64,000 bases of DNA from assembly GCA_038078555.1 (NCBI GenBank), contig JBBTYQ010000003.1:397-64396 (forward strand). Direction: 5' to 3'. Numbering within the stretch: position 1 is the stretch's first letter; the number at the start of each line of letters is the position of its first letter. This DNA comes from Patescibacteria group bacterium (GTDB lineage: Bacteria; Patescibacteriota; Minisyncoccia; UBA6257; UBA9933). Below, piece by piece: positions 1-64,000 of this stretch. Made by a program: the position numbers and the translations under genes. A model generated the notes under the pieces. It ran no database searches, had not been told where the DNA came from, and worked only from the letters and a program-made list of their open reading frames with translations.

Positions 1-435
1 ATCAAAAGTAACATTGGTACTGCCAGTTGCTAAGGCCTTAAAATTTACACTAGCCAGAACTCCTGTACCGGAATAAGTTAAACCAGTTCCAACGGTCTGA
101 GAAAATTGAATCCGACCGTTTATAACATCAACCGTATTAATATTGGTGATAGACATTAACGACCCGGGACTTATTTGAACGCCGGCTGACAGACTATTCG
201 CATCCTGAACTTCAAGTAGAGCGGGATTATAATTAAGATAGCGAATATCAGCGCCATCTACTTGAGCGCCTGAAGTATTCAAAATCAAGCTGACATTAAA
301 AATATTGCCAACCGTAATAGTGCTTGAAACCGAAGGCGACAACGAAAGCGTAGCCGCTTCGGCATGATAAACGAAAATAACGGCAAAAAACGCCGCTAAA
401 ATAAAAAATAATATTTTTTTACGATTACTTATCAT
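1..435 (-). CDS. Secreted cohesin-like beta-sandwich domain protein (3' end cut by window edge)
   Basis: The minus-strand frame is open from ATG 435-433 to position 1. It translates MISNRKKILFFILAAFFAVIFVYHAEAATLSLSPSVSSTITVGNIFNVSLILNTSG..., a signal peptide followed by a beta-rich domain. It is absent from the ORF track because no stop lies in the window. Its start overlaps the upstream stop by 1 nt. Confidence 0.6.
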   Translation of the reverse strand, partial: MISNRKKILFFILAAFFAVIFVYHAEAATLSLSPSVSSTITVGNIFNVSLILNTSGAQVDGADIRYLNYNPALLEVQDANSLSAGVQISPGSLMSITNINTVDVINGRIQFSQTVGTGLTYSGTGVLASVNFKALATGSTNVTFD

Positions 436-1088
436 TATTTAATAATTAATTTCAAATTTCGCACACCATCTAAAATATCTCTTCCAAGGGAAGAAACATT
501 GGAATCAAAGGTTGAATTTTCAGTAAAATCAATTTTTATTTCCGTTTCACCTTCTTCCAATGCTTGAAAACTAAGTGTTGCAATCCTGCCGTTTGTACCG
601 ACAAATTCTCTAAGTGGCCTCGACAAAGCGGAAAAAATTATTTTACCCATTTCTTCGTCAACTTTGAAATACGGGAAAATATCAAAAGCGGAAAATTCTG
701 TATTAAGATATCTTAACACGGAATCAGGACCGGAAGAGTTGCCTTCTCTTAATTCTAAAAATGAAGGGTCGTACTGAAGAAACACATCAACGCCGCCTAC
801 TTTTTTTAAAGGCGCGTCAAGCGCAACAACTACATTAATAGTATCTCCTATTTTGTAATTTTCCTGATAAAAGGGCTTCTCCGGAATTAGCGAAAGAACA
901 ACTCTTTTCGAGGAGGTATTGCTCTCAAAACTATTGCCAAGTTCTTCAATATTTAAAATTGTAAAAATATAAGCAAAATAAAGCAAAATCAAAACTCCGA
1001 TTCCTAAAAGCGCTACTAAGACAATAAAAAAAATATTAGCCGGCCCTTCGCTGATATGAATATGCCTTTTAAGCTGTTCTTTTATCAT
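435..1088 (-). CDS. Membrane-anchored cohesin-like domain protein
   Basis: 217 aa. It has an N-terminal TM helix (IFFIVLVALLGIGVLILLYFAYIF). The following beta-rich domain (INVVVALDAPLKKVGGVDVFLQYDPSFLEL) resembles the downstream partial gene. TATAAT at 1097-1102 lies 8 nt before the ATG. Confidence 0.6.
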   Translation of the reverse strand: MIKEQLKRHIHISEGPANIFFIVLVALLGIGVLILLYFAYIFTILNIEELGNSFESNTSSKRVVLSLIPEKPFYQENYKIGDTINVVVALDAPLKKVGGVDVFLQYDPSFLELREGNSSGPDSVLRYLNTEFSAFDIFPYFKVDEEMGKIIFSALSRPLREFVGTNGRIATLSFQALEEGETEIKIDFTENSTFDSNVSSLGRDILDGVRNLKLIIK

Positions 1089-1142
1089 TTGCTTTTATTA
1101 TAGACCAAAACGATACTTAAGCAAAATAACTTATCCCCAACT

Positions 1143-2252
1143 TTATTTTCCAAGTTCTTTCTTAAGTTCTTCCAGAAGATCCTTAACTTTAGAACTTATT
1201 TTCTTGGGTGTCTTAATTGACATTTCCACTATCAAACTGCCGCGGTCTTTGCCTCCAAAATGAAGCATGCCCTCATTGGGAATTTTTAAATTATGATGCA
1301 AGTCAAAATCATGAGGAATTTCCATACTTATTTTTTTTCCGGAAATAGTCGGCAACTCAATTTTACTGCCCAGCAACACATCCAGTAAATCAACCTCTTT
1401 TTTTATGTAAAGATCATTAAACTCCCTCTTAAATATAAGATGGGGTTTGACCCTAATTCTTACATAAAGGTCGCCCCCTTCAGCGCCGCGTTCGCCCGCT
1501 TCTCCGGCAGCCTTAATATGAATTATTTGATCGCTCTGAACGCCCGGCAGAATTTCCAATTTAATAACCCGCTCACCGCCAACTTTTCCTAATCCGCGAC
1601 ATTTTTCACAAGTTTTTTTCGGAATTTGACCCGTGCCAAAACATTCCTTGCATTGCCTGACTTGAGTAAAGTCCCCAAAAAATGTTTTTCGCGATTCTTT
1701 AATTTCTCCCTGGCCGCCGCAAGTTAAGCATTTTTCCAATCCGGCTTTAACATCATATCCCCTTCCTTCACACTTATCGCATTTTATTTCCGTTCGATAA
1801 CGCAATTCTTTAATTGTGCCGTAATAAGCTTCCTCCAAAGTAATTTCTTGGACTATTTCAATGTCAGCGCCTCGGCGGTAAGTTTTTCTTTTTTGCTTTA
1901 CGCCCATACCTTCAAAAAAAGCGTCAAAAATATCGCCTAAATCAGCCATGTCGCCAAAGGCTGTTGAGTCAAATTCAAAACCAAATCCCGAAGAAAACGG
2001 CTTTTGGGAAAAATCAAATCCTCCGGCTCCAGGACCAGCTGTTCCTTCAAAAACTTTGCCATATTTATCATATTGAGCTTTTTTTTCTTTATTCGATAGC
2101 ACCTGATAAGCCTCATTTATTTCTTTAAATTTTTTCTCGTCTCCGCCTGATTTATCCGGATGATATTTATGAGCCAATTTTCTGAAAGCCTTTTTTATTT
2201 CTTCTTCCGAGGCGCTCTTATTAATATCAAGAATTTTGTAATAATCTTTCAT
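1143..2252 (-). CDS. dnaJ: Chaperone DnaJ
   Basis: 369 aa. It has a J domain with HPD (KYHPDK), a G/F linker, and four CxxCxGxG zinc repeats (CDKCEGRG, CLTCGGQG, CKECFGTG, CEKCRGLG). Confidence 0.96.
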   Translation of the reverse strand: MKDYYKILDINKSASEEEIKKAFRKLAHKYHPDKSGGDEKKFKEINEAYQVLSNKEKKAQYDKYGKVFEGTAGPGAGGFDFSQKPFSSGFGFEFDSTAFGDMADLGDIFDAFFEGMGVKQKRKTYRRGADIEIVQEITLEEAYYGTIKELRYRTEIKCDKCEGRGYDVKAGLEKCLTCGGQGEIKESRKTFFGDFTQVRQCKECFGTGQIPKKTCEKCRGLGKVGGERVIKLEILPGVQSDQIIHIKAAGEAGERGAEGGDLYVRIRVKPHLIFKREFNDLYIKKEVDLLDVLLGSKIELPTISGKKISMEIPHDFDLHHNLKIPNEGMLHFGGKDRGSLIVEMSIKTPKKISSKVKDLLEELKKELGK

Positions 2253-2329
2253 AAAGCTTATTAGCTTGATAGCTTATTAGTTTGTAGCTTGGCAGAACTA
2301 AAAACCAATAAGACTAATGAACTAAAATA

Positions 2330-3334
2330 TTATTTAAGCACTATAATTTCCCTGCTTCTTCCCTCTAATATTACCACAGCAAAATCAATTGCTAAAAGTA
2401 TCTCAAAAATCACGTAAGCTAATAAGGAGATAACCCAGCGAATCGGTAAAGCAAAACCCTCTATAATTAAGAAGATAAGCATAGCCACTCCAAAAAGAAC
2501 AAGAGTTCTGGCGTTTTTGGGCAATTGACTGAATTTTTGGCTAAGCAAATCATAAACTGCATCGGAAATTTTAAGCTCCGAATTAAAGTTTTCACCGAAA
2601 TAAACGGCTAATCTTGCTTCAAATTCGCCGGCCGATTGATTAATAAGCCGATTTTTTTCTGATTCCGATAAAAGTTTAGCCTGAGGCAAATTATTAAGCT
2701 GGTCTTTGGCAGAATTAAAAGCAAATTCCTTAATTGAGTAGGACGGGTTAAAAGCCGGATAAAAATTTTTAACAATTGCTGAACTGGAGAAAAAAATATC
2801 TTCAAAATACGCTTTTGGAAAAACAAAGCCGCTACCAACCGTACTTACGTAAGAAAAACTGAAAAATATCGCTAAAGCAGCAATAGCCTTGGGCAAAACA
2901 ACTTTACTGACACGCCAAAAATTAATTTTAAGCATATTATCCATTTCTTTTTTTGCGCTCCAATAAGCCAGAAATAAAAGCAAAGTCGCAACTACTGCGC
3001 TTCCCGAAACAAATAAATTAATCTCTCCGTAAAATCCAGCTATTAAAATCAAACCCTCAATCGATATAATTAAAATTGACCGCCAAAAATCTTTTATAAA
3101 AATGCTTTGCAGAAGAACACTTATTGAAAACAAAAAAGCAGCTCCCGCGGAAATCGAAACAAACAATAAATTTCCGCGGGAAAAAAATAAATTCAAAAAA
3201 TAACTGAAAATCAGGGAAAAAACAATTCCAAAAATCGCTAAAACTATTATTTTGGAAAGCGACTGGTCAACTTCAGCGCCATCAGTGTGATGGCCGAGTA
3301 ATTCTCTATCATTTATCAGTCCCAGGGGTTCCAT
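2330..3334 (-). CDS. Polytopic membrane protein, unknown function, embedded in the dnaK operon
   Basis: 334 aa with many hydrophobic helices and no family I recognise. It overlaps the dnaK 3' end by 26 nt, so the true start may be an alternative codon further in. Confidence 0.6.
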
Positions 3335-5135
3335 CTTCCTTATTATACATTGATTGACCGATTTTTTGAAGCTCGGAGGAAAGTTCGTTTAATTTTAATT
3401 TAATGGCTTCTAAATCATTTCCGTCCTTGATGGATTTTAAAGCTTCTATTTTTTGATTTACGGAATCTTTTATTTCAGCGCTTATTTTTTCGCCGGCTTC
3501 GCGCAAAGATTTTTCCGCAAGATAAATTGATTGTTCCGCTTGATTTTTTATTTCCACAAGCTCTTTCTTCCTGCGATCTTCTTCCGCGTGAGCCAAAGCT
3601 TCATTTTTTAATTTTTCAACTTCTTCTTTGGAAATTTGAGTGGAGGCTTCAATATGCACCGATTGAATCTTATTTGTAGCTTTGTCTTTAGCGGAGACAT
3701 TTAAGATGCCGTTTGCGTCTATGTCAAACGTCACCTCAACCTGAGGCAAGCCGCGGGGCGACGGCGGAATGCCATCTAAAATAAACCGCCCCAAAGTTTT
3801 GTTATCTAAAGCCATGGGCCGTTCTCCTTGAAGAATATGAATTTCCACTGATGTCTGATTATCGCCGGCAGTAGAAAAAACTTGGGATTTGGCCGTAGGA
3901 ATAGTAGTGTTTTTTTCAATTAACGGAGTAAAAACTCCGCCTAATGTTTCTATGCCCAAAGAAAGCGGCGTAACATCCAAAAGCAAAATATCTTTTATTT
4001 CGCCCTGGAATATTCCCGCTTGCACTGCCGCGCCTATTGCCACAACTTCATCCGGATTAATTCCTTTATGAGGTTCTTTGCCGAAAAATTTTTTAACCGC
4101 TTCTTGGATAGCCGGCATTCTAGTTTGCCCTCCGACTAAAATAAATTCATTAATGTCGGAAACTTTAAGATGAGCCTCGTCAATGGTCTTTTTTATAAGC
4201 TCAATTGATTTAGCAATATAGTCAGTTACAAGCTCTTCAAGTTTTGCCCTCGTCATTTTCATTAAAAAGTGCTTTGGTCCGGCAGCATCAGAGCTGATAT
4301 AGGGAATGTTTATTTCTGTTTCAAACGCGGTAGAAAGTTCGTGTTTTGCCCGCTCAGCCGCTTCTTTAAGCCTTTGAATAGCCAATGGGTCTTTGGAAAT
4401 ATCTATGCCTTCCTGTTTTTTATATTCGGCAACAAGATATTCTATAATTCTTTTATCAAAATCATCTCCGCCTAAATGAGTATCGCCGCCCGTACCTTTG
4501 ACCTCAACCACATCATCGCCGATTTCTAAAATAGAAATATCAAAAGTTCCTCCGCCAAAATCATAAACAACGATTTTTTCGTTTTTCTGCTTGTTTAAGC
4601 CGTAAGCCAAAGCCGCGGCAGTAGGCTCATTGATAATCCGGCGCACTTTTAAGCCGGCAATTTCTCCGGCGTTTTTAGTTGCCTGCCTCTGAGAGTCATC
4701 AAAATAAGCCGGAACGGTAATAACCGCTTCTTCAATTTTCTCGCCCAATTTTGCCTCAGCATCTGTTTTAAGTTTTGCTAAGACCATCGCGGAAATTTCT
4801 TCGGGTTTATACCACCTATCGCCCATTTTCACATCCACTCCGCCCTGATCAGATTCTTTTATATCAAACGGAAACCAAACTTTGTCATGTTGAACTTCTG
4901 GGTCGGAAAATTTCCTACCGATTAATCTTTTTACGGAAAAAATCGTATTTTTCGGATTAACAACCGATTGGCGTTTAGCTAAAACTCCAGCCAACCGTTC
5001 ACCTGACTTGCTTAAAGCAACAACCGAAGGCGTGGTTCTGGCTCCTTCATGATTTTCCAAAATTTTCGGCTCGCCTGCTTCAATTACAGCCATTGCCGAA
5101 TTAGTTGTTCCTAAATCTATACCTAAAATTTTCAT
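3309..5135 (-). CDS. dnaK: Chaperone DnaK (Hsp70)
   Basis: 608 aa with Hsp70 signatures [17 protein letters not shown] and [10 protein letters not shown]. Confidence 0.98.
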
Positions 5136-5272
5136 TTTTTCTTTGAGGTGTCGGGTTTTGGCGTTAGGTGTTTAAAATTAGAAATTAAGTGTCGGGTTTT
5201 GGGCGTTGGGTTAAAACCTAAAACCTAAAAACTAAAACCTAAATAAAAAACCTAAAACCTACAACCTACAAC

Positions 5273-5779
5273 CTATTTACTAACTTTTACCCTCGCAGGT
5301 TTAATTAATTTACCATTTAGAAAATATCCCTTTTCAATTTCTTCAATAATAGTGCCGTGCGGCTTATCCGAATCAATTGACACAATTGCTTCATGATACT
5401 TAGGATTGAAAATTTCGCCAATTATAACATTCACTTTTTCCAATCCGTTTTGTTTCATTACGTCGTTTAACTGACTTAAAATTAAATAAATGCCTTTGTC
5501 AACATTGCCGTTCTTTTCTAAGGAACTCAAAGCCAAGTCAAAACTGTCTAAAACCAAAAGCAATTCTCTGATCAAGGATTCATTGGAAAATTTTGCAATC
5601 GTTTCAAAGCGCTTGGCTTCATCTTTTTTATAATTTATCAGTTCGGCTTTTGCCCTTTTCCAGCCATTAAGATATTCTTCGCGTTCTTTCTGACACCTCA
5701 AAAACTCATTTTCTTCTAAAGCTTCAACCGAAGTATCATTTTTCGCTTCTTCCTTGTCTTCATTTTTAACTTCGTCCAT
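5273..5779 (-). CDS. grpE: Nucleotide exchange factor GrpE
   Basis: 168 aa. It has an acidic N-terminus, a coiled-coil and a GrpE-like C-terminal beta domain (GTIIEEIEKGYFLNGKLIKPARVKVS). It lies directly upstream of dnaK. Confidence 0.9.
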   Translation of the reverse strand: MDEVKNEDKEEAKNDTSVEALEENEFLRCQKEREEYLNGWKRAKAELINYKKDEAKRFETIAKFSNESLIRELLLVLDSFDLALSSLEKNGNVDKGIYLILSQLNDVMKQNGLEKVNVIIGEIFNPKYHEAIVSIDSDKPHGTIIEEIEKGYFLNGKLIKPARVKVSK

Positions 5780-5785
5780 ACAATA

Positions 5786-5813
5786 ATTTTATATTTTAAA
5801 AATCTATTGTCAA
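5786..5813 (-). promoter_or_regulatory. Candidate sigma70-type promoter of grpE (TTGACA-N16-TAAAAT, 6 nt before ATG)
   Basis: On the minus strand, TTGACA is at 5813-5808 and TAAAAT at 5791-5786. The grpE ATG begins 6 nt after the -10 box, which implies a leaderless or near-leaderless mRNA. Confidence 0.5.
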
Positions 5814-5906
5814 GATGTTTTTTAAAAAAATTGAAAAAAAAATCCGCATTAACTATAATTAAATTAGCTACTTTACAAAAATTTTAATGCAAATTGGGAG
5901 GGTAAA

Positions 5907-6356
5907 ATGTGCAAAATAGTCAAAATCAAATCTTCTTTAGCGGTCGTTTTTTATGGAGAACTTGGCAATGAGAACAGATTGCTTGAAAAAAATTATAAAA
6001 CGCAAGCAACGATAGAACCTCAAGAAATATATCTTATAAACAGCGATAGAATGACCGATGTGGGAGTTTTTAACGGCAAAACATGTATTTTCCAATCATT
6101 TCACCTTAATTGCTGTTCTTGCCAAAGCTATTGCTCAGGAAAAAAGAACAAGGTCAAGGGCCATATAACAAAAAATAACAAATGGACTCTTTTTAACGTG
6201 CCTATTGTCGGACACAATACAAAGGCAAATTGTTACGCTTTTTTAGAATATCGCTTTATTGAAAAAAACGGACAGCGCGCCAATCACCATTACGGCCTTC
6301 CAATATTTTTCCATTCCTCCAAGCCCCCTCTTAGCTGGCCTCCAACAAATATTTAA
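5907..6356 (+). CDS. Hypothetical Cys-rich protein
   Basis: 149 aa containing CCSCQSYC. A strong SD (GGGAGGG) lies 4 nt upstream, and a hairpin with a T-run follows at about 6396-6432. I recognise no family. Confidence 0.55.
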   Translation: MCKIVKIKSSLAVVFYGELGNENRLLEKNYKTQATIEPQEIYLINSDRMTDVGVFNGKTCIFQSFHLNCCSCQSYCSGKKNKVKGHITKNNKWTLFNVPIVGHNTKANCYAFLEYRFIEKNGQRANHHYGLPIFFHSSKPPLSWPPTNI

Positions 6357-6477
6357 CCGAAATATTTAGCTCTATTTAGTTATAGCGCTAAAGCGCGATT
6401 CGTAAAATCCTCCCGCAATGCGAGAGGATTTTTTATGGACTTCATTTTCGTTTTCTGATAAAATAATGACGCTTAAA

Positions 6478-7836
6478 ATGATAAAATTATTCAATACAAT
6501 TACCGCTAAAAAAGAAATATTCAAGTCCTTAAAGAGAAACAGAGTAAGTATTTATACTTGCGGTCCGACTGTTTATTGGTATGCCCATTTAGGCAATTTT
6601 AAAACATATATTTTTGAGGATATCCTGCGCCGAACTTTAAAATATAACCGATATAAAATAAAACAAGTGATGAATATCACTGATGTTGAAGATAAAATCA
6701 TTAAAAAATCTCAAAGCGAGAGAAAAAGCATTTCTAGAATCACAGAACCTTATACAAAGATATTCTTTCATGATTTAAAAAAAATAAATATAGAAAAAGC
6801 CGAGTTTTTCCCCAAGGCAACCGACCATATCAAAGAAATGATTAATATCATTAAGACTCTCCTTAAAAAGGGCGTTGCTTATAAAGGGCTAGACGGTTCG
6901 ATTTATTTCAATGTTTCAAAATTTAAAAATTACGGCAAACTTTCTAAGCTTAATAAAAGAGAAATAATACTCGGCGCCCGAGTTTCGAGTGACGAATATA
7001 AAAAAGAGGAAGCGCAGGATTTTGTGCTTTGGAAATCAAAAAAACCAAATGAACCTTATTGGCCAAGCCCCTTTGGCGAAGGTCGTCCGGGCTGGCATAT
7101 TGAATGTTCGGCTATGGCTATAAAATATTTAGGAGCATCTTTTGATATTCACGCCGGGGCAGTTGATTTAATATTTCCGCATCATGAAAACGAAATTGCT
7201 CAGTCTGAGGCGGCTACCGGAAAGAAATTTGCCAACTATTGGATTCACGGAGAACATATTTTGGTTGACGGCCAAAAAATGTCAAAGTCATTGGGTAATT
7301 TTTATACTTTAAGAGATATAGAAAATAAAAAAATAAATCCTTTGGCTTTCAGATATTTTGTTCTCAATTCCCATTACAGATCCAAACTTAATTTTACCTG
7401 GCCAGCGCTCGAATCAGCTCAAAGCGCGCTAGATAATTTATATGAAATAATAAGCCAGTTAAAAAATACGGGCAAAAACAATAAAAAAATGGTAAATTTT
7501 TTTAAAGAAAACTTTTTAAAATCTATAAACGACGACTTAAATACTCCAAAAGCCTTGTCTGTTTTGTGGCAAATTATAAAAGAACCCCGTTTTTCAGATA
7601 AAGACAAAAAGCAATTAATTACGGAATTTGACAAGGTGCTTAGTCTCGGCTTATCCAGCATTAAACCGTTTAAAATACCTTTAAAAATCAAAGAATTAGC
7701 CGGGCAAAGGGAAATATTAAGAAATAATAAACAATTTATCCCCGCTGACACCTTGAGAAAAAAAATTGAGAGGTTAGGATACATCGTAGAGGATACCGAA
7801 AAAGGACCAAAAGTCCGAAAAATCATTAATCACTAA
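6478..7836 (+). CDS. cysS: Cysteinyl-tRNA synthetase
   Basis: Class I motifs are present: a HIGH variant (YAHLGNF) and KMSKS (QKMSKSLGN). The ORF track starts at 6418, but the CysRS-like N-terminus MIKLFNTITAKKEIF starts at ATG 6478, and a terminator hairpin overlaps 6396-6432. Confidence 0.93.
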   Translation: MIKLFNTITAKKEIFKSLKRNRVSIYTCGPTVYWYAHLGNFKTYIFEDILRRTLKYNRYKIKQVMNITDVEDKIIKKSQSERKSISRITEPYTKIFFHDLKKINIEKAEFFPKATDHIKEMINIIKTLLKKGVAYKGLDGSIYFNVSKFKNYGKLSKLNKREIILGARVSSDEYKKEEAQDFVLWKSKKPNEPYWPSPFGEGRPGWHIECSAMAIKYLGASFDIHAGAVDLIFPHHENEIAQSEAATGKKFANYWIHGEHILVDGQKMSKSLGNFYTLRDIENKKINPLAFRYFVLNSHYRSKLNFTWPALESAQSALDNLYEIISQLKNTGKNNKKMVNFFKENFLKSINDDLNTPKALSVLWQIIKEPRFSDKDKKQLITEFDKVLSLGLSSIKPFKIPLKIKELAGQREILRNNKQFIPADTLRKKIERLGYIVEDTEKGPKVRKIINH

Positions 7837-7888
7837 CTTTTATTTCCTAATCGTTAATCCCTATTTTCTATTCTCTATTTTTATTGCA

Positions 7889-9220
7889 ATGAACATTAAA
7901 CTTCCGCCCCAAGATTTAGAAGCAGAGCGCGCCGTATTAGGAGCGCTGATGATTGATAAAAGCGCCATTATTAAAGTGGCGGATTTAATTACGGCTGATG
8001 ATTTTTATCAGCCCGCTCATTCAAAAATCTATGACTGCGTGGTCGAGCTTTTTGAAAAAAACGAACCGATTGATATTTTAAGCATCACTAACCGGCTTAG
8101 ACACAAAAAACGGCTTGAAGAAGTCGGCGGTTCAAGTTATTTAACGGAACTTGTTAATTCAACAACCACCTCGGCCCATATTACTCATTTTTCCAAAATA
8201 ATCCGCAGCAAAAAAGTTTTGCGCGACCTGGTTGCCGCGTCATCAGACATCACTGACAAAGTTTTTGAAAATCCCGAAGATTCGGAATACTTACTTGATG
8301 AAATTGAACAAAAAATTTTATCTATCGCCCAAAAATCGAAACCTCAAAATGTTGTATTGATAAAAGACGAACTAAAAAGCGCTTATGAAAGAATTGAAAA
8401 GCTCCATCAAGGAGAGAAAAGACTAAGAGGCGTAACAAGCGGCTTTGAAGAGATCGACCACTATCTTTCCGGTTTTCAAAATTCTGACTTGGTGATTATA
8501 GGCGCCCGGCCATCGCTTGGAAAAACGACTTTTGCTTTGGACATTGCCAGAAATGCCGCAGAACACGGAAACGGAGTGGCTATATTTTCTTTAGAAATGT
8601 CACGCGAGCAAATCGTTGACCGCTTAATAGCAGCCGAAGCCCAAGTGCCTTTGTGGCAACTTAGAACCGGCCGATTAACCGATGAAATAGAATTTGAAAT
8701 GATTCAACAGGCGCTAGACCGATTGTCCCGATTGTCGATTTTAATCGATGATTCTCCTTCGCCGACAATTCTCCAGATTCGGGCAACAGCCAGAAGGCTT
8801 CAAGCGGAACATAAAAATTTAGGCCTTGTAATAGTTGATTATGTCCAATTAGTCATGCCAAGAACAAATTCAGAAAACACGGTTCAGCAATTTACCGAAG
8901 TAAGCCATGGCTTAAAATCTTTAGCCAGAGAGCTTAATTTGCCGGTAATTGCGGTATCCCAATTATCGCGGGCGGTTGACCAAAGAGAAGTTAAAATTCC
9001 CCGGCTTGCCGATTTAAGAGAAACCGGCGCGCTCGAACAAGATGCAGACGTAGTGATGTTTATTTACCGAAAAGACCGCGATAAACTAAACCCATCCTTG
9101 GAAGAAGAAAATACCGCTGAAATAATTATTGCCAAGCATAGAAACGGCCCCTTAGGAACCGTAACACTTAAATTCGACCCGGAAAAAGTAAGTTTTAAAT
9201 CAATCGACAAGGTTCATTAA
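7889..9220 (+). CDS. dnaB: Replicative DNA helicase DnaB
   Basis: 443 aa with the N-terminal PPQDLEAERAVLGALM, Walker A GARPSLGKT, and a RecA-like C-terminal domain. Confidence 0.96.
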   Translation: MNIKLPPQDLEAERAVLGALMIDKSAIIKVADLITADDFYQPAHSKIYDCVVELFEKNEPIDILSITNRLRHKKRLEEVGGSSYLTELVNSTTTSAHITHFSKIIRSKKVLRDLVAASSDITDKVFENPEDSEYLLDEIEQKILSIAQKSKPQNVVLIKDELKSAYERIEKLHQGEKRLRGVTSGFEEIDHYLSGFQNSDLVIIGARPSLGKTTFALDIARNAAEHGNGVAIFSLEMSREQIVDRLIAAEAQVPLWQLRTGRLTDEIEFEMIQQALDRLSRLSILIDDSPSPTILQIRATARRLQAEHKNLGLVIVDYVQLVMPRTNSENTVQQFTEVSHGLKSLARELNLPVIAVSQLSRAVDQREVKIPRLADLRETGALEQDADVVMFIYRKDRDKLNPSLEEENTAEIIIAKHRNGPLGTVTLKFDPEKVSFKSIDKVH

Positions 9221-9301
9221 TCTCAAATGCAATCTTTAATATATAATCTCTAATAATCGTTAATTACTTAATTGCCTAATTACTAAATTACTGATTTATT
9301 T

Positions 9302-9901
9302 ATGCTGCCTCAACAAATAAGAAATTTTATTGATATTTTTTCAAAGATGCCGTCAATCGGACCGAGACAAGCAACGCGGCTGGCTTTTAAATTGATCTCT
9401 ATCGGTAAAAATAAAATAGAAGAGACCAGTAAGGCAATTTCTGACTTAAAATATTTAAAAATTTGTTCAAATTGTTTTTTTGTGCATTCTAACCCTGAAA
9501 ATTTATGCAATATCTGCCTGGATAAACATCGCCGCCGAGATATTATCATGATAGTTGAAAAAGAGACTGATTTGATTTCTTTGGAGAAATCTAAAAAATT
9601 TAAGGGCCGGTATCTTGTTCTGGGAGAAATCATCAAGAGTGGCGTTTTAGAAAGCGCCCAAAAACTCCGCTTAAATAATCTAAAAACTTTTATTAAGAAA
9701 GAATCCGCCGGTCAAGTTGACGAAATTATTATCGCCATTAATCCCACGACCTACGGCGACCTTAATTCAATGATTATCGCCAAGGAGCTTGAAGGGCTTG
9801 CAAAAAAAATTACTCGTTTAGGCCGAGGTATTCCCACGGGCGGAGAAATTGAGTTTGCCGATGAAGAAACTTTAGCTCAAGCTCTCGAAAGAAGGATTTA
9901 A
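9302..9901 (+). CDS. recR: Recombination protein RecR
   Basis: 199 aa with an HhH N-terminus (PSIGPRQATRLAF), a C4 zinc finger (CSNC...CNIC) and a Toprim region. Confidence 0.94.
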   Translation: MLPQQIRNFIDIFSKMPSIGPRQATRLAFKLISIGKNKIEETSKAISDLKYLKICSNCFFVHSNPENLCNICLDKHRRRDIIMIVEKETDLISLEKSKKFKGRYLVLGEIIKSGVLESAQKLRLNNLKTFIKKESAGQVDEIIIAINPTTYGDLNSMIIAKELEGLAKKITRLGRGIPTGGEIEFADEETLAQALERRI

Positions 9902-9965
9902 AAACGGCTCAATAGCAAAAAGCACCTGAGCCGATTTCCTAAAAAGCCTAATGGATACTAATTAA

Positions 9966-10001
9966 AAATCGGCTCATCTAGAAAAACGCCTGAGCCGATT
10001 T
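9966..10001. terminator. Bidirectional hairpin built from TGAGCCGAT-family repeat copies
   Basis: AAATCGGCTCA (9966-9976) pairs with TGAGCCGATTT (9991-10001), giving an 11-bp stem between the convergent recR and dedA genes. A further copy is at 9927-9937. Confidence 0.6.
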
Positions 10002-10617
10002 AATCCGCTTTTTTAAAATACTTAAAATGCTTATACATCAGCCAAACGCCAACTGATAAAATGGCTATTACAATCAAATAATCAAATTGCCGGAAATAAA
10101 TATGAAGCGCTTCCCAGTTTTTTCCGAAAATTAAGCCCAAATAAGTCAGAAACAATGACCATAAAAAACTGCCGGAAAATGTCAAAATTGAAAAACGCCA
10201 AATTGATTTAAATCTTAAAATACCCAAAGGAAAAGAAATAAAAGTTCGCGCCACCGGCAAAATACGGGAAATAAATACAGCGTAATCTCCAAAACGGTCA
10301 ATCCAAGTTCTCGCCCGTTCCACTTCAGCGGAAATTTTGTGATTATTCCATTTCAAAATGCCATTTCTCACCAAACTTCCCAGCCAATAGGAAAAAAGAG
10401 AGCCAAATAAATTTCCAAAAGCGCCTACAAAAACCACCAGCCAAAAACTGAAAACGCCCGATGAAACCAAAAATCCCGAAAAAGGCATAATTACCTCCGA
10501 AGGAATCGGTAAATTAGCGGATTCCAGAAACATCAAAAAAAATACCCCCCAATAACCAGTATTGCTTATCAAAAGCAAAGCATAACCAGAAATAATGCTT
10601 AAAATTGAAAATGTCAT
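10000..10617 (-). CDS. DedA family membrane protein
   Basis: 205 aa with the DedA-type pattern FLESANLPIPSEVIMPFSGFLV and multiple TM helices. Confidence 0.85.
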   Translation of the reverse strand: MTFSILSIISGYALLLISNTGYWGVFFLMFLESANLPIPSEVIMPFSGFLVSSGVFSFWLVVFVGAFGNLFGSLFSYWLGSLVRNGILKWNNHKISAEVERARTWIDRFGDYAVFISRILPVARTFISFPLGILRFKSIWRFSILTFSGSFLWSLFLTYLGLIFGKNWEALHIYFRQFDYLIVIAILSVGVWLMYKHFKYFKKAD

Positions 10618-10633
10618 ATGTTGAAAAATAAAT

Positions 10634-11623
10634 TTATCTTTTCAGAATTTTTGCCGCTTCATCCGGATCAACAACCGTAATTTCAATGCCTGTACCCAGC
10701 TCAAAACCGGCCGAAATGCTGATTTTCGGCAGAATTTCAATATGCCAATGATAATGGCTGTGCTGTCGCTTGTCACTTACCGGCGCGGTGTGAATAAAAA
10801 AATTATAATCCGGATCTTTAAGCTTTTTTTCAATTTTTAACAGCGCTTTTTGCAAAGCATCAACCACAAAACTCATTTCTTTACTCGCGGTGTCCTCAAA
10901 ATAAGACAAATGATTTTTTGGAAATACTCTAAGTTCAAACGGCTCGCGCGAGACAAAAGGCGCAAAAACAATCGCGCCTTTATTTTCATAAATTATTCGG
11001 CGATTAATTTTTTTCTCCCATTCAATCATCACGCAATGAACACATTTTTTATTTTCATCAAAATATCGGGCTGAACCTAAAAGCGAATGTCCTACATCGG
11101 GCGGCACTACAGGAATAGCTGTCATCTGATAATGAGGGTGGTAAACAGAAGCGCCGGCTTTTGGCCCCCAATTGTGAAAAATTGAAACATAAGCCGAGCA
11201 ATCGCCTTTGGTTACCGACAGATAACGCTCTTTAAACGCTTGAAAAACCAAATTAGCCTCGCTCGCCGAAAGAGCGCCAAAATTTTTATTATGATCCCGC
11301 GTAATTATTAAATCATGGTGGCCAACGCCCTCAATTATCGGATAGGGCCCGTGATTAAAAGTTTTTGCGCAAACGTTTTTATGAATAAAAGCCGGATACT
11401 TATTTTCAATTCCCTGAACCAGCCAATCTTTGCTGTTTTTTTTATGATATAAAAGAAACGGCTGACTATGGCCGCTTTTTTGCGGATTTTCAAAAGGACA
11501 ATCTTTTGCTGAAACTTTTGTTCTTTTTTCTTTTCTAATCAATTGATCCGGCTTTTTGGCTCTTTTTGGCGCAATAACAATCCAATCGCCGGAAACAATA
11601 TCTTGTCTCAATTCGCTATTCAT
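10634..11623 (-). CDS. galT: Galactose-1-phosphate uridylyltransferase-like (GalT/HIT superfamily) nucleotidyltransferase
   Basis: 329 aa with the HxHxQ catalytic motif (VYHPHYQ) and a Cys/His metal site near the N-terminus (CPFEN...GHH). Confidence 0.8.
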   Translation of the reverse strand: MNSELRQDIVSGDWIVIAPKRAKKPDQLIRKEKRTKVSAKDCPFENPQKSGHSQPFLLYHKKNSKDWLVQGIENKYPAFIHKNVCAKTFNHGPYPIIEGVGHHDLIITRDHNKNFGALSASEANLVFQAFKERYLSVTKGDCSAYVSIFHNWGPKAGASVYHPHYQMTAIPVVPPDVGHSLLGSARYFDENKKCVHCVMIEWEKKINRRIIYENKGAIVFAPFVSREPFELRVFPKNHLSYFEDTASKEMSFVVDALQKALLKIEKKLKDPDYNFFIHTAPVSDKRQHSHYHWHIEILPKISISAGFELGTGIEITVVDPDEAAKILKR

Positions 11624-11679
11624 AAATGATTAGTAATTAGGTAATTGGCAATTTAGTAATTACTTTTTTGCTTAATTAC

Positions 11680-13551
11680 TCACTTACTTTTAATTCTATT
11701 TTCATAATACCATCTTAAAACATCGTTTGCCACTGGCACGGCATTAAGAGCGCCTTCTTTGGCATTTTCCACTAAAACTAAAATAGCGATTTCCTGATTA
11801 TTTGGAGAATTTAAAGTATAACCTACAAAAAACGCATTAATTTTAGTATTACCTTGAATCTGGGCAGTGCCGGTTTTTGCTGCTACTTTCAAAGGCAAAT
11901 TATTGAGCAAATAAGCGGTGCCGTAAGATTTTTCCACTGCATCAATCATGCCGCGCTCCACTTCTTTAAAATAATCGGCTGATTCCGCTTCCGAAAGGTC
12001 GTTAATCACTTCGAGTTTGATATCATTAATAGATTCTCCATTATCGGAAATTATGGCTTTTACCGCGTGCGGCTTATAAATTTTACCGTTATTGGCAACA
12101 GCGGTAATATAACTTAAAAGCTCGATTGGCGTAATTATAAAATCGCCTTGGCCTATGCTGACGTTATAGGTATCGCCTACTCTCCAAGGCTGACCAGTGC
12201 GCTTTTCTCTTTCTTCGGGGTCAGGCAAAAAACCGCTGCTTTCTCCCGATAAATCTACGCCAGTTTTATCGCTTAACCCGAATTCTTGCCAATATTTTTT
12301 CAACCTATAAATACCAAGGCCTTTAACGTTTTCAAATCCGCCTCCAATTGTATAAAAATAAACATTGCTGGAACGGGCAAGGGCAGAATGAAAATCAACC
12401 CAGCCATGAGCTTTCCAATCGACAAACCGGCTGGGATTATCCGGAAAATAAGGATTAGGAATTTCAATATAACCGCCGGAAAAAATCTTATCTTGAGTAT
12501 CAATAATTTTTTCTTTTAATGCCGCGTAGGCAACCAGCGGTTTAATGGTTGAACCGGGAGAATAAACTCCGGAGATGACACGGTTAAAAAATGGCTGATT
12601 AGGATTGTTAAGCGCTTCGGCGGTTATTTTATTGCTGTCAAAGCTCGGCAAGCTGACAAGCGCCAAAATCTCTCCGGTTTTAGGGTCAAGCGCGAGACCG
12701 GCGCCTGCCGAACTTCCTAAATTATTTAAAGCTAATTTCAAACGTTCGTAGAAATATTTTTGCAATTCTGAATCAATGGTTGTAATAATATTATTTCCTT
12801 TTTGAGAATCGCGCAAAAACTTATCGTCAATTATTTCACCCTTGACATTGCGATAATAAATTATCTGGCCTTCTTGGCCTCTTATTTTATCATCGTAATA
12901 ATTTTCCAAACCGGTTTTACCGATAGTATCGTTTAACGAGAAAGAATCATTTTCTTTTAAATCAGTTTTATTAACCGGACCGGTATAACCGAGAATATGG
13001 GAAAAAATATAAGAATCGAAATACTCACGTTTGAAATTTTCCTCTATTTGAACCGCGCTTAAATTAAGGTTTTTTATATTATTCGCCTGTTCTTCGTTAA
13101 GCTGAATATTAAGAATTATGGAATTTTGTTTTTCTAAATCAACGTTTTTAATCAATGCTTCAATTTCCTCAATTGAAATGCCGAGGATTTTATTAAGCGC
13201 CTCAAGAGTTTGGCTATGTTTACCTTCTTCTTTAAGAAGCTCCGGTAATTTTAAACTTAAGCGATAAACCGATAAATTTTTTACAAGCGGTTTATTAAAA
13301 CGGTCAAAAATTATTCCTCTTTCCGTGGGAATAGAAACCAAAAGACCCGCATTAATCAAGGCCCGATTTTTATAAAAATCCGCCTTTATGCCTCCCAAAA
13401 AAATCACCCTGCCAAAAACAAGAGTGATTACCAATAACACCGCAATTTTTACTAAATTAAAAGCTCTTTTTGAAAGCGGCACCTCCAATAAATCAAGCCC
13501 CTCGCCCAAATCGTCGAGAATAGCCTCTTCCAGCATCAAATCCTTAGGCAT
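11680..13551 (-). CDS. mrdA: Penicillin-binding protein 2 (elongation transpeptidase)
   Basis: 623 aa with an N-terminal TM helix and the motifs SxxK (STIKP), SSN and KTGTA. It lies directly downstream of mreB. Confidence 0.9.
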   Translation of the reverse strand: MPKDLMLEEAILDDLGEGLDLLEVPLSKRAFNLVKIAVLLVITLVFGRVIFLGGIKADFYKNRALINAGLLVSIPTERGIIFDRFNKPLVKNLSVYRLSLKLPELLKEEGKHSQTLEALNKILGISIEEIEALIKNVDLEKQNSIILNIQLNEEQANNIKNLNLSAVQIEENFKREYFDSYIFSHILGYTGPVNKTDLKENDSFSLNDTIGKTGLENYYDDKIRGQEGQIIYYRNVKGEIIDDKFLRDSQKGNNIITTIDSELQKYFYERLKLALNNLGSSAGAGLALDPKTGEILALVSLPSFDSNKITAEALNNPNQPFFNRVISGVYSPGSTIKPLVAYAALKEKIIDTQDKIFSGGYIEIPNPYFPDNPSRFVDWKAHGWVDFHSALARSSNVYFYTIGGGFENVKGLGIYRLKKYWQEFGLSDKTGVDLSGESSGFLPDPEEREKRTGQPWRVGDTYNVSIGQGDFIITPIELLSYITAVANNGKIYKPHAVKAIISDNGESINDIKLEVINDLSEAESADYFKEVERGMIDAVEKSYGTAYLLNNLPLKVAAKTGTAQIQGNTKINAFFVGYTLNSPNNQEIAILVLVENAKEGALNAVPVANDVLRWYYENRIKSK

Positions 13552-13558
13552 ATTTAAA

Positions 13559-14608
13559 TTAAATGTTTATTTCTAAAGGCCGTAATGGAGTGTTAAAAAT
13601 ATGAGAGAAATCAGGAATATTTTCCGCAATAATACCAGTGCCTCTTACAACGCAAGTAAGCGGGTCGTCAACAACCATAGTAGCCACGTTAATTTCCCGT
13701 TCAATTAATTCATCTATGCCTCTTAGCAAACTGCCGCCGCCGCAAAGATAAATACCGCGTTTTAAAATATCGCCTACCAGCTCCGGCGGAGCTGTTTCAA
13801 TGGTTTCTTTTATCGCGCTCACAATAGAATGAAGCGAACGAGAAATAGCCGCCCGAATTTGCGTGCCTTTAACTAACACTTCCCGAGGTAAGCCACTAGA
13901 CATATCTCTGCCTCTGATCGCCATTTCCAGTCTTTCATCTTGAGAAACCGCCGAACCGATATTTATTTTAAGCTCTTCAGCAGTAGGCTCTCCGATCATT
14001 AATTTAAATTCGTCCCGGATAAATCTGATAATATCATCGTTAAGCTTATCACCGGCAACTTTTAAGCTTTTAGCGGTAACAGTGCCAGCCATAGAAATTA
14101 TGGCGATTTCCGATGTCCCTCCGCCAATATCAATTATCATATTGGCTGATGGTTCATTAATGGGCAGACGGGCGCCCAAGGCCGCGGCAACCGGCTCTTC
14201 AACAAGATAAACTTTTGTCGCACCGCTCGATATCGCCGCATCTTCAACCGATTTTCTTTCCACTTCAGTAAGATTAGTGGGAATGCCGATAACCGCCCGA
14301 TGATAATTAAAGAACTTATTGCCGCTGATTTTACGGAAATAATGGCGCAGAATTTCCTGAGTTATTTCAAAATCGGAAATTACGCCGTTAGTAAGCGGCC
14401 TTATCACGGAAACATGGCTGGGCGCGCGACCCATCATTTTTTTGGCTTCATCTCCAATGGCTAAAACTTGATTGGTTTTTTTATTGATAGCGACGATAGA
14501 AGGCTCGTTTATCACAATGCCTTTGCCTTTTAAATAAACCAGGGAATTGGCTGTTCCAAGATCAATGCCTATGTCTTTTAAAAAATAATTAGAAATGCTG
14601 GATATCAT
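13559..14608 (-). CDS. mreB: Rod-shape protein MreB
   Basis: 349 aa with actin-fold motifs DLGTANS and DIGGGTSE. Confidence 0.96.
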   Translation of the reverse strand: MISSISNYFLKDIGIDLGTANSLVYLKGKGIVINEPSIVAINKKTNQVLAIGDEAKKMMGRAPSHVSVIRPLTNGVISDFEITQEILRHYFRKISGNKFFNYHRAVIGIPTNLTEVERKSVEDAAISSGATKVYLVEEPVAAALGARLPINEPSANMIIDIGGGTSEIAIISMAGTVTAKSLKVAGDKLNDDIIRFIRDEFKLMIGEPTAEELKINIGSAVSQDERLEMAIRGRDMSSGLPREVLVKGTQIRAAISRSLHSIVSAIKETIETAPPELVGDILKRGIYLCGGGSLLRGIDELIEREINVATMVVDDPLTCVVRGTGIIAENIPDFSHIFNTPLRPLEINI

Positions 14609-14612
14609 CGTT

Positions 14613-15857
14613 TTATTTTTTATTAAATAATTTAATTAATTCTTTTTCGTTTGCCAATTCTATTTTTTGCTTGCTTCTATTTTTAACCTCAATTTTATTG
14701 CCGGTTTTTTCACTGACAACCAACCTATAAGGAATGCCGATTAAATCCGCGTCGGCAAATTTCTCGCCAATACTAACATCGCTTCTGTCATCATACAATA
14801 CCTCGACTCCTAATTTTTGCAAATTTTTATAAACCGAATCGGCCAGTTTTTTTACACCGGTTTTTTCGCTTAATCTTAATAAGTGCACAGAATAAGGAGC
14901 CACTGTTTCTGGCCAAATAATGCCTTTATTATCATGATTAACTTCAACAATAGTGCCTAATAGCCTATTTAGACCGATGCCGTAGCAACCCATTACCACG
15001 CCTTTTTCATTACCGCTTTCGTCTTTATATTTTAAATCAAAAGGCTGGGAATATTTAAGCTTTAATTTAAAAATATTGCCGACTTCAACCGCTTTTTCTG
15101 TTTTTAAATTTTGATTGCCGCACTCCGGGCAAACTTTTTGCTCTTCAATAATCTCCTTATTTATCGCCACTTGGCACTTATCACAGATATAAATTATATC
15201 TTCGCCGGCCGGCGTAAGCGTCTGAAACTCATGGGAATACTTGGAAAATGTCCCGCCGGAGGCAAAGGTTAAATAAGTTGATTTTCCAATGCCGGCTTTT
15301 TTAAATATTTGAAAATAAGCTTTTATGGCTTTTTCATAATATTTATCCAAATCCGCCTCGTCTTTATGAAAGGAATACAAGTCTTTCATGAAAAATTCCC
15401 GGCCTCTTAATAACCCTGATTTTGCCCGAGATTCATCGCGAAATTTATTCTGAATCTGAAAAACATACTTTGGCAAATCCTTATGAGAAAATATGAATTT
15501 TGCCATTAAGGGCGACACTATTTCTTCATGAGTCGGGCCAAGCGCATAATCGGCTTTGGAATAAAAACTGGTAAATTTAAACAAAGAATCGTAAGTTTCC
15601 CAGCGGCCGGTGCGCTCCCAATTGGTTTTTGACTGAAGACTGGGCATTAAAATTTCCACTCCTCCTATGGCCTTAATTTCCTCCCGTATTATATTTTCTA
15701 TTTTTTTGAAAACCTTGAGACCTAAGGGCAAAAAAGTATAAACTCCTGCCATTGTTTTATCGATAAATCCGGCGCGGATTAAAAGCTGGGCGTTTATCGC
15801 TTCTTCGTCTCTTGGAGCTTCGCGCTTAGTTTTAGAAAAAAGTTCTGATTGAATCAT
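14613..15857 (-). CDS. proS: Prolyl-tRNA synthetase, short form without INS editing domain
   Basis: 414 aa with class II motif 2 (FRDESRAKSGLLRGREFFMKDLYSF) and motif 3 (GCYGIGLNRL). A C4 knuckle (CDKC-x16-CPEC) sits where bacterial ProRS carries the INS domain. Confidence 0.9.
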   Translation of the reverse strand: MIQSELFSKTKREAPRDEEAINAQLLIRAGFIDKTMAGVYTFLPLGLKVFKKIENIIREEIKAIGGVEILMPSLQSKTNWERTGRWETYDSLFKFTSFYSKADYALGPTHEEIVSPLMAKFIFSHKDLPKYVFQIQNKFRDESRAKSGLLRGREFFMKDLYSFHKDEADLDKYYEKAIKAYFQIFKKAGIGKSTYLTFASGGTFSKYSHEFQTLTPAGEDIIYICDKCQVAINKEIIEEQKVCPECGNQNLKTEKAVEVGNIFKLKLKYSQPFDLKYKDESGNEKGVVMGCYGIGLNRLLGTIVEVNHDNKGIIWPETVAPYSVHLLRLSEKTGVKKLADSVYKNLQKLGVEVLYDDRSDVSIGEKFADADLIGIPYRLVVSEKTGNKIEVKNRSKQKIELANEKELIKLFNKK

Positions 15858-15942
15858 CTCTTAAATCATATTAAAACAATTTGCTTGTGTCAAAAAAAAA
15901 CAGCCCCGCAATTCGGACTGTTTTTACAAAAATAATTTAAAA

Positions 15943-16500
15943 TTAAAACTTCACTTTTACCGGTTCTTTCGCCTCTTCAGCCTCAAGCTGGAAAAATTCT
16001 TCTTTATGGAATCTGAATACACCGGCAATTAAATTAGTGGGAAAAACTTCAGTCTTAGTATTATATTCCATCACATTGCCGTTATAAAATCGGCGAGCGG
16101 CCTGAATCTTATTTTCTGTATCGGAAAGCTCTTCTTGAAGCTTTACAAAACTTTCCACCGCGCGTAATTGAGGATATGCTTCAGCAATGGCAAAAATACT
16201 TTTCAAGGCGCTCGTAATCATATTTTCCGCTTCTTCTTTTTCGTGAACTGTCTGCGCTCCCAATGCTTTTGCCCGCGCATTTGTTACTTTTTCAAAAGCT
16301 TCTGTTTCGTGAGCCGCATAGCCCTTTACGGTTTCCACTAAATTAGGAATCAAGTCATATCGGCGCTTTAATTGCACATCAATATCAGCCCAGGATTCTT
16401 TGACTCTGTAACGCCACCTGACCAAAGAATTATAAGTTAAAACCAGCCATAAAATTATAACTATGGCTACAACAATAATGACATTAACTAAATTAACCAT
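15943..16500 (-). CDS. lemA: LemA family protein
   Basis: 185 aa with an N-terminal TM helix and the LemA pattern (WADIDVQLKRRYDLIPNLVETVKGYAAHE). Confidence 0.9.
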   Translation of the reverse strand: MVNLVNVIIVVAIVIILWLVLTYNSLVRWRYRVKESWADIDVQLKRRYDLIPNLVETVKGYAAHETEAFEKVTNARAKALGAQTVHEKEEAENMITSALKSIFAIAEAYPQLRAVESFVKLQEELSDTENKIQAARRFYNGNVMEYNTKTEVFPTNLIAGVFRFHKEEFFQLEAEEAKEPVKVKF

Positions 16501-16611
16501 AAAATTTAGCTTTAAAATCGCTTGCTTTGCGACCTTTGCTGTTTGTTTTATTTTAATTCAAAACAAAAAGAGGCGCAAGTTTAGATATTCTTAAATTTCA
16601 TAACTATAAAA

Positions 16612-16643
16612 CAAAAAGCCCCGATGGTATCCACCATCGGGGC
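16612..16643 (-). terminator. Rho-independent terminator of the 16667-17161 gene
   Basis: An 11-bp perfect stem (GCCCCGATGGT / ACCATCGGGGC) with loop ATCC is followed by a T-run on the minus strand. Confidence 0.75.
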
Positions 16644-16666
16644 TTGGTTGATTTACTTCTTCAACT

Positions 16667-17161
16667 TCAACTCGCTACTCGTTTATATATAAACATTGGC
16701 ATGTGGTTGAGTATCCACTCTCTTAAACACCAGTCTTTTTTGGAGCGAACACGCGCCTGAGTGGAATCAGGGCAGTACCATTCGTCTTCTGAATATTCAT
16801 CAATTCTCCCGCAAATTCCGACCTTGGGACTTATGCCCGCCTCACGACACGCGTATTTGAGATTTCGCAAACAGCGTTTGAGATGAGGCTTTGCGGCAAC
16901 TATCCAAAGCTCTCTTAAATCTTGCTCTTTTGCCCACTTAGCCGCTCCTCTGGCTATTCGAAGCGTTGGCGGAGGATTGCCTGGTTCCTCGTCAGTATAT
17001 TTCACTTTAATTCCCGGCTCTTTTATGCGAATATCGAGCTGAGTATAAATCGGGATGCTGAACTTTCGCGCTTTTTGCAAAGCAATTCTTGCAATGCGCA
17101 AGTTAGACAAGATGGTATCCGGAGTCCCAAAAGCAAATGCCACAACAGCCGCTTTTTTCAT
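16667..17161 (-). CDS. Hypothetical protein, compositionally atypical (about 50% GC)
   Basis: 164 aa. It has a strong SD (GGAGG, 8-nt spacer) and its own terminator. Sampled lines are 50-57% GC against about 30-40% in the surroundings. I recognise no family. Confidence 0.6.
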   Translation of the reverse strand: MKKAAVVAFAFGTPDTILSNLRIARIALQKARKFSIPIYTQLDIRIKEPGIKVKYTDEEPGNPPPTLRIARGAAKWAKEQDLRELWIVAAKPHLKRCLRNLKYACREAGISPKVGICGRIDEYSEDEWYCPDSTQARVRSKKDWCLREWILNHMPMFIYKRVAS

Positions 17162-17283
17162 CCCAATCGCCTCCTTCTATATTTTTTAGTTATGTAAATT
17201 TTCTTCCCTTATGATAACATAATAAAATTAATATGTCAATAATACGATAACATACAAAAAGTTTTTAAAGTTTAGCTATCACT

Positions 17284-17399
17284 GGCGCTCCCGCAAGGAA
17301 TCGAATCCGTCAGTAGGCGGAGTGAGCCTATCAACTGCTTAAAAAATTTTATCCGCCCACTGGCGGACCGGCTGGCGGATTTGCCATTAAGCTATGGGC
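17284..17399 (-). pseudogene. Degenerate tRNA-Lys-derived unit with two GC-rich insertions (chimeric 3' end ...GCGGGAGCGCCA)
   Basis: The minus strand keeps the blocks CCCATAGCTTAATGGCAAAT, TTTTAAGCAGTTGAT and TTCGATTCCTTG, which are shared with the adjacent tRNA-Lys. The acceptor strands do not pair, and the anticodon and T stems are broken. Confidence 0.55.
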
Positions 17400-17421
17400 T
17401 ATGGGTTGAAAAGATTTACTG

Positions 17422-17492
17422 TGCCCCCACAAGGAATCGAACCTTGATCAGCTGCTTAAAAGGCAGCTGCTTTGCCACTAAGCTATGGGGGC
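17422..17492 (-). tRNA. tRNA-Lys(UUU)
   Basis: A 71-nt cloverleaf: GCCCCCA/TGGGGGC acceptor, anticodon arm GCTGC-CTTTTAA-GCAGC, T arm CAAGG-TTCGATT-CCTTG. No CCA is encoded. Confidence 0.92.
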
Positions 17493-17511
17493 ACAGTAAA
17501 TCTTTTCAGAT

Positions 17512-17769
17512 TTATTTATTTGTTAATTTTCTAATAAATTCTCTTCCTTTAAAACTCTTTAACTCTTTTTCCCTAATCATCGCTTCTTTTCTAGTATCAA
17601 AACTTTCTTTATAAATCAATCTCCAAAAACCACTATTCTTACTTGTAAACGATTTTGCTTTATTTTTCAATAATCCGTTGTGCCTTTTTAGTCTTTCTTC
17701 CAAATTTGATGTATGACCGATATAGATTTTATCTCTTTCCTTGTTGTAAATGGCATAAATAAAAAACAT
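17512..17769 (-). CDS. GIY-YIG nuclease family protein (small, URI-domain only)
   Basis: MFFIYAIYNKERDKIYIGHTSNLEERLKRHN... is a GIY-YIG core. The ORF track extends it to 17829, but that extension (MANPPAGGLLSR...) is a read-through of a tRNA fragment. Confidence 0.85.
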   Translation of the reverse strand: MFFIYAIYNKERDKIYIGHTSNLEERLKRHNGLLKNKAKSFTSKNSGFWRLIYKESFDTRKEAMIREKELKSFKGREFIRKLTNK

Positions 17770-17794
17770 TCTTTTAATTTCTTTTCTGCTTATT

Positions 17795-17843
17795 CTGCTT
17801 AAAAGTCCGCCGGCCGGCGGATTTGCCACTAAGCTATGGGGGC
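17795..17843 (-). pseudogene. 5' fragment of tRNA-Lys with a palindromic GC insertion
   Basis: The first 22 nt and the block CTTTTAAGCAG are identical to tRNA-Lys. The anticodon-stem 5' strand is replaced by the palindrome CCGCCGGCCGGCGG, and there is no 3' half. Confidence 0.7.
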
Positions 17844-17852
17844 AAATTAACT

Positions 17853-18101
17853 CTATGTGTTTTCTAATAATTTTTTAATTTTAACGCCTCCTTTCTGTTT
17901 TTTTAACCATCTTTCAAACTCTAATGCAAATTTTTTACTTTCAAACTCGCGCCAATATATTAATTTAAAAGGTCTTCTACTTTTCGTTGATTTACTCTTG
18001 CCTTCGTTATGCCATTTTAACCTTTTTTCGATATTATAAGTTGAGCCAATATAATTTTTATTATCTTTTTCGCTTTTTATAATATACACAAAATGCTTCA
18101 T
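17853..18101 (-). CDS. GIY-YIG nuclease family protein
   Basis: 82 aa with MKHFVYIIKSEKDNKNYIGSTYNIEKRLKWHN, a GIY-YIG core. Confidence 0.85.
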   Translation of the reverse strand: MKHFVYIIKSEKDNKNYIGSTYNIEKRLKWHNEGKSKSTKSRRPFKLIYWREFESKKFALEFERWLKKQKGGVKIKKLLENT

Positions 18102-18209
18102 TGACCAATCTTTTTTGTGAAATTAACACCGAAAAATAATGCGTTTATTTTTATAAAATATAAACCCCGCAAAGCGGGGCAACCTTTCAGCTAAATTTTT
18201 CAAAATAAT

Positions 18210-18521
18210 TTAGCTGATTTTTACAATTTCCGCTTCGGTATAATGCTGGCGATGGCCTTTTTTCTTCCGATAACGGGTTTTGGAGTGATACCTAAAAACG
18301 ATTTTCTTTTTATCTCTCGCTTGTTTTAAAATTTTTGCCTCAGCTTTGGCGCCGTTTACATAAGGAGCGCCGATTTTAACGTTTTCCTTGTCAGCTATCA
18401 ATAAAACCTTGTCAAAAATAACACTGGCGCCTTCTTCGCCGTCTATTTTCTCTATTTTAATTTTTTGGCCGGGAGAAACCTTATATTGTTTACCCCCTGT
18501 TTCAATAATAATAAATTCCAT
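18210..18521 (-). CDS. rplU: Ribosomal protein L21
   Basis: 103 aa starting MEFIIIETGGKQYKVSPGQKIKIEKI, a typical L21 N-terminus. Confidence 0.95.
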   Translation of the reverse strand: MEFIIIETGGKQYKVSPGQKIKIEKIDGEEGASVIFDKVLLIADKENVKIGAPYVNGAKAEAKILKQARDKKKIVFRYHSKTRYRKKKGHRQHYTEAEIVKIS

Positions 18522-18531
18522 GTCTTTAAAA

Positions 18532-18876
18532 TTAATTAACGCTAATAATCACATAGATTGCCATTAAAATCAAGATGGCAATGCCTAAGCTGCAAAAAAC
18601 CAAAATATAGGAAAGAAAACGCTCTCTGTCATAAATAAAATCGGCAAGGAAAAAATTGACAAGTATTATCGCAAACGAAGAAACAGTAATCCCAAGAGCT
18701 TCAAATTTTCCGCCAAAAAAATCAACTCCGACATACTCATTAAAATGAATTACCAGCGGCAATGAAGCGTTTTTTAATTTAAAATAAACCATTGCTGACG
18801 ATAATAATACCAGAACAAGAGTTGTGCCGGAAACCAGCCTAAGATGTTTGTCTTTAATTATATTTGAAAAAATCAT
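18532..18876 (-). CDS. Small membrane protein, unknown function
   Basis: It has three hydrophobic helices. The ORF-track start at 18897 lies inside tRNA-Glu, so the internal ATG at 18876 (MIFSNII...) is more likely. Confidence 0.5.
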   Translation of the reverse strand: MIFSNIIKDKHLRLVSGTTLVLVLLSSAMVYFKLKNASLPLVIHFNEYVGVDFFGGKFEALGITVSSFAIILVNFFLADFIYDRERFLSYILVFCSLGIAILILMAIYVIISVN

Positions 18877-18889
18877 TTTTTTAAATTTG

Positions 18890-18962
18890 TAGCGCATACG
18901 GGAATCGAACCCGTGTTACGTGCTTGAGAAGCACGTGTCCTAGACCACTAGACGAATGCGCC
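18890..18962 (-). tRNA. tRNA-Glu(CUC)
   Basis: 73 nt with a Glu-type D region (GTCTAGTGGTCTAGGAC), anticodon arm CGTGC-TTCTCAA-GCACG, and T arm CGGGTTCGATTCCCG. Confidence 0.88.
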
Positions 18963-19013
18963 ATATATTTTAGCTTGATAGCTAATTAGATGGATAGCTC
19001 GTTAGTTAAAAAG

Positions 19014-20288
19014 CTAACCAGCTATTTTTATTTCTTCCACTATTTTATCCAAACCAACTGCATGCGATGCTTTAATTAAAATGATATCGTCTTTTTTTAA
19101 TAATTTCTTGATTGAATTTAAAGCTTCTTCCGCTGTGTCGAAAAACAAAACTTTATTTTTTTCTAATCCGCTAATTATAGCGGAATCAGCCATAAATTTT
19201 CCCCTAGGACCAACCGTAATCAAAATATCTGCGGATTGGGCCGCCAGTTTGCCGATTGATTCGTGAGCCTCAATAGAATACTTGCCCAATTCCAGCATAT
19301 CGCCCAGTATCGCAATTTTTCTTTCTCCTTCAAGCTCTTTTAAGGTTTCGAGCGCTGATTCCATTGAAAGAGGAGAGGCATTATAGCTATCGTCAATAAT
19401 ATAACTGTTTTTAATGCCGTAAATCAAATTCATCCTGGCTTTGGCCGGTTTATAATTAGCTGATAGAGCTTCGGCCGCTTCAACTAAATTAATCCCATAA
19501 ATAACGCCGACAAGCGCGCCAATTGCCGCGGCATAAGCATGCGCTTTGCCGAAAACGCCTCTTAAATTAACCGGCACAAAACTGCTTTCTTTTTCAAATT
19601 TAAAGGAAATACCGATCGGCTTGTTATTTTCGGAGCGGTTTTCAAAACTGGTAATTTTTAAATTTGAATCGCTGCTAAAACCGAAGGTCAGAATTTGAGC
19701 TCTTGTTTTTTCTTTCATCGCTAAAACTAAATTATCATCGTTATTTAAAACAGCCCAATTTAACGAAGACAAATCATCAATAAGTTTTGCTTTTTCTCTG
19801 GCTATGGCTTCTACGTCACTATAAAATTCAATATGCACCGGCACTTCGCCCACTGCAGTTACCACGGCAATTTTCGGCTGAGCAATTTCCAAAAGATATT
19901 TAATATCGCCCGGCTTAGATGCCCCGTATTCTAAAATCAAAATATCGGGATAATTAAAACGAGAAATAAAAGAAAACAGCAATTTTAACGCTGAAATAAC
20001 AATAATTTTTAGCCAGAAAAATATCAGCGGGCGCTCCACTTTCTGCCAAGAACCTAAAATAGTAAGCGGCACGCCAAGCTCATTATTAAAATTTTCGCTT
20101 GCTTTTCTTACATTTTTTTTGCCGTTTGCATTTGAATAACCGCTTAAAACAGCAAAAATCGCCTCTTTGGCCGATGTTTTACCAACACTTCCGGTAATAG
20201 CAATAATATCGGGCTCAAAACGCCAAATAGTCAAACGAGCAAGCTGTTTGAGAACGTATTTTAGAATGTTTAACGAGATTTGATGCAT
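19014..20288 (-). CDS. murF: UDP-MurNAc-tripeptide--D-Ala-D-Ala ligase (MurF-type Mur ligase)
   Basis: 424 aa with the P-loop ITGSVGKTS and the MurF-like NNELGVPLT. It lies in the dcw cluster after ftsI. Confidence 0.85.
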   Translation of the reverse strand: MHQISLNILKYVLKQLARLTIWRFEPDIIAITGSVGKTSAKEAIFAVLSGYSNANGKKNVRKASENFNNELGVPLTILGSWQKVERPLIFFWLKIIVISALKLLFSFISRFNYPDILILEYGASKPGDIKYLLEIAQPKIAVVTAVGEVPVHIEFYSDVEAIAREKAKLIDDLSSLNWAVLNNDDNLVLAMKEKTRAQILTFGFSSDSNLKITSFENRSENNKPIGISFKFEKESSFVPVNLRGVFGKAHAYAAAIGALVGVIYGINLVEAAEALSANYKPAKARMNLIYGIKNSYIIDDSYNASPLSMESALETLKELEGERKIAILGDMLELGKYSIEAHESIGKLAAQSADILITVGPRGKFMADSAIISGLEKNKVLFFDTAEEALNSIKKLLKKDDIILIKASHAVGLDKIVEEIKIAG

Positions 20289-20295
20289 TTTAATT

Positions 20296-21963
20296 TCATA
20301 GATTATCCGGTGCTATATTATAATAATTTATTATAAATTGCGCTAATTCTTTAAAAGCCGGCGCAACTGTCTGGCCGGCCAATGGAGCTCCGGATGCTTT
20401 ATCTAATTTTATCAGAATAATAAACCTTGGGTCTGAAGCGGATGCAAAACCGACATAAGTATTTATAACTTGGTCGGAATAGCCGCCGCGCTTTAAGTCG
20501 GGAACGAAAGCGGTTCCGGTTTTTCCACCAATTGAATAATTAGGGATATCGGCAACTTTATTAAGCCGAACAGCTGAAACCATTGTTTTTATCACTTTCT
20601 GAGCCGATTCTTCGCTAATCACTCGCGCAACTATTTGCGGATTTTCTTCGGCTGAAATAATAGGTTTCATTAAAACTCCGCCATTAGCAATAGCAGAAAC
20701 AGCGCTGATTAGTTGAAGCGGGGTAACTGAAACTCCCTGACCAAAAGACGCAGTGGCAAAATCAATATCCTTGCCTTTTTTTAAATTATTTATATTTCCC
20801 TTAACTTCGCCCGGTAAATTTACGCCGGTTAATTTGCCCAAACCGAATTTAATAAGATATTCCTTAAAAATATTATGGCCTATTTTTTTTTCCGCGAAAA
20901 CAGTGCCGACATTTAAGGAATGCTCGATAACACTGGTCATGGTCTGTTTTCCGTAAGCTTTTTTGTCCCAGTTTTCAATTTTCTTTCCGTTTAAAATAAC
21001 CGAACCAGTATCAATATATGTTGTGTCAGGAGTTATTTTTCCGCTGTCAAAACCGGCTGCCATGGTAATTACTTTAAAAACCGAACCCGGCTCATAAACC
21101 AATTCTACCGCAGGATTCATAAAATTTTTAATCTCCGACTTGGAATATTCATTGGGGTCAAAATCAGGAAAATTAACCATCGCAAGAATTTTTCCGGTCT
21201 TTGGCTCCTCGACAATAGCCGTACCTCCTTCGGCTTGCCAATCATTTATTAATTTTTTCAGAATTTCCTCGGCTTGAGTCTGAATATTTATATCAATCGT
21301 TAAAATAACATCTGAGCCGTTTTGAGCTTTAATAAATTTATTATCTTTTTCTTCACCGGGCTGGCCAGCTAAAGACAAATTACGCTCAAGTTCAATTCCA
21401 TAACGGCCCATTTCCACATCGCCGTATTTTTTCATTTCGGCTTCATTGGCTGAAGCGACAAATCCCAAAACATGAGAAGCTAAATTTTTAAAGGGATAAG
21501 AGCGAAGTTTTTGCTGGTCAATATAAATTCCTTTAAAATTATTTTCTTTTAAGTTGTCTATTTGTTCGCTATCCGCTTTCTGGACAATCAATTCATAAGA
21601 ATCTTCTCGCTTATTCAATTTTCTTTCCAAAATTGGTCCGGAAATTTTTATCGCTTGATTTAATTCCTCTACTGATTCATTAAATTTTTTATTTTCTTCA
21701 AAAAGGCCTTCCCAAAATTTCTTGGGATCAGCGAAAATTACAGGATAATCCTTGTTTAAGGCCGCGGGAATCAAATTATTATTTTTATCGGTAAAGTAAA
21801 TATTGCCTCTTAACGGCTCTAAAATTCCACTGGCTTTTCGCTGAGCAACGGCTCTATCATAATAAGCATTGCCATTTTTTATCTGAATATTAAAAAAATT
21901 GGATATTAAAAATAAGTAAGAAATAATAATAACTACAAAGACCAGGGGAAAACGCCATCTCAT
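20296..21963 (-). CDS. ftsI: Division transpeptidase FtsI / PBP (class B)
   Basis: 555 aa with an N-terminal TM helix and the motifs SxxK (SVFK), SLN and KTGTA. It is in dcw cluster context. Confidence 0.9.
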   Translation of the reverse strand: MRWRFPLVFVVIIISYLFLISNFFNIQIKNGNAYYDRAVAQRKASGILEPLRGNIYFTDKNNNLIPAALNKDYPVIFADPKKFWEGLFEENKKFNESVEELNQAIKISGPILERKLNKREDSYELIVQKADSEQIDNLKENNFKGIYIDQQKLRSYPFKNLASHVLGFVASANEAEMKKYGDVEMGRYGIELERNLSLAGQPGEEKDNKFIKAQNGSDVILTIDINIQTQAEEILKKLINDWQAEGGTAIVEEPKTGKILAMVNFPDFDPNEYSKSEIKNFMNPAVELVYEPGSVFKVITMAAGFDSGKITPDTTYIDTGSVILNGKKIENWDKKAYGKQTMTSVIEHSLNVGTVFAEKKIGHNIFKEYLIKFGLGKLTGVNLPGEVKGNINNLKKGKDIDFATASFGQGVSVTPLQLISAVSAIANGGVLMKPIISAEENPQIVARVISEESAQKVIKTMVSAVRLNKVADIPNYSIGGKTGTAFVPDLKRGGYSDQVINTYVGFASASDPRFIILIKLDKASGAPLAGQTVAPAFKELAQFIINYYNIAPDNL

Positions 21964-21975
21964 AAATTTCTAAAT

Positions 21976-22290
21976 TTAATTGCTAATAGTAAGCTGTTTA
22001 TTGATTGCTCTTATATATTCCGGATGTTCGTCTAAAACCAGCGATTGATTATTTTTAAACGATTCTAAATTCTTTAAATCCGTCATTTGATATAAAGTGT
22101 TCTTAAATTCGGCATTTTTTGTCTCTAAATTTCTGATATTTGATTCCATTTTACTTATTTCATGCCGAAAATTGACGGATTGATTATAAATAAAAATTCC
22201 CCACGCTACAGAGGCAATTAGAACCAGCATTAAAAAAGATATAACAAAATTTATTTTATTTTTATTTTTATTGGGTTGAATAATAGTCAT
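21976..22290 (-). CDS. FtsL-like small bitopic division protein
   Basis: 104 aa with one TM helix and then a coiled-coil. It sits between rsmH and ftsI, as ftsL does. Confidence 0.6.
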   Translation of the reverse strand: MTIIQPNKNKNKINFVISFLMLVLIASVAWGIFIYNQSVNFRHEISKMESNIRNLETKNAEFKNTLYQMTDLKNLESFKNNQSLVLDEHPEYIRAINKQLTISN

Positions 22291-22291
22291 T

Positions 22292-23188
22292 TTAATTTAA
22301 TTTAATGGCTCTTAATTTTGCAGAACGGCTCCTTGAGTTTTCTCTAATTTCTTCATCGCTCGGCCTGATTGGCTTTTTAGTCAAAATTTCCGCTTTGGCT
22401 TCATTTTTTAATTTCCGGAAATTAGTTTTTACCAGACGATCTTCCAAGGAATGAAAAGAAATTATTGCTATTCGACCTTTTGGTTTAATTATTTTTTCTA
22501 AATCGCTTGAAATTTTTTCCAGATTTTCCAGCTCATGATTTACATAAATCCTTAGCGCCTGAAAAACCCTTGTAGCCGGATGAATTCTGCCTCTTTCGTA
22601 ATTTCCAGGCACCGCTTTTTTAATAACTTCGACTAAATCAAAAGCGGTTATTATTTTTTTCTTTCGCCTTTCTTCAAAAATTTTTTTAGCTATCTGCCGG
22701 GAAAATTTTTCTTCTCCGTATAGCCAAAAAATATCGGCCAGCTCTTTATCGCTAAAACTATTTACAATCTCGCTCGCTGTCATATCTTCGGATTCTGTGT
22801 TATATCTCATATCCAAAATCTCGTTTTTTAAAAAACTAAATCCTCTGCCTGATTTTTCCAGTTGCTCCGACGAAAACCCCAAATCAAGAATCAAACCGTC
22901 GGCTTTTGGCAAATCACATTTTTTTAAAATTTCCGGCAGATTTACATTATTTTCATTTACAAAAATCACATTTTCAAAATTTTTAAAAATTCCATTTTTT
23001 AGCGATTCAATATTTTTTTTATCCCAATCAATCACCAATAATTTCCCTTCAGGGCCGATTCTTTCCAGAATTTTGACGCTGTGCCCTCCGCTTCCGGCTG
23101 TGCCATCTATAAAAAATTCTCCGGTTTTAGGATTTAAAATATCTATTGTTTCTTTTAAAAGAACTGGAACGTGAACCATAATTTTCAA
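22292..23188 (-). CDS. rsmH: 16S rRNA m4C1402 methyltransferase RsmH (MraW)
   Basis: 298 aa with HVPVLLKE, the SAM motif DGTAGSGGHS, and DLGFSS. Confidence 0.95.
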   Translation of the reverse strand: MKIMVHVPVLLKETIDILNPKTGEFFIDGTAGSGGHSVKILERIGPEGKLLVIDWDKKNIESLKNGIFKNFENVIFVNENNVNLPEILKKCDLPKADGLILDLGFSSEQLEKSGRGFSFLKNEILDMRYNTESEDMTASEIVNSFSDKELADIFWLYGEEKFSRQIAKKIFEERRKKKIITAFDLVEVIKKAVPGNYERGRIHPATRVFQALRIYVNHELENLEKISSDLEKIIKPKGRIAIISFHSLEDRLVKTNFRKLKNEAKAEILTKKPIRPSDEEIRENSRSRSAKLRAIKLN

Positions 23189-23280
23189 TTTCTAATTCTC
23201 AATTTTCCAATCAATTTTCAATTATTTAATTTCTAATTTATTTCTTATTATCTTTTGAAAATTGATAATTGAAAATTAAT

Positions 23281-23733
23281 TTAAATTCCCAACTCCGACA
23301 GTTTCTCCGCTATTTCATCGGACGCGCTTTCTGTTTTAGCTTTATATTCTTTCCATGCCAGACTGTCCCAAATTTCAATTCTGTTATACAAACCGGCTAT
23401 CACTGCTTCTTTTTTTAATCCGGCATATTCTCTTAAATAATCCGGTATTAAAATTCTGCCTTGCTTGTCTATTTCAACATCCATTGCACCGGCAAGCATA
23501 AGCCTTGCAAAAGCTCGCGAATTGGCTTGAACCAAAGGTAAAGCAATAAGCTTTTGAGCTAAAATTTCCCAATCTTTAGCGCCAAAAGCAAATAAACAAT
23601 GGTCTAAACCTCTGGTAATAATTGCTCCGCCTGAAAGGTTTGGCCTAAATTTTGCCGGCAAAGCAATTCTGCCTTTAGAGTCTAAATTATGTTGGTATTC
23701 GCCTAATAGCATGCGAATTTTTTCTACAAGCAA
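23281..23733 (-). CDS. mraZ: Transcriptional regulator MraZ
   Basis: It has two SpoVT/AbrB-like halves with DSKGRIALP and DKQGRILIP. A MraZ-like N-terminus (MLLGEYQH) suggests the start at 23712 rather than 23733. Confidence 0.93.
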   Translation of the reverse strand: MLVEKIRMLLGEYQHNLDSKGRIALPAKFRPNLSGGAIITRGLDHCLFAFGAKDWEILAQKLIALPLVQANSRAFARLMLAGAMDVEIDKQGRILIPDYLREYAGLKKEAVIAGLYNRIEIWDSLAWKEYKAKTESASDEIAEKLSELGI

Positions 23734-23756
23734 GGCGAGTAGCTGAAAAATTCAGC

Positions 23757-24010
23757 ACCCCGCCCTCTATGCATTAATTCTTTTTTTGAGCGCTCGCCAA
23801 GCGCTACCATAATATTTAAGTTTTTTCTCTCTGCTTCTCGCATCTTGTTCGTATAAATAAGCTTCATAATAAATATATTTATCTTCTGGGAAATTTAGTT
23901 TATGTTCTTTTATCCGCCTTTCTAAATCATTTGTATAGCCAATATATAATTCGTCATTCTTTCGATTTTTGATTACGTAAACAAAATACATAACGCTTAG
24001 AGGGCGGGGT
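23757..24010. repeat. 13-bp perfect inverted repeat bracketing the GIY-YIG ORF
   Basis: ACCCCGCCCTCTA at 23757-23769 overlaps the stop codon. Its reverse complement TAGAGGGCGGGGT is at 23998-24010, 6 nt upstream of the start codon. Confidence 0.85.
23767..23991 (-). CDS. GIY-YIG nuclease family protein
   Basis: 74 aa with MYFVYVIKNRKNDELYIGYTNDLERRIKEH. Confidence 0.85.
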   Translation of the reverse strand: MYFVYVIKNRKNDELYIGYTNDLERRIKEHKLNFPEDKYIYYEAYLYEQDARSREKKLKYYGSAWRALKKRINA

Positions 24011-24081
24011 AACTCGATTTTGTAAATTCGCTCTGCTCATACAAAATCGGTTATCCCCCATTTATTGACTTTTCCCCATAC

Positions 24082-24127
24082 TTATCCACAATTCCCCACT
24101 TCTATTTAATTTTGCTCCACTTATAAT
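24082..24127 (+). promoter_or_regulatory. TTATCCACA-N31-TATAAT promoter-like module (plus strand, no downstream gene)
   Basis: TTATCCACA is at 24082-24090 and TATAAT at 24122-24127. It has the same architecture as the sites upstream of the genes starting at 29684 and 63687. Confidence 0.45.
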
Positions 24128-24163
24128 AATGAGTCAAGCGATTAAAAAATTTTAAGAGCAACT

Positions 24164-24192
24164 AAAAAGCCCGCTATTTAAGCGGGCTTTTT
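24164..24192. terminator. Bidirectional terminator (giant gene / candidate short plus-strand transcript)
   Basis: An 8-bp stem (AGCCCGCT / AGCGGGCT) with loop ATTTA is flanked by an A-run and a T-run. Confidence 0.75.
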
Positions 24193-24227
24193 AAAATTAA
24201 TTCAAAATTTATTCACAGCTTATCCCC

Positions 24228-27200
24228 TTATCTTACTTTCTTCAAAAACTGGAATGTTTCCTCGAAGTTTTTAACAATAACATCAACGATTGATTCTGAT
24301 TGGCGCGGCGTAATAATTGTTCTAATCGGAGAAATCGTCTTATTTCCGGCATCGTCAACTGAAGCAACTCTCATTCTATAAAGGCTGCCTGGTTTTAATT
24401 TTGTGATAATTACATTATGCGTCTCGCTGAAATTATCGCTAATCTCTACTCTATTATTAAGCGGGTCGTCAGCCGAACCGGAACCTTCGGCATATTCTAC
24501 GAGCGAGGTTGACGGCTCATCGCTCTTCCAACTCACGATTGTCTGAACTCTGTCATTTCTGCCAGGAATCATGGCGCTGTCAATCTTAAGATTGGAAATC
24601 ACCGGAGCAGCCACGTCTCTGCTGGTTTTTGCAGTAAGCGTTTCTTGAGACTCAATCAGACTGCCTGCTTCGCTATAACCGGAAACTTTAATCTCGTAAG
24701 AAGTGTCTGGCGTAAGATTTTCAATTTTAATGTTGTGGTCAACGATTTTTTCTTCCCTGATTTTCTGTCCGATTTCTCCGGTTCTTAAATTCTTGTACTC
24801 CACAATGGAACTGGCTGGCTGTTCCGTAAACCAAACTACCACAATAGCGTCGTTATCAATATCAGAAACGCGAGAATTTATTTTTCCGGCTTTAGTGGAA
24901 AAAGTTAGGTCAGCGCTCTTGCCTACTGCCTGAGGCAGGCTAAAAGACTTTGTCATATAGTGATATTTGGCGTTTGGCGCTAAACCGCTTAATGTAATTT
25001 CATGACTGGCGCTTTTAATTTCAATATTAGAAACTTCCGAAATATAAGGATTTGTTTTAGAAATATCGTAATCTTTTTCCAAAGCATAAGCCACAACCGA
25101 ATAAGCCGGAATATTAGTTTTCCATTTTACAATCGCGGAGTTTTCGGTAATATCAACAACTCTCGGTTCTTCAATAAAAGGTGGAAGAATTGAAGGCAAA
25201 ATTGACTCAATTGATTTTTCTATCGCTTCCTGGAATTGCGAAGCTCTTTCGAGAGTCACTAAGTCTCTTACAGATTCGGCAAAAAACTTGGTGCTGAAAG
25301 TTTGATCAGGAGAAGAGCCGGAATTTCCCGCTTTATCAATTGCTTTTACTTTAAAATGATAATCCGTGCCCATTCTAAGATTGGAAAGTTTAATACTATG
25401 AGTCGTGCGAAAATCCGAAGAAGCGGAGTTTAAGCCGTATTCAGCATTTTCTCCGTAATCAACAAAAACTGTGGAATCCTCATTAGTGGTTAAGTTTACA
25501 ATTGCGCTGAATGCGCCAATGCTTGAAACTTCAATATTGCCTATCGTCGGTCCTGACGTATCATTTGCTCCAGCGCCTCCTCCGCCGCTTACCACATAAA
25601 CCGTTATTGTTTCTTTTTCCGAAGCGGAAGTGAAATTTTGCTCGTCAGAAACAGCTGTGGCGCTGTCGGGATTCATATCGTAAGATTTAACCCGGAAATA
25701 ATATTGAGTAACCGCGCTTAGGCCGCTAATCGTGACAATATGGCCGGTGGTCAAAGTATTATCGCGCGTGGTGGTAGTGGCATAATTTCCGGTTGAAGCT
25801 GAACTTGGGCCGTATTCCACTTGAGAAGTTGACGGCTCGTCAGTTGACCAAGTAATGACTGCGTGCGTGTTTGTAATAAGCGGAGTTATGATATTGGAAA
25901 TTACCGGCGGTTTGGTATCAAGAGTTGTCCGGCACTGATAAAAATTTCCGCTGTTGTTCTCTATGGCGGCGTTATTATTTGAATCATTGGATTGAACCCG
26001 CAAGTAATAATTTGTTCCCTGAGACAAACCGGTTAAATTAACACTGTGCTGATATAATCCGCCGGCCAAAGCGCCGGAACCAACCATGCCGCTTGAGACA
26101 GAACTGGTGGCGTTTGTTAAAGTGGAATTCACCGAATAATCAACTCTGGAGTTAGAATCAACATTGGTATTCCATGAAACCGTAAAAGAGGTGCCAACAA
26201 TATTAGTACAGGAAACACTTGTAATCGCCGGACCGCCAACAGTCGTAAAGCTATAACCGACGCCGCTATTATCGTCTGTTCGGGTGTTGTTTAAAATGTC
26301 TGTTGATTTTACGCGGAAATAATAAGTGGCGCTGGGAGTAAGCCCGGTAATATAGACCGTATGAGGCGTAGAAGACGCGAGTAGTGTTTCAACATAAACA
26401 GAGGAAGTATATGAGCCTTGAGTGGCGGAATATTCAACCCGCGAATCGGCGTATTCGTCGGTCTCCCAAGTGATTTTTGCCCAAGTTGACTGCACTTCAG
26501 TGCTTGAAGCGTTGGAAATTATCGGCGCGGTATTATCCGTGCCTCCTTGGCCGTCAACATAGTCATTAGCTACTGCGGAAAATTCCGACTTATCGCCGTC
26601 AGTGTCAACAAATTTAACTTTATAATAATAAGTAGTTGAAGAAGAAACGCTGGAATCAGTGTAATAATTAGTTGAAGAACTTGTAATAGTAGAAATCTGG
26701 CTGTAATTCGAATTGTCGGTGGAGCGAAAAACTTGATAAGAAGCATATGTAGCGCCGGAAGTGGCGGTATAAGGCACCCAGGAAATAAATTCCCGCCATT
26801 GGCTGGTATCAGCATTAGAAACATCCTTAATGTTTAAGCCGGTTGAATTTTGACTGCCGATGGCCGGCGCAACAACCGAACCGGAAGAAGTGTTTCCATA
26901 AACATCTCTAACCTCATAATAAACTGATTCTGAATTAGGCGCGGCGCTGATTGCCCAAGTTGTTGAGGAATTTATAGAAGTAGCACCAACGCTTTGCCAC
27001 TGGCCGCTTGTGCCGTTTGAGCCGTCAGCTGATAGATTGCTGTTATTGGAAAATCTGTAAGAGATATTAGAATCATCGGAAAAATTAAAGCTTAAAATAT
27101 TACCGGTTGAACCGCCGGCGCTGGAATCAAAAGTTACGGTCGCGGTCGGAACTTTTGTATCAAGAGTAAAAACCGCGCTGGTGGAAGAAGTAATGGAATT

Positions 27201-29684
27201 AGCGGCTTCGTTATCATTAGCGGTTACTCTGATTTGAGTAGTGGTGGAAAAAATACTTGTGCCTAGTTGAGAAGCGGCATCCCAGATAGCTGAAGTGGAA
27301 GTGGAAGTGACTGTGGTGGAAGTTGAAGAATATGTAAGCTCCTGAACCGGCTTATTGCTTAAAGCTCCGCTGTTTAAATAGCCGCTGGTTATCGAAGTCC
27401 AAGCCGCGCCGCTATTTAATCGATATTCCAAGGACGGTGTAATATAGCCCGGATTAGTAGTGCCGGTTAAAGAATCAGTATCTCTAGCACTATAAATCAA
27501 TAAAGTTTTGCCCCAATTGGAATCGGCGCTGTCTGATATTTGAGACACAGAAACGCCATTTGTACCATAAGCGCTGTCAAAGCTCGGTGGCGCGTTTACC
27601 ACATAAGTAACAACTACATTATCAACAGTAGCCGAAGATCCTCCTCCGGAATCTAAAGTAACTTTATATTGAAACCATCTGTCATTTGCCCCGTTCATTA
27701 AAGCGTGCGTACTGCTCGAAACGCTAAAAGAAATTCCATTATCATTAGAATCAAAATAATCGCTGTTATCGCAAGCCGTTGGTCCGCACCAATTAGACCA
27801 AGCGGAACCGTCAGGCGAAGACCGAACCTGAAATTTAACTGTTTCCGTAGTGGAGGTGCCGGTTTCTATCCAGCTTATTTTTGAAACTAAGGTTGTGTTG
27901 TCTCCCGCGTCATAAGCCGAAGAAATTAAACTTCCCGGAGGACTGGAAGTCTGCGGATAAACAATGGTAACGTCGTTTAATATCGGAGTGGAACTGGAAA
28001 CTGTTGATGAAAGATAAGCTTTATAACGAAAATAACGGTTATTATACAAAGAAGAAGGTATGTCCGTGCCGGAAGTCGTGAAATATGTTCCCGAAGTCCC
28101 GTCAGTACCAACATAGCTCCAGCCAGAACCGGTATTATTCGCCGCTACTTGAAATTGCAGAGTTGTTCCCGCGGTTGTTGTGGCATTCCAGGAAAAAGCG
28201 CCGAAAGTTGCCCTATTAACTAAATCAATTGTCGCTGATTCAAAAGTGCCGGAGGTATTATACGGATTCATACTTACCATTAAATCATTAGTTCCGGCAG
28301 AATTTGCATAATAACTTACAAACACATTATTAGCATCAATTCCGTGAATATCATTGTAAGATGCACCTGTATTAAGAAAAGAGGTTGACCAGCTTGTGCC
28401 GCCATTAGTTGAAGTAGCAAATTTAACGTCATAATTACTTGATTCCAAATAACTCACAAACAATGTATTAACATCAGCGGCAAATAACGATTTCTCTCCT
28501 CTTGAAGCTGGCACGGTATCTATATTAGAAATCGTCCAGCTTGTGCCGTTATATTTAGCCAACTGAACATCACTACTAAGACTTCCGTCGTCATAAGCTA
28601 TTAAAATATTATTGGCATCAATAACCTCAAGCGATGTCTTATTTGGAGCGGCGCCCATAGAAGCGTCAATGGTTGAAGTTGCCCAGCTTGTGCCGCCATT
28701 AGTTGATGAAGCAAACATTAGGGCAACACCACTTTCCACATAACTCACAAATAATGTATTAGCGTTAATCGCTTCAATTGAAGGGAAAAGACCGCCTCCA
28801 ACTGTTGCTCGAGCGTCAATAATTGAAGTTGTCCAATCCGTGCCGCCGTTGGTTGATTTGGCAAATTTTACATCAACATTAGTTGTGTCTTGATAAGCAA
28901 TAAATATAGTGCTTGAATCAACCGCTGAAATTGAAGTCAATGTTCCAACAATTGTGGCTGATGAATCAACAGTTGCAAGCGTCCAGCTGGCTCCGCCGTT
29001 GGTTGATTTGGCAAATTTCAAATCATCGCTAGTATCATCATAATAACTTATAAATATTGTATTAGCGTCAACCGCGTAAATTGATGTCCATAAACCGGTA
29101 ACACCCGTAGAATCAACAGTTGAAGTTGCCCAAGTTGCTCCGCCATCTGTTGATTTGGCAAAAAGAAGATCCGAAGAACCTCCCTGATAACTTATAAATA
29201 TAGTATTAGAATTTACAGCATAAACTGAATTATACGGACCAACATTTCCATTTGTATCCACGGCTTTAGTGGTTAAGTCATTGATGGAATTAAAAGAAGT
29301 TTTGGTGGAAACTATACTTGACGCAGTGGTACTTGTTCCGGTTACCACAACCGTAGAAGTTGAACCGCTTAAAAATCCTCCGCCAGTTGCTACGCCACTG
29401 GTGCTTGTCGCTCCATCATCTGTAAAAGAAAATGAAGTGGTGGCTAATTGCAAGTTGGTTGAAATTGACATTCCCGCGGTTGAAGAAGAATACTCGGTCC
29501 AGCCGGTTTGATTGCTCGCGTGGCTGGCGGTATTGGCCGTTACTCCCCCGCTCCAATTGCTTTGGCTGAAAGTATAGGTTGCGGCATAGGCTTCTTTAGG
29601 CTGATAATAAAAAGTGCCGGCAATAATTGCGGCAATCAAAAACAACGCGGTCAGCTCATGAAAAAGTTTTTTATATCTTGACAT
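24228..29684 (-). CDS. Giant surface protein: signal anchor, BNR/Asp-box propeller-like region, then many FN3/PAP-N-like repeats
   Basis: 1818 aa with an N-terminal hydrophobic anchor. It has at least five Asp-box motifs (STDGGATW, STNGGASW, STNGGTDW, STNGGTSW x2). It also has at least eight repeats of the type W.T.E..DSRVEYS....YYFRVKS.D. Confidence 0.85.
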   Translation of the reverse strand: MSRYKKLFHELTALFLIAAIIAGTFYYQPKEAYAATYTFSQSNWSGGVTANTASHASNQTGWTEYSSSTAGMSISTNLQLATTSFSFTDDGATSTSGVATGGGFLSGSTSTVVVTGTSTTASSIVSTKTSFNSINDLTTKAVDTNGNVGPYNSVYAVNSNTIFISYQGGSSDLLFAKSTDGGATWATSTVDSTGVTGLWTSIYAVDANTIFISYYDDTSDDLKFAKSTNGGASWTLATVDSSATIVGTLTSISAVDSSTIFIAYQDTTNVDVKFAKSTNGGTDWTTSIIDARATVGGGLFPSIEAINANTLFVSYVESGVALMFASSTNGGTSWATSTIDASMGAAPNKTSLEVIDANNILIAYDDGSLSSDVQLAKYNGTSWTISNIDTVPASRGEKSLFAADVNTLFVSYLESSNYDVKFATSTNGGTSWSTSFLNTGASYNDIHGIDANNVFVSYYANSAGTNDLMVSMNPYNTSGTFESATIDLVNRATFGAFSWNATTTAGTTLQFQVAANNTGSGWSYVGTDGTSGTYFTTSGTDIPSSLYNNRYFRYKAYLSSTVSSSTPILNDVTIVYPQTSSPPGSLISSAYDAGDNTTLVSKISWIETGTSTTETVKFQVRSSPDGSAWSNWCGPTACDNSDYFDSNDNGISFSVSSSTHALMNGANDRWFQYKVTLDSGGGSSATVDNVVVTYVVNAPPSFDSAYGTNGVSVSQISDSADSNWGKTLLIYSARDTDSLTGTTNPGYITPSLEYRLNSGAAWTSITSGYLNSGALSNKPVQELTYSSTSTTVTSTSTSAIWDAASQLGTSIFSTTTQIRVTANDNEAANSITSSTSAVFTLDTKVPTATVTFDSSAGGSTGNILSFNFSDDSNISYRFSNNSNLSADGSNGTSGQWQSVGATSINSSTTWAISAAPNSESVYYEVRDVYGNTSSGSVVAPAIGSQNSTGLNIKDVSNADTSQWREFISWVPYTATSGATYASYQVFRSTDNSNYSQISTITSSSTNYYTDSSVSSSTTYYYKVKFVDTDGDKSEFSAVANDYVDGQGGTDNTAPIISNASSTEVQSTWAKITWETDEYADSRVEYSATQGSYTSSVYVETLLASSTPHTVYITGLTPSATYYFRVKSTDILNNTRTDDNSGVGYSFTTVGGPAITSVSCTNIVGTSFTVSWNTNVDSNSRVDYSVNSTLTNATSSVSSGMVGSGALAGGLYQHSVNLTGLSQGTNYYLRVQSNDSNNNAAIENNSGNFYQCRTTLDTKPPVISNIITPLITNTHAVITWSTDEPSTSQVEYGPSSASTGNYATTTTRDNTLTTGHIVTISGLSAVTQYYFRVKSYDMNPDSATAVSDEQNFTSASEKETITVYVVSGGGGAGANDTSGPTIGNIEVSSIGAFSAIVNLTTNEDSTVFVDYGENAEYGLNSASSDFRTTHSIKLSNLRMGTDYHFKVKAIDKAGNSGSSPDQTFSTKFFAESVRDLVTLERASQFQEAIEKSIESILPSILPPFIEEPRVVDITENSAIVKWKTNIPAYSVVAYALEKDYDISKTNPYISEVSNIEIKSASHEITLSGLAPNAKYHYMTKSFSLPQAVGKSADLTFSTKAGKINSRVSDIDNDAIVVVWFTEQPASSIVEYKNLRTGEIGQKIREEKIVDHNIKIENLTPDTSYEIKVSGYSEAGSLIESQETLTAKTSRDVAAPVISNLKIDSAMIPGRNDRVQTIVSWKSDEPSTSLVEYAEGSGSADDPLNNRVEISDNFSETHNVIITKLKPGSLYRMRVASVDDAGNKTISPIRTIITPRQSESIVDVIVKNFEETFQFLKKVR

Positions 29685-29695
29685 CTTTAGCTTAA

Positions 29696-29741
29696 ATTAT
29701 ACCAAGAAATCTCTTAAATTGCCTATTTATATTGTGGATAA
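29696..29741 (-). promoter_or_regulatory. TTATCCACA-N31-TGGTATAAT promoter of the giant surface-protein gene
   Basis: On the minus strand, TTATCCACA is at 29741-29733 and the extended -10 TGGTATAAT at 29704-29696. The ATG follows 11 nt later. Confidence 0.55.
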
Positions 29742-29823
29742 CTATTGCGGCTATTCTTATCATTGTCTTATTATTATACTATAATAAAATGATTAAGTTA
29801 TTTGAATTACTTAAAAATTCAAA

Positions 29824-29847
29824 TAGCATTATTTGCGATTACTCTAA
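29824..29847 (+). promoter_or_regulatory. Conserved pre-ATG element, copy E1 (TAGCATTATTTGCGATTACTCTAA)
   Basis: It directly abuts the ATG of the response-regulator gene. Related copies abut the starts at 30777, 35683, 40492 and 44729. Confidence 0.5.
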
Positions 29848-30282
29848 ATGTTTGACCCTTCCAATAAAATTAAAATCCTTCTGGTTGACGACGACGAGAT
29901 GATAAGAATTTATTTCCGGGATATTTTCTGGATTCACGGCTTGGATAATAAATACGATCTAACCACCGTGGAATCTCCCCAAAAAGCCGAAGCAATAATT
30001 TCAGACCCAAAAACAAGGCCTCATATAATCTTCACCGACCTGGTGATGCCTGCGGAAAAAGACGGCCGAATAATCACCTCGCCAGAGGCGGGTTTAAATT
30101 TTCTTAAAAAGATCAAAACCGACCCGGAGCTTAAAGATGTCAAGGTTATCGTTTTTTCCGGCCACAGCGAAGACACGCTTAAAAAACAAGTAAAAGAATT
30201 AGGCGCGGAAAATTATATGATTAAAAGCGATAATCTGCCTAAAGATTTAATTGAATATGTGGAAAAAATGATTGGAAAGTAA
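29848..30282 (+). CDS. Stand-alone response-regulator receiver domain (CheY-like)
   Basis: 144 aa with the acidic pocket LLVDDDE, a phospho-acceptor-type D in IIFTDLVMP, and no output domain. Confidence 0.85.
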   Translation: MFDPSNKIKILLVDDDEMIRIYFRDIFWIHGLDNKYDLTTVESPQKAEAIISDPKTRPHIIFTDLVMPAEKDGRIITSPEAGLNFLKKIKTDPELKDVKVIVFSGHSEDTLKKQVKELGAENYMIKSDNLPKDLIEYVEKMIGK

Positions 30283-30316
30283 TCGCAAATAATGCGAATT
30301 TAAAAAAATAAAAATA

Positions 30317-30727
30317 ATGCGAATCAATAAAACAAGTACAAGATCAGCGGAAAAAATAATTTTCCCGGAATTAAGTTATAAAATTGTTGGCGCATCATTT
30401 AATATATTCAATGAATTAGGTTGGGGATTGCCGGAAAAAGATTATCAAAAAGCTCTTAAGGAAGAACTAGATGAGTTGGGATTGTCATACAAACAAGAAG
30501 CTTATATTCCATTGCAATACAAAGCGATAAATATTGGCCGATATTTTGCCGATTTTATTGTTGATGATAAAATTTTAATCGAAATAAAAGTAGTATCAAA
30601 ATTAGGTTATGCCCATGTTAAACAAATACTAACTTATCTTAAAGCGGCTAATCTAAAATTGGGAATTTTAATTTATTTTACTAAAGAAGGTATAAAATAT
30701 CGTCGCATTTTAAATTCTCAATTTTAA
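30317..30727 (+). CDS. GxxExxY protein (PD-(D/E)XK nuclease-like superfamily)
   Basis: 136 aa. It carries the signature G-LP-E-KD-Y (GLPEKDY) and the core DFIVDDKILIEIK. The start codon lies inside an AATAATGCGAAT repeat. Confidence 0.8.
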   Translation: MRINKTSTRSAEKIIFPELSYKIVGASFNIFNELGWGLPEKDYQKALKEELDELGLSYKQEAYIPLQYKAINIGRYFADFIVDDKILIEIKVVSKLGYAHVKQILTYLKAANLKLGILIYFTKEGIKYRRILNSQF

Positions 30728-30754
30728 TTTATTCGCATTATTTAGAAATTTTAT

Positions 30755-30776
30755 TAGCATTATTCGCGATCACTCT
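30755..30776 (+). promoter_or_regulatory. Conserved pre-ATG element, copy E2 (TAGCATTATTCGCGATCACTCT)
   Basis: It directly abuts the ATG of the ABC ATPase gene. Confidence 0.5.
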
Positions 30777-32075
30777 ATGGAGTCTATTATAAAATTACAA
30801 AATGTAAATCTCTGGTATGACCGAGGCAAGCCCTCGGAAGTTTGGGCATTGAAAAATATTGATTTAGATATTAATCGGGGCGAGTATGTCGCTTTTTTCG
30901 GACCATCAGGTTGCGGAAAAACAACTTTGCTTTACACTATTGCCGGAATCGACCAGGTTAATGACGGAAAAATTTTGATTAATAACCGGGATATTTCTAA
31001 TTTTTCGCGGCGCGAACTGGCAATTTACAGGCAAATCGGGGTTGGCATAGTATTCCAACAATTTAACTTAATCCCCTCGCTTACGGTAATCAATAACGTT
31101 GCTTTGCCAATGGCATTTCTGGGCGTATCCGAAGAAAAAAGAAAATCCGAAGCAATGAAACTTTTAGAAAGACTGGATATAAAACATTTGGCTGAAAGAT
31201 ATCCTTATGAATTATCAGGCGGCCAACAGCAAAGAGTCGGCATTGCGAGAGCCCTAGCCAATAATCCGCCGATTATTGTCGCGGACGAACCTTTGGGAAA
31301 CCTCGATTCAGTTAACGCGCAAAAAGTTTTAGAATTTTTGAAAGAATTAAACGAAAAAGACGGCCGGACAATCATTATGGTAACGCACGAAGCCTGGAGT
31401 TTACGCGATGCCAAAAAAATTTTTTACATGAAAGACGGCACTATTTTGAAAACCGAGGAATCAAAGCCGAAAACCGTTGCCGAATCGGTATCCAAGCATC
31501 TTTATCAGGAACTTTCACAGCAAATGTCAGCTGCTGAAATCGCGGCCAGCGCGCTCGCCAATATGCTGCTGCGCGGATACTCAATTGACGAAGTAAAAAG
31601 ATTTGAATTTTTTTTAAAACAGCACTTGGAAAATAAAATCGATTCGGAGATTTTTCGAAACGTGCTTGACCGGCCGTTTGCCGAGGGCGGTATCGGCTTA
31701 TGGAAACAAAAAGCCAAAAAAATCGCCGATTACGTTAATGACGTAATTGAAGAAAGAAAAGAGGTGGATGAAGTTTATATGGAATTGGAAAAAAATCCAG
31801 AGTCTCCGCTCAAAGACGAAGTGGAAAAAATAAGAATGTGGCTGTTAAAAGATTACCGCGGAAAATTGTCGGAATTGCAAAAAATTCAGATGGAAGAAAT
31901 TATTTCCGAACGGCTCCGCTCTATTATCGGCGCACCTGATTTCTTGAAAACCGTCAGCTTATCCAAAAAACAATTCGGCATCGGCTTTTCTTACCGCACC
32001 AGCCAAAAAATTTCCGAAAAAATGGAAATGGTTTTGAAAAATAATAATAATTTAAATACTCTTAAAGCAGTATGA
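30777..32075 (+). CDS. ABC transporter ATP-binding protein (MacB/LolD-like) with about 200-aa C-terminal extension
   Basis: 432 aa with Walker A GPSGCGKTT, signature LSGGQQQR, and Walker B IIVADEP. The C-terminal half has no family I recognise. Confidence 0.9.
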   Translation: MESIIKLQNVNLWYDRGKPSEVWALKNIDLDINRGEYVAFFGPSGCGKTTLLYTIAGIDQVNDGKILINNRDISNFSRRELAIYRQIGVGIVFQQFNLIPSLTVINNVALPMAFLGVSEEKRKSEAMKLLERLDIKHLAERYPYELSGGQQQRVGIARALANNPPIIVADEPLGNLDSVNAQKVLEFLKELNEKDGRTIIMVTHEAWSLRDAKKIFYMKDGTILKTEESKPKTVAESVSKHLYQELSQQMSAAEIAASALANMLLRGYSIDEVKRFEFFLKQHLENKIDSEIFRNVLDRPFAEGGIGLWKQKAKKIADYVNDVIEERKEVDEVYMELEKNPESPLKDEVEKIRMWLLKDYRGKLSELQKIQMEEIISERLRSIIGAPDFLKTVSLSKKQFGIGFSYRTSQKISEKMEMVLKNNNNLNTLKAV

Positions 32076-33322
32076 GTTTAGATTTCAGCTCTAAATTAGG
32101 CCATGGCTTAAAATTAATCGACCTTTTAAAACTCTCCTTAAGAGTCTTTAAAACTAAACCCTTGCGGACAGGTTTGACGATTTTGGGCATGTCGTTCGGC
32201 ATCGGAACAGTTTTGTTTCTTGTTTCTCTGGGCTATGGATTGCAATACGTTCTTATAGGAAAATTGGTGGCAACTGAAGATTCTTTAATTTCCGTTGAAG
32301 CTTATTACCCATCTGAAGCAGAGCGCAATATCACCTATGAGGATTTAAAAATGATTTCAGAAATACCTGAAGCCGCAGAGATTTCTCCGGTAGCAGAATT
32401 TACCGGAGAAATAAAATATGAAAAATCCTCGGGCCTTATTATCGTCAAAATAATAAAGCCGAGTTATTTCCGATTATCAGGGCAACTTCCCGATCTGGGA
32501 ACAAGCTTCGCAAAGCTTGAACCGACAACGATTTTATCCAACTCCGCTCTTCAATTAACCGGTCTTTCAGCCGATTATTTAAATTTTACCAACGCAAAAT
32601 CTAATGCTGCTCCGAAATTTTCATTCAAAATATTTTATCAAAGCGAAGAAAAAATAGACGTTGAAGAAGCGGAAACAAAAGAACTGCTGACGCTTAAAGG
32701 AATAATGACCGATGAATTACAGCCGCCTTTTGCTTTTATTCCCGACGAATATATTTCCAAAAAACCGCCTTTTTTTAAAAAGGTTTTGGTTAAAGCCAAA
32801 GACATAAACAGCGTAGAAGGATTGCGCGATAAAATGATAGAAAAAGGTTTCCTTATTTCCGCCAGAATTGATTTAGTCAATCAAGCCGGAAAAGTAATGA
32901 ACATCATTACCATGGTTTTGGGCGTTTTCGGAGTTACGGCTTTAATCGTCGCCGCTGTTGGAATGTTCAACACAATGATTATCAGTTTTATGGAACGTAT
33001 TTTCGAAGTGGGTATTATTAAATCTCTGGGCGCAACCGATAAAGATGTAAGAAATTTATTTCTAATGGAATCTTTTGTAATGGGATTATTAGGAGGCGTT
33101 GGCGGGATAACTTTGGGAGTAGGCGCCGGAGAATTATCTAATTTAGGTTTAAATATTTTAGCTCAAAGATTCGGCGGCAAGCCATTTGATTTATTTATTA
33201 CGCCTTTATGGTTTGTCGGCTTGATTCTTGGCTCATCAAGCTTAATCGGATTGGTTTCCGGATTTTGGCCGGCCCGGCGCGCTTCTTATCTTTCTCCTAA
33301 AGAGGCGTTTATCAGGAAATAA
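32072..33322 (+). CDS. ABC transporter permease, FtsX/MacB type
   Basis: 416 aa with an N-terminal TM helix, a large extracytoplasmic domain and a C-terminal FtsX-type 3-TM bundle. It overlaps the ATPase gene by 4 nt. Confidence 0.88.
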   Translation: MSLDFSSKLGHGLKLIDLLKLSLRVFKTKPLRTGLTILGMSFGIGTVLFLVSLGYGLQYVLIGKLVATEDSLISVEAYYPSEAERNITYEDLKMISEIPEAAEISPVAEFTGEIKYEKSSGLIIVKIIKPSYFRLSGQLPDLGTSFAKLEPTTILSNSALQLTGLSADYLNFTNAKSNAAPKFSFKIFYQSEEKIDVEEAETKELLTLKGIMTDELQPPFAFIPDEYISKKPPFFKKVLVKAKDINSVEGLRDKMIEKGFLISARIDLVNQAGKVMNIITMVLGVFGVTALIVAAVGMFNTMIISFMERIFEVGIIKSLGATDKDVRNLFLMESFVMGLLGGVGGITLGVGAGELSNLGLNILAQRFGGKPFDLFITPLWFVGLILGSSSLIGLVSGFWPARRASYLSPKEAFIRK

Positions 33323-33407
33323 AACTGCAAAGACCTGCCACTATCTTTATAATTGTTATTTATATCAATGAGCCGATTCTTTGAAAATGCGCATAATTAT
33401 TGAATAA

Positions 33408-33445
33408 AAATCGGCTCATCGATCAATTCATAGATGAGCCGATTT
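33408..33445. terminator. 13-bp perfect hairpin made of TGAGCCGAT-family repeat copies
   Basis: AAATCGGCTCATC (33408-33420) pairs with GATGAGCCGATTT (33433-33445). It lies between the convergent ABC permease and GC-rich orphan genes. A further copy is at 33369-33378. Confidence 0.6.
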
Positions 33446-33583
33446 GGTGCAGTATTCTTGAATTAGTCCGAACGCATTTTTCCGGAAAATTCCCCCCGCG
33501 AAAATTCGGAAAGGCGGCGGAGCCGCACGAATGACAATTTCAAGTTTTTCTTTGACGGCAAATTCTTTGTTCTTTGAATTTAT

Positions 33584-33622
33584 AAAAAAGAAAAGGGACG
33601 GGGAGATTTCTCTACCCGTCCC
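33584..33622 (-). terminator. Rho-independent terminator of the GC-rich orphan gene
   Basis: The stem GGGACGGG / CCCGTCCC (33595-33602 / 33615-33622) is followed on the minus strand by TTTTCTTTTTT. Confidence 0.7.
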
Positions 33623-33662
33623 GATGTAGTGTTCAGCGAGGACATTTCGTCTACGCCGAAAC

Positions 33663-34298
33663 TTAAACGAACTTGGAAGCGAGAACCTGCCTCAACTCTC
33701 CGTAGGTCTCGATCTCCTTCGGGAACAGAACTCGCAGGTGGCAACCGCGGCATACGATTGCGTCGTGCGTCTTGGTGGCTCGCGTGCGATCTATCCAGCA
33801 GTTGCAGAAATCATGGATGCCCACGCAAGAACTAAGTTCGCGGTCATCTCTGGTGTGGTCCACGAAGTAATCGCCGGAAGGCGGGTACTCTCGCAGAAAA
33901 TCGCCATCAGAGGTCAACTGGATCGGCTTGAGCGGGACACTACGCTCGATCTCGTGCTGGATTGCCTTGATACGCTCTTGGCGATCTGTTTCTCTACTGG
34001 CGAAGTACAGAGCACGATTGAGCCATCCCGATGCGCGGTAGTGATCGTCGCCATCTCGGCTGATCACCTTGTAGGGGCAGTAGCCGTTGATTGGATAGGT
34101 TTCGCCTGTACTGCTCCCATCTTGGTCGCGATAGTGTCCGACGAGCTTTCCGGGGACAACCTTCGTTGGCTCGAATCCAGCGGCAAAGACGGTCGCGAAG
34201 AGAATCTGCACTTCATCGGCGGAAAGTTCCTTGACCTTGCTCCAGTCATGCTTGAGAGCCAAATTAACAAACGATGCAGCAATTTCGGTCGTTTTCAT
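33663..34298 (-). CDS. Orphan GC-rich hypothetical protein with C-terminal Cys/His cluster
   Basis: 211 aa. It has SD AAAGGAG 6 nt before the ATG and its own terminator. Sampled lines are 53-60% GC. The C-terminus reads CVGIHDFCNCW...VCRGCH. The overlapping plus-strand ORF has no start signals. Confidence 0.65.
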   Translation of the reverse strand: MKTTEIAASFVNLALKHDWSKVKELSADEVQILFATVFAAGFEPTKVVPGKLVGHYRDQDGSSTGETYPINGYCPYKVISRDGDDHYRASGWLNRALYFASRETDRQERIKAIQHEIERSVPLKPIQLTSDGDFLREYPPSGDYFVDHTRDDRELSSCVGIHDFCNCWIDRTRATKTHDAIVCRGCHLRVLFPKEIETYGELRQVLASKFV

Positions 34299-34525
34299 CA
34301 GTCGCTCCTTTCTTTTGTCAATGTGCTAACTAATTAATCAACAGTCTTGCATTAAACCCACAAAAAGTCAAGAAGCAGCAATTGCCGCTTCTTGGAAACA
34401 ATCTTATGAAAATTTTTCTTTTCTGCTTCTAACGGAATCGGGAATTTCTTTTTGCCCTGAAAAATCCGTACGATTTGGTCGCCGAGCGAAGCGAGGCGAC
34501 ATCTGAATCTTTGACATTTCCAATG

Positions 34526-34600
34526 TGGTGCGCCTTGTAGGGATCGAACCTACGGCCTTTCGAATGTGAATCGAACGCTCTACCACTGAGCTAAAGGCGC
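34526..34600 (-). tRNA. tRNA-Val(CAC), CCA encoded
   Basis: 75 nt with acceptor GCGCCTT/AAGGCGC, anticodon arm TTCGA-TTCACAT-TCGAA, and T arm GTAGG-TTCGATC-CCTAC. Confidence 0.92.
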
Positions 34601-34706
34601 ATAAAATTTGCAATAGAGTAAATGAAATATTTTACCGTCAAATTAACTATCTTTAAAAATTAATTATAAACAAAAAAGACGCCTTTTCAATCAGCGTCTT
34701 TTTTGT

Positions 34707-35072
34707 TTAAGCCAATTCCACGGTTGCTCCAACTTCCTCCAGTTTCTTTTTAAGCTCTTCTGCTTCTTCTTTTTTCAATCCTTGTTTTACCGGCTTAGGC
34801 GCGCCTTCAACTAAATCTTTAGCTTCTTTGAGCCCAAGGCCAGTGGCTTCCTTAACAGCTTTAATAACATTTATTTTCTGCTCTCCGACTGCTTTAAGAA
34901 CAACGTCATATGAAGTTTTTTCTTCAGCAGAAGCGGCAGCGGCTCCGGCTCCAGAAGCCATAGGCATAGCGGCAGAAACGCCGAATTTTTCTTCCAATGC
35001 TTTAATTAATTCTGCCAACTCCACCACGGTTAATTTTTCAATTTTTTCAATTATATCGTTAAATTTTTCCAT
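34707..35072 (-). CDS. rplL: Ribosomal protein L7/L12
   Basis: 121 aa with an Ala-rich hinge and the C-terminal domain ...[24 protein letters not shown]... Confidence 0.97.
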
Positions 35073-35179
35073 ATATATAATCCCAATCTACTAATTTATC
35101 CGAATGCTTCAAATCTTGCAAATATAAGTTTATTAATAAGATTTGTAAATTCGGATGTTATTTGTATATTTGGATTGCT

Positions 35180-35683
35180 TTATTTTTCGACCGTTTGTTT
35201 TGATTTTTGATCCAGCACATATAAAAACATCTTCATGGGCGCGGAAAGCATGCCAGCCAATTGAGCGAGCAATACTTCTCGGGAAGGCAATTGACCGATT
35301 TTTTTAACCATATCGCCATCGCAAAAATTCTTGGCCAATAAATCATAGGCGCCTAAAATCTTGAAATTTTTACTTTTGGTTTCTTTGGAAAACTTATAAA
35401 TAGGACCAGCAGCCTCGGAAATTTCGACAGGCGAAAATATCGCGCCAGCCTGTAAATCAAACTGTTCCGGAGTAAAATCATAACCGCTTTCATTCAAAAT
35501 TATCCTTAATAATCTTTTTTTAAAAACTTTCATTTTAGCTCCAAAATTAAGAAGCGCTATCCTTAATTTTTTCAAATCTTCAACAGTAGTTCCGCTAAAA
35601 TCAACAAAAAGCAAAACCTTGCTGTTTTTAAGCAATTTCTTTCCTTCTTCTATTTGCTGTTTTTTTTGCTCTTTTGTAAGCAT
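35180..35683 (-). CDS. rplJ: Ribosomal protein L10
   Basis: 167 aa with an L10-like N-terminus (LFVDFSGTTVEDLKKLR). It lies directly upstream of rplL. Confidence 0.93.
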   Translation of the reverse strand: MLTKEQKKQQIEEGKKLLKNSKVLLFVDFSGTTVEDLKKLRIALLNFGAKMKVFKKRLLRIILNESGYDFTPEQFDLQAGAIFSPVEISEAAGPIYKFSKETKSKNFKILGAYDLLAKNFCDGDMVKKIGQLPSREVLLAQLAGMLSAPMKMFLYVLDQKSKQTVEK

Positions 35684-35705
35684 ATAATGTTCGCGAATAA
35701 TGCTA
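35684..35705 (-). promoter_or_regulatory. Conserved pre-ATG element, copy E3 (TAGCATTATTCGCGAACATTAT)
   Basis: It directly abuts the rplJ ATG on the minus strand. Confidence 0.5.
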
Positions 35706-35928
35706 ATTTCAGCAATTAATTTTCGTTGTTAGCGATTACTTTAAATAAAAATGCGCCTATTTGCAGACGCACTTAAGAGAAACTAAATTTACCAGTTCCT
35801 CAACAGGATTTATCTCCGCTTTGCGGAGCACCTGTCTCCCGACGTTACGTCGGGAGATCCCTCGACGTAACGTCGGGAGATGGTCTGCGGAATTTTTATA
35901 ATATTATCAGACTGATTTAAAAAGTCAA
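35706..35928 (-). promoter_or_regulatory. Structured rplJ leader: promoter, twin GC hairpins, terminator-like hairpin
   Basis: TTGACT is at 35928-35923. Two near-identical hairpins lie at 35880-35858 and 35857-35835. A 7-bp stem plus T-run lies at 35771-35743. The 5' segment CCGCAGAC (35890-35883) can pair with the terminator strand GTCTGC. Confidence 0.5.
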
Positions 35929-35941
35929 TATCTTGGCCGAT

Positions 35942-36247
35942 TTAAACGCTTTTCGTAAAATCAACGCTCTCTTTTTTAAATCTCTCTACTTCACTTTTAA
36001 TAATTTCTTCAAGGTTAGCAACTTTTGCGCGCAAAAAATTCAATATTGCGGCTTCATCGTCAGATTTTTCTGCAAGTAATTTTTCAAGTTCATCCTTGTC
36101 TTTATCATTAAGCTCATCAAGCACTTTTATCAAAACTCCCTGGAAAATTATCCGTCCAATGCTCAAAAGCGCGCTTTCTTGCTCTTCTTGGGGCAAAGTA
36201 TCAAGCCCTATTTCTTTAATTAAATTTTGTTTTAAAATATTGTCCAT
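35942..36247 (-). CDS. Small acidic helical protein, unknown function (resembles a short CPR-restricted family)
   Basis: 101 aa, E/D/K/L-rich and all-helical in character. It is the last gene of a three-gene minus-strand unit. Confidence 0.6.
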   Translation of the reverse strand: MDNILKQNLIKEIGLDTLPQEEQESALLSIGRIIFQGVLIKVLDELNDKDKDELEKLLAEKSDDEAAILNFLRAKVANLEEIIKSEVERFKKESVDFTKSV

Positions 36248-36300
36248 TTTTTCTGTAATTTATCTTCAATTTATTTTCGACCTTGATAAATCATTGATAA

Positions 36301-39216
36301 TCAACGATTGCCGCTGATTTTGCTTTTTATTATCTGCTCAATCGTAAAAAATCCTTTATCGCTTTCAGAAATCCCCAAAGAATTTATTATTTCCGCCAAA
36401 TTCTCATAATGCTTTTGTTTGCCCCAAGATAACCAGCTGCCCTTATTTTCCTCTAAAAATTTATCTACCTTGATTCCCTTAATCGCTTCATATTCATTGC
36501 CAGTTAGGCCTATTTTTCTTTCCAAAAACCCGAGATAAGCAGAATAAATTTGTCGGCTGTCTTCAAATTTTCTATTGCTCATCAGAGCATCTCTTATGTC
36601 TTTTAACCTATCTATTTCTTCCTCACTGCCAAGACCATTAGCTAAATTACCTTCCATGGCTTCAATGTCAGAATTATAAAGATTGACCAGTCTTTCTTTT
36701 TCCGCCAAATTCTGATTATTGAAATTTTCCAAGATTTTATCTAGGTTTTTTTCATTACTGATTTCCGTTACTTCTGATATTTCCGGCTTTTTCCAAACAT
36801 AAGTCGATTCTCCCGCGTCTTTAATGTTAATTTCATTATTATCGCCAAGCAAAACCTCCACTCCCGGCTTTGCGATTCTTATTTCCGTTCCATCGACTTT
36901 AATATAACCCTGTTCAACAAGAAGCTGATTGGTTTGGCGATTTAAAACACTTTTTATTTTTTCGGCATTCGTCAGATCTTCCTGACTTAAACCGAATTTT
37001 TTAGGATCATCATAAAGCCGGTCTTCTAACTGCCGATAAACCGCATGCCAAACGCCCTCGCCCTGCTTAATGGTCGCCAAATCTGCTTGATGTCCGGCTC
37101 TTATTTCTGCCGAAATTTCTGCAACTTTGGTTTTGACGTCTGGGCTATAAGCTTCAGATAAAGGATGTTCAATTTCTACTCCAGATTCTACTTCGGGTTT
37201 TTTCCCCAGCAACCACTCTCCGGCAGTTAACTTAATCGAAGGCATTGCCTGCTCAAGCATATTCAAACCAATTGACGCGCCAGCGCCTGAAGCAATCATA
37301 GCTGCGGCTTTAATAATAAGTTTTTTTCTCTGTGCTCCGACTGATTCTTCTAATATCTTATGGTAATCATTTTCAACTTCAGCTAATTTTTCTACCGAGA
37401 ATCCGGTTTTTAATTTGGAAATCGCTTTTTCTTTGTCAAAAGAGCCAAGTTTTGAATAAATCCAATCAACACCTTTGCCGACATACTGGCCAATGCCGAC
37501 TGACAAAGCTCCTTTAACATATCTTTGTCCGGCAAACATAAGCGCAGCAGCCGGAACAGCAGAAAATCCGCCTGAAAGCGCCACAGCACCGGTAACCAAA
37601 GCAGTGGAAATTGCAATTCTGGTGTACTTGCCTTGATTCAAATACCAGTCCAGCATATTTCTGGCAATATTCTTTTCTTTGGGCGGAAATTGTTCAATCT
37701 GCTCTTTTTGCAAAACCAAGTTTTCATTAACCACTAATTCTTTAAAAACTGGCCACTTTTCGTATCTTTCCAATATTTTTGACAATTTTTCGCCGGAAAC
37801 TCCTTTTCCCTCTAATCTTTGTTTTGCATTAGAAAGCAACTCTCTGCCGTACTTAATTTTTGATTCATCGTATTCCTCTTTCGATTGGCGCATTTTCAGT
37901 AATAAATCACTAATCCCAACACCTTCTTTTTTTGCTTCTTTTAATTTTTTATAAACCTCGAGATAAGCCGCTCTTTTTTCATTGACTAAGAAATTTTCCG
38001 CCTTTTTTTCTTTTTTATTTGCGCCTTCGGGGCTTTCAAAAAGCCCGTCTATTTCACTATCATCTAATGTAGCCGCTCTTGGCGCTTCCTTGGATTCTTC
38101 TGATGGTTCGAATATGACTTTTGGCTTGATTTTTTCTTTAATTTCTTCTCCGACTTCACCAATAACTTCAGCTTCTGGTAAGTCCTCTTCTCTGACTTCT
38201 CCAATCACTTCAGCTTCGGGCAAATCTTCTTCTCTGATTTCTTTTTCGGCAACAGAAGCCGGTTCAATAACTTTATTAATCCCGCTTTTTTCAATAACCG
38301 CGGATAGTTCTTCCGGCGCCTCGATAATTTTCGGCTTAACAGCCGTTTCTTTTTCTTTTTTTTCTGCCTTAATTTTTTCCTTTAATTCTATTTCGTCTCT
38401 CTTTTCTTTGGCTTTGTTAAATTCTTCCTGAAAAAAAGCGACTCTTTTTTCAAAATAATCTTTATTTTTATTCTTGCCGTTTTTTTGCGCTTCTTTAAGC
38501 TTTCTCTTGACTATCGCTAATTCATTGCCGAGCCTGTCTTTCTCCGAATAAACATAAGTTTTTTCTTTTTTTATTTTTGGTTTTTTATCAATTTTAACCG
38601 AAGATTTCTTTTTTAAATCTTTTTCTGATTTTTCGGAATTAGTTAATTGCTTTGATTCCAAATTTTCTTTTGTTTCTTCTATTTCTTCTTCTGCTTCCAG
38701 CGCGCCTTCTTCGATTTCAAATTGTTCTTGTTCCTCTTTTGATGAATTTTCTGCTTGAGCAATTGACTCTCCGGGCGCTTTAATTTTGATATCGCTTATT
38801 TTTTTATTATATGTCCCTTGCAACAACCCGCTGAATTTATTCCTTATTGATTTTACTTCTTTCAAAATATCGCCTTTAAATTCTCCGGCTTCAAAATTGT
38901 CTAATAATTGTTTCAGTTTTTGATCCAGCTTTACATAATATTTTCGGTCGCTTAACGTAAAAAAATTGCCGTCGCGCTCGTTTAAAACAATAAATTCGTC
39001 TTTTAAGCTGTCGATTTGGCTAAGTTGAAACTTTATTTTTGAAGATTCTTCGATTCCTTTTACTAATTCTTTTTTAGATGCCGCGGCACCCAAATCTTTT
39101 GGCTCTTTTTTTAATTCCGGCAATGACTTTTTAAAATCACGCAGAGCGTTTGATGTTTTTTCCAAGTCTTTTTCGGAAGCCTCTGCGCCGCCCAATTTAA
39201 ACTTTTCAGACCTCAT
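36301..39216 (-). CDS. Large coiled-coil membrane protein, unknown function
   Basis: 971 aa. The K/E-rich N-terminal half has the tandem repeat REEDLPEAEVIGEV x2. Hydrophobic Gly/Ala-rich helices lie around residues 530-650. The C-terminal domain of about 330 aa is unassigned. Confidence 0.7.
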   Translation of the reverse strand: MRSEKFKLGGAEASEKDLEKTSNALRDFKKSLPELKKEPKDLGAAASKKELVKGIEESSKIKFQLSQIDSLKDEFIVLNERDGNFFTLSDRKYYVKLDQKLKQLLDNFEAGEFKGDILKEVKSIRNKFSGLLQGTYNKKISDIKIKAPGESIAQAENSSKEEQEQFEIEEGALEAEEEIEETKENLESKQLTNSEKSEKDLKKKSSVKIDKKPKIKKEKTYVYSEKDRLGNELAIVKRKLKEAQKNGKNKNKDYFEKRVAFFQEEFNKAKEKRDEIELKEKIKAEKKEKETAVKPKIIEAPEELSAVIEKSGINKVIEPASVAEKEIREEDLPEAEVIGEVREEDLPEAEVIGEVGEEIKEKIKPKVIFEPSEESKEAPRAATLDDSEIDGLFESPEGANKKEKKAENFLVNEKRAAYLEVYKKLKEAKKEGVGISDLLLKMRQSKEEYDESKIKYGRELLSNAKQRLEGKGVSGEKLSKILERYEKWPVFKELVVNENLVLQKEQIEQFPPKEKNIARNMLDWYLNQGKYTRIAISTALVTGAVALSGGFSAVPAAALMFAGQRYVKGALSVGIGQYVGKGVDWIYSKLGSFDKEKAISKLKTGFSVEKLAEVENDYHKILEESVGAQRKKLIIKAAAMIASGAGASIGLNMLEQAMPSIKLTAGEWLLGKKPEVESGVEIEHPLSEAYSPDVKTKVAEISAEIRAGHQADLATIKQGEGVWHAVYRQLEDRLYDDPKKFGLSQEDLTNAEKIKSVLNRQTNQLLVEQGYIKVDGTEIRIAKPGVEVLLGDNNEINIKDAGESTYVWKKPEISEVTEISNEKNLDKILENFNNQNLAEKERLVNLYNSDIEAMEGNLANGLGSEEEIDRLKDIRDALMSNRKFEDSRQIYSAYLGFLERKIGLTGNEYEAIKGIKVDKFLEENKGSWLSWGKQKHYENLAEIINSLGISESDKGFFTIEQIIKSKISGNR

Positions 39217-39238
39217 AATTTATGAATAATTATTACTG

Positions 39239-40492
39239 CTATATTTCAAAATATCCTTTAACTAAATTCTTTCGTGAAATTTCTTCAAGTTTTTCTTTGC
39301 CAAAATATTCAATGAAAATTTTGTTCCATAATGATTCCTGGTGATGATATAAGTATTTTTCCAGTTCTTTTTCCCTGATTAAAGACATAATGGAATCAAC
39401 TAAATTGAAACTTACCAGAACTTCCACGCCGGTAGCGGTTTTAAAATAATCGCCTACCCAATCCAAGCCGCCCCAGAAATTAAAGTCAACAAAAACATCC
39501 TTAAAAATTTTATTAATATTGGTTAAGGCCTCCTCTGCCTGAACCCAATAAAGCGCCTCCGGAGAAACATGGGGCTCAAGCAATCGCCAGTCGTTTTCGT
39601 CGTATTTCGCCAAGTATCTTGGAAGAACCAGCCAGCGAAGCTTATCGGTTTCCGGAGGCCTTTTTTCAATGATTTCCACTTTCACAATGGAGCCTAAATT
39701 TTTTCCAAAATTTAACGGGTCATTGGCAAATTCCTTAAAAAGTTCGGAATAAGCCTTAACTTCATAAAAATAATGGAGCGCTAAAGAAAAAGCTCTGGTC
39801 ACTTCCCCGAGCATGCCCAGCTCAATGGGCACTACGAAAATAAACCCCAATTCTTTCAAGTGGGAAATGTTTTGATATCTTTTTTTCAAAAAAGACTGGG
39901 CAACTCCGACCCACTTTTGAGTTAAAGATTTTATTTCTATTTCCCTTTCTTCAAAATCGCTGGGAGTCAAACCATCGTATTGTTTGACAAAAACTTCATT
40001 AAACCATTTCGGGTCTTCAAACAAGCGAATGGCAGCGTAAATTTCAAAAATATGTTCCCGGTCAATTAATTCATTAACATCGCGATAACCAAGATAGCTA
40101 ATAACTTTTTGAGGCGGTTCTTTTTTAATTAAATCAACCGCTTTTTCTTTTTTTAAAAACAAACCTTTAAAAGGCGGCATTAATTGCCTGGTTTTTTCTA
40201 AAACTCCGTCAACGTCTTCTTTTAACATAAAAGACGGCTTGCCTAAGGCTTTAAACAATTGCAAATCATCTTGTCTGATTTTTTCTATTAAGGCGTTATA
40301 AATTTCTTCCGCTTTGATATTTTTATCCAGCTCTTTTAATTGAAGCCGATTTTTAATAAGAGCTTCGTTCTCTTCGATAATCTTGTCAAAAACATCGGTT
40401 TTACCGGTAAGCGCTTCGGCTTTATCTCTAATAACGGTAATGGTATTTTTATCAACCCTAAGAATTTTCGCAATTTTTTCTAAAGAAGTCAT
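39239..40492 (-). CDS. Hypothetical protein, 417 aa
   Basis: A long ORF with normal codon texture and no motif I recognise. It is preceded directly by pre-ATG element E4. Confidence 0.7.
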   Translation of the reverse strand: MTSLEKIAKILRVDKNTITVIRDKAEALTGKTDVFDKIIEENEALIKNRLQLKELDKNIKAEEIYNALIEKIRQDDLQLFKALGKPSFMLKEDVDGVLEKTRQLMPPFKGLFLKKEKAVDLIKKEPPQKVISYLGYRDVNELIDREHIFEIYAAIRLFEDPKWFNEVFVKQYDGLTPSDFEEREIEIKSLTQKWVGVAQSFLKKRYQNISHLKELGFIFVVPIELGMLGEVTRAFSLALHYFYEVKAYSELFKEFANDPLNFGKNLGSIVKVEIIEKRPPETDKLRWLVLPRYLAKYDENDWRLLEPHVSPEALYWVQAEEALTNINKIFKDVFVDFNFWGGLDWVGDYFKTATGVEVLVSFNLVDSIMSLIREKELEKYLYHHQESLWNKIFIEYFGKEKLEEISRKNLVKGYFEI

Positions 40493-40515
40493 AATAGTGT
40501 TCGCGAATAATGCTA
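40493..40515 (-). promoter_or_regulatory. Conserved pre-ATG element, copy E4 (TAGCATTATTCGCGAACACTATT)
   Basis: It directly abuts the ATG of the 417-aa gene on the minus strand. Confidence 0.5.
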
Positions 40516-40580
40516 ATCAACAGCAAATAATGCCGATGTATCTAACTCGCATTATTTAAAAAATTTTGCATTATTAGTAA

Positions 40581-41333
40581 TTACTCTTTTATTAACGGCA
40601 CAAAACTGAAACCAAAATACTCTTTTTGAGAATATTCATTTTTAGCCAGCTTGTCAATTACAACAATCGAATTATCAACCGGCGCGACTATTCGGCCGCC
40701 GATTTTTAATTGTTTTCGCCATTCGCCAGGCACATCGCCAGAACTAGCGGCTCCACAAATAATTTTATCATAAAACTCCGCAGGTTTATAGCCCTTAGAA
40801 CCATCTGCCAAAATAACGCTAGTGATGCCTTTTTCAATAAAATTATACTTTGAAACATTCTTCTCGGCCATTTCTTTAAGCTCGGGAATGCGCTCTATAG
40901 CTATTACTTTTGGCGCCGGTTTTTCAGAATTAACAGAATTTTCTGCTTCTGAAATATCGTTTTTTTCAAGGATATTTTTATCGCTATCCTTATCTGCCAA
41001 ATAAGATAAAATCGCCGTCTGCCAGCCGCTGCCTGCGCCAATTTCCAATATATGCTCTCCGGATTTAGGTCCTAAAAGCTCAATCATAAAAGCAACCGTT
41101 AAGGGTTGGGAAATGGTTTGGCCAAAACCGATGGGTAAAGGCGCATTAATATAAGCTTCGTTTTTATATTCTTCGGATACGAAATTAATTCTATCAACTG
41201 CCCTAAATGCTTCAATTATTTCCAGTGTTTTTAAATAACCATCCTGGATTAAAGAATCAATTAGATTTTCGTATTCCTGATTGACTATACTATTCATTAA
41301 TACTATAATAATATAAATTGACTTAATTGCCAA
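40581..41333 (-). CDS. pcm: Protein-L-isoaspartate O-methyltransferase with about 40-aa acidic insertion
   Basis: It has GFGQTISQPLTVAFMIELL and the SAM motif ILEIGAGSGWQTA. The likely start is ATG 41297 (MNSIVNQEY...) rather than 41333. Confidence 0.88.
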   Translation of the reverse strand: MAIKSIYIIIVLMNSIVNQEYENLIDSLIQDGYLKTLEIIEAFRAVDRINFVSEEYKNEAYINAPLPIGFGQTISQPLTVAFMIELLGPKSGEHILEIGAGSGWQTAILSYLADKDSDKNILEKNDISEAENSVNSEKPAPKVIAIERIPELKEMAEKNVSKYNFIEKGITSVILADGSKGYKPAEFYDKIICGAASSGDVPGEWRKQLKIGGRIVAPVDNSIVVIDKLAKNEYSQKEYFGFSFVPLIKE

Positions 41334-41369
41334 TTTTTTGAAATTTTAAAACTCAAAAAGGAGGTCTTA

Positions 41370-41525
41370 ATGAAAGAAAGGGAAGAAAAAAAACAATTTC
41401 TTAAGCCTGAATTGGAAAAAAATAAAATATTGCCCAGCGCCAATAAACCGCGAGATAATTTGTGCCATTTTAGCAACTGCGCCGAAAAAAAGTGCAAGAG
41501 GCTTAGAAACGAAGGAAATATCTAG
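41370..41525 (+). CDS. Small ORF (51 aa), basic, C-x4-C-x4-C
   Basis: It was not in the ORF track because it is under 60 aa. AGGAGG lies 5 nt before the ATG. It translates MKEREEKKQFLKPELEKNKILPSANKPRDNLCHFSNCAEKKCKRLRNEGNI. Confidence 0.45.
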   Translation: MKEREEKKQFLKPELEKNKILPSANKPRDNLCHFSNCAEKKCKRLRNEGNI

Positions 41526-41550
41526 AACCCAAACAAAAAGGAACAAGAAA

Positions 41551-41736
41551 ATGAATGATAAGAAAAATCTGCAAGGAAAAGATTGGACTATTAGATGGGA
41601 AAAAAGCAATAACGGCTCAGAAAAACACGACAGCGGAGAACAACACTGTTGTCAAGACGAAGCCATCAACATAGCCGATAAAATGCTTGCTAAGGGCTAC
41701 GGAATAACAATAATAAAAAGAAAGGAGAAAAAATAA
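41551..41736 (+). CDS. Small ORF (61 aa), unknown function
   Basis: It follows the 51-aa ORF after 25 nt, and a strong terminator follows directly. The antisense ORFs in this region are F/L-rich and look spurious. Confidence 0.5.
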   Translation: MNDKKNLQGKDWTIRWEKSNNGSEKHDSGEQHCCQDEAINIADKMLAKGYGITIIKRKEKK

Positions 41737-41754
41737 GAAAAAGGAATATCAAAA

Positions 41755-41790
41755 ACCCCTTGATGTAATCAAGGGGTTTTATTTATTTTA
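41755..41790 (+). terminator. Rho-independent terminator
   Basis: A 10-bp stem (ACCCCTTGAT / ATCAAGGGGT) with loop GTA is followed by TTTTATTTATTTT. Confidence 0.8.
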
Positions 41791-41831
41791 AAATTTGCTA
41801 GAAAACCAAAAAAATTATTTTTCGCGTTTTG

Positions 41832-41902
41832 CGGGCCCACGAGGATTTGAACCTCGATCAACGGTTTTGGAGACCGTCATTCTGCCATTGAACTATAGGC
41901 CC
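41832..41902 (-). tRNA. tRNA-Trp(CCA)
   Basis: 71 nt with acceptor GGGCCTA/TGGGCCC, anticodon arm ACGGT-CTCCAAA-ACCGT, and T arm CGAGG-TTCAAAT-CCTCG. Confidence 0.9.
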
Positions 41903-41948
41903 ATTTAAAAATTCCAAATATTTTATATTCGGGATTTTTATAAAGAAA

Positions 41949-42116
41949 TTATACCTTGGCCTGTTTATGGGTTGTGCGCTTCTTGCACCACTTGCAATAC
42001 TTTTGATATTCCAACTTCCGCTCTAAAGATTTTTTCTTGCGCGTATAATAATTATTTCTCTTGCAAATTGTACATTTAAGCTTTATTAAATTTTCTGAAA
42101 ATTTTGATTTAGCCAT
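41949..42116 (-). CDS. rpmG: Ribosomal protein L33
   Basis: MAKSKFSENLIKLKCTICKRNNYYTRKKKSLERKLEYQKYCKWCKKRTTHKQAKV (55 aa with a CxxC...CxxC pattern). The ORF-track extension to 42176 reads through a structured non-coding element. Confidence 0.93.
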   Translation of the reverse strand: MAKSKFSENLIKLKCTICKRNNYYTRKKKSLERKLEYQKYCKWCKKRTTHKQAKV

Positions 42117-42142
42117 AATCGTTGAAACTTTAAACAATTCCA

Positions 42143-42220
42143 CCCCCGCGCCTATAAACTGCATAAAACTATGCAATTAAATGGCTTGCGCCATTCCTCA
42201 CGCGCTCATAGGCACAGGGG
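42143..42220 (-). ncRNA. Candidate structured RNA (three-way junction) upstream of rpmG
   Basis: P1 has 13 bp (42220-42208 with 42155-42143) and is complete only on the minus-strand RNA, through two G-U pairs. P2 is ATGGC-GCAA-GCCAT with a GNRA loop. P3 is TGCATA-GTTT-TATGCA. Confidence 0.4.
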
Positions 42221-42286
42221 TTTATTTTATTTTAAACATTAATATTAAAAAAACAATAGCTGATAATTAAATATAACTACATTTTG

Positions 42287-42358
42287 AGCCGATGGGGAGA
42301 ATCGAACTCCCGACCTCTTTCTTACCATGAAAGCGTTCTGCCACTGAACTACATCGGC
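42287..42358 (-). tRNA. tRNA-Thr(GGU)
   Basis: 72 nt with acceptor GCCGATG/CATCGGC, anticodon arm CTTTC-ATGGTAA-GAAAG, and T arm GGGAG-TTCGATT-CTCCC. Confidence 0.92.
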
Positions 42359-42363
42359 ATAAA

Positions 42364-42394
42364 TGGTGGCGTTCTGCCACTAAACTACTCTGGC
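42364..42394 (-). pseudogene. tRNA-Thr(GGU)-like 5' fragment ending in CCACCA
   Basis: GCCAGAGTAGTTTAGTGGCAGAACGCCACCA contains an acceptor 5' strand and a D arm that closely match tRNA-Thr(GGU). It then jumps directly to a CCA-like end. Confidence 0.55.
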
Positions 42395-42405
42395 ATCTAA
42401 CCGGG

Positions 42406-42586
42406 AGCCGGAGAGAGGAGTCGAACCTCCAACCGAAGTTTACCCCGTTAGATATGCCGATAAGCCGGCGGAGGGATTCGAACCCACGACCTACGGTTTA
42501 CAAAACCGTTGCTCTGCCCCTGAGCTACGCCGGCATATCTAACGGGGCTTCGCAAAAGCATTGCTCTACCATTGAGCTACCCCGGC
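42406..42586 (-). other. Interrupted tRNA-like gene (anticodon-loop UGC) whose halves flank tRNA-Thr(UGU)
   Basis: The 5' part (42586-42548) and the T arm plus acceptor 3' strand (42430-42406) have acceptor strands that pair 7/7. They are separated by 117 nt containing a 13-bp inverted repeat and a complete tRNA. Confidence 0.55.
42463..42534 (-). tRNA. tRNA-Thr(UGU)
   Basis: 72 nt with acceptor GCCGGCG/CGCCGGC and anticodon arm ACGGT-TTTGTAA-ACCGT. The T arm GTGGG-TTCGAAT-CCCTC has one U-U mismatch. Confidence 0.88.
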
Positions 42587-42599
42587 AACGCAAACAATC

Positions 42600-43715
42600 T
42601 TAACTTTTTTTTATTAATTCTTCAAGCTCTTCCAGCATTATTTTAGGTTCGCCTTTGCTAAAATATTCTCTGGCAGGATTTAATAATTCAATCAAATATT
42701 CGGCTACAAATTTTTTAAGGTCTTCTGGATGAAGTCCGCCACTTTTAAAAATTTTTTCCAATTCTTCAATCGAAAAAATTTCAAGATTTCCGCCGTGCTC
42801 CGCCTTCCGAGAAATTGTGATTTTATTTTCCCGGCTGAAAATTAAATATCTCGCCCAATCAATAATAGGATTAAATTCAATATCTTTCTCCGGACAATAA
42901 GCTTTTTTAATTTTTCTCAAAATATCTTCTTCGCTATCGTGAATAAAAATCGCGCTGTCCGGCTTAGATTTAGACATTTTCATCGATGTTTGCAAATCTT
43001 CGCCTGAAGCGCCGTTATTCGGCTTATTTAGCCCCAAGAGCAGATGATGATGCACTGCCACCGGTTTTATAATCTTATCGCCGATTTTAAGCGGAGAAAA
43101 TTTCAATTGGTTTGCGACATCGCGTGCTATAACGTTGGCTTTTCGCTGGTCAAGACCGGCATGAGAAAAATTAAAGCCGCCGGCAAAAATATCTGCCACC
43201 TGCATTGCCGGATAAAGAAGTTTGGCAAAATCAACTTCTATCCCCTCGCGCCTGCCCATAATCGTTATGCTTCTTTGCATTCTTGCCAAACTCGTATTTT
43301 TGCTGACATCAATCAAGGTTTGCCAGTATAAATCGTTATTATGATAAAAATCCGAAGCTAAAATGAAATTTAAATCATTAGGATTGCCGCCTAAACATTT
43401 ATAAGAAATTTTTAAGCCTTCTTCAAAATAACCAACCGCTGTTTTTTTTATCGCGTCGAGATTGCCGCCCAGCTTATCATTTATCCAGGTATGATAATCT
43501 GCCAAAAAAATATGCGTTTTAACTCCGGCATCGAAAAAATCTTTAACTTTTTGCATGCAAATCAATCCGGTGCCTAAATGAATTTTTCCGGAAATCTCTA
43601 AGCCGATATAATGCTTTAAAGGAGTATTTTGAGAAAACAAAAACTCCAGCTCATCGCTTTCAATAACCTCCTCGGTTAAACGGGATATTAAATTGATTTT
43701 TTCTTTTATATCCAT
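42600..43715 (-). CDS. tyrS: Tyrosyl-tRNA synthetase, archaeal/eukaryal type (no S4-like C-terminal domain)
   Basis: 371 aa. It has YIGLEISGKIHLGT (HIGH region), KMSKS, YPAMQVADI, KIKKAYCPEKDIEFNPI and GGLHPEDLKKFVAEYLIELLNP. These blocks closely parallel the Methanocaldococcus jannaschii TyrRS sequence as I remember it. Confidence 0.85.
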   Translation of the reverse strand: MDIKEKINLISRLTEEVIESDELEFLFSQNTPLKHYIGLEISGKIHLGTGLICMQKVKDFFDAGVKTHIFLADYHTWINDKLGGNLDAIKKTAVGYFEEGLKISYKCLGGNPNDLNFILASDFYHNNDLYWQTLIDVSKNTSLARMQRSITIMGRREGIEVDFAKLLYPAMQVADIFAGGFNFSHAGLDQRKANVIARDVANQLKFSPLKIGDKIIKPVAVHHHLLLGLNKPNNGASGEDLQTSMKMSKSKPDSAIFIHDSEEDILRKIKKAYCPEKDIEFNPIIDWARYLIFSRENKITISRKAEHGGNLEIFSIEELEKIFKSGGLHPEDLKKFVAEYLIELLNPAREYFSKGEPKIMLEELEELIKKS

Positions 43716-43756
43716 ATATTTATAAAAATCTTAGCAGATTCTAGGCTTAGGAGCAA

Positions 43757-43792
43757 ACAAAAATCCCCCAAAGTGAGGGGGGATTTTTATTT
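43757..43792. terminator. Bidirectional hairpin between tRNA-Tyr and tyrS
   Basis: A 9-bp stem (AAATCCCCC / GGGGGATTT) with an 8-nt loop is flanked by an A-run and a T-run. Confidence 0.65.
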
Positions 43793-43824
43793 TGTGCCAT
43801 TTTACTAATTTGCCCTTTAAGATG

Positions 43825-43908
43825 TCCAGGGGGCAGGATTTGAACCTGCGAAGGGACATGCCCGCGGGTTTTACAGACCCGTGTAATTGACCGCTCTACC
43901 ACCCCTGG
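43825..43908 (-). tRNA. tRNA-Tyr(GUA) with C1:G72 and long variable arm
   Basis: 84 nt with acceptor CCAGGGG/CCCCTGG, discriminator A, anticodon arm CGGGT-CTGTAAA-ACCCG, a 15-nt variable region CGGGCATGTCCCTTC, and T arm GCAGG-TTCAAAT-CCTGC. Confidence 0.85.
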
Positions 43909-43931
43909 ATTTTAATTTACTATCTATATTA

Positions 43932-44303
43932 TTATATTAAATATTTTTGATATTTTTCATCTTCTAATGATATTACATTCCTTGCGCTTATTTCTTGCCA
44001 TTTTATTAAATAACAACGATTATCAGCGGTATAAATAAATAAATAATCAAAATCGTCATCTCTATATTTTTTAGCATAATTAAAACTTTGATTACCTCCA
44101 GTAATTCTAAGATTGGCGCAATGTGCTCCTCGACTACTTTTACCTGCAAATTTTATTTGTACTTTATTTAATTTTTTACCATCATCAAATACTAAATCAT
44201 ATCGCTTTCTATCTCCTAAGGGAAGTAAAACTTCATAGCCAAACGCTGTTAATTTAGCAATACATTGAGAAACGGCTAATGATCCTTTGTCTTTACTATT
44301 CAT
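43932..44303 (-). CDS. PD-(D/E)XK endonuclease-like protein (intron-associated-type small nuclease family)
   Basis: 123 aa. It has KGSLAVSQCIAKLTAFGYEVLLPLGDRKRYDLVFDDGKKLNKVQIK, the GD...D-x-V...Q-x-K pattern of this family. Confidence 0.7.
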   Translation of the reverse strand: MNSKDKGSLAVSQCIAKLTAFGYEVLLPLGDRKRYDLVFDDGKKLNKVQIKFAGKSSRGAHCANLRITGGNQSFNYAKKYRDDDFDYLFIYTADNRCYLIKWQEISARNVISLEDEKYQKYLI

Positions 44304-44378
44304 AACAACAGTCTACTACCCTGTTTAATTTTGTCAATTCTTATTTTAAAGTTGCCGTTCAGCCACCGCCGGATTAAA

Positions 44379-44729
44379 TTAATTTTCTGGAGTTTTGTCA
44401 GTTTCACTTTGTTCCTCGATATTATCAAATAAAGCAGGTTTCTCGCCATTGCCGTTGGTTTTTTTTACTTTTTTAAGATGGTGAGTTACCAAATTATCCC
44501 ACTTCATCAATATAAGCTTGATTTTTCTTAAAGCTTTTTCCAGCTGAGTGCTTAAAGTAACATCCAACCTTTCAAGCGGCAAAAAGGAAATCAATTTATC
44601 GATTTTGGCATAAGGCGTCCTTTCAAAGTCTTCTCTGATATCGCTAACTCTGGGCACTGCCCGGGCAATTAAATAAATCATCGCTCCGAGGCTAAACATT
44701 ATAATGGTTTGAAGAATAAAGTTATACAT
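44379..44729 (-). CDS. Small single-pass membrane protein, unknown function
   Basis: 116 aa with one N-terminal TM helix and a charged C-terminal tail. It is preceded by pre-ATG element E5. Confidence 0.55.
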   Translation of the reverse strand: MYNFILQTIIMFSLGAMIYLIARAVPRVSDIREDFERTPYAKIDKLISFLPLERLDVTLSTQLEKALRKIKLILMKWDNLVTHHLKKVKKTNGNGEKPALFDNIEEQSETDKTPEN

Positions 44730-44753
44730 GGAGTATTCACTAATAATGCGAAT
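44730..44753 (-). promoter_or_regulatory. Conserved pre-ATG element, divergent copy E5 (ATTCGCATTATTAGTGAATACTCC)
   Basis: It directly abuts the ATG at 44729. It shares the CGCATTATT core and the A-T-ACT tail with E1-E4. Confidence 0.35.
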
Positions 44754-44808
44754 TTTTAGCGAATAACGCTAGTCGCATTATTAAATTTTATTAGTATTAT
44801 TGTAATTA

Positions 44809-45249
44809 CTATATTTCGTATCGGCAAAATCTTTCCACTTTGATATTTTCACCCAGTTTGGCGACTGTTTGTTTTATTAAGGATTCAATATTTAATGATT
44901 CGTCTTTGACATAATTTTGAGCCAATAATTCCTCGCTGTCCTTTGGATTCATTGCGGCAACATGCATTGCCAGATTATGGGCAAGTTCCTTAAATACGGG
45001 ATTGCGCGCCACAAAATCAGTTTCACATCTAAGCTCAAGCAATACGCCGACTCTTTCGTTGTGGATATAAGACTGCAAAAGTCCGGCGCCGGTAGCCCGC
45101 TCGCTCTTTTTTTCAGCTTTAACTAAACCTCTTTCGTGAATGATAGTTATGGCTTTTTCAAGGTCGCCGCCTGCGTCTTCAAGCGCTTTTTTGCACTCCA
45201 TCACGCCGGCGCTCGTAATATCCCTAAGTTTTTGAACTTGCTCTTTCAT
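44809..45249 (-). CDS. tsf: Elongation factor Ts, minimal form
   Basis: 146 aa with the UBA-like N-terminus [26 protein letters not shown] and the core TDFVARN. TATAAT at 45258-45263 lies 8 nt before the ATG. Confidence 0.9.
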
Positions 45250-45303
45250 AAATTTAAATTATAAAACAATCTTAAAAAGATAAGCAAATCGATAACTGCC
45301 CTA

Positions 45304-46086
45304 TTAATTATCAGAGGAAATTTTTCCCACTATTTTATTGATTATCCATTCAATGCTTGCTTTAGCGTGATCATTGGCTGGAATCGGATAATCAATCAAA
45401 TCAGGGTTATCATCGCTATCAATAATTGCCACCACGGGAACTTTCATTCGGCGCGCTTCTCTAATCGCGGTATTGTGGCCTTTAATATCCAAATCAACGA
45501 CAAACATTGCCTCCGGCACTCTGGTTAAATTTTCCAAACCTCCGAATAAAATTCTCATTTTTTCAATCTGCTTGTTAATGACTGACCTCTCTTTTTTTGT
45601 ATATTTCTCGTATTCTCCTTTTGCCATGTCAGCCTGAATCTTCTTAAAATGTTCTACTCTTAAAGACAGAATTTTAAAGTTAGTAATCAATCCGCCAATC
45701 CAGCGATTTTTGACATAAGGCAAATCAAATTTTTTTGCCAAAACTTCGGCTACATCCCAAGCCGCGGGTTGCGTTGCCACAATAATAACCATTTTTTTAT
45801 TTTTTATCTGCTGACTAAGAAACTCAGCGGCTGAATCGATAGCAGATAATGTTTTGGCTAAATCAATAATTTCCATGCCATTTCTGGCCAAAGCAATATA
45901 AGGCCTAAATTTAGGATTGGTTTTGCTGGTTTTGTGGCCGTACATTAAGCCGGCGCTCATCATTTCCTTAAGCACTTCAATATCCGCTTCAGACTCAATA
46001 ACCTCGTTTTCCTTCAATTCCTCTTCAGCTACAATCATTTGAATTTTATTATTTTTTTCTTCTTTTTTCATAATAAAAATTGCCAT
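45304..46086 (-). CDS. rpsB: Ribosomal protein S2 with acidic N-terminal extension
   Basis: It has LMYGHKTSKTNPKFRPYI and the S2 core. The exact start is uncertain. Confidence 0.93.
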   Translation of the reverse strand: MAIFIMKKEEKNNKIQMIVAEEELKENEVIESEADIEVLKEMMSAGLMYGHKTSKTNPKFRPYIALARNGMEIIDLAKTLSAIDSAAEFLSQQIKNKKMVIIVATQPAAWDVAEVLAKKFDLPYVKNRWIGGLITNFKILSLRVEHFKKIQADMAKGEYEKYTKKERSVINKQIEKMRILFGGLENLTRVPEAMFVVDLDIKGHNTAIREARRMKVPVVAIIDSDDNPDLIDYPIPANDHAKASIEWIINKIVGKISSDN

Positions 46087-46195
46087 TTACGGCATTAGTT
46101 ATAATAGAAAATAATAATTGTCTTGTCAATAAACAAAAAGCGCCAAAGAATTTCTCTTGGCGCTAATTTAACTTTTTAAGACTTATCATTATCAC

Positions 46196-46372
46196 CTATT
46201 CTTTGAGCAATACCACGTTCATTAAGAATTTTCCGCAATTGGCGCAAATTTTACGCGCTACTATATGTCCTTTCCCGCATTCATTTACAGAAATAAAAAT
46301 ACTGCAGATTCTTTTAATGTGATGGCAATAATTTTCGTCGCATCCGCATTCTTTCGTTTCAGTTTTTTTCAC
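46196..46372 (-). CDS. Small Cys-rich protein (58 aa), paralog 1
   Basis: It has a GTG start 5 nt after AAGGAGG. It translates MKKTETKECGCDENYCHHIKRICSIFISVNECGKGHIVARKICANCGKFLMNVVLLKE. A terminator hairpin follows at about 46143-46170. Confidence 0.5.
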   Translation of the reverse strand: MKKTETKECGCDENYCHHIKRICSIFISVNECGKGHIVARKICANCGKFLMNVVLLKE

Positions 46373-46447
46373 ATCAGCCTCCTTAACTTTTTATAAGTTA
46401 GGTCAAGCTTATATAAAATGAGATTGGTTGCAATTGCTCATGGACTT

Positions 46448-46624
46448 TCAACTCCGTTGTTTTCTTTTGTTTTTTGCAATATTCCTTTCGATTGATACTT
46501 TATTTGATAAAAATTTTTTGCAATTAGAACAAAATACTCTAAACTTCATTTTTTCTGAAACAGGCATTCTTTGAAAATAATACGAATGTGAACACACAAT
46601 CCTTATGATTCTTGTAATGCTCAT
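46448..46624 (-). CDS. Small Cys-rich protein (58 aa), paralog 2
   Basis: It has an ATG 5 nt after AAGGAGG. It translates MSITRIIRIVCSHSYYFQRMPVSEKMKFRVFCSNCKKFLSNKVSIERNIAKNKRKQRS. It shares the C-S...C-x-N-C-x-K-F-L core with paralog 1. Confidence 0.5.
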   Translation of the reverse strand: MSITRIIRIVCSHSYYFQRMPVSEKMKFRVFCSNCKKFLSNKVSIERNIAKNKRKQRS

Positions 46625-46755
46625 ACTAGCCTCCTTATTATATTTTCATGATCTTTATAAAATTTAATGCAATTTTTAAAAATTGTCAAATAAAAAATTC
46701 CCCCGCAAAGCGGGGGAATTTTTAAACTAACCAGCTAATTAGCTAACGAGCTAAA

Positions 46756-48414
<1,659 letters not shown>

Positions 48415-48431
48415 TTACTTTTTTATAATTT

Positions 48432-48722
48432 CTATTCAATTATCGCTAAAATATCTTCTTCTTCGGCCACTAAATATTTTTTACCTTCAATTTCAATCTC
48501 ATCCGGCCCGTATTTTTTAAACAAAACTGTATCTCCTACTTTAACAGACATCGGCATTCTTTCGCCTTTATCGCTTAACTTTCCCGGACCAGCAGAAATA
48601 ACCTTGCCCTTAATGGGCTTTTCACGCTCCGCAGTCTCGGGCAGAACAATTCCTGATTTAGTGGTTTTTTCTTCTTCAATAGGCTCGATGAAAAGGCGGT
48701 TGGAAAGAGGCTTGAGATTCAT
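48432..48722 (-). CDS. groS: Co-chaperonin GroES
   Basis: MNLKPLSNRLFIEPIEEEKTTKSGIVLPETA... (96 aa). The ORF-track start at 48776 lies upstream of a TTGACA-N16-TAAAAT promoter, which favours ATG 48722. Confidence 0.93.
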   Translation of the reverse strand: MNLKPLSNRLFIEPIEEEKTTKSGIVLPETAEREKPIKGKVISAGPGKLSDKGERMPMSVKVGDTVLFKKYGPDEIEIEGKKYLVAEEEDILAIIE

Positions 48723-48730
48723 ATCTACAT

Positions 48731-48758
48731 ATTTTATTTTTAAAAAAATTTTTGTCAA
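48731..48758 (-). promoter_or_regulatory. Candidate groES-groEL promoter (TTGACA-N16-TAAAAT)
   Basis: On the minus strand, TTGACA is at 48758-48753 and TAAAAT at 48736-48731. The ATG follows 8 nt later. No CIRCE-like inverted repeat was seen. Confidence 0.5.
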
Positions 48759-48956
48759 GCTTTGAAACGCTGACATGCCCGTTTTGAAATAAAATTCAAA
48801 ACAGGCCAGCCCCGCAACAAACTTTATTTGTTGCGGGGCTTTTTTATTTTTAAAAATAAAATTTCTAGGATTTTTATAAACCTAAAAATTGACATTTTAG
48901 AAATATTTTCTTATTCTATTTTCAGCTTAATTTAAAACTTAAATAAGGAGACTGTT

Positions 48957-50354
48957 ATGATCAAAGTAGAGCTGATAAACCACGGCGCAATAAACGACGC
49001 AAAACTCATATCTTTTTCTGCAAAAGGTTGTTATCAACCGGAAAAACCGATAATGGGAGAAACCATGGATATTGTCGGAAAATTATTCAAAACCGGCCAC
49101 CACACCACGTTTCAACACGGTTATTTCACTTTCTGGATAGAAGACATTGCCATTTCAGATGTCACTTTCGGCCTGCATCTGGTAAACCCGTTTTACAATA
49201 CGAGCCAGCGCTCCGGAAGATTCTGCGGAAAAATGTTTCAAAATCCCGATTACGAAGAAATTAGCAGTTATATCAAAACATACTGGCCCGAACTCGACGA
49301 AGAACAATTAACTCTAGCTATACATTTTGTCAGAGACGGCATAGTCATATACCAAAAAAATCTTTCTAAGGCCGTTGATTTCGCCAAAGAATTAATCAGG
49401 GAAGAAAGGCCTTTTGCCAGCGAAAAATATATAGACCAAAATGCGCCTAAGTTTGCCCAAGAGCAATTAAGAGTATTCATTCCGACAATATTTCCCACAG
49501 CTCTTACTTATACGGCTAATCTTTCCGCTATCATTGCAATGCACTGCTCCAGCTGGTCTCCGGCTTTAATAGATATCAGCCGAAAAATGATGGATGCCGT
49601 AATTTCGCTTTATCCGGAAACGCTGGAATTAAAGAAGATACTCGAGATTGTAAACGAAGTGAAGCATTCCTCTAAAAACCTCAAGTGGCTTCCGGCAGAA
49701 GATATTTTTCATTTAACCAGCGCTATCCGCTACAACCCTTCCGCAATTCTGTCGCCGAAAGACAAAGATTACAGTTCGAAATTCCGCGATGCAATAATTC
49801 CGCCTCCGGAATTCATGCACCCGATAGACTTATTGCACTTCCATCCGGCTTTTATGGAAAATTCTGTAAGTCGGCTGGAATCAGTTGTAAATATTTCCGT
49901 AGCAACAATGGGTCAAGATCAAAGGCATCGAATGATTTCCCGAGGCAAACCGAGATTTACCGGTGAATTTTATCTGCCACCGATTCCAAGAATGTGCGGT
50001 TTAACCGGCGAAGCGATTGCTTTAATAACAGCGTGGAAATGTCTCTTCAAACAATTGCCAAAATCTCTTGCTTTGGCGCTCGTGCCTTATGGAGCTATGG
50101 TTTCTTACAAAAAATCCGGCTCGCTTAACGCAGTAGCTCATGAATTAAACAAACGCCTCTGCTGGACTGCCCAAGAAGAGATATATCACTCCGCGCTTAA
50201 TTTACGCAAAGAAATATCCGAAAAATGCGGAGCTGACTCGCCTCTGCTTGCGATATTTCCTCCCAGTTGCGTAAGAACCGGCAAATGCGGCGAAGGAGAT
50301 AGATATTGCGGTAGAGATATGAAGAAAGATTGTTTTATTGAAAGAAAAATCTAA
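48957..50354 (+). CDS. thyX: Long ThyX-like (flavin-dependent thymidylate synthase family) protein with two ThyX-like halves and a C-terminal Cys cluster
   Basis: 465 aa. The N half has GHHTTFQHGYFTFWIE...SQRSGRF (the RHR is replaced by LHL). The C half has HFHPAFMEN...QRHRMISRGKPRF. The tail reads CVRTGKCGEGDRYCGRDMKKDC. SD AAGGAG is present. Confidence 0.7.
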   Translation: MIKVELINHGAINDAKLISFSAKGCYQPEKPIMGETMDIVGKLFKTGHHTTFQHGYFTFWIEDIAISDVTFGLHLVNPFYNTSQRSGRFCGKMFQNPDYEEISSYIKTYWPELDEEQLTLAIHFVRDGIVIYQKNLSKAVDFAKELIREERPFASEKYIDQNAPKFAQEQLRVFIPTIFPTALTYTANLSAIIAMHCSSWSPALIDISRKMMDAVISLYPETLELKKILEIVNEVKHSSKNLKWLPAEDIFHLTSAIRYNPSAILSPKDKDYSSKFRDAIIPPPEFMHPIDLLHFHPAFMENSVSRLESVVNISVATMGQDQRHRMISRGKPRFTGEFYLPPIPRMCGLTGEAIALITAWKCLFKQLPKSLALALVPYGAMVSYKKSGSLNAVAHELNKRLCWTAQEEIYHSALNLRKEISEKCGADSPLLAIFPPSCVRTGKCGEGDRYCGRDMKKDCFIERKI

Positions 50355-50495
50355 TCCTAAATCTAAATCGTGCCCGTTTTGAGGTCAAACTTAATCGGGC
50401 ATTTTTATTTAAAGTTATTTGACTTTTTGTAATATTAAAAATAAATTAAAAGCAGCTGATATTTAAAACTTAATAAAAAGAAAGCGGGAGGAAAA

Positions 50496-51602
50496 ATGAA
50501 AAATCGTTTTGGCGCGTTGCCTGACACCGACATTAAATCTTTAATAAGGGCGGGCTTTATAAAGGGAGCCAGAGAAGAAAATATCAATCCGGCCTCATTA
50601 GATCTGGCTGTTTCTGAAGAAACTTACAGACTGGAAGGATTATTTTTGCCGAGAGCCGGAGAAAAAGTTAAAGACCTTTTAAAAGGCGCTGGCGCGAGCC
50701 CTCATGATCTTGAACAGCCTTTGGAACGCAACGTCACCTATTTAGCTAAACTTTATGAAACTCTTGAATTGCCCCAAGGTATTTACGGCTACTGCAATCC
50801 AAAATCGTCAACCGGCAGAAATCACATTCACGCCCGGCTACTGGCTGACGGAGTGCCTCGCTACGACGCCTTAACACCTGCGGGTTATTGCGGAGAACTC
50901 TGGATAGCAATAACGCCGAAATCTTTTTCTATAAAAATAAGCAAAGGATTAACTTTAAACCAGCTAAGACTTTTTAACGGAGATACAAGGCTCGATGAGC
51001 TGGAAATTCAGATAGCGCTAAAAGCCAACGAGCTTCTTTGGGACTATCTGAAGAAAAAACCGATTTTTTATGAGGAGATAAAAATAAAAGACAATGACGG
51101 ATCGCTGATTCTTACTCCTGACCTTAATTCGGAAATTGTCGGGTATGAATGCCGCGGCTCAAATAAAGTTCTGGATTTTTCCAAAAAAGAATTTTACCGA
51201 GCTGATGATTTCTTTGAGCCGATTTTTAAGAAAAATGATTGCATTTATCTTAAAGAGGGTGGCTTTTATATAATCTCCACCAAAGAAGCGGTAGTAGTGC
51301 CGCCTGAATTCGCCTGCGAAATGTGGCCAACAGACCACCGTAGCGGTGAATTCAGAGTGCATTACGCAGGATTCGTCGACCCTGGCTGGGGTTTTTTCAA
51401 AAACGGCGAAATTAAGGGAAATCCCCTAACTCTTGAAGTAAAAGCATACGAAGACTTAATCGTACGCGAAGGACAACCGATAGCTAAAATAAAGTTTGAG
51501 CGCATGATTAGCGCTCCGGAAAAACATTACGGCGAAAAACTTTATTCCAACTATACTCTTCAAAACGGCCCGACGCTTTCCAAACATTTTCTCAGAACTT
51601 AA
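50496..51602 (+). CDS. dcd: Long-form dCTP deaminase-like protein (dUTPase-fold, DCD family)
   Basis: 368 aa with NPKSSTGRN and HYAGFVDPGWG, motifs typical of dCTP deaminase/dUTPase-fold enzymes. SD GGGAGG is present. Confidence 0.7.
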   Translation: MKNRFGALPDTDIKSLIRAGFIKGAREENINPASLDLAVSEETYRLEGLFLPRAGEKVKDLLKGAGASPHDLEQPLERNVTYLAKLYETLELPQGIYGYCNPKSSTGRNHIHARLLADGVPRYDALTPAGYCGELWIAITPKSFSIKISKGLTLNQLRLFNGDTRLDELEIQIALKANELLWDYLKKKPIFYEEIKIKDNDGSLILTPDLNSEIVGYECRGSNKVLDFSKKEFYRADDFFEPIFKKNDCIYLKEGGFYIISTKEAVVVPPEFACEMWPTDHRSGEFRVHYAGFVDPGWGFFKNGEIKGNPLTLEVKAYEDLIVREGQPIAKIKFERMISAPEKHYGEKLYSNYTLQNGPTLSKHFLRT

Positions 51603-51609
51603 ACCTAAG

Positions 51610-51634
51610 GCGGCGCTCTTGCGCCGCTTTTTTT
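51610..51634 (+). terminator. Rho-independent terminator after dcd-like gene
   Basis: A 7-bp GC stem (GCGGCGC / GCGCCGC) with loop TCTT is followed by a T7 run. Confidence 0.8.
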
Positions 51635-51761
51635 AATTATTTTTTCTGAAAACCTAAAAAAATAAATCAGCGAATAAATTTTCAATTGACTTTTTTGTTT
51701 TCTGGGGGCAAACTATTTAATAGTTGATTAATAACTTAATAAAAAGCCTGGGGAGGAAAAA

Positions 51762-52136
51762 ATGAATAAAATTCTTGTTCTATTAAAAACTTTTTTTAAG
51801 AAAAAAAAGCTTAAAATAGTTTTAAGAAAAGAAAGAGGAACATGCCCTTTTTACGGATTTGCCCACGCATCCGGAACCACCAAGTTTTTTGACCAAGGCG
51901 GAAGCCAGTGCGCTCTTATCTTAAAAAGATATGTTTCTTGCAGAATGGAAGGCAAAAGCGATGTCCCGGATTGGAAAAAATGTCATCTTAATAGGGCGAG
52001 AAACCAGAAGACAGTAGAAGATATCATGCAATTTTCTACTATTTTCCCGCAAGAATTCATGCCCGAAAAAAACCATTCTTGGCCAGGCATGAAATTTAAA
52101 ACATGGGTGCGCTATGTAATGAATAACAAAATTTAA
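51762..52136 (+). CDS. Hypothetical 124-aa protein with four Cys
   Basis: SD GGGGAGG is present. The sequence contains ...RGTCPFYGF...GGSQCALILKRYVSCRMEGKSDVPDWKKCHLN.... I recognise no family. It has its own terminator. Confidence 0.6.
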   Translation: MNKILVLLKTFFKKKKLKIVLRKERGTCPFYGFAHASGTTKFFDQGGSQCALILKRYVSCRMEGKSDVPDWKKCHLNRARNQKTVEDIMQFSTIFPQEFMPEKNHSWPGMKFKTWVRYVMNNKI

Positions 52137-52138
52137 CC

Positions 52139-52168
52139 GATTGGGTTGCAATAGCAACCCAATTTTTT
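52139..52168 (+). terminator. Rho-independent terminator
   Basis: A 10-bp stem (ATTGGGTTGC / GCAACCCAAT) with loop AATA is followed by a T7 run. Confidence 0.8.
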
Positions 52169-52277
52169 TAGCGCTTTATTGAATTTTGAAATATTATATA
52201 GAGTCATATTATTGACTTTTGTTTTAATTTTGTATATCCTATCCACTAATTACCAATAACTGATTAACTAAATTATT

Positions 52278-52475
52278 ATGGGTGGCGTACCGGTAAAACA
52301 TCATACGAAATCAAAAGTTGGGAGACGCAGGTCTCATTTAGCCTTGAAACCGGCTCAAATTCACGTTTGCCAAAACTGCCAAAATCCTATTGTTCCTCAT
52401 CGATATTGCGCTAATTGCGGAAATTATAAAAATAAAATCGTTAAAGAACAGAAAATTAAAATAAAGAAGATATGA
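52278..52475 (+). CDS. rpmF: Ribosomal protein L32
   Basis: 65 aa starting GVPVKHHTKSKVGRRRSH, with the CxxC...CxxC zinc-ribbon form. Confidence 0.93.
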   Translation: MGGVPVKHHTKSKVGRRRSHLALKPAQIHVCQNCQNPIVPHRYCANCGNYKNKIVKEQKIKIKKI

Positions 52476-52544
52476 GAAAGAAGATATGAGAAAAGAGGCG
52501 CTTAAAACCTAGTTTCTCATTTCTGATTTTTCAATTCTAACTAA

Positions 52545-52967
52545 TTGGCTACCCGGCATCTTGCTCGTTCCATCGTTCTCCAATCGCTTTACGAATGGGA
52601 TTTTTATAATCAAAAAGAAGATCTGACAAAAGTCGTAGAGCGTAATATTAATGAATTTGGTTCGGGAATTGACGAGCCGGAATTCGTTTGGCGCATAGTT
52701 AAAGGCGTTATTGATAATATTGACCAAATTGATAAAATAATCGGCGCATCCGCGCCTCATTGGCCGATAAACCAAATTTCCATAGTCGACAGGAACATTC
52801 TGCGTATTGGAATTTTTGAACTGCTTTATGCAGACAAGGCGGAGGTGCCGGAAAAAGTTGCAATTAACGAAGCAATTGAGCTGGCAAAAAATTACGGGGG
52901 CCAGAATTCCAGAAAATTTATTAACGGAGTCTTGGGAACAATATATAAAGAAATGGCAGCAAAATAG
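52545..52967 (+). CDS. nusB: Transcription antitermination factor NusB
   Basis: 140 aa with a TTG start. It has [17 protein letters not shown] and an all-helical NusB pattern. Confidence 0.88.
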
Positions 52968-53049
52968 AACTTCGAAATTGGAATTTATAATGTAGACATT
53001 TAATTTTTGCCTAAATCATAAATTCTAAATCCTAAGTTCTTTAATTTTA

Positions 53050-53748
53050 GTGGATTTATCAGTCTTAGAAAAAAAAATAAGCGTCCAGTTTAAAAATATC
53101 AACCTTCTTAAGGAGGCTCTTACTCACCGATCTTATCTTAATGAAAATTCTGCTTGGGGCTTGTCTAATAATGAACGGCTGGAATTTTTAGGCGATGCTA
53201 TTTTAGAACTCATAGTTACCGAAGAGTTATTTAACCTTTACCCGAAATCAACAGAAGGAGAACTCACAAGCATCAGAGCCGCATTGGTTAATTATCAAAT
53301 GCTCTCGGAAGCGGCAAAAAATATCGACCTTAATGAATTTATTTTGCTTTCCCGCGGAGAATCAAAAGACATGGGCAAAGCCCGAGATGTTATTTTAGCA
53401 AACGCTTTTGAAGCGCTCTTAGGCGCTATTTATTTGGACGGCGGATACAAATCAGCCGAAGCTTTTATAAAAAACCACTTAATAAAATACCTTGCTAAAA
53501 TAATCGAAGAAAAACTTTACAAAGACCCGAAAAGTTTGCTTCAGGAAATAGCCCAGGAAAAATTCAAGGTAACTCCGACTTATTTGGTTATTTCAGAAAG
53601 CGGTCTGGATCACGCTAAAATTTTCAATATTGGTGTTTATTTTAGCGATAAGCTTATTGCCGAAGGCGAAGGTTCATCAAAGCAAGAAGCCGAAGTAGAA
53701 GCGGCAAGAAAAGCGCTGGAAAATAAAGATTTGCTTAAAAAATCTTAA
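53050..53748 (+). CDS. rnc: Ribonuclease III
   Basis: 232 aa with a GTG start. It has the signature NERLEFLGDAILE and a C-terminal dsRBD. Confidence 0.95.
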   Translation: MDLSVLEKKISVQFKNINLLKEALTHRSYLNENSAWGLSNNERLEFLGDAILELIVTEELFNLYPKSTEGELTSIRAALVNYQMLSEAAKNIDLNEFILLSRGESKDMGKARDVILANAFEALLGAIYLDGGYKSAEAFIKNHLIKYLAKIIEEKLYKDPKSLLQEIAQEKFKVTPTYLVISESGLDHAKIFNIGVYFSDKLIAEGEGSSKQEAEVEAARKALENKDLLKKS

Positions 53749-53766
53749 ATTCTTAATTTTCAAAAT

Positions 53767-55920
53767 ATGTTTCTAAAATCATTAGAGCTTAACGGATTCA
53801 AGTCATTTGCTTCCAAAACAACTTTGGAATTTCCTCGAGGAATTACCGCAATTGTCGGTCCAAACGGTTCTGGTAAATCAAATATTATCGACGCCATAAG
53901 ATGGCTTTTAGGCGAACGAGAAGCAAAAAATTTAAGAGGCTCAAAAATTGAAAATCTTATTTTTGCCGGCACGCCCAAACGGCCGCGCACCGCCATGGCT
54001 CAAGTCGGTCTTTTTTTTGAAAATAATTCAAAACTAGCATCTTTTGATTTCAATGAAATTTCCGTGGTAAGGCGGGCTACTCGAGACGGCAATTCCCAAT
54101 ATTTTATCAATAAATCCGAAACCAGGTTGAAAGATTTGATAGATTTTTTCGCTCGCGCGCGCTTGGGTACCAAAGGATTAACAATCATAAATCAAGGTTC
54201 CAGCGATTTATTCGTCAAAGCAACGCCAGAAGAAAGGAAAACAATGATTGAAGAGGTGCTGGGACTAAGAGAGTTTCAAATAAAAAAATCGGAAGCAGAG
54301 CGAAAACTTGGCAATACAAATATTAATTTGGAAAAAGCCAAAGCGCTGGTTGAAGAAGTCATTCCCCGTTTGCGAATGCTTAAAAGACAAACTGCTAAGT
54401 GGGAAAAACGGCAAGATATCGAAAACGAGCTTCGCGAGCTGGAAAATAATTATTTTTCCAATAAATTCGGCGAAATTGAAATTGAAAGCCGAAAATTAGA
54501 GTCCCCGCTCAATGAATTGCTGAGCGCCTCAAAAATAAAATCAAACGAGTTAAAACAACTGGAAGAAGATATTAAAAAACTTGAAGAAAAATCCGAAAAA
54601 TATAGTCTCAGAGAAATTAAGGAGAAAAAGAATCAATCCACGGAAAATCACCTTAAAATCCAAAAAGAACTTGCCCGAATTGAAGCCACATTGGAATTAA
54701 TAAGCATACGAGAAACCGACGATAATATATTCGACAAAGAAGAACTTTTAATGCTTCTTAATGAAATCAAAAATGACCTTGAAGCAAATTCAAAAAATGA
54801 AAACGCTTCCCTGCTCCTTGAAACAGCAAAAAATTTGGTAGAAAAAATAAATAAATTTTTAAATCAGCCTAATATCCAAAAATCGGAAAAAATCAGAGAG
54901 TTAGAAGATTCTAAAAATCGCCTGCTTAAGGAAATCCAATCAACAGAAGCAGAGCTTAAACATCTGGAAGAGATAGAAAACAAAACAACCGATGAACTTG
55001 AAGGTTTTAATAAAAATTTTCAAAAAGCTTACGAGCTTCTTGAGGCGAAAAAAGAAGAGATTTCTAAATTGGAAAATCAAAAACAAAAAATTGCCTTTGA
55101 AAAAGAAAAGCTCGGTCTTAAATTTCAGGATATTAAAAATTACTGCTATCAGATTGGCCGTCAAATTGACGAATTTAAATCAATAATTCCCGAAGCAATG
55201 GAAAATCCTCTGGAAATTGAGAGAAAAATGCTTAAGCTTCGCGCTGAACTTTCGAGCATCGGCGAGATAGACCAATCCTTGATAAAAGAAGCGACTGAAA
55301 CGGAAAACCACTATACTTTTTTGCTTAGCCAATCAGGCGATTTGGAAAAAGCAATTGAGGATTTAAAAAACCTGATTGAAGAGTTAAGGAAAAAAATCAA
55401 TTTTGAATTTGATTCTTCTCTAAAACTTATAAATGACAAATTCGATGATTTCTTCCGGCTGATGTTTGAAGGCGGCCACGCCAAGCTTAAAATCCAAAGC
55501 TTAAAGCCTAAAATTCAAAATAACGAAGAGCCGGAAATTGAGGCTGATGAAAATGATAAGGCAGAAGAAAAAAATGAATTTTCCGCTGGTATTGATATCG
55601 AGCTTAATCTGCCAAAAAAACGCATTACTAGCTTAGAAATGCTTTCTGGCGGAGAAAAAAGCCTGGTTTCAATTGCCGCGCTTTTTGCTTTAATTTCGGT
55701 AAGTCCTCCGCCTTTTTTAGTGCTTGATGAAATTGACGCGCCTTTAGACGAAAAAAATTCAACAAGATTTGCCAATTTAATCAAAGAATTTTCGCATCAA
55801 ACGCAATTTATCATAGTTACCCACAACCGATCGGTTATGGAATCAGCTAATGTGCTTTACGGCGTTACAATGAACGACGACGGCACCTCAAAAGTAATTT
55901 CTTTGAAACTTGACAACTAG
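53767..55920 (+). CDS. smc: SMC-type chromosome condensation ATPase, shortened and without recognisable hinge
   Basis: 717 aa. It has the N-terminal FKSFASKT...GPNGSGKSN, and the C-terminal LSGGEKS signature and LVLDEIDAPLD Walker B. It sits in the rnc-smc position. The middle of about 390 aa is coiled-coil-like only. Confidence 0.85.
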   Translation: MFLKSLELNGFKSFASKTTLEFPRGITAIVGPNGSGKSNIIDAIRWLLGEREAKNLRGSKIENLIFAGTPKRPRTAMAQVGLFFENNSKLASFDFNEISVVRRATRDGNSQYFINKSETRLKDLIDFFARARLGTKGLTIINQGSSDLFVKATPEERKTMIEEVLGLREFQIKKSEAERKLGNTNINLEKAKALVEEVIPRLRMLKRQTAKWEKRQDIENELRELENNYFSNKFGEIEIESRKLESPLNELLSASKIKSNELKQLEEDIKKLEEKSEKYSLREIKEKKNQSTENHLKIQKELARIEATLELISIRETDDNIFDKEELLMLLNEIKNDLEANSKNENASLLLETAKNLVEKINKFLNQPNIQKSEKIRELEDSKNRLLKEIQSTEAELKHLEEIENKTTDELEGFNKNFQKAYELLEAKKEEISKLENQKQKIAFEKEKLGLKFQDIKNYCYQIGRQIDEFKSIIPEAMENPLEIERKMLKLRAELSSIGEIDQSLIKEATETENHYTFLLSQSGDLEKAIEDLKNLIEELRKKINFEFDSSLKLINDKFDDFFRLMFEGGHAKLKIQSLKPKIQNNEEPEIEADENDKAEEKNEFSAGIDIELNLPKKRITSLEMLSGGEKSLVSIAALFALISVSPPPFLVLDEIDAPLDEKNSTRFANLIKEFSHQTQFIIVTHNRSVMESANVLYGVTMNDDGTSKVISLKLDN

Positions 55921-55949
55921 GGACTGAAAACTGTAAACTAAAAACCATT

Positions 55950-56270
55950 ATGTTAGCAATCAAGCTTAAAAGAATAGGTAAAAGAGGCCAAGCAAGCTTC
56001 AGAATAGTTGTTCAGGAAAAGCGCTCAAAATTGGGCGGACGCTATGTTGAAGATTTGGGCTGGCTTAATCCGCACAATAATAAATCAAGCATTAAAAAAG
56101 ATCGGATAGAATATTGGATTAAAACCGGAGCGCAGCCGACTGATAGCGTTTATAATATGCTCGTAAAAAACAGCATTATTAAGGGTCCTAAAAAACCGGT
56201 TCATAAAATTTCTAAGAAAAAAATCGAGGGTCAAGCCAATAAACAACCAGAAACGCCAGTCGCTGCCTAA
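55950..56270 (+). CDS. rpsP: Ribosomal protein S16
   Basis: 106 aa starting MLAIKLKRIGKRGQASFRIVV. Confidence 0.95.
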   Translation: MLAIKLKRIGKRGQASFRIVVQEKRSKLGGRYVEDLGWLNPHNNKSSIKKDRIEYWIKTGAQPTDSVYNMLVKNSIIKGPKKPVHKISKKKIEGQANKQPETPVAA

Positions 56271-56357
56271 CCGGCAAAACGGATTGACTTTTCTTAATTT
56301 TAAAGTTATTTTACCAATAATAAAAGGTCGATAGAAAATCAGATTTTATACAAAGAA

Positions 56358-56663
56358 ATGGAAGCAAAAGATCAGGAATTTCTGGAATTTCTCGTCAAAT
56401 CCATTGTTGATCATCCAGACGATGTCAAAGTTGATCGCAAAGTGGATGAGATGGGCGTTCTCCTTGTTCTTAATGTTCATCAAATGGACATGGGACAAGT
56501 GGTTGGAAAGCGCGGCTCAACAGCCCAATCAATCCGTTCGCTACTTCGAATTGTAGGCATCAAAAATAATGCTAGAGTCAATTTGAAAATTGCCGAACCG
56601 GAAGGATCCACCAGAAGAACAGAATCTGCAGTTGATAGAACTGTAGAAGACTTAAATCTTTAA
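56358..56663 (+). CDS. KH-domain RNA-binding protein (YlqC/UPF0109-like)
   Basis: 101 aa with GxxG-type VVGKRGSTAQSIRSLL. It lies between rpsP and trmD, the conserved position. Confidence 0.85.
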   Translation: MEAKDQEFLEFLVKSIVDHPDDVKVDRKVDEMGVLLVLNVHQMDMGQVVGKRGSTAQSIRSLLRIVGIKNNARVNLKIAEPEGSTRRTESAVDRTVEDLNL

Positions 56664-56717
56664 ACTCGCAAAAAACCCCGCACAAAAACGCGGGGTTTTA
56701 GATTGTATTTTAAACCT

Positions 56718-57410
56718 ATGATATTTAATATCATCACGATATTTCCAAAAATGTTTTCCGGCCCAAATAGCTACTTGAACGAATCTATTTTAAAACGCGC
56801 CCAGAAAAAAAATCTTATTAAAATTAAAATCCATGATTTGCGCGACTTCACAACTGACAAACATAAAAAAGTCGATGACCGGCCTTATGGAGGCGGTCCG
56901 GGAATGGTTTTAAAAATCGAACCGCTTGCAAAAACGATTTTGTTTTTAAAATCGAAACTTAATCCGACAATCGGCGAAAAAAAATTAAAAGTCATTTTAT
57001 TTTCTCCGGCTGGCCGGCAATTTGATAATAAAATAGCGGCTAAATTAGCAAAATACGACCAGCTTATTTTAATAGCCGGCCGCTACGAAGGCATCGACGA
57101 AAGGATAAAAAAAATTATTAGAGATCAAAAATTAGAAATTCAAGAATTGAGTATCGGTTCTTATGTTTTGACCGGCGGAGAAATTCCGGCTATGGTTTTA
57201 ATCGACGCAGTGTCCCGTCAAATTCCAAAAGTTTTGGGTAAAACCGAATCGCTTGAGGAAAAACGGCTAGGCATCGGAATACCGACTTACACTAGACCGG
57301 AAATTTTTATTCATAAAGGGAAAAAATACAAAGTGCCTAAGATTTTATTATCGGGAAACGCTAAAAAAATAGAGGAATGGAGGAAAAAATATGAAAAAAC
57401 CCCTGCTTAA
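56718..57410 (+). CDS. trmD: tRNA (guanine37-N1)-methyltransferase TrmD
   Basis: It has [13 protein letters not shown]..., [13 protein letters not shown], and the SPOUT-knot GRYEGIDER. The ORF track begins at TTG 56703, but ATG 56718 gives the canonical N-terminus. Confidence 0.94.
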
Positions 57411-57448
57411 AAGCAGGGGTTTTTTATTAATTAAAAAATATTCAGCAG

Positions 57449-58504
57449 CTATTCCTCGTCCTCTTCTTTTGGTTTTTCTATAGACATCGGCTCAATATCA
57501 GCCGCAACTCCGGAAATTCGCAAAACATCTTTATCTATTTTGCCTAATTCTTTATAAGCATTGTTGTACATGCCAACCGTGGTTCCCAAATGAACCCCTA
57601 ATTTTTTCATATAGTTTTCATAACTGGACAAATGGCGTCCCAGTTCCTCCACTCTTTTTCTGATTTCCTTGGCAGATTCTTCAATTTGCAAAGCTTTCAA
57701 CCCCTGAAGAACGGTTTGAAGATAAGCCAAAAAAGTGGTGGGCGAAACAATCATCACTTTTTTCTCGCCAGCCGCATATTGAATAAGATCGCGAGTGTTG
57801 CTTTTTACTGCGCCAATTTTATTAATCAGTAAATCATAATAAACCGCTTCTGAAGGAATAAACATAAAAGCAAACTCCATGGTGCCTTCCGCAGGCTTAA
57901 TGTATTTTGAAGTTTCGTCTATCCTGCTTTTCAAATCATCTCTAAAAGCCGATTCAAATCTCACGCGCTCCGCCTCGTCTTTAGTTTCTAAAATACGGTT
58001 ATAATTTTCCAAGGAAAATTTAGAATCAACCGGAATAATGCGTTCCTTGATAAAAATTGCCGCGTCAACAATTGTGCCGTCTTTAAATTCGTATTGCATC
58101 TGAAAAGTGCCTGGCGGCAAAACATTTTTAAGAACTGCCTCCAGATAATATTCGCCCAAAATTCCTCTTTGCTTGGGATTTTTTAAAATATCCTGAAGAT
58201 TTTCCAATTGTTTGGCAATATCAACCACCTGTTTTTGCCCCTCGCCTACCCGAGTAAGCTCTGCGGTAATTTCTTTAATTATTCTTGAGCTTTCACCAAA
58301 CTGATGCTGAAGCATCCGCGTTGATTGGTCCAGCTTTAAATCAAGAGTACGGCTGATTTCCTGAATCTGATTTTGAATCAAAAGAAATGGCTGATTATCG
58401 CCTTCAATTGCTTTCTGAAAACCTGATTTTCTAAAAAACAAAAAAATGGCTGCTATGCCAATTACTAAAATTGATAAGATAATAATTAAAAAAATTACTT
58501 CCAT
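57449..58504 (-). CDS. rmuC: DNA recombination protein RmuC
   Basis: 351 aa with an N-terminal TM helix, a coiled-coil, and a C-terminal RmuC nuclease-like core (FAFMFIPSEAVYY...). Confidence 0.85.
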   Translation of the reverse strand: MEVIFLIIILSILVIGIAAIFLFFRKSGFQKAIEGDNQPFLLIQNQIQEISRTLDLKLDQSTRMLQHQFGESSRIIKEITAELTRVGEGQKQVVDIAKQLENLQDILKNPKQRGILGEYYLEAVLKNVLPPGTFQMQYEFKDGTIVDAAIFIKERIIPVDSKFSLENYNRILETKDEAERVRFESAFRDDLKSRIDETSKYIKPAEGTMEFAFMFIPSEAVYYDLLINKIGAVKSNTRDLIQYAAGEKKVMIVSPTTFLAYLQTVLQGLKALQIEESAKEIRKRVEELGRHLSSYENYMKKLGVHLGTTVGMYNNAYKELGKIDKDVLRISGVAADIEPMSIEKPKEEDEE

Positions 58505-58821
58505 AATACTTCAAAAATATAAAATCCAAAAATTGCAAAAAATCCAAAAATCAAAACTCCGGATAACAACATTAAAATTTTGCCGGTTTTTTCCTGATTG
58601 GAACTAATTGGCAAAAATCTCGCTAAAATGCTTACTATAACTAATACTACTATCGATAAAATGCCTTTGCCTACCCAGTGATGATAAAAATTATTTTTCA
58701 TCCAGTCTTTCAAGGGCAGATATAAATCCGCGGTAATGGTAATGGCAATAATAAATAATACGGCGGTAGTTGCTCCGATTATTATAGAATTAATAAGTTT
58801 TGTTTTTTTTAAAGTATCCAT
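58495..58821 (-). CDS. Small polytopic membrane protein, unknown function
   Basis: 108 aa with three hydrophobic helices. It overlaps rmuC by 10 nt. Confidence 0.55.
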   Translation of the reverse strand: MDTLKKTKLINSIIIGATTAVLFIIAITITADLYLPLKDWMKNNFYHHWVGKGILSIVVLVIVSILARFLPISSNQEKTGKILMLLSGVLIFGFFAIFGFYIFEVLWK

Positions 58822-58847
58822 TTAAATTAAAACTATTTTTAAAATTC

Positions 58848-59312
58848 CTATTTTACAACCGCTCCGGAAATTGCCATGCCCATTAAAGTTATTGCCGTGC
58901 CGATAAATACAATTGTCGTGGCCAGCCAAATGCCGGCATTTTTTATTTTAGGCTGATTCTCAAAATCTTCGCCGAATAAATATACCACCAAAACCATTAT
59001 CAGCGCCGCAAACGGCAAAAACAAGAAAACATGCTCTTTAACTTCCATTAAAATTGAATGAGCCCACGGATAAGGGCCGGCTTTAATAATCGGCTTAACT
59101 AATGCGCCGTAATAATATACATAATAATAGCCGCCGGTTATCCAAGACAATAAAAATCCGATCAGTCCCCAAAGCGAAGTTAGGCGGAGAAATTTAATTC
59201 TTTTAGAATCTAATTTCTTAATTAAAACAAATAAAACCGCGGAAAAAAGAATAATGCCTAGCATGCCCGAAAAAACATGGCTAATCAGCAAAAATTTAAA
59301 TAATAAGCTCAT
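58848..59312 (-). CDS. Polytopic membrane protein, unknown function
   Basis: 154 aa with four hydrophobic helices. It has a 4-nt overlap with the upstream gene. Confidence 0.55.
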   Translation of the reverse strand: MSLLFKFLLISHVFSGMLGIILFSAVLFVLIKKLDSKRIKFLRLTSLWGLIGFLLSWITGGYYYVYYYGALVKPIIKAGPYPWAHSILMEVKEHVFLFLPFAALIMVLVVYLFGEDFENQPKIKNAGIWLATTIVFIGTAITLMGMAISGAVVK

Positions 59313-59833
59313 ACTTTTTGTATTTTTTCATGGATAAACTTTAGAACAAATGCCGTTATAACTATTGCCACAAAATAACCAAGCATAATAATCAAATACG
59401 AAATCTTATTGGAAAAAGGCAACTCGAAAAATTCTTCGGTTAATTTGCCCAAACCCGCTGCCCCATACCAAGAAACAAGAGAGATTGCGCCGCCCAGCCA
59501 AATGGGAATTTTTCTGGCATGCATTAATGATACGCCGAGCAAAAGAATTAAAATGGCGGAAAATTTCGCCAGAAGCACTGGATTATAAAAATATTCCGGA
59601 CCTTTTAATTCCCAGCGCCAGCCAAGCATCATACCCAGACCGGTAAAAATTAAAATAATCAAACTTAAGCGCATTACCTTATATGTGATTTTGAGCTCTT
59701 TTGATTCTGATTCGTCAACTATGCCGTCTCTTATGGCTTTAAGGTAAAAAATTTCCGCCAAAGTAGCGGCGCCCACTCCGGAAATCGCAGTTAAAATATG
59801 CAATCCCTTATTGATAAAGAAAAACAATTCCAT
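59309..59833 (-). CDS. Polytopic membrane protein, unknown function
   Basis: 174 aa with about five helices. It is divergent from the GT2 gene. Confidence 0.55.
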   Translation of the reverse strand: MELFFFINKGLHILTAISGVGAATLAEIFYLKAIRDGIVDESESKELKITYKVMRLSLIILIFTGLGMMLGWRWELKGPEYFYNPVLLAKFSAILILLLGVSLMHARKIPIWLGGAISLVSWYGAAGLGKLTEEFFELPFSNKISYLIIMLGYFVAIVITAFVLKFIHEKIQKV

Positions 59834-59854
59834 CTTTATAATTATATTAAAATC

Positions 59855-61489
59855 ATGTTAAGATGGCAAATACAGATGCCTCTGCCTCGAGAATACTATT
59901 ATTTGAATATCGGCCAAGCCGCTGACCTGGAAAATCCCAGAGAACGCAAAATATACCGCACTCTGGAAATGATTCCGGGATTTTTAGCTTGGGCGACTCT
60001 TTTGGGCGTTATTGGATTATCTTATTTCTCTCCGCTTATTACGGCTTTTTTTATAATTGTTTTTGACACTTATTGGCTATTAAAAACCATTTATCTCAGC
60101 CTTCATTTGCGCATGGCTTTTAAAAAAATACAGCAAAATTTAAAAATTGATTGGCTCCGACGCCTCAATGAATTATCATCGGGGGTTGGAGCTTCGACCT
60201 TCGACACTTCGCTCAAAGCGTCGGAGCTACAAAACCACGACTGGAAAGATATATATCATTTGATACTTTTGCCTTTTTATAAAGAAGATTATGAAACTAT
60301 TTATCAATCCATAGCCAGCTTGGAGCAAGCTAATTATTCAAAAAACAAAATGATAATTGTTTTGGCGGCCGAAGAAAGAGCCGGAAATTCTGTTTTAGAA
60401 ATTGCCGAAAAAATTAAAAATGAATTTGGAGATAAGTTTTTTCAATTTTTAATAACTATCCATCCTCAAAATTTAACCGGAGAAATTCCGGGCAAAGGTT
60501 CAAATATCGCCTGGGCCGGTAAAAAAGCCAAAGAAAAAATAATCGATACTCTTAAAATTTCTTATGACAAAATCATTGTTTCGGCTTTCGACATTGACAC
60601 GATAATTTATCCTGATTATTTTAGCCGCCTGACTTATGTTTATTTAAACACTAAAAATCCTCAAAATTACAGCTATCAGCCGGTGCCTTATTACATTAAT
60701 AACATCTGGCAAACACCGGCGCTCGCCCGAGTAGTGGCGTTTTCCGCCACTTTTTGGCATAGTCTCCAGCAAGAACGGGCGGAGCGACTAACTACTTTTT
60801 CGTCTCATTCAATGCCGTTTCAGGCTTTAGTTAATGTAAATTTTTGGCAGAAAAATATGGTTAGCGAAGACTCGAGAATTTTCTGGCAATGTTTGTTAAG
60901 GCATAACGGAAATTACGGCGTAGTGCCGCTTTATTATCCGGTAAAAATGGATGCTAATACGGCGCCGACTTTCTGGCAAACAATGAAAAATTTATACAAA
61001 CAGCAAAGGCGCTGGGGCTGGGGAGTCGAAAATATCCCTTATATTCTTTTTGGCTTCTGGAAAAATAAAGAAATTTCAGTTCGACAAAAATGGTATTTTT
61101 CCTGGATCTACATTGAGGGCTTTTGGTCGTGGTCAACCAACGCTTTGATAATTTTTATGCTCGGCTGGTTGCCGATAATTTTAGGCGGAGAATATTTCCG
61201 GCAGACTATTTTGGCTTATAACCTGCCGCAAATTACTCGGTGGCTGATGACACTTTCCGCCATTGGTATTATCACTTCAGCTTATTTGACAATGGTAATT
61301 TTACCGCCTAAGCCTAATGAATACGGAAAACGCAAATACTTACTGATGATTATTCAGTGGCCTTTGCTTTTGGTAACAATGATTATTTTCGGCGCTTTTC
61401 CCGGCTTGGAAGCTCAAACTCGCTTGATGCTTTCCGGAAAATCAAGACTGGGATTCTGGGTTACACCTAAACAAAACCTTAAGATATAA
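59855..61489 (+). CDS. Membrane-embedded family-2 glycosyltransferase, processive (cellulose/chitin-synthase-like) type
   Basis: It has the DxD-like FDIDT and the Q-x-x-R-W motif (KQQRRWGWG), with flanking TM helices. The ORF-track start at 59798 overlaps the divergent gene. ATG 59855 lies 12 nt after TATAAT (59837-59842). Confidence 0.8.
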   Translation: MLRWQIQMPLPREYYYLNIGQAADLENPRERKIYRTLEMIPGFLAWATLLGVIGLSYFSPLITAFFIIVFDTYWLLKTIYLSLHLRMAFKKIQQNLKIDWLRRLNELSSGVGASTFDTSLKASELQNHDWKDIYHLILLPFYKEDYETIYQSIASLEQANYSKNKMIIVLAAEERAGNSVLEIAEKIKNEFGDKFFQFLITIHPQNLTGEIPGKGSNIAWAGKKAKEKIIDTLKISYDKIIVSAFDIDTIIYPDYFSRLTYVYLNTKNPQNYSYQPVPYYINNIWQTPALARVVAFSATFWHSLQQERAERLTTFSSHSMPFQALVNVNFWQKNMVSEDSRIFWQCLLRHNGNYGVVPLYYPVKMDANTAPTFWQTMKNLYKQQRRWGWGVENIPYILFGFWKNKEISVRQKWYFSWIYIEGFWSWSTNALIIFMLGWLPIILGGEYFRQTILAYNLPQITRWLMTLSAIGIITSAYLTMVILPPKPNEYGKRKYLLMIIQWPLLLVTMIIFGAFPGLEAQTRLMLSGKSRLGFWVTPKQNLKI

Positions 61490-61640
61490 TTAATTTTATT
61501 TATTTAATAAAAATTCGCCATTGTTTATCTAATAAATTTTTAGTGAGTTTTAAAAATCTCCAATTAAAAAGAGCGGCACAGACCGCTCTTTTATATCTCT
61601 TATATCTCTTTAAATATTTTAAAAAATCTCAAAAAATCTA

Positions 61641-62591
61641 TCAATATTCCCGAACCATAACAAATCCTGAACCACCATTACCACCAGTATCAGGCCCAAC
61701 GCTACCTCCGCCACCACTACCACGACTACCGTTACCACCAATTCTATTTCCACCTACTACTCCCCCAGAACCACCACTAATACCACTTCCACTAGGACCA
61801 CCAGAACTATTGCCGTTATTGACCCATCTACCATTAAAATAATCATAATACCTACCGCCTGCTCCAGAACCACCATTAGACCCATTAAAAGCATTAGGCC
61901 CCGAAAAAGACCCTCCTATTCCGGGATAATTATAACTCCGTCCACCAGCACCTCCGGTTGCAACTACAAAACTGCCAAAAGATGAACTTCCTCCATTGCC
62001 GCCTGAAATATTCCAAACTGCAGAACCTGCACCACCAGTACCTACTGTAACAGGTACCGAGGATATACTTGAAACATCAATAATCCCCTCTACGTATCCG
62101 CCCCCGCCACCGCCACTTCCTACGCCACCTTGATAACTACCGCCGCCTCCGCCTCCGCCAGCTACCTGAACATAAACTGTATTCACCCCAGATGGTTTTG
62201 TCCATGTTCCACTCGCTTGAAAAAGCTTCATATTTCCCGCGCTTCCACCTCCTCCCCCGCCAATACATCCATTAACATCACAAATTGTGCCTGATGCTTT
62301 TATGTTTCCTGTTACATCTAATTTTTCTGACGGACTTGCTACTCCGATTCCCACGTTACCGTCAAAAATAGCATTGGAATAAGCTCTAAAAGCTCCGCCT
62401 ATGCCTAAAGAACCGGCTTTATACTGAACACCGGAACCAGTGTTAATCGGAGCGTCGCAACCAGGATTTCCAACAATGCAAATGGGCGGAGTTGATACAG
62501 GCGGAGTCCAATCAGCGTAGACAAAAGCAATACCGATGAATAAACTCAATATAATGACTGATGAGATTTGAAGAAGATTTATTTTTTTCAT
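61641..62591 (-). CDS. Secreted glycine-rich protein with tail-fibre-like N-terminal motif
   Basis: A signal peptide (MKKINLLQISSVIILSLFIGIAFVYA) is obtained from ATG 62591. It has GNVGIGVASPSEKLDVTGNIKASG and then ASGTWTKPSGVNTVYVQVAGGGGGGG plus a Gly/Ser/Asn-rich region. The ORF-track start at 62663 overlaps the upstream gene. Confidence 0.7.
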   Translation of the reverse strand: MKKINLLQISSVIILSLFIGIAFVYADWTPPVSTPPICIVGNPGCDAPINTGSGVQYKAGSLGIGGAFRAYSNAIFDGNVGIGVASPSEKLDVTGNIKASGTICDVNGCIGGGGGGSAGNMKLFQASGTWTKPSGVNTVYVQVAGGGGGGGSYQGGVGSGGGGGGYVEGIIDVSSISSVPVTVGTGGAGSAVWNISGGNGGSSSFGSFVVATGGAGGRSYNYPGIGGSFSGPNAFNGSNGGSGAGGRYYDYFNGRWVNNGNSSGGPSGSGISGGSGGVVGGNRIGGNGSRGSGGGGSVGPDTGGNGGSGFVMVREY

Positions 62592-62628
62592 TTTTTTTAA
62601 ATTATAATTAGCGACTTTTTGTTTTAAA

Positions 62629-63006
62629 TTATTGTAATTGTTTGAATTTATCCAGCTCTTCAAGTTGTTTCTGAATTTCTTCTTGAGTCAACGGTTTAGC
62701 GCTGGTTTTTTTGCGATATGCGTCTATAGAATTAAACTGTTTATTTAATTCTGTTTCTGAAAGCGGTTGAGCGCTGGTACTGAATTCTTTTCTCAATTTA
62801 TCAATTTCACTTAATTGCCCTTCTATTATTTCTTGCTTCTGAATTTCCAAAGAAGGCGCGCCTGTCGGCTGAAAATCTGTTTGTGCAATATATTTATAAT
62901 AATTGTACCAGCCTATTATCGCAATAGCCAGCAAAACGACAGCCACTAATCCGGCTATTATAACTAAAATGATTTTCTTATTTCCAGCTATCAATTCTTC
63001 TAACAT
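62629..63006 (-). CDS. Bitopic membrane protein with repeated coiled-coil segments
   Basis: 125 aa with one TM helix (IILVIIAGLVAVVLLAIAIIGW). This is followed by repeated ...PL(S/T).(E)E(L/I).KQ... segments. Confidence 0.6.
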   Translation of the reverse strand: MLEELIAGNKKIILVIIAGLVAVVLLAIAIIGWYNYYKYIAQTDFQPTGAPSLEIQKQEIIEGQLSEIDKLRKEFSTSAQPLSETELNKQFNSIDAYRKKTSAKPLTQEEIQKQLEELDKFKQLQ

Positions 63007-63033
63007 AATAATTATATTTTTTAATATTTTGTT

Positions 63034-63687
63034 TTATCTTGACGGAACTTCAATCCTGTCGCCTGGCGCAACCGGAGGAGGCGGCGGTGGTAACGGTAAG
63101 CTTGATATTGTTTTTACAACATTAGAAAAATTCAGCCAACCAACAACGTCAGCTCCCCAAGCCCAACCGCCGTAAGAAGTGCCGGCGCCAAGAGAATCAT
63201 CTATTTTATTACTAATAAGCTTAGCATCAGTAATTTTAATCCAGCCGTTCCAATCGCCCCGCTCCAAGTTATTTTTTAATGCGCCGCTGCAACCAGACGC
63301 AAAAACATTACACGCCCTTAGCCAGCCGGAAATATCGCCGGTAGCAACATCAATAACAACCGGAGTGTTTGGGTTTTCCGGATAAGGACCAACCGGATTA
63401 AAATTAATCCAGCCAATATTGGAAGACCAAGCATAACCTCTTAACTCTTCTTTGCCTCCTGATGCAGGAACAATACTTACTTTATAATCCGAACTAGCGC
63501 AAACTCCCCTGTCTTCACAGTTAACGCTTACCCAGCCGATATTAGAAGACCACATCCAACCACTCAAAACATTGCCACTAACTTGAGCTTCAGCAGAATA
63601 AAAATTTTCAAATCCGTAAAAATAAGTAGCTCCGGCTAAAAGCAAAAATATTGTCACGAAGATAATAAATTTAGGTAATTGTTTCAT
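63034..63687 (-). CDS. Secreted GW-repeat protein with poly-Pro C-terminal tail
   Basis: 217 aa with a signal peptide. It has four repeats of type G(W/Y)xWSSNIGW(V/I)xxN. The C-terminus is PLPPPPPPVAPGDRIEVPSR. Confidence 0.75.
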   Translation of the reverse strand: MKQLPKFIIFVTIFLLLAGATYFYGFENFYSAEAQVSGNVLSGWMWSSNIGWVSVNCEDRGVCASSDYKVSIVPASGGKEELRGYAWSSNIGWINFNPVGPYPENPNTPVVIDVATGDISGWLRACNVFASGCSGALKNNLERGDWNGWIKITDAKLISNKIDDSLGAGTSYGGWAWGADVVGWLNFSNVVKTISSLPLPPPPPPVAPGDRIEVPSR

Positions 63688-63695
63688 TAGTTTTA

Positions 63696-63740
63696 ATTAT
63701 AGCATTAATAGAAAAAGAATGGCGTTGTTTCTGTGGATAA
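63696..63740 (-). promoter_or_regulatory. TTATCCACA-N30-TGCTATAAT promoter of the GW-repeat protein gene
   Basis: On the minus strand, TTATCCACA is at 63740-63732 and the extended -10 TGCTATAAT at 63704-63696. The ATG follows 8 nt later. Confidence 0.55.
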
Positions 63741-63745
63741 CCGAG

Positions 63746-64000
63746 TTATCTCGGAATAATTTCTATCAAACCGCCTGGCGGGCCAACTGGTGGCGGCGGT
63801 GGTGGCGGCAGTATAATAATATAGTTTCCGGAAAAAGTGATTATTCCGCCACCGGATAAAGTCTGAGAAATTGAAACTGGAGTATTATAGCCAGCCACAC
63901 TATTCCATGTGATGGTATAAACGCCGAGTGGCATACTGGGATAAGAAGCAGAAACGCCTGAACCGGTTCTAGTGGAAGGTCCGGTGATTGTCCAGGAGGC
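63746..64000 (-). CDS. Secreted protein, 5' end outside window, same poly-Pro C-terminal tail
   Basis: The frame is open to the window edge and continues upstream of the ORF-track Met at 63934. The C-terminus is ILPPPPPPPVGPPGGLIEIIPR, homologous at DNA level to the end of the 63034-63687 gene. Confidence 0.7.
   Translation of the reverse strand, partial: ASWTITGPSTRTGSGVSASYPSMPLGVYTITWNSVAGYNTPVSISQTLSGGGIITFSGNYIIILPPPPPPPVGPPGGLIEIIPR

Follow-up and report, generated by a model that had tools for sequence, protein, structure and literature searches.

A conserved motif at start codons forms the outer arm of a palindromic insertion element in Parcubacteria

Why would unrelated genes share one sequence of about 22 nt immediately upstream of their start codons? 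Such a motif was noticed before five genes in the stretch of DNA analyzed here (64 kb, referred to as the window), and the initial annotation proposed that it was a promoter, an operator, or a ribosome-recruitment module. We found that a palindromic insertion element of Parcubacteria has the 22-nt motif as its outer terminal arm. The best explanation as a whole, to which we assign a probability of roughly 75%, is a palindromic insertion element with a nuclease cargo, together with the mechanism proposed below.

Architecture, distribution, and window copies of the element

The five copies next to start codons are real. The sequence TAGCATTATTYGCGAWYAYT occurs with 0 mismatches at 29824-29843 (+), 30755-30774 (+), 35686-35705 (-), and 40496-40515 (-), and a diverged copy with 3 mismatches is located at 44732-44751 (-). 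The end of each copy lies 2 to 4 nt from the ATG of its gene (the response regulator, the ABC ATPase, rplJ, a 417-aa protein, and a 116-aa membrane protein, respectively), which bears out the fixed register to start codons that had been described. A sixth copy, absent from the initial annotation (30278-30297, minus strand, 1 mismatch), overlaps the stop codon of the response-regulator gene, and the motif is therefore not specific to starts. The matches expected by chance number 0.18 (mean of shuffled sequences), and none of 100 shuffles reached six. Degenerate partner arms, also absent from the initial annotation, are found at 35721-35740 and 40566-40585. The palindrome TTCGCGAA is indeed present in the rplJ and 417-aa gene copies, and the spacers are, as had been stated, made of one word in both orientations (AATAATGCGA/TCGCATTATT), with GCATTATT over-represented (20 occurrences versus 6.6 expected). 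The impression that the motif matches nothing described also held: the elements have no match among the Rfam 15 covariance models (gathering score or E ≤ 1), and we found no published description of the element in the searchable literature.

The consensus of the element is AGTAATCGCGAATAATGCGAAT-N6-9-AATAATGCGAAT-loop-ATTCGCATTATT-N6-9-ATTCGCATTATTCGCGATTACT, where each arm is built of three units of ~10 nt (NGCRTTAYT), two in tandem at the tip and the third 20 to 22 nt further in. We detected at least 185 arms in ~1 Mb of loci, from at least ~45 Parcubacteria assemblies of 33 to 61% GC; because the genome scan demanded an exact 20-mer, these copy numbers and the taxonomic range are lower bounds, and the scan presupposes that the 20-mer is conserved. 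The hosts belong to Paceibacteria (Wolfe-, Lipton-, Harrison-, and Colwellbacteria and relatives), tiny groundwater bacteria. Four matches on viral contigs all lack the inner unit and were set aside as chance matches.

Element length is bimodal, with short copies of 62 to 139 nt (mode 85 to 106) that carry no gene and long copies of 456 to 497 nt. In 68 short elements (77 to 139 nt), the 22-nt outer arms and the inner units surround a short non-coding core. All six long copies, including the one in the window, carry a GxxExxY open reading frame (ORF) in the loop, whose start codon is an ATG inside the inner unit AATAATGCGAAT; one of them (L079) is frameshifted. The arms are identical between short and long copies. 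Nine of the 11 GxxExxY ORFs in the examined loci lie between full arms, among them the window copy and four copies from the same species. The two exceptions are the ORF of L079, which is located inside a called arm pair, and that of L071, which is associated with a different family of inverted repeats.

In the window, the element at 30278-30774 is intact, and the other four copies are decayed relics of greater age. The stop-side outer arm of the full-length element (30278-30299, +; AGTAATCGCAAATAATGCGAAT) contains the TAA stop codon of the response-regulator gene (30280-30282) and pairs with 30753-30774 (86%). It is followed by the inner left unit AATAATGCGAAT (30311-30322, +), in which the cargo gene starts (ATG at 30317). 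This gene (30317-30727, +) occupies the loop of the palindrome, is oriented in the same direction as both flanking genes, and encodes a 136-aa GxxExxY protein of the PD-(D/E)XK nuclease superfamily. The inner right unit ATTCGCATTATT (30731-30742, +) and the start-side outer arm (30753-30776, +; ATTAGCATTATTCGCGATCACT plus CT) complete the element, and the ABC ATPase gene begins immediately after it with the ATG at 30777.

The relics differ in how much of the element is left. A solo start-side outer arm (29824-29847, +; TAGCATTATTTGCGATTACT plus CTAA) lies directly 5' of the response-regulator ATG, with no recognizable inner unit or partner arm upstream of it; it forms a 26-nt inverted repeat with 30278-30303 (88%) that spans the response-regulator gene. 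A decayed short element (35686-35740, -; AGTAATCGCTAACAACGA...TAGCATTATTCGCGAACATT) occupies the interval from the terminator-like hairpin in the rplJ leader to the start codon (ATG) of rplJ. A 90-nt short element (40496-40585, -) fills the spacer between a PCMT-like gene and the 417-aa gene, and the stop codon of the PCMT-like gene falls inside its AGTAAT. Its RNA fold (z = -1.0) marks this copy as decayed, and the fold of the rplJ element is no better than those of shuffled sequences (z = +0.6). Finally, a decayed short element of 79 nt (44732-44810, -) is found between tsf and the gene of the 116-aa membrane protein, where the TAG of tsf overlaps its AGTAAT.

Comparison with syntenic relatives (72 to 79% protein identity) shows the same junctions without the element. 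At three junctions that are filled in the window, the orthologous gaps are about 3 to 18 nt or the genes overlap, which indicates that the elements are inserted DNA. Between the response-regulator and ABC ATPase genes, relative L123 has 16 nt and relative L126 has 18 nt; between the PCMT-like and 417-aa genes, L126 has 3 nt and L125 has 18 nt. At the tsf junction, the gaps in L124, L125, and L126 are 1 nt (with the start codon re-read), 5 nt, and 2 nt, and in L123 the space from TAA-GG to ATG is filled exactly by a well-preserved element of 96 nt. The rplJ short element is missing at the equivalent place in L123 and L126. The three filled junctions have three different phylogenetic distributions, and the number of arms per syntenic 20 kb is 8 in the window versus 0 to 2 in relatives. 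We saw no direct repeat indicative of target-site duplication in the three filled/empty comparisons, where stop and start codons make up the flanks. Within the species, no filled/empty polymorphism was found: four of eight contigs with the response-regulator gene have the same gene order, and the other four are similar.

Cargo nuclease, polarity, and a proposed route of spread

The cargo of the window element matches PF13366 (PDDEXK_3; E = 3.5e-33) and TIGR04256 (116.8 bits versus a cut-off of 35), and these are its sole Pfam and NCBIfam matches above cut-offs. Ten diverse members of the family all have residues G37, E40, Y43, D79, E89, and K91, which make up the motifs GxxExxY and D...ExK. 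The AlphaFold model of the protein (pLDDT 91.7) has its best fold matches in Cas4 SSO0001 and the lambda-exonuclease family, so that the predicted fold is Cas4/lambda-exonuclease-like; a sequence search of the PDB returned a marginal Cas4 match alone (E = 0.46). A survey of PD-(D/E)XK proteins gives the function of GxxExxY/PDDEXK_3 as "Unknown" (PMC3424549).

The association of this family with inverted repeats extends beyond Parcubacteria. Flanking inverted repeats (score ≥ 12) accompany 58 of 71 diverse metagenomic GxxExxY genes versus none of 93 displaced controls, with examples in Sphingomonas (between fabD and fabG), Bernardetia, and Treponema. Moreover, the identity of GxxExxY proteins correlates with the arm words that they share (Spearman 0.38; permutation maximum 0.11). 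The link between nuclease and mobility consists of co-location and co-variation, and the gene could be a passenger.

The element is also polar: the cargo and both neighbors point in the same direction, and the start-side arm is unlike the stop-side arm. Of the at least 185 arms, 77 adjoin an ATG (64 of them at an offset of 2 to 4 nt) and 65 adjoin a stop codon. Among the latter, 24 use a TAA internal to the arm, and in 18 the stop is 1 nt outside the arm, whose own TAA is then an in-frame second stop (worked out by hand). Many of the other 43 arms are tandem arm duplications or lie beside ORFs below the length threshold used. The element occupies very short junctions of same-direction genes, where the stop arm touches or supplies a TAA (within AGTAAT) and the other arm ends just before an ATG; this geometry is the reason that the motif had appeared to abut start codons. 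When both flanks of a complete element could be classified, 37 of 41 run from stop to start, a proportion that is uninformative about same-direction junctions because ~86% of the junctions in the window are co-directional (our own count). Position 16 is A in 45 of 77 start arms versus 1 of 65 stop arms (P = 6e-15), giving the start-arm-specific variant GAAYACT, and the A content of the spacer is 39% on the start side and 19% on the stop side.

The arms keep their sequence in hosts that span 33 to 61% GC, a conservation that is partly built into the exact 20-mer scan. Pairing between both arms of an element is expected in just 21 to 24% of cases at its variable positions (2, 11, and 16), and we found no compensatory changes between arms, which argues against a purely structural constraint. 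The arms, with units spaced 20 to 22 nt, are thus probably constrained by recognition of their sequence rather than by pairing. We propose that these phased, conserved units would be protein binding sites, most plausibly for the GxxExxY nuclease, and that this enzyme, by cleavage at target junctions or through an action on the arms, would help the element to spread. The element itself would be transcribed as part of the operon, and only insertions that keep the downstream gene translated would survive. Such a filter would explain the exact geometry of stop codon, arms, and ATG as well as the start-arm variant, which may weaken the foot of the hairpin. Because a lone PD-(D/E)XK nuclease of 130 aa is unable to join DNA strands, no complete transposition chemistry can be proposed. 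A broader version is that GxxExxY proteins, which form a very large family, would be the mobility nucleases of a class of palindromic elements that colonize operon stop-start junctions across bacteria. The polar arms would then act as "stop-hairpin-start" adaptors, supplying a stop on one side and keeping non-Shine-Dalgarno translation of the downstream gene on the other, and the gene-less short copies would have moved in trans. We offer this version tentatively, and consider it somewhat less probable than its negation.

The same geometry could be read at the RNA level. Within the polycistronic mRNA, the long hairpin would serve in processing or coupling, like the ORF-bearing intervening sequences of 23S rRNA: either an RNase III cut in the stem would free the cargo mRNA and a downstream mRNA with a short leader, or the proximity of stop and start would allow re-initiation. 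The folding energies of intact copies are -35 to -54 kcal/mol (z = -6.7 to -10), with a stop codon at the left foot of the stem and an AUG 0 to 3 nt past the right foot. At empty sites the genes overlap or follow one another closely, as is typical where translation is coupled, and 37 of the 41 classified elements lie between same-direction genes, with the reservation on co-directionality given above. Within the stem, the A at position 16 of start arms leaves the fifth base pair mismatched. On the other hand, the variable positions show the low pairing and lack of compensatory change already described, pure structure does not require that the primary sequence be kept across such a range of GC, and the decayed window copies no longer fold, their genes being nonetheless intact. 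We regard this reading as unlikely, if the most serious of the alternatives; it is compatible with the insertion element as the main explanation.

A narrower alternative concerns the short copies, which may not be mobile themselves, each being the in-place remnant of a GxxExxY-bearing insertion that lost its gene. The identical arms of short and long copies, the frameshift already present in the long copy of L079, and the progressive decay among the window relics are all consistent with this reading. However, the short copies of one genome have a loop junction in common, and their internal parts are ≥80% identical in 19% of within-genome pairs versus 1% of pairs between genomes, as would fit amplification of a short progenitor. 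We therefore find it rather doubtful that remnants account for all short copies, some of which could be in-place deletion scars and not elements moved in trans.

Regulatory and cassette readings of the motif

Can the motif still be a promoter-proximal or translation-initiation module, in which CATTAT is a -10 box with a very short leader or the sequence recruits ribosomes without a Shine-Dalgarno sequence? The spacing of 2 to 4 nt between most start arms and the ATG and the near-exclusive occurrence of GAAYACT in start arms speak for it. So does the resemblance of TTCGCA-N17-CATTAT to a weak sigma-70 promoter, in a window where a TATAAT-like box 5 to 14 nt upstream of the start is frequent (14 of 57 genes) and a Shine-Dalgarno 4-mer rare (7 of 57). 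The latter count also means that the lack of a Shine-Dalgarno sequence at the five genes, correctly noted in the initial annotation, does not distinguish them.

Several observations speak against a regulatory identity. Stop codons are adjoined about as often as starts, and orthologous genes of relatives do without the motif. By our own count, TTCGCA-N17-CATTAT agrees with the consensus at 8 of 12 positions, below the sigma-70 criterion of 9 of 12 with a spacing of 16 to 18 nt, and no such arm site is among the best 60 of 80 sites from the scan at 9 of 12, nor does the terminator part of that scan list an arm. Better promoter-like sites lie upstream of the motif at two of the genes: the response-regulator arm is downstream of a site that matches at 10 of 12 positions (29757-29785), and the rplJ arm is downstream of both a promoter-like site (35928-35901) and the leader hairpin. 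Divergent gene pairs, sought as a test of promoter activity, yielded three doubtful cases only, too few to weigh on the question. In addition, the element has a cargo gene and genome-specific subfamilies. We consequently judge a promoter or initiation module improbable as the identity of the motif. The start-arm variant and the fixed spacing to the ATG make a secondary role conceivable, and the start arm may contribute to expression of the downstream gene. Of the two parts of the counter-hypothesis stated in the initial annotation, that the copies are remnants of one dispersed repeat proved correct, whereas the accompanying lack of positional preference did not, since the preference for gene boundaries persists at both starts and stops.

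An array of operators bound by a dimeric transcription factor, whose regulon would be marked by the palindromes TTCGCGAA or TATTCGCGAATA, would account for the perfect 12-bp palindrome in start arms, the unit phasing of 10 and 21 nt, and the two arms that flank the response-regulator gene. It is very improbable, given that the genes downstream are not related to one another, every second arm faces the end of a gene, orthologous genes have no sites, the elements bear their own gene, and the response regulator consists of a receiver domain with no DNA-binding domain. Least probable of all is that the arms are counterparts of the attC sites of integron-like cassettes: imperfect palindromes do lie between consecutive ORFs, in contact with the stop of the first and the start of the second, and the cargo is promoterless and runs in the direction of its neighbors, but the GTTRRRY core is absent from the arm sequences, no integrase was noticed among the genes of the window or the annotated syntenic loci, and, unlike cassettes, the flanked genes are housekeeping genes whose identity and order are conserved.

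The palindromic insertion element has implications beyond this locus. The presence of GxxExxY genes inside inverted-repeat elements, both in Parcubacteria and in most of the metagenomic members examined, suggests for the family a role as selfish-DNA cargo that is biochemically testable. Genomes of CPR bacteria are ~1 Mb in size and thought to be streamlined, yet much of their intergenic DNA appears to be relics of elements like this one. For annotation, caution is needed in two respects: predicted proteins acquire spurious residues from arms at the N or C terminus, and the arms themselves look like conserved regulatory motifs. The geometry from stop arm to arm-ATG is also a natural experiment, in which an operon tolerates an insertion of 90 to 500 nt between coupled genes.

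Relation to known mobile and repetitive elements

ORF-bearing intervening sequences of 23S rRNA occur in Leptospira and other bacteria, encode proteins of the "four helix bundle / 23S rRNA-intervening sequence protein" family, and have a stem that is cut by RNase III. They share with the element a small ORF in the loop of a long inverted-repeat stem within a transcribed host region; by contrast, the window copies lie between protein-coding genes, with a GxxExxY cargo and no rRNA in the window. Free-standing homing endonuclease genes, which include PD-(D/E)XK types such as I-Ssp6803I, are likewise small same-direction nuclease genes between conserved genes that vary in presence among relatives. 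The element shows such presence/absence variation, and its cargo has a conserved catalytic motif. However, they have neither long terminal inverted repeats nor gene-less derivatives, and they have one cognate site where the element has many unrelated junctions.

Bacterial MITEs and their parent insertion sequences, such as Correia and Nezha (PMC3184786), resemble the element in many respects: small gene-less copies with terminal inverted repeats, high copy number, subfamilies specific to a genome, orthologous sites that are filled or empty, stable stem-loops in RNA, and a longer, gene-bearing version whose ends are the same. For the element, such a gene-bearing parent is represented by the six long copies, although its 130-aa PD-(D/E)XK GxxExxY protein has no known transposase activity, unlike the products of insertion sequences. 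The element also differs from these systems in that we saw no target-site duplication, its ends coincide with stop and start codons, and it is polar relative to host transcription.

In their position, two other repeats come close. Mycobacterial interspersed repetitive units (MIRUs) lie between the genes of operons, are transcribed in the polycistronic mRNA, and overlap the adjacent genes with their ends, and neisserial REP2 repeats give downstream ORFs a 5' UTR and a start site (PMC3184786). The element is similarly intergenic within operons with ends overlapping its neighbors, as in MIRUs, and located at the start of downstream ORFs, as in REP2. A MIRU-like mini-ORF bridging stop and start was not consistently seen by eye in the element sequences, and both MIRUs and REP2 are unrelated to the element in sequence and lack a nuclease-bearing full-length form.

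We also considered whether the element belongs with REP/BIME repeats and their REP-associated tyrosine transposases (RAYTs). RAYTs are HUH/Y1 proteins of the IS200/IS605 type, unlike the PD-(D/E)XK nuclease found here, and REPs are single hairpins of 20 to 40 nt, unlike arms of three phased units. We rejected membership on the grounds that the cargo is not HUH/Y1, matches PF13366 and TIGR04256 only, and has a Cas4/lambda-exonuclease-like predicted fold. The organization is nevertheless alike: in both cases, a single-copy gene is located between inverted copies of the palindromic repeat that is scattered through the intergenic regions of that genome, and protein and repeat co-vary.

Motif copies and palindromic architecture

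The initial annotation had described a motif of about 22 nt that abuts five start codons and had proposed it as a promoter or translation-initiation module. All five copies were found, each 2 to 4 nt upstream of its ATG. A degenerate 20-mer (TAGCATTATTYGCGAWYAYT) has six matches in the window at ≤3 mismatches (shuffle mean, 0.18; six matches in 0 of 100 shuffles), and its core word GCATTATT is observed 20 times against 6.6 expected. The sixth match (30278-30297, minus strand), however, overlaps the response regulator's stop codon, a first hint that the motif marks gene boundaries generally and is not specific to starts. The motif is a real feature; its regulatory reading is only partly supported. 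Genes without a Shine-Dalgarno sequence are the norm in the genome of this Patescibacteria member (window GC, ~37%), with a Shine-Dalgarno-like 4-mer in only 7 of the 57 window genes. Given this rarity and the frequency of TATAAT-like hexamers ending 5 to 14 nt before the start codon (14 of 57 genes), the data suggest that leaderless or very short-leader mRNAs are widespread in the organism. The nearest relatives of the window proteins belong to Candidatus Wolfebacteria, and Hainich groundwater assemblies contain genes identical to the window's.

Scanning one genome per species with TMGCATTATTYGCGAWYAYT revealed at least 118 loci (named here by L-numbers). The majority of matches listed are in Parcubacteria assemblies, comprising Wolfe-, Lipton-, Harrison- and Colwellbacteria, unnamed Patescibacteria, and bins labelled Saccharibacteria. 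Among the matches listed, true arms, the 22-nt outer terminal repeats, are present in 85 loci (GC, 33% to 61%) and in at least about 45 assemblies. The flanks of TMGCATTATTYGCGAWYAYT are conserved too, though unconstrained by the search, and the resulting layout is AGTAATCGCGAATAATGCGAAT - N6-9 - AATAATGCGAAT - [loop] - ATTCGCATTATT - N6-9 - ATTCGCATTATTCGCGATTACT. Each arm holds three copies of a unit of ~10 nt, with a tandem pair at the tip and the third copy 20 to 22 nt inward. The inner unit is missing from matches to TMGCATTATTYGCGAWYAYT in other phyla and in viral contigs, which were rejected as chance. Distances from left to right arm are bimodal in the loci listed, with ~70 elements of 62 to 139 nt and six of 456 to 497 nt; only the latter, long elements carry a gene (cargo) in the loop. 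Tandem start-side arm duplications or arm arrays, which are not simple palindromes, occur at L028:5621-5765, L102:3168-3302 and 6664-6798, and L064:7660-7850.

Gene boundaries, polarity and insertion

We classified 185 arms from the loci listed by their neighboring codons. An ATG (of an ORF of ≥60 codons) follows 77 of them, at an offset of 2 to 4 nt in 64, and 65 meet the stop codon of a gene whose reading frame runs into them; 43 are unclassified. The TAA of the stop lies inside AGTAAT in 24 stop arms, and in 18 the stop is 1 nt outside the arm, whose own TAA is then an in-frame second stop (worked out by hand). Both flanks could be classified in 41 of 60 paired complete elements: 37 are stop-to-start, three are doubtful start/start cases, and one is stop/stop. 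Because ~86% of gene junctions in the window are already co-directional (manual count), 37 of 41 is no enrichment.

The two arm classes differ in sequence. Position 16 is A in 45 of 77 start arms versus 1 of 65 stop arms (P = 6e−15), a variant (GAAYACT) that creates the palindrome TATTCGCGAATA, and the A content of the spacer is 39% in start arms versus 19% in stop arms (P = 1e−8). Among the 37 stop-to-start elements, T16 is found in all 37 stop arms and A16 in 28 start arms, a combination that leaves the fifth pair of the stem mismatched. The cargo has the orientation of its neighbors, as seen directly in the window and by reading of the sequences in other long copies. Given these arm differences and the co-orientation of the cargo, short elements thus inherit a "before cargo/after cargo" polarity that is aligned with host transcription.

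Intact elements form very stable predicted hairpins (−35 to −54 kcal/mol; z between −6.7 and −10), with the stop codon at one stem foot and the AUG 0 to 3 nt past the other, and the short copies of the window are decayed (z, −1.0, −3.2, and +0.6). Even in hosts with a GC content as high as 61%, the arms stay AT-rich, and the variable positions 2, 11, and 16 would pair between both arms in only 21 to 24% of elements. Hence, sequence is conserved and not pairing, which points to a protein that would read the arm units. Two observations are signs of proliferation: the internal, non-terminal sequence of short elements reaches ≥80% identity in 19% of pairs from one genome versus 1% of pairs from different genomes, and the loop junction is identical among copies of one genome (e.g., L001 and L027; L008, L028, and L088). 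In the window, the eight arms of this family are confined to 15 kb (29824-44810) around the sole cargo-bearing copy, with none in 1-29 kb or 45-64 kb; this clustering might reflect local spread, although the numbers are small.

In four syntenic relatives (L123 to L126), as in the window, the genes run S2, EF-Ts, small membrane protein ... PCMT, 417-aa protein, the last being 72 to 79% identical to that of the window, and L123 and L126 additionally have L10, L12, MacB, ABC, and response regulator genes nearby. Between PCMT and the 417-aa gene, the window has 88 nt (element), L123 has 54 nt that we read as a relic, L124 has 87 nt of a sister arm family, L125 has 18 nt, and L126 has 3 nt (TAA-ATT-ATG). 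Between EF-Ts and the membrane protein gene, the element of the window (79 nt) is matched in L123 by a 96-nt element fitting exactly between TAA-GG and ATG, and the genes are 1 nt (called gap 31; start re-read), 5 nt, and 2 nt apart in L124, L125, and L126, respectively. From response regulator to ABC ATPase, the 494 nt of the window, which contain the nuclease gene, correspond to 16 nt in L123 and 18 nt in L126; the junction is not in the L124 locus, and the two genes are not adjacent in the L125 locus. The distribution differs at each of these three junctions, implying that insertion took place at least three times. The rplJ element of the window, between the leader's terminator-like hairpin and the ATG, is absent from the same place in L123 and L126. 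The cargo-bearing window copy is both the best preserved and the most restricted in distribution, and the relatives have 0 to 2 arms in their syntenic 20 kb versus 8 in the window. No filled/empty polymorphism was found among same-species contigs. Comparison of these sequences indicates that the elements are inserted DNA.

The region upstream of rplJ (35749-35930, minus strand) has a promoter-like site (TTGACT-16-TAATAT), tandem 23-nt palindromes (35835-35880), and the terminator-like hairpin (35774-35749); it resembles an L10 leader, and Rfam gave no match to it even at E ≤ 1.

The GxxExxY cargo gene and related elements

A GxxExxY ORF occupies the loop of all six long elements, the window copy (30278-30774) included; one is frameshifted. 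In ~1 Mb of loci, 9 of 11 matches to this ORF lie between full arms (that of the window, its four same-species counterparts, and four in other genomes). The exceptions are L079, which is the frameshifted long element and lies inside an arm pair that the distance scan had called, and L071, where the gene lies between other inverted repeats with CCAATATAGC-like units. The cargo's start codon is an ATG within the inner unit AATAATGCGAAT. Its protein in the window matches PF13366 (E = 3.5e−33) and TIGR04256 (116.8 bits; cut-off, 35). Ten members from five phyla all have G37, E40, and Y43 as well as the catalytic D79, E89, and K91. The confident structural model (pLDDT, 91.7), whose nearest folds are Cas4 SSO0001, lambda-type exonucleases, MGME1, and the archaeal resolvase Hjc, identifies the predicted protein as a minimal PD-(D/E)XK nuclease. 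The function of PDDEXK_3 is given as "Unknown" (PMC3424549). A second small PD-(D/E)XK gene of another family (PF11645, PDDEXK_5, E = 2.4e−21) adjoins tRNA-Tyr in the window (43932-44303, minus strand).

The association of GxxExxY genes with inverted repeats is general. A tblastn search of plasmid records located the gene in Sphingomonas, where it lies between fabD and fabG and its 25-nt arms are 92% complementary with CGCGAAG units; in Bernardetia, where it separates ade from a guanylyltransferase gene (28-nt arms, 86%, CACAGAGA units); and in Treponema (28-nt arms, 71%). The Sphingomonas copy (L128:1449-1914; Sphingomonas parapaucimobilis plasmid NZ_CP155749.1) belongs to a fatty-acid synthesis gene cluster and is 33 and 2 nt away from the genes on either side, and its right arm encodes the C-terminus of the annotated GxxExxY protein. 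A metagenome scan yielded 80 diverse loci (34 to 67% identity), 71 of them testable for flanking repeats. Inverted repeats scoring ≥12 flank 58 of the 71 versus 0 of 93 displaced controls (direct orientation, 11). Arms in this broad set are tandem units of 7 to 11 nt (e.g., CACGAAT, CGCAGAG, CGCAAAG, CACAGAT, and TACAAAT), and sharing of arm words correlates with protein identity (Spearman, 0.38; permutation maximum, 0.11). About half of their arm ends lie ≤5 nt from a neighboring gene end, and neighbors are co-oriented with GxxExxY in 47 of 52 cases upstream and 38 of 44 downstream.

The sister arm family (GAGTAATC-CGAATATACGAAT units), located at L124:9914-10000 at the PCMT-to-417-aa junction and also in L135, L137, and L138, flanks its own GxxExxY genes in metagenome loci. 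A third family (CCACCAATATAG/GCCAATATAGC units) surrounds a Harrisonbacteria GxxExxY gene (L071:120-590), and the same 8-kb locus has a AATAATGCGAAT-family element at 4679-4768; a single genome can thus hold two families.

Spacers built from other words in both orientations and ending at the next start codon are located in the window at 52966-53049, 23179-23281, 52468-52538, 9221-9301, 11624-11680, and 2253-2329; the words include AGAACTT.../...AAGTTCT, AATTTTCAATT, AGATATGAGAAA, TAATTACT/AGTAATTA, and CTAATAAGCT. Because these spacers look like relics of further, similar element families, much of the intergenic DNA of this genome may be derived from such elements. A perfect 23-nt inverted repeat (17407-17429 and 17486-17508) brackets tRNA-Lys (17421-17492, minus strand) and consists of the 7-bp acceptor stem plus 16 perfectly paired flanking bases (TGAAAAGATTTACTGT...ACAGTAAATCTTTTCA), resembling a long precursor processing stalk.

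Proposed mechanism and known systems

These analyses identify the motif as the terminal arm of an insertion element and show that the long form of the element carries a conserved nuclease gene, and that the element occupies stop-start junctions with fixed polarity. We propose that the phased units are putative binding sites of the GxxExxY protein, which would promote the spread of the element, and that operon transcription would read through it. Survivors would be only those insertions that leave the downstream gene translated, a filter that would yield both the exact geometry and the start-arm variant. Translation of the downstream gene could follow cleavage by RNase III; alternatively, ribosomes could re-initiate across the foot of the stem, or the terminating ribosome could melt the stem. 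A full transposon model faces two objections: the elements have no visible target-site duplication, and, to our knowledge, a 130-aa nuclease is unable to join DNA strands.

We found no published description of the element in the searchable literature, which covers few subscription journals, so an earlier description is possible; within the same scope, literature naming "GxxExxY" holds nothing on such elements. The ORF-bearing intervening sequences of 23S rRNA are one of the closest known systems. The others are MITEs and the insertion sequences from which they derive, REP sequences and their RAYT transposases, MIRUs, and neisserial REP2 (see PMC3184786 for a review of MITEs, REPs, MIRUs, and REP2). 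MIRUs likewise lie between operon genes and overlap the neighboring genes. The element described here is unlike MITEs, REP/RAYT, MIRUs, REP2, and the 23S rRNA intervening sequences in the kind of its associated protein, in its three-unit arms, in ends that coincide with stop and start codons, and in its polarity.

Follow-up and report, generated by a model that had tools for sequence, protein, structure and literature searches.

Nested 'Russian-doll' tRNA-Thr genes in Patescibacteria point to a hairpin-armed tRNA cassette

In a groundwater Patescibacteria genome of a Wolfebacteria-like lineage we found a complete tRNA-Thr(UGU) gene that is enclosed by two complementary arms and sits inside the anticodon loop of a second tRNA-Thr(UGU) gene. 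The stretch of 64,000 nt that was analysed is called the window in the following. As the same nesting was seen at about 20 independent loci, this recurring 'Russian-doll' layout speaks for a mobile tRNA cassette of a kind not described so far and against a split tRNA. Our best explanation, to which we assign a probability of about 75%, is that a hairpin-armed cassette disrupted an essential tRNA gene while supplying its replacement, the outer gene being left as a relic shell. No description of such nested tRNA cassettes was found in the literature searched.

The nested tRNA-Thr locus

The locus covers positions 42,287–43,715 and all its elements lie on the minus strand. Directly upstream of the nest is the gene of the tyrosyl-tRNA synthetase (TyrRS, 42600–43715, Pfam PF00579), which served as synteny anchor for finding the locus in relatives (denoted by L numbers). 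The 5' part of the outer tRNA-Thr(UGU) (42553–42586) comprises the acceptor 5' strand, the D arm, the anticodon-stem 5' strand and loop nucleotides 32–35 (…ATGCT TTTG), and matches the 5' parts of intact tRNA-Thr(UGU) genes of the A type (L003, L009, L010 and L076) at 31–32/34 positions. Between anticodon-loop nucleotides 35 and 36 the gene is interrupted without target duplication (TTTG-insert-TAA). The insert of 136 nt starts with CGAAG (its nucleotides 1–5, 42548–42552), followed by the 13-nt 5' arm CCCCGTTAGATAT (42535–42547) adjoining G1 of the inner tRNA, the complete inner tRNA-Thr(UGU) (42463–42534; called by ARAGORN and, over its full length, by the Rfam tRNA model with 70.3 bits), a 7-nt spacer TATCGGC (42456–42462) and the 3' arm ATATCTAACGGGG (42443–42455), which is the perfect 13-bp complement of the 5' arm. 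Pairing of CGAAG with CTTCG (42434–42438) lengthens this helix across a 4-nt bulge (TAAA). A related cassette in L069 begins with CGAGCAGGGCGAAGCCCCGT, and spacers of the form YATCGGY are also present in L002, L014 and L072. The 3' part of the outer gene (42406–42442, 31–33/38 identical to intact A-type genes) contains loop nucleotides 36–38 (TAA), a degenerate anticodon-stem 3' strand (ACTTC), the variable loop, the T arm and the acceptor 3' strand (both at 42430–42406) and the discriminator. It is followed by a leader CCCGGTTAGAT and a fragment of 31 nt that remains of the 5' half of a Thr tRNA, with acceptor strand and D arm (leader and fragment together 42364–42405, the fragment proper being 42394–42364), and by the intact tRNA-Thr(GGU) (42287–42358), the next gene of the conserved cluster. 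The leader matches the cassette 5' arm at 10/11 positions, and the spacer together with the 3' arm reads like an inverted copy of 'leader plus GCCGAT'. Fragment and leader remain from an earlier event at the Thr(GGU) gene, either a replacement or a duplication, and comparable 5' fragments lie upstream of Thr(GGU) in L002, L003, L005, L006, L008, L009, L057 and L105.

The outer gene is the resident tRNA-Thr(UGU) of the lineage and thus the same isoacceptor as the inner tRNA. Without its insert it is 63–65/72 identical to intact tRNA-Thr(UGU) genes, which in L003, L009 and L010 lie at the corresponding TyrRS-Thr-Thr-L33-Trp locus and in L076 at another one; L056 also has the intact counterpart at the corresponding locus. 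Its acceptor strands (GCCGGGG/CTCCGGC) pair 7/7 with one G-U, and the D arm (GCTC-AATGGTA-GAGC) and T arm (GGAGG-TTCGACT-CCTCT) show the canonical tRNA features (G18 G19, TTCGA loop). Two other identities were considered. A tRNA-Ala(UGC) was rejected, with C3-G70 in place of the Ala identity pair G3-U70 and a 'UGC' that straddles the insertion boundary. A tRNA-Gly(UCC), as suggested by the classical gene order thrU-tyrU-glyT-thrT, was also rejected, there being no Gly gene at the locus in relatives.

After removal of the insert in silico the anticodon stem of the window's outer gene (ATGCT and ACTTC) pairs at two of five positions, compared with four of five in intact relatives, and ARAGORN could not assign an anticodon (tRNA-???). 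Because only two of the five pairs form, we consider this outer gene to be dead. The inner tRNA-Thr(UGU) is the working gene. Rfam (gathering threshold and E <= 10) and ARAGORN with and without the option -i called the inner tRNA only and left the outer gene uncalled. The permissive Rfam matches over the nest, MtlS with 28.6 bits (gathering 80) and YrlA with 24.3 bits (gathering 69), were rejected since they are due to the helix and the tRNA-like modules.

An earlier note on this DNA had described most of these elements, and its positions proved correct to the base. The acceptor pairing with its one G-U, the canonical inner tRNA and the perfect inverted repeat extended by CGAAG/CTTCG were all recovered, the extension crossing the bulge. 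The outer gene had been read as a tRNA(UGC), which had to be corrected: the loop reads TTTG-CGA only because the insert starts after G35. The 31-nt fragment was rightly recognised as a copy of the Thr(GGU) 5' end (21/25 identical), but its terminal CCACCA is not a CCA end. Of the two options offered, disruption of a tRNA gene by a tRNA-bearing cassette is supported by the uninterrupted gene at the same locus, between TyrRS and tRNA-Thr(GGU), in L003, L009, L010 and L056. Of the tRNA searches proposed in the note, ARAGORN called only the inner tRNA of the nest, in intron mode as well, and the proposed comparison of relatives yielded both the uninterrupted gene and compensatory changes in the arms.

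Recurrence, arm covariation and nuclease genes

The same nesting is present in L001/L099, L002 and L014 and in about 20 of 26 metagenome stretches found by a pattern whose sole requirements were an inner anticodon loop and an outer 3' end; as the latter had to be intact, this sample is biased to well-preserved shells. The commonest junction (...TTTTG-insert-TAAAG...) corresponds to 35/36, again without duplication. The motif TTTTG-TAAA is interrupted in the window, L064, L066, L069, L081, L084 and L085, and the gene is uninterrupted in L003, L009, L010, L056 and L076. Alternative insertion sites are 23/24 in L074, which is a triple nest, and 25/26 in L079. In L084 an empty hairpin in the outer D stem has the same arms as the loaded hairpin of its anticodon loop. 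The layout is not confined to Thr: tRNA-Pro and tRNA-Trp in L001 show the same one, and tRNA-Lys in the window a related one, in which a perfect 23-bp helix is made up of arms plus acceptor stem and the relic is separated from the new gene by a GIY-YIG gene.

The shells span a series from intact to heavily decayed. After in-silico removal of the inserts those of L064, L084, L074, L079 and L080 are valid tRNA-Thr again, and those of the window, L085 and L081 are broken. The outer gene has lost its anticodon arm in L002, L014, L072 and L073, its D arm in L082 and its whole 5' half in L063. In all cases seen, an intact tRNA sharing the anticodon goes with the interrupted one. Cassettes belonging to a single arm family are found in lineages that are not sisters on a TyrRS tree, which is a single-gene neighbour-joining tree without support values. 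We found no two near-identical genomes of which one has the insert and the other lacks it; the nearest TyrRS among relatives is 82% identical. A phage origin was rejected because the nest pattern had no match in viral contigs. When ARAGORN was run in intron mode over all loci, the sole match was Thr(GGU) in L078 with a 189-nt insert, which probably is a true group I intron.

Each dinucleotide shuffle of the window contained on average 0.85 perfect inverted 13-mers within 150 nt, thus the 13-bp helix is not a chance match; other real hairpins exist in the genome, with 42 inverted 13-mer windows in all. RNAfold gave -85.4 kcal/mol for the region (z = -4.4), with both the long helix and the outer acceptor stem formed. 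The flanks of nested Thr(UGU) genes have duplex energies of -20 to -40 kcal/mol, compared with a median of -7.8 for other tRNAs, and the sense strand was more stable than the antisense strand at 17/19 loci. Over 14 loci the basal 10 bp of the arms were paired to 95%, compared with 58.6% in shuffles, and 10/10 pairs vary on both sides, the observed covariation being reached by 0/500 shuffles; this count was computed on an anchored arm alignment, and the arms in it were chosen because they pair. In the arms G-U outnumbers A-C (21 vs 8). The arm sequences differ freely, with only their ends conserved (YCC.../...GGR), and the arm families are mutually unalignable, yet always paired. The arms are constrained to pair, but not in their particular sequence. 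The earlier note had stated that free decay of the locus with no covariation in the helix would mark a dead, disrupted gene. The outer gene does decay, but the helix covaries strongly and is therefore a constrained feature of the cassette and not junk.

Similar arms also surround genes for small GIY-YIG nucleases. In the window the GIY-YIG ORF 23767–23991 (74 aa) is bracketed by ACCCCGCCCTCTA and TAGAGGGCGGGGT, and its homologues in L087, L089 and L090 are accompanied by the same repeat next to different neighbouring genes. An ORF-less copy of the hairpin element adjoins the ORF-bearing copy in L087, and in L091 there are complete hairpins on each side. The arms of the tRNA nests L073 and L082 have CCCCGCCCT in common with the hairpin around 23767–23991. 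Further small single-domain GIY-YIG ORFs of the window are 17512–17769 (85 aa) and 17853–18101 (82 aa); PF01541 is recorded on homologues of these GIY-YIG ORFs, and NCBIfam matches to GIY-YIG families are weak. GIY-YIG genes adjoin nests in L072, L078, L001 and L012. The Thr nest of the window contains no nuclease gene; the nearest candidates are a PD-(D/E)XK ORF (PF11645, 43932–44303) about 1.4 kb upstream and the GIY-YIG genes elsewhere in the window. GC-rich hairpins at 16619, 18165, 46701 and 56676 were discarded as family members, since T runs follow them as in ordinary terminators, and long-range duplexfold predictions around the GIY-YIG genes were too permissive for use.

Origin of the nest and rival explanations

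According to our best explanation the 136-nt cassette, consisting of two complementary arms around a complete tRNA-Thr(UGU), entered the anticodon loop of the original tRNA-Thr(UGU) at 35/36 without target duplication. The inner tRNA has taken over the function and the outer gene is a decaying shell, with the anticodon stem in the window already destroyed. Such an insertion could be survived with a target that is probably single-copy and essential and a replacement brought by the cassette itself, and once inserted the cassette could presumably not be lost. On this reading it belongs to a family of hairpin-armed elements in Patescibacteria whose loop can be empty or can contain a tRNA or a small GIY-YIG nuclease gene. 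The distribution of the tRNA cassettes suggests that they are mobile, and the GIY-YIG nucleases may be what moves them. The arms might act as a single-stranded DNA hairpin recognised by the mobility or nuclease machinery, or as an RNA stem which keeps the inner pre-tRNA apart from outer halves of nearly the same sequence and provides a site for processing; both roles are likely. Later, recombination between the direct repeats formed by outer and inner halves, together with small deletions, could remove shell and arms, so that a single tRNA of the new type would be the end state.

Two points fit less well. Shells with two or three hairpin inserts can have perfect stems (L084, L064 and the Pro nest of L001), which is easier to explain by exons still under selection or by insertion being much faster than point mutation, and the route by which a tRNA gene got into the hairpin loop is not accounted for. 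It is also conceivable, though less likely than not, that we are dealing with a new class of selfish elements in Patescibacteria, in which hairpin-armed cassettes are moved by small GIY-YIG nucleases acting on DNA hairpins into loops of essential tRNA genes. A full replacement tRNA in the hairpin loop, and not splicing, would keep them harmless, the host would become dependent on them, and repeated invasion would lead to Russian-doll genes. In a still bolder version the hairpin inserts of the best-preserved shells would be removed from the RNA, the inner tRNA then being an intron-encoded tRNA.

The replacement cassette might also have a variant in the form of classical homing, which we regard as unlikely but worth keeping in mind. 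Here a free-standing endonuclease, either a GIY-YIG enzyme or the PF11645 PD-(D/E)XK protein beside tRNA-Tyr, would cut the uninterrupted tRNA-Thr in its anticodon region and repair with an invaded allele as template would copy the cassette in, the arms being only an RNA processing or insulating stem without a part in DNA mobility. Precise insertion at one preferred site without duplication would be expected from it, nuclease genes adjoin the nests, and the 3' exon TAAAGCGAAGG is common to many loci with non-matching 5' anticodon strands, as one-sided co-conversion would give. SegB of T4/T6, a GIY-YIG enzyme, cuts within tRNA genes and rearranges tRNA clusters (PMC13096335), and PF11645 is a known family of tRNA-intron homing endonucleases (PMC13011429). 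However, the putative nucleases of 74–85 aa have no DNA-binding domain and are unlike known homing enzymes. Moreover, arms of this kind are also found empty or around a GIY-YIG ORF, which ties them to the element rather than to tRNA processing.

We give little credit to a single ancient insertion or rearrangement followed by vertical inheritance without any mobile cassette. The arms would then have been kept by gene conversion between the inverted repeats or by chance, the shells would have decayed unequally, and the intact lineages would have lost the insert precisely. In L001, L002, L014 and L072 the arms indeed look related (TCCCnCA.../...TGnGGGA), as do the YATCGGY spacers, and the missing with/without pair among near-identical genomes fits as well. 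A single event is hard to reconcile with inserts at differing shell positions (35/36, 25/26 and 23/24), with the same design in Pro, Trp and Lys, and with nests of up to three layers (L074 and L081), which need repeated events. On the TyrRS tree intact and nested lineages are interspersed, so that many exact excisions would be needed, and the arm families are unalignable yet paired throughout.

Even less probable is an outer gene that still works. The hairpin insert would be a new bacterial tRNA intervening sequence and the locus would yield two tRNA-Thr(UGU): RNase P and RNase Z would free the inner tRNA, the outer halves, kept together by the arms, would be trimmed and ligated or would serve as a tRNA in two pieces, and smaller hairpins in the D and T loops of relatives would be the same kind of intervening sequence. 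In its favour, ARAGORN accepts the five insert-free shells named above (the middle layer in case of L074) and that of Pro in L001, with 4–5/5 anticodon-stem pairs; the outer acceptor strand and D arm, on which the search pattern set no condition, are near-invariant over about 15 loci; and the arms covary, with G-U favoured over A-C. The position 35/36 is also the site of proven self-splicing introns in Patescibacteria tRNAs (PMC13011429). Against it stand the window's stem with 2/5 pairs and no anticodon assigned by ARAGORN, the many relatives that have lost the outer anticodon arm, D arm or 5' half, the intact same-anticodon tRNA that is always present, and the fact that ARAGORN intron mode called no shell. 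A group I intron has a catalytic core (P3–P9) and usually 200 nt or more; no core (Intron_gpI) was matched in 42250–42650 at E <= 10, and 72 nt of the 136-nt insert are tRNA. By the group I end rule (U before the 5' splice site, G last) the upstream base at 35/36 is a G, and the rule fits (U/G...G/G) only via a one-base boundary ambiguity, with 34/35 instead of 35/36. A bulge-helix-bulge has two 3-nt bulges with a 4-bp helix between them at the exon–intron junctions; inspection of the locus showed a single bulge of 4 nt (TAAA), which separates the 5-bp from the 13-bp helix and is confined to the 3' strand. Neither EndA nor RtcB was among the ten ORFs around the locus scanned against Pfam, and we know of no bacterial pathway for removing such inserts and religating the halves. 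The window's broken anticodon stem, the missing bulge-helix-bulge and group I core, the lost shell parts of relatives and the intact tRNA with the same anticodon leave the working split tRNA, the other option of the earlier note, unsupported.

An assembly or binning chimera of two tRNA-Thr genes can practically be dismissed: repeated tRNA sequences may mislead assemblers and the L060 contig ends inside the nest, but the junction of outer 5' half, arm and inner tRNA is identical in the ENA assembly L059 and in the independent Logan assembly L060, so that the nest is not an assembly artefact, and the same architecture is present in more than 20 unrelated assemblies.

The replacement cassette would explain tRNA gene turnover and transfer between lineages in the highly reduced genomes of Patescibacteria, as well as tRNA fragments and hairpin-riddled tRNA relics that are missed or miscalled by annotation tools. 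Nested relics can also distort the tRNA counts used for genome completeness scores.

Comparison with known systems

Group I introns are known from the anticodon loops of tRNA genes, with examples at 35/36 in Patescibacteria (Nakagawa et al. 2026, PMC13011429). Like them, the cassette is inserted precisely in the anticodon loop at 35/36 without target duplication, is found in some relatives and missing in others at one and the same site, and has nuclease genes nearby. Unlike them, it has no ribozyme core and no Rfam intron match and is apparently unspliced, and the host gene is compensated by a replacement copy within the insert instead of by splicing and then decays.

The Ssn nucleases are associated with hairpin repeats (NTS/SRM), and other DNA can stand in for the loop of their hairpin in vitro (Chenal et al. 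2025, PMC11893778). Similar are the small single-domain GIY-YIG proteins (74–85 aa), their genes within GC-rich hairpin-forming inverted repeats and the related hairpins scattered through the genome. In contrast, the published SRM consensus HGTCWY N0-2 YYVSBRH N0-5 WNVSBRG N0-2 RNCYNB had 0 matches on both strands of the window (0.03 in shuffles), the cargo lies within a single hairpin and not between two complete ones, it may be a tRNA, and the elements lie within tRNA genes. Small GIY-YIG proteins, distinct from or distantly related to the Ssn family, could possibly play a role in tRNA gene dynamics. REP/REPIN elements with their RAYT transposases are a related system besides the Ssn hairpin repeats.

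SegB, a free-standing homing endonuclease of the GIY-YIG type, belongs to the tRNA gene cluster of T4/T6 (PMC13096335). Its gene lies among tRNA genes, and the breaks in tRNA genes lead to duplications and replacement of tRNA segments, an outcome comparable to the tandem Thr(GGU) 5' fragments and the tRNA-Lys locus of the window. SegB differs in being a phage enzyme with a DNA-binding domain and in giving tandem repeats, not nested genes with paired arms.

Archaea have split and intron-containing tRNA genes, such as the halves of Nanoarchaeum, non-canonical bulge-helix-bulge introns and the multi-intron tRNAs of Thermoproteales. Both have tRNA genes that are interrupted, in some cases several times, in the anticodon loop, the D arm or the T loop, and a complementary helix joining the halves. 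In contrast to the archaeal genes, the nests are found in a bacterial host and have no bulge-helix-bulge, their halves are collinear on one transcript, and their decaying shells contain the same tRNA once more in complete form.

Integrative elements with tRNA genes as targets bring along a copy of the tRNA 3' part, and both they and the cassette combine insertion in a tRNA gene with supplied sequence that keeps the tRNA functional. Recombination of integrative elements within an identical segment results in one intact gene and a partial 3' duplicate, whereas here a whole new gene lies between both old halves and no integrase is present. In 'fractured genes' a split intein and a free-standing endonuclease gene lie between the halves (Dassa et al. 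2009, PMC2677866). There as well an essential gene is broken by a selfish insertion designed to keep the host viable, but those are protein genes rescued by trans-splicing, whereas in the nests it is an RNA gene and the rescue comes from a replacement copy. Unlike a MITE or an insertion sequence, the cassette has neither a target-site duplication nor a common target tetranucleotide of the IS200/IS605 style at its junctions and no sequence-conserved terminal inverted repeats. Introns splice themselves out and integrative elements rebuild their target, whereas in the nests the insert itself appears to come with a whole spare of the broken gene, which would be a third way of tolerating an insertion.

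Structure and fate of the interrupted gene

On the minus strand of the window, 13 nt after the stop codon of TyrRS, lies the 5' part of a tRNA gene (GCCGGGG-TA-GCTC-AATGGTA-GAGC-A-ATGCT-TTTG), which is followed by an insert (CGAAG-CCCCGTTAGATAT-(tRNA-Thr(UGU), 72 nt)-TATCGGC-ATATCTAACGGGG) and then by the 3' part (TAA-ACTTC-GGTT-GGAGG-TTCGACT-CCTCT-CTCCGGC-T), CCCGGTTAGAT, a 31-nt tRNA 5' fragment, TTTAT and tRNA-Thr(GGU). We refer to the interrupted gene as the outer gene or shell, to the complete tRNA as the inner tRNA, to its complementary flanks as the arms and to the whole as a nest. All coordinates of the earlier note are exact, and the nest junction is identical in an independent assembly. 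The inner tRNA (70.3 bits in Rfam) and tRNA-Thr(GGU) are recognised by ARAGORN as well as by Rfam. The outer gene is missed by ARAGORN, with intron mode included, and by Rfam also at a cut-off of E <= 10. Shuffled windows contain on average 0.85 perfect inverted 13-mers spaced within 150 nt, and the predicted fold of the nest region (-85.4 kcal/mol, z = -4.4) includes the outer acceptor stem as well as the long helix.

The window lineage belongs to Wolfebacteria-like Patescibacteria from Hainich groundwater, and the gene order tRNA-Tyr, TyrRS, tRNA-Thr(UGU), tRNA-Thr(GGU), L33, tRNA-Trp is conserved among its relatives (L-numbers denote loci or assemblies of relatives and metagenome stretches). 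At the same position L003, L009, L010 and L056 carry a Thr(UGU) gene reading GCCGGAGTAGCTCAATGGCAGAGCAGTGCTTTTGTAAAGCAAAGGTTGGGGGTTCGACTCCTCTCTCCGGCT or a close variant (A-type). Without its insert the outer gene is identical to the A-type genes at 63-65 of 72 positions and to its own inner tRNA at only 57 of 73, and it is therefore the original tRNA-Thr(UGU) of the lineage, interrupted between G35 and U36. What was previously read in it as a 'UGC' anticodon is only TTTG plus the first insert bases, and an alanine identity is excluded by C3-G70.

A formerly intact Thr(UGU) gene is broken at 35/36 by the insert, which itself carries a complete Thr(UGU). The earlier note was right in proposing a tRNA gene disrupted by a tRNA-bearing cassette, as relatives possess the intact A-type gene at the same position; the identity that it gave the outer gene was wrong. 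Its second proposal, a split tRNA, is unsupported, since the outer anticodon stem without the insert (ATGCT/ACTTC) is paired at 2/5 positions and neither a bulge-helix-bulge geometry nor a group I core was found at the window nest. For the same reasons the window shell, whose anticodon ARAGORN could not name, is dead, and function rests with the inner tRNA. The neighbouring TyrRS (window 42600-43715; loci L015-L058) is of archaeal type and 50-64% identical to DPANN proteins (Woesearchaeota, Pacearchaeota), which suggests gene transfer between episymbiont groups.

Recurrence, layering and decay of nests

The nest design recurs, nests within itself and decays. Among species representatives reached through TyrRS and later extended, which were not selected for nests, we found nests in L001, L002 and L014, a probable one in L012, and L099 resembling L001. 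In this sample four or five lineages have nests, five have an intact A-type gene, and about ten have one Thr(UGU) gene that belongs to another sequence type and lacks both shell and arms. A targeted metagenome scan requiring only the inner anticodon loop and an A-type 3' end 67-97 nt later gave 26 stretches, including about 20 nests, two chance matches and one tandem relic. The usual junction is ...TTTTG/insert/TAAAG..., other sites being 25/26 in L079 and 23/24 in the middle layer of L074. The latter locus (10030-10330) is a triple nest of tRNAs: an outermost Thr shell (GCTAGCG.../...CGCTGGC) surrounds an A-type Thr(UGU) that is intact but for a D-stem insert, inside which lies a third, intact Thr(UGU). 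One extra layer is present in L081. In L084 the outer D stem contains an empty hairpin, CCTGCCCGCC-GGCAGGCGGG, and the anticodon loop a hairpin with identical arms that is loaded with a tRNA.

Removal of the inserts in silico restores a valid tRNA-Thr in L064, L084, the L074 middle layer, L079 and L080, and also the tRNA-Pro of L001. Other shells have a broken anticodon stem (window, L085, L081) or have lost the anticodon arm (L002, L014, L072, L073), the D arm (L082), the 5' half together with the 5' arm (L063) or the T arm (L001/L099). Many contain small GC-rich hairpins in the D loop, in L014 also in the T loop; the D-loop site AATGGCA/CCCC...GGGGCAGG/GAGC is common to L064, L069 and L085 with differing interiors. 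The leader that precedes the L10/L12 genes of the window, where there is a weak L10_leader match, has two tandem GC-rich hairpins at 35835-35880, TCCCGACGTTACGTCGAGGGA and TCTCCCGACGTAACGTCGGGAGA, which resemble the double D-loop hairpins of the L004 and L014 tRNA relics.

Several loci have the same 3' exon TAAAGCGAAGG with a 5' anticodon strand mismatched to it, and the outer and inner 5' strands of L066 and L081 are identical, suggesting one-sided conversion and recombination between layers. As outer and inner halves are direct repeats, recombination between them would strip arms and shell, and its product might be the single Thr(UGU) genes of the other type, which form one clade in the TyrRS tree (a single-gene tree without support values).

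Other tRNAs are nested too. L001 carries a nested tRNA-Pro(UGG) (8230-8470, minus strand) with perfect shell stems and a second hairpin ending GGGGCAGG at 38/39, and also a nested tRNA-Trp with 11-bp arms (5926-6075), which is preceded by an outer Trp 5' half and accompanied by a GIY-YIG ORF (5408-5674). A related architecture is found at the tRNA-Lys(UUU) locus of the window (17280-18101, minus strand), which consists, in this order, of a GIY-YIG ORF (17853-18101), a 5' fragment of Lys containing the hairpin TCCGCC...GGCGGA (~17842-17790), a second GIY-YIG ORF (17512-17769), an intact tRNA-Lys (17421-17492) with 14-bp perfect arms forming one perfect 23-bp helix with the acceptor stem, and a Lys relic of full length into which three hairpins are inserted (~17399-17280).

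In relatives, the first ~23 nt of tRNA-Thr(GGU), comprising acceptor strand and D arm, are present in one to three further copies upstream of the gene; after every copy come a conserved GGGCGAAGCCC hairpin and GATGCTT (L002 5300-5620, L006 5600-5770, L008 5210-5385, in these three as tandem units of ~80 nt; also L003, L005, L057 and L105). Earlier replacements or break-induced amplification may have left these copies behind. The 189-nt insert just 3' of the anticodon of tRNA-Thr(GGU) in L078 (7385-7649, minus strand; ARAGORN intron mode, offset 37) probably represents a group I intron like those already described in Patescibacteria.

Pairing constraint on the arms

Flank duplexes of nested Thr(UGU) reach -20 to -40 kcal/mol, compared to a median of -7.8 for 100-odd other tRNAs of the same loci. 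No alignment of the arms is possible across subfamilies (CCCCGT..., TCCCGC..., CCTGCC..., CCCCGCCC..., CCAGAACC...), although they nearly always start with YCC and finish with GGR. The arms are under constraint to pair: in an anchored alignment of 14 loci, whose arms had been selected for pairing, 95% of cells in the basal 10 bp are paired against 58.6% in shuffles, all ten basal pairs vary on both sides and the observed covariation was reached by 0 of 500 shuffles. Under scoring symmetric for both, G-U is more frequent than A-C (21:8), and in 17 of 19 loci the duplex of the sense strand is stronger than that of the antisense strand, which points to a constraint on one strand, as RNA or as single-stranded DNA of the same sense. 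The 3' spacer and arm of the window, L002, L014 and L072 are an inverted copy of 'leader + GCCGAT' and therefore also pair with the initial bases of the inner tRNA.

Hairpin-enclosed nucleases and related systems

Hairpin-enclosed GIY-YIG genes occur at different genomic sites. Upstream of mraZ in the window a 74-aa GIY-YIG ORF (23767-23991; element 23757-24010) lies inside the inverted repeat ACCCCGCCCTCTA...TAGAGGGCGGGGT. Its homologues in L087, L089 and L090 (77-85% identity) keep the same repeat between other neighbours (peptidase A24/unknown gene, DNA polymerase III delta'/RRF and CARDB protein/NusA), so that the element looks like a small mobile hairpin element. An ORF-less copy adjoins it in L087, and L091 has complete hairpins on both sides. 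The tRNA-cassette arms of L073/L082 and the GIY-YIG repeat have CCCCGCCCT in common. Further GIY-YIG ORFs are located inside the tRNA-Lys nest of the window and adjacent to nests in L072, L078, L001 and L012, abutting the 5' end of the shell in L078.

A free-standing PD-(D/E)XK ORF of PF11645, a family including tRNA-intron homing endonucleases (PMC13011429), is encoded between EF-Ts and tRNA-Tyr (43932-44303, minus strand), with a homologue at the same place in L005. Between Thr(UGU) and the Thr(GGU) relics in L004 (3362-4200) and L100 (2734-3516) a 260-aa ORF has the PD-(D/E)XK-like motif YTPDF...WIEIK and no recorded Pfam match; it may encode a further nuclease residing within the tRNA cluster.

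The tRNA cassettes could be non-autonomous members of the GIY-YIG hairpin-element family, and the nucleases might move them or make the breaks through which they spread. An essential gene would tolerate the insertion only because the replacement tRNA comes with the insert, and the arms might serve in DNA-hairpin recognition, in insulation or processing of the pre-tRNA, or in both.

Neither tRNA genes nested in tRNA genes nor tRNA-bearing hairpin cassettes are described in the literature searched (full text), and the nest is a recurrent, apparently undescribed architecture that would fall among homing or hairpin mobile elements. Group I introns at tRNA 35/36 are known in Patescibacteria (PMC13011429), and SegB of T4/T6 illustrates that a GIY-YIG enzyme can cut within tRNA genes and reshape tRNA clusters (PMC13096335). 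The published Ssn/SRM motif has no match in the window; Ssn/SRM is the nearest described system, comprising small GIY-YIG nucleases specific for single-stranded DNA and flanking hairpin repeats with a dispensable loop (PMC11893778).

Follow-up and report, generated by a model that had tools for sequence, protein, structure and literature searches.

An archaeal-type tyrosyl-tRNA synthetase paired with a bacterial-bodied tRNA-Tyr bearing C1:G72 in a Patescibacteria genome

Introduction

How does a tRNA-Tyr with a bacterial body come to carry an archaeal-form first base pair, and which enzyme would charge it? The question is raised by a locus in the window, the whole stretch of 64,000 nucleotides analysed here, where a sequence-only reading had placed an archaeal/eukaryal-type TyrRS next to a tRNA-Tyr that mixes C1:G72 with a long variable (V) arm. 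We find that the two genes are very probably the tyrosine-charging pair of a Patescibacteria bacterium related to Wolfebacteria, composed of a foreign archaeal-type TyrRS and a bacterial tRNA-Tyr with an inverted first base pair.

The locus

The features on which the argument draws are as follows.

43932..44303, minus strand: free-standing PD-(D/E)XK endonuclease gene, I-Ssp6803I-like, 123 aa (Pfam PF11645, 2.4e-21; PDB 2ost, 1.1e-11)
43825..43908, minus strand: tRNA-Tyr(GUA), positions 1-73 (ARAGORN; Rfam RF00005; covariation in 17 homologs)
43872..43874, minus strand: anticodon GUA of tRNA-Tyr (ARAGORN, anticodon at position 35)
43850..43864, minus strand: 15-nt variable region CGGGCAUGUCCCUUC, bacterial class II V arm (ARAGORN bracket string)
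43759..43788, minus strand: terminator-like hairpin and T run AAAAAUCCCCCCUCACUUUGGGGGAUUUUU between tRNA-Tyr and tyrS, not conserved
42600..43715, minus strand: tyrS, archaeal-type (Pyrococcus/DPANN-like) TyrRS, 371 aa (ORF with ATG start; profile matches)
42463..42534, minus strand: tRNA-Thr(UGU) (ARAGORN, Rfam)
42286..42358, minus strand: tRNA-Thr(GGU) (ARAGORN, Rfam)
41831..41902, minus strand: tRNA-Trp(CCA), G73 (ARAGORN, Rfam)

The tyrS reading frame lies directly downstream of tRNA-Tyr across a 109-nt gap, close to the 110 nt first estimated, and the endonuclease gene lies 23 nt upstream of the tRNA; endonuclease homologs with 74-77% identity occur immediately upstream of tRNA-Tyr in four related loci (L005, L078, L100 and L107). 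The order tRNA-Tyr, tyrS, Thr(UGU), Thr(GGU), rpmG, tRNA-Trp is conserved. The flanking genes are bacterial (rpsB for uS2, tsf for EF-Ts and rpmG for bL33), and G73 on tRNA-Trp(CCA) indicates that bacterial Trp identity has been retained. The tyrS gene stands directly after tRNA-Tyr inside an otherwise ordinary bacterial cluster of endonuclease, tRNA-Tyr, Thr(UGU), Thr(GGU), rpmG and tRNA-Trp.

Because the spacer between tRNA-Tyr and tyrS varies from 13 to 109 nt among relatives, the AAAAAUCCCCCCUCACUUUGGGGGAUUUUU hairpin is not a conserved regulatory leader. A T-box or attenuator leader before tyrS was also rejected, as the Rfam matches to Phe_leader (25.8 bits) and rimP (25.3 bits) lie far under threshold and are accounted for by the terminator hairpin.

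The synthetase

The translation of 42600..43715(-) is 371 aa long and contains every sequence block quoted in the sequence-only reading (YIGLEISGKIHLGT, KMSKS, YPAMQVADI, KIKKAYCPEKDIEFNPI and GGLHPEDLKKFVAEYLIELLNP). Its sole Pfam domain is tRNA-synt_1b (PF00579, residues 30-345), with 26 residues left C-terminal to it, and Pfam detects no S4-like C-terminal domain of the V-arm-binding kind, as had been anticipated. Profile comparison also came out as that reading predicted: the protein scores 411.2 bits against NF006330/PRK08560, the archaeal/eukaryal-type TyrRS model (cut-off 220; residues 1-360 covered), and stays below cut-off for both the bacterial tyrS model TIGR00234 (97.8 bits; cut-off 113.8) and the TrpRS model (94.4 bits; cut-off 176.75). 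The top PDB matches are without exception archaeal or eukaryal TyrRS, whereas the bacterial TyrRS 1h3e matches at only 1.6e-5 and over the N-terminal half. These comparisons place the product in the archaeal/eukaryal TyrRS type, outside the bacterial TyrRS and TrpRS families.

The closest solved structure is that of P. horikoshii TyrRS (2cyc; E=1.5e-123, ~54% identity), and M. jannaschii TyrRS is farther (E=2.9e-42, 36-40% identity). The M. jannaschii enzyme, with which the sequence-only reading compared the blocks, aligns at the tyrosine-binding and C1:G72-reading residues but is not the closest solved relative. Full-length identity to DPANN TyrRS (Woesearchaeota/Pacearchaeota) is 55-64%; Wolfebacteria homologs are 77-83% identical to the window enzyme, and the annotation of a Patescibacteria MAG includes the very same protein.

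The key residues are conserved. The class I motifs are the HIGH-type IHLGT at 44-48, a variant shared with P. horikoshii, and KMSKS at 246-250; Y36, Q172 and D175 align to the tyrosine-binding Y32, Q155 and D158 of M. jannaschii, and H329 and D332 are likewise present. In M. jannaschii TyrRS, C1:G72 is read by Arg132, Arg174 and Lys175 (PMC1934993), and the equivalents here, Arg148, Arg191 and Lys192, are, like the tyrosine-binding residues, invariant in 27/27 bacterial-labelled homologs. At the G34-stacking position, Phe261 in M. jannaschii, 19 of the 27 bacterial-labelled sequences have His, versus Phe in 31 of 32 archaeal ones. The enzyme is an archaeal-type TyrRS of class Ic and belongs to the long Pyrococcus/DPANN form. 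By homology, it would work as a homodimer, make Tyr-AMP using Tyr36, Gln172 and Asp175, recognize C1:G72 and A73 at the end of the acceptor stem through Arg148, Arg191 and Lys192, and read G34 through its C-terminal domain (His329, Asp332). Lacking an S4-like domain, it would not hold the variable arm, which would no longer be required for charging.

The tRNA

ARAGORN and Rfam agree on a tRNA-Tyr(GTA) at 43824/5..43908(-) and on its fold, the Rfam score being 56 bits against a cut-off of 29. The acceptor stem CCAGGGG/CCCCUGG yields C1:G72 and A73 (C1 at 43908, G72 at 43826, A73 at 43825) and CCA is not encoded; the T arm is GCAGG-UUCAAAU-CCUGC, and the variable region CGGGCAUGUCCCUUC folds into a 3-bp GGG/CCC stem with a 5-nt loop. 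Both the C1:G72 pair with A73 and the 15-nt class II arm described earlier are thereby recovered. The register is not arbitrary, since pairing collapses on sliding: across 17 homologous long-V tRNAs, 99.3% of cells are paired and both partners have changed in 14 of 24 pairs, while shifts of 1-3 nt leave at most 55% paired. All 17 have C1:G72, and no G lies close enough in the window tRNA to supply a G1:C72 pair, so sequence comparison places the 5' end in the C1 register originally assigned.

The D arm, UGGUAGAGCGGUCAAUUAC, is of the class II kind, and its GAGCGG(U/C)CAA motif resembles that of E. coli tyrT. The combination of C1:G72 and A73 is the archaeal/eukaryal tRNA-Tyr identity (PMC9976931), to which this tRNA conforms. 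Taken together, these features make it a hybrid tRNA, with bacterial class II D and V arms and an archaeal-form C1:G72, and they uphold the proposal of a natural hybrid pair. The enzyme would charge this tRNA and would need C1:G72 to do so; in the literature searched we found no aminoacylation or orthogonality assays on a CPR Tyr pair.

The class I short variable loop (4-5 nt) does not occur in the window tRNA-Tyr, with its 15 nt, but is present in relatives L008, L011, L014, L015, L024 and L049, and eight C1:G72 tRNA-Tyr genes lack the V arm yet retain a class II D arm. Where the arm is kept, pairing of its stem is 100% across the 17 homologs, and L002 and L013 carry compensatory GC<->CG changes, which suggests that the arm still matters for something. 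The model of a replaced enzyme and a flipped first pair does not explain this, and we count it against that model.

Related loci and the origin of the pair

The association between TyrRS type and the 1:72 pair, a comparison that the sequence-only reading had put forward, is strict across the loci surveyed. C1:G72 and A73 are found in 28/28 tRNA-Tyr genes beside an archaeal-type tyrS, and G1:C72 and A73 in 23/23 from related tRNA clusters without one, these latter clusters being short metagenome fragments in which absence of tyrS is not absence from the genome. As the loci are phylogenetically related, the split of 28/0 versus 0/23 is not a count of independent events. Two apparent irregularities disappeared on inspection: the neighbour of a G1:C72 tRNA-Tyr in L081, which tblastn had matched to archaeal TyrRS, is a bacterial TrpRS (TIGR00233, 226.9 bits), and the T:A first pairs that ARAGORN gave in L028, L127 and L134 are 1-nt mis-registers, as checked by eye.

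The G1:C72 relatives also reveal where the tRNA body came from. In one of them, L102, the D arm matches the window tRNA-Tyr exactly and a V arm is present as well; L078 also shares this D arm with the window. Exactly the same D arm beneath G1:C72 indicates that a bacterial tRNA-Tyr flipped its first pair in place and was not imported. Of the two origins first offered, co-acquired or co-evolved, the second consequently fits better and the first less well. In the mechanism we favour, a bacterial class II tRNA-Tyr would have exchanged G1:C72 for C1:G72 and thereby become chargeable by the foreign TyrRS, its D and V arms being carried over.

The archaeal-type TyrRS probably replaced a bacterial TyrRS instead of joining it. 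The alternative, an auxiliary pair serving for example in stress or antibiotic resistance beside a canonical bacterial TyrRS/G1:C72 pair elsewhere in the genome, strikes us as unlikely. Our data cover 64 kb of the genome, and a coexistence of this kind involving TrpRS-A is described for one Beckwithbacteria genome (Mukai et al. 2017, PMC5370408). However, the sole tRNA-Tyr within the 64-kb window has C1:G72, and it fills the ancestral slot of the cluster, which holds a G1:C72 tRNA in L078, L100 and L107; this argues that the resident gene was converted, not duplicated. CPR genomes are moreover small, and their TyrRS has been described as replaced (Mukai et al., PMC5370408).

Still less probable is the import of tRNA-Tyr and TyrRS together, ready-made, from an archaeon. 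In at least 28 loci tRNA-Tyr and tyrS lie side by side, as such an import would have it. Many relatives also have the acceptor stem CCGGCGG/CCGCCGG, which matches that of M. jannaschii tRNA-Tyr. Against this, both the D arm UGGUAGAGCGGUCAAUUAC and the V arm are of bacterial class II type, G1:C72 relatives have exactly this D arm, and most archaeal loci with the closest TyrRS lack a tRNA-Tyr in the vicinity; in the one that has it (L047), the tRNA is of class I and its D arm differs. We give almost no credence to an artefact, whether an archaeal gene mis-assembled or mis-binned into a bacterial contig (CPR and DPANN co-occur, and bins are sometimes cross-contaminated) or an ORF that is really a TrpRS, because tyrS stands between bacterial tRNAs and rpsB, tsf and rpmG on one contig, the same synteny is repeated in more than 15 independent assemblies, the protein scores below cut-off on the TrpRS models, and it has the Tyr and Asp that bind tyrosine.

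Replacement of the enzyme and conversion of the resident tRNA is the reading we retain, with a further point against it. The long or short V-arm type of tRNA-Tyr is discordant with the TyrRS tree, which speaks against simple co-divergence of the two genes; tyrS is consistently located right after tRNA-Tyr, and tRNA-Tyr alleles appear to move independently of it.

Nested tRNA-Thr genes in the cluster

Downstream of tyrS, a second tRNA-Thr gene, now decayed, is interrupted in its anticodon loop (35/36) by the tRNA-Thr(UGU) gene, which a 13-bp helix brackets. This nested layout recurs in related genomes, and at other loci we observed cases involving Thr(GGU), Thr(CGU), Trp and Val. With its intron option, ARAGORN reported the inner genes only and not the outer tRNA-Thr. 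A literature search for nested tRNA genes found nothing relevant, and the arrangement looks undescribed.

Several familiar explanations were considered and rejected. The arms do not behave as a multicopy MITE, with just two copies within 64 kb. On inspection, the unpaired stretches face each other and are not staggered by 4 bp as in an archaeal bulge-helix-bulge intron. The insert, at only ~105 nt and mainly tRNA, does not suit a group I intron; the Patescibacteria tRNA introns of PMC13011429 are full ribozymes. A YrlA (Y RNA-like) match at 42351..42460(-), at 24 bits against a cut-off of 69, reflects tRNA-like fragments in permuted order and is no Y RNA.

A speculative and on balance doubtful idea is that the cluster is a site of tRNA-gene turnover, at which complete, helix-bracketed tRNA genes insert at 35/36 of resident genes of the same specificity, which then decay. 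I-Ssp6803I-like endonucleases might drive the process, and the same machinery could have helped to spread the unit of C1:G72 tRNA-Tyr and archaeal tyrS, along with alternative tRNA-Tyr alleles, among Patescibacteria. A strict linkage between the PDDEXK_5 gene and nested tRNAs was unsupported, several nesting loci being without the gene in the stretch fetched. If true, such turnover and spread would account for the disagreement between tRNA type and TyrRS tree.

Comparison with known systems

Archaea/eukarya-type TyrRS with C1-G72 tRNA-Tyr was reported in CPR bacteria (Parcubacteria) by Mukai, Reynolds, Crnkovic and Söll (Life 2017;7:8; PMC5370408), who list Wolfebacteria as a major group, note that the V arm is often kept, and infer lateral transfer from DPANN archaea. 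The pattern in the window, including V-arm retention and the Wolfebacteria, has therefore been known since 2017, and the window adds one more genome of a described clade. It presents the same phenomenon in the same group and differs in nothing essential: bacterial context, Patescibacteria/Wolfebacteria homologs of 77-100% identity, C1-G72 and a V arm are all found here. Our additions are small. They comprise the conserved position of tyrS directly after tRNA-Tyr and the 28/28 versus 23/23 association, as well as the occurrence of the same D arm in a G1:C72 relative, the compensatory V-stem changes and the discordance between tRNA type and TyrRS tree.

The pair nonetheless offers a natural case of a tRNA identity rule crossing domains, in which an archaeal synthetase was probably swapped in and a single base pair of the host's own tRNA retuned, while the V arm of C1:G72 tRNA-Tyr was either retained, with structural selection suggested, or lost outright. 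It bears on how fixed identity sets are and on natural starting points for orthogonal pairs, a significance already drawn in 2017.

Three other systems help to place it. With P. horikoshii and DPANN TyrRS the window enzyme shares a length class of ~375 aa, the HLGT and KMSKS motifs and the residues that read the acceptor and anticodon, but its host is a bacterium and its partner tRNA has a V arm. The M. jannaschii TyrRS/tRNA-Tyr pair, the standard orthogonal pair for genetic-code expansion, likewise recognizes C1:G72 and A73 and has no S4 domain, and its Arg132, Arg174 and Lys175 are conserved in the window; unlike the window pair, it combines a minimal 306-aa enzyme (36-40% identity) with a class I tRNA that has a short variable loop. 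Finally, the bacterial TyrRS/tRNA-Tyr system (T. thermophilus, 1h3e) shares with the window the tRNA body, namely the class II D arm, long V arm, A73 and GUA, whereas the window enzyme belongs to another family (under the TIGR00234 cut-off and without S4) and the first base pair of its tRNA is inverted.

Results

An archaeal-type TyrRS beside a tRNA-Tyr with C1:G72

The tyrosine locus holds a synthetase gene with a tRNA-Tyr gene 109 nt upstream:

42600..43715, minus strand: tyrS ORF, with a 371-aa product
43759..43788: terminator-like hairpin between tRNA-Tyr and tyrS
43825..43908, minus strand: tRNA-Tyr(GUA), called by both ARAGORN and Rfam

Translation of the ORF recovers every block that the sequence-only reading had quoted for the enzyme, and ARAGORN and Rfam agree with its description of an adjacent tRNA-Tyr bearing C1:G72, A73 and a 15-nt variable (V) arm. 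The Rfam alignment gives the same fold as the ARAGORN bracket string: the acceptor, CCAGGGG/CCCCUGG, yields C1:G72 with discriminator A73, the D stem has 4 bp and a long loop, the anticodon stem is CGGGU/ACCCG, the variable region (CGGGCAUGUCCCUUC, 15 nt) has the stem GGG/CCC and the T arm is GCAGG-UUCAAAU-CCUGC. The CCA end is not encoded; among the 7 tRNA genes in the window, tRNA-Val(CAC) alone encodes it. The tRNA-Trp (41831..41902, minus strand) has the bacterial discriminator G73 in its Rfam alignment, and Tyr is therefore the one identity for which this genome has gone over to the archaeal rule.

Profile searches place the enzyme, as had been proposed, with archaeal-type rather than bacterial TyrRS. 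The NCBIfam equivalog for archaeal-type tyrosine--tRNA ligase (NF006330; cut-off 220 bits) matches at 411 bits, whereas the bacterial tyrS model reaches 97.8 bits, under its cut-off of 113.8; a TrpRS identity was rejected, as every NCBIfam TrpRS model fell below its cut-off. Pfam finds the class Ic catalytic domain (PF00579) at residues 30-345 and nothing else, including no S4 domain. The top solved structures are P. horikoshii TyrRS (2cyc, 1.5e-123), 7fg6 and A. pernix TyrRS (2cya), followed by enzymes of eukaryotic parasites and M. jannaschii TyrRS (2.9e-42); the bacterial TyrRS 1h3e matches at 1.6e-5, in the N-terminal half only.

In M. jannaschii TyrRS, Arg174 reads C1, Arg132 reads C1 via water and Lys175 reads G72 (Tsunoda et al. 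2007, PMC1934993). Pairwise alignment equates these with Arg191, Arg148 and Lys192 of the window TyrRS, the tyrosine-pocket residues Tyr32, Gln155 and Asp158 with Tyr36, Gln172 and Asp175, and the anticodon-domain residues His283 and Asp286 with His329 and Asp332. These acceptor-, tyrosine- and anticodon-site residues are invariant in 27 bacterial-labelled homologs, and the sole systematic difference falls at M. jannaschii Phe261, which stacks on G34: 19 of the 27 have His at this position, as against Phe in 31 of the 32 archaeal sequences, a change that may have adapted the enzyme to the bacterial anticodon loop or its modifications. In the window TyrRS, Phe261 corresponds to residue 307, encoded at about 42795..42797.

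The locus is very probably best explained as a functional replacement, in which the archaeal-type TyrRS would charge the resident bacterial tRNA-Tyr, reading C1:G72 and A73 through Arg148, Arg191 and Lys192 and G34 through its C-terminal domain, and the resident tRNA would have been adapted to the enzyme by inversion of its 1:72 pair.

Co-variation and origin of the tRNA

The check that had been proposed, a survey for co-variation of TyrRS type with the 1:72 pair, covered 166 records, made up of 58 genome loci, 107 metagenome loci and the window itself. C1:G72 with A73 occurs in 28/28 tRNA-Tyr at loci with an archaeal-type tyrS, and G1:C72 with A73 in 23/23 at loci without one, as counted after correction of three 1-nt ARAGORN mis-registers among sequences that are mutually related, the tyrS-free loci being short fragments. 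One locus, L081, was rejected as an exception, as the neighbour of its tRNA-Tyr proved to be TrpRS. Gene order in close relatives is tRNA-Tyr, tyrS, Thr(UGU), Thr(GGU), rpmG, tRNA-Trp, and in relatives without tyrS Thr(UGU) directly follows tRNA-Tyr; tyrS, the foreign gene, is thus placed exactly beside the gene of its substrate. An auxiliary archaeal-type pair beside a bacterial pair is improbable. The loss of the bacterial enzyme is something we infer, as are the charging of tRNA-Tyr and its dependence on C1:G72.

The register of the tRNA holds under covariation. Across 17 aligned tRNA-Tyr genes with a long V arm (long-V), each beside a homologous tyrS, 99.3% of cells pair in the C1:G72 cloverleaf and 14 of 24 pairs have changes on both sides, whereas sliding the register by 1-3 nt always leaves pairing at ≤55%. 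C1:G72 and C2:G71 do not vary, and the 3-bp V stem is paired throughout, with compensatory GC↔CG changes in two of the loci (L002 and L013). Such changes in kept V stems show that a retained V arm is still under structural selection.

The hybrid character claimed for the tRNA, archaeal in C1:G72 and bacterial in its V arm, is likewise upheld. Its D arm (UGGUAGAGCGGUCAAUUAC) has class II character and resembles that of E. coli tyrT, not that of M. jannaschii tRNA-Tyr. Related Patescibacteria clusters without tyrS, which were by-catch of a metagenome contig scan run for another purpose, have tRNA-Tyr with G1:C72, and one of them, L102, has exactly the D arm of the window tRNA and a V arm as well. 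The window tRNA-Tyr is thus a resident bacterial gene with a flipped first pair; import of the tRNA along with the enzyme is very unlikely.

The V arm is not kept everywhere. Among genome-derived C1:G72 tRNA-Tyr, 17 (the window and 16 loci) have a V region of 12-16 nt and the others (n=8) one of 4-5 nt. A class II-like D arm persists in six short-V tRNAs (L008, L011, L014, L015, L024 and L049), which make up a single sequence family (~90% identity between L008 and L014). Their TyrRS do not cluster together: that of L008 shares 85-87% identity with its counterparts in long-V L004-L006 and just 72% with that of L014. Given this mismatch with the TyrRS tree, either tRNA-Tyr alleles were exchanged without tyrS or the V arm was lost in parallel, and each would fit an enzyme for which the V arm is dispensable.

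Nested tRNA genes and an endonuclease gene

Directly downstream of tyrS, tRNA-Thr(UGU) (42463..42534, minus strand) is nested in a second tRNA-Thr-derived gene (42406..42586). This region and the other side of the locus contain:

42553..42586, minus strand: outer 5' part, GCCGGGGUAGCUCAAUGGUAGAGCAAUGCUUUUG, with acceptor strand, D arm, and anticodon stem and loop to position 35
42535..42552, minus strand: 18-nt stretch, its last 13 nt (42535..42547) being the 5' arm of a helix
42443..42455, minus strand: 3' arm of the helix, 13 nt, 7 nt past the inner tRNA
42406..42442, minus strand: outer 3' part, UAAACUUCGGUUGGAGGUUCGACUCCUCUCUCCGGCU, with UAAA, then T arm, acceptor strand and U73
42359..42394, minus strand: tRNA-Thr(GGU)-like 5' fragment, 36 nt, GCCAGAGUAGUUUAGUGGCAGAACGCCACCAUUUAU, directly 5' to the genuine tRNA-Thr(GGU)
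43932..44303, minus strand: free-standing PD-(D/E)XK endonuclease gene, 123 aa, 23 nt upstream of tRNA-Tyr

The two arms form a perfect 13-bp helix around the inner tRNA. At nearly every base the outer ends agree with ordinary tRNA-Thr(UGU/CGU) genes from related organisms, and the outer gene is broken after anticodon position 35, before position 36. Its acceptor stem and the long helix are both predicted by RNAfold (z = -3.45), and neither ARAGORN nor Rfam calls the outer gene. Because its anticodon stem has decayed, it is probably not a decoding tRNA. Leaders similar to the 36-nt fragment (GCCGAUGUAGCUCAGCGGCAGAGGGCGAAGCCC...) precede Thr(GGU) in L002, L003, L005, L006, L008 and L057; perfect tandem duplicates among them could be assembly artefacts. 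A weak Rfam match to YrlA (24 bits) was discarded, being accounted for by this fragment and another tRNA-like piece.

Other Patescibacteria contigs show the nested layout too (L001, L002, L012, L014, L134, L157, L064/L139, L091/L151 and L152), and the nested genes include Thr(GGU) in L004, Thr(CGU) in L064, Val(GAC) in L102 and Trp(CCA) in L078 and L107; the break lies between 35 and 36 in nested Thr(UGU) and again in Trp. When its insert and a second hairpin are taken out in silico, the L152 outer gene reads as a perfect tRNA-Thr(UGU). The bracketing arms vary in sequence among loci, yet always pair; the window arm CCCCGUUAGAU recurs around tRNA-Val in L102, and one arm pair encloses Val(UAC) as well as Ser(UGA) in L092. 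In L004, L012, L014 and L152, outer genes also carry GC-rich hairpins inserted in the D or T loop. L102 further carries, at 271..420 between tRNA-Tyr(G1:C72) and tRNA-Thr(UGU), a long inverted repeat (CCAGGCAGUGAAAACUCGAU ... AUCGAGUUUCUACUGCCUGG) around ~110 nt of AT-rich sequence, a further insertion of hairpin type in this tRNA cluster. We found no description of nested tRNA genes of this layout in the literature searched.

The 123-aa ORF is a homolog of I-Ssp6803I (PF11645, 2.4e-21; PDB 2ost, 1.1e-11), a homing endonuclease from the tRNA-fMet intron of a cyanobacterium. Homologs with 74-77% identity occupy the same position in L005, L078, L100 and L107, and occur in genomes with G1:C72 as well as C1:G72 tRNA-Tyr. 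In L004, another nuclease-like ORF, with a weak, sub-cut-off NUMOD3 motif, lies between two tRNA-Thr genes. That endonuclease-driven gene replacement produced the nested genes is speculation.

Discussion

The contig is bacterial by its genes flanking tyrS (uS2, a short EF-Ts, the PD-(D/E)XK endonuclease, bL33 and a PCMT methyltransferase), its tRNA-Trp with G73 and its protein relatives. One flanking gene is unusual:

44809..45249, minus strand: EF-Ts gene, very short at 146 aa, with Pfam EF_TS covering only profile positions 1-76 of 204

The next ORF (44379..44729) gave no family match and does not resemble the part missing from EF-Ts.

An identical TyrRS has been recorded for a Patescibacteria MAG. 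An assembly artefact, or a TrpRS in place of the TyrRS, is extremely improbable. Relatives of the enzyme are found in Candidatus Wolfebacteria (77-83% identity) and in Woesearchaeota and Pacearchaeota (55-64%). In a rough neighbour-joining tree, which has no support values and a root set arbitrarily at M. jannaschii, it falls within a Patescibacteria clade that adjoins a group in which P. horikoshii and DPANN archaea stand with a small number of further CPR sequences.

We found no later biochemical work on CPR TyrRS/tRNA-Tyr pairs in the literature searched. Archaeal-type TyrRS paired with C1-G72 tRNA-Tyr had already been described in CPR bacteria: these tRNAs have a V arm in many cases and hence a bacterial tRNA-Tyr origin, Wolfebacteria are among the major groups, and transfer from DPANN archaea was inferred (Mukai et al. 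2017, PMC5370408). The finding made here is thus real, its reading correct and its substance already known, and the window represents a further genome of the described clade.
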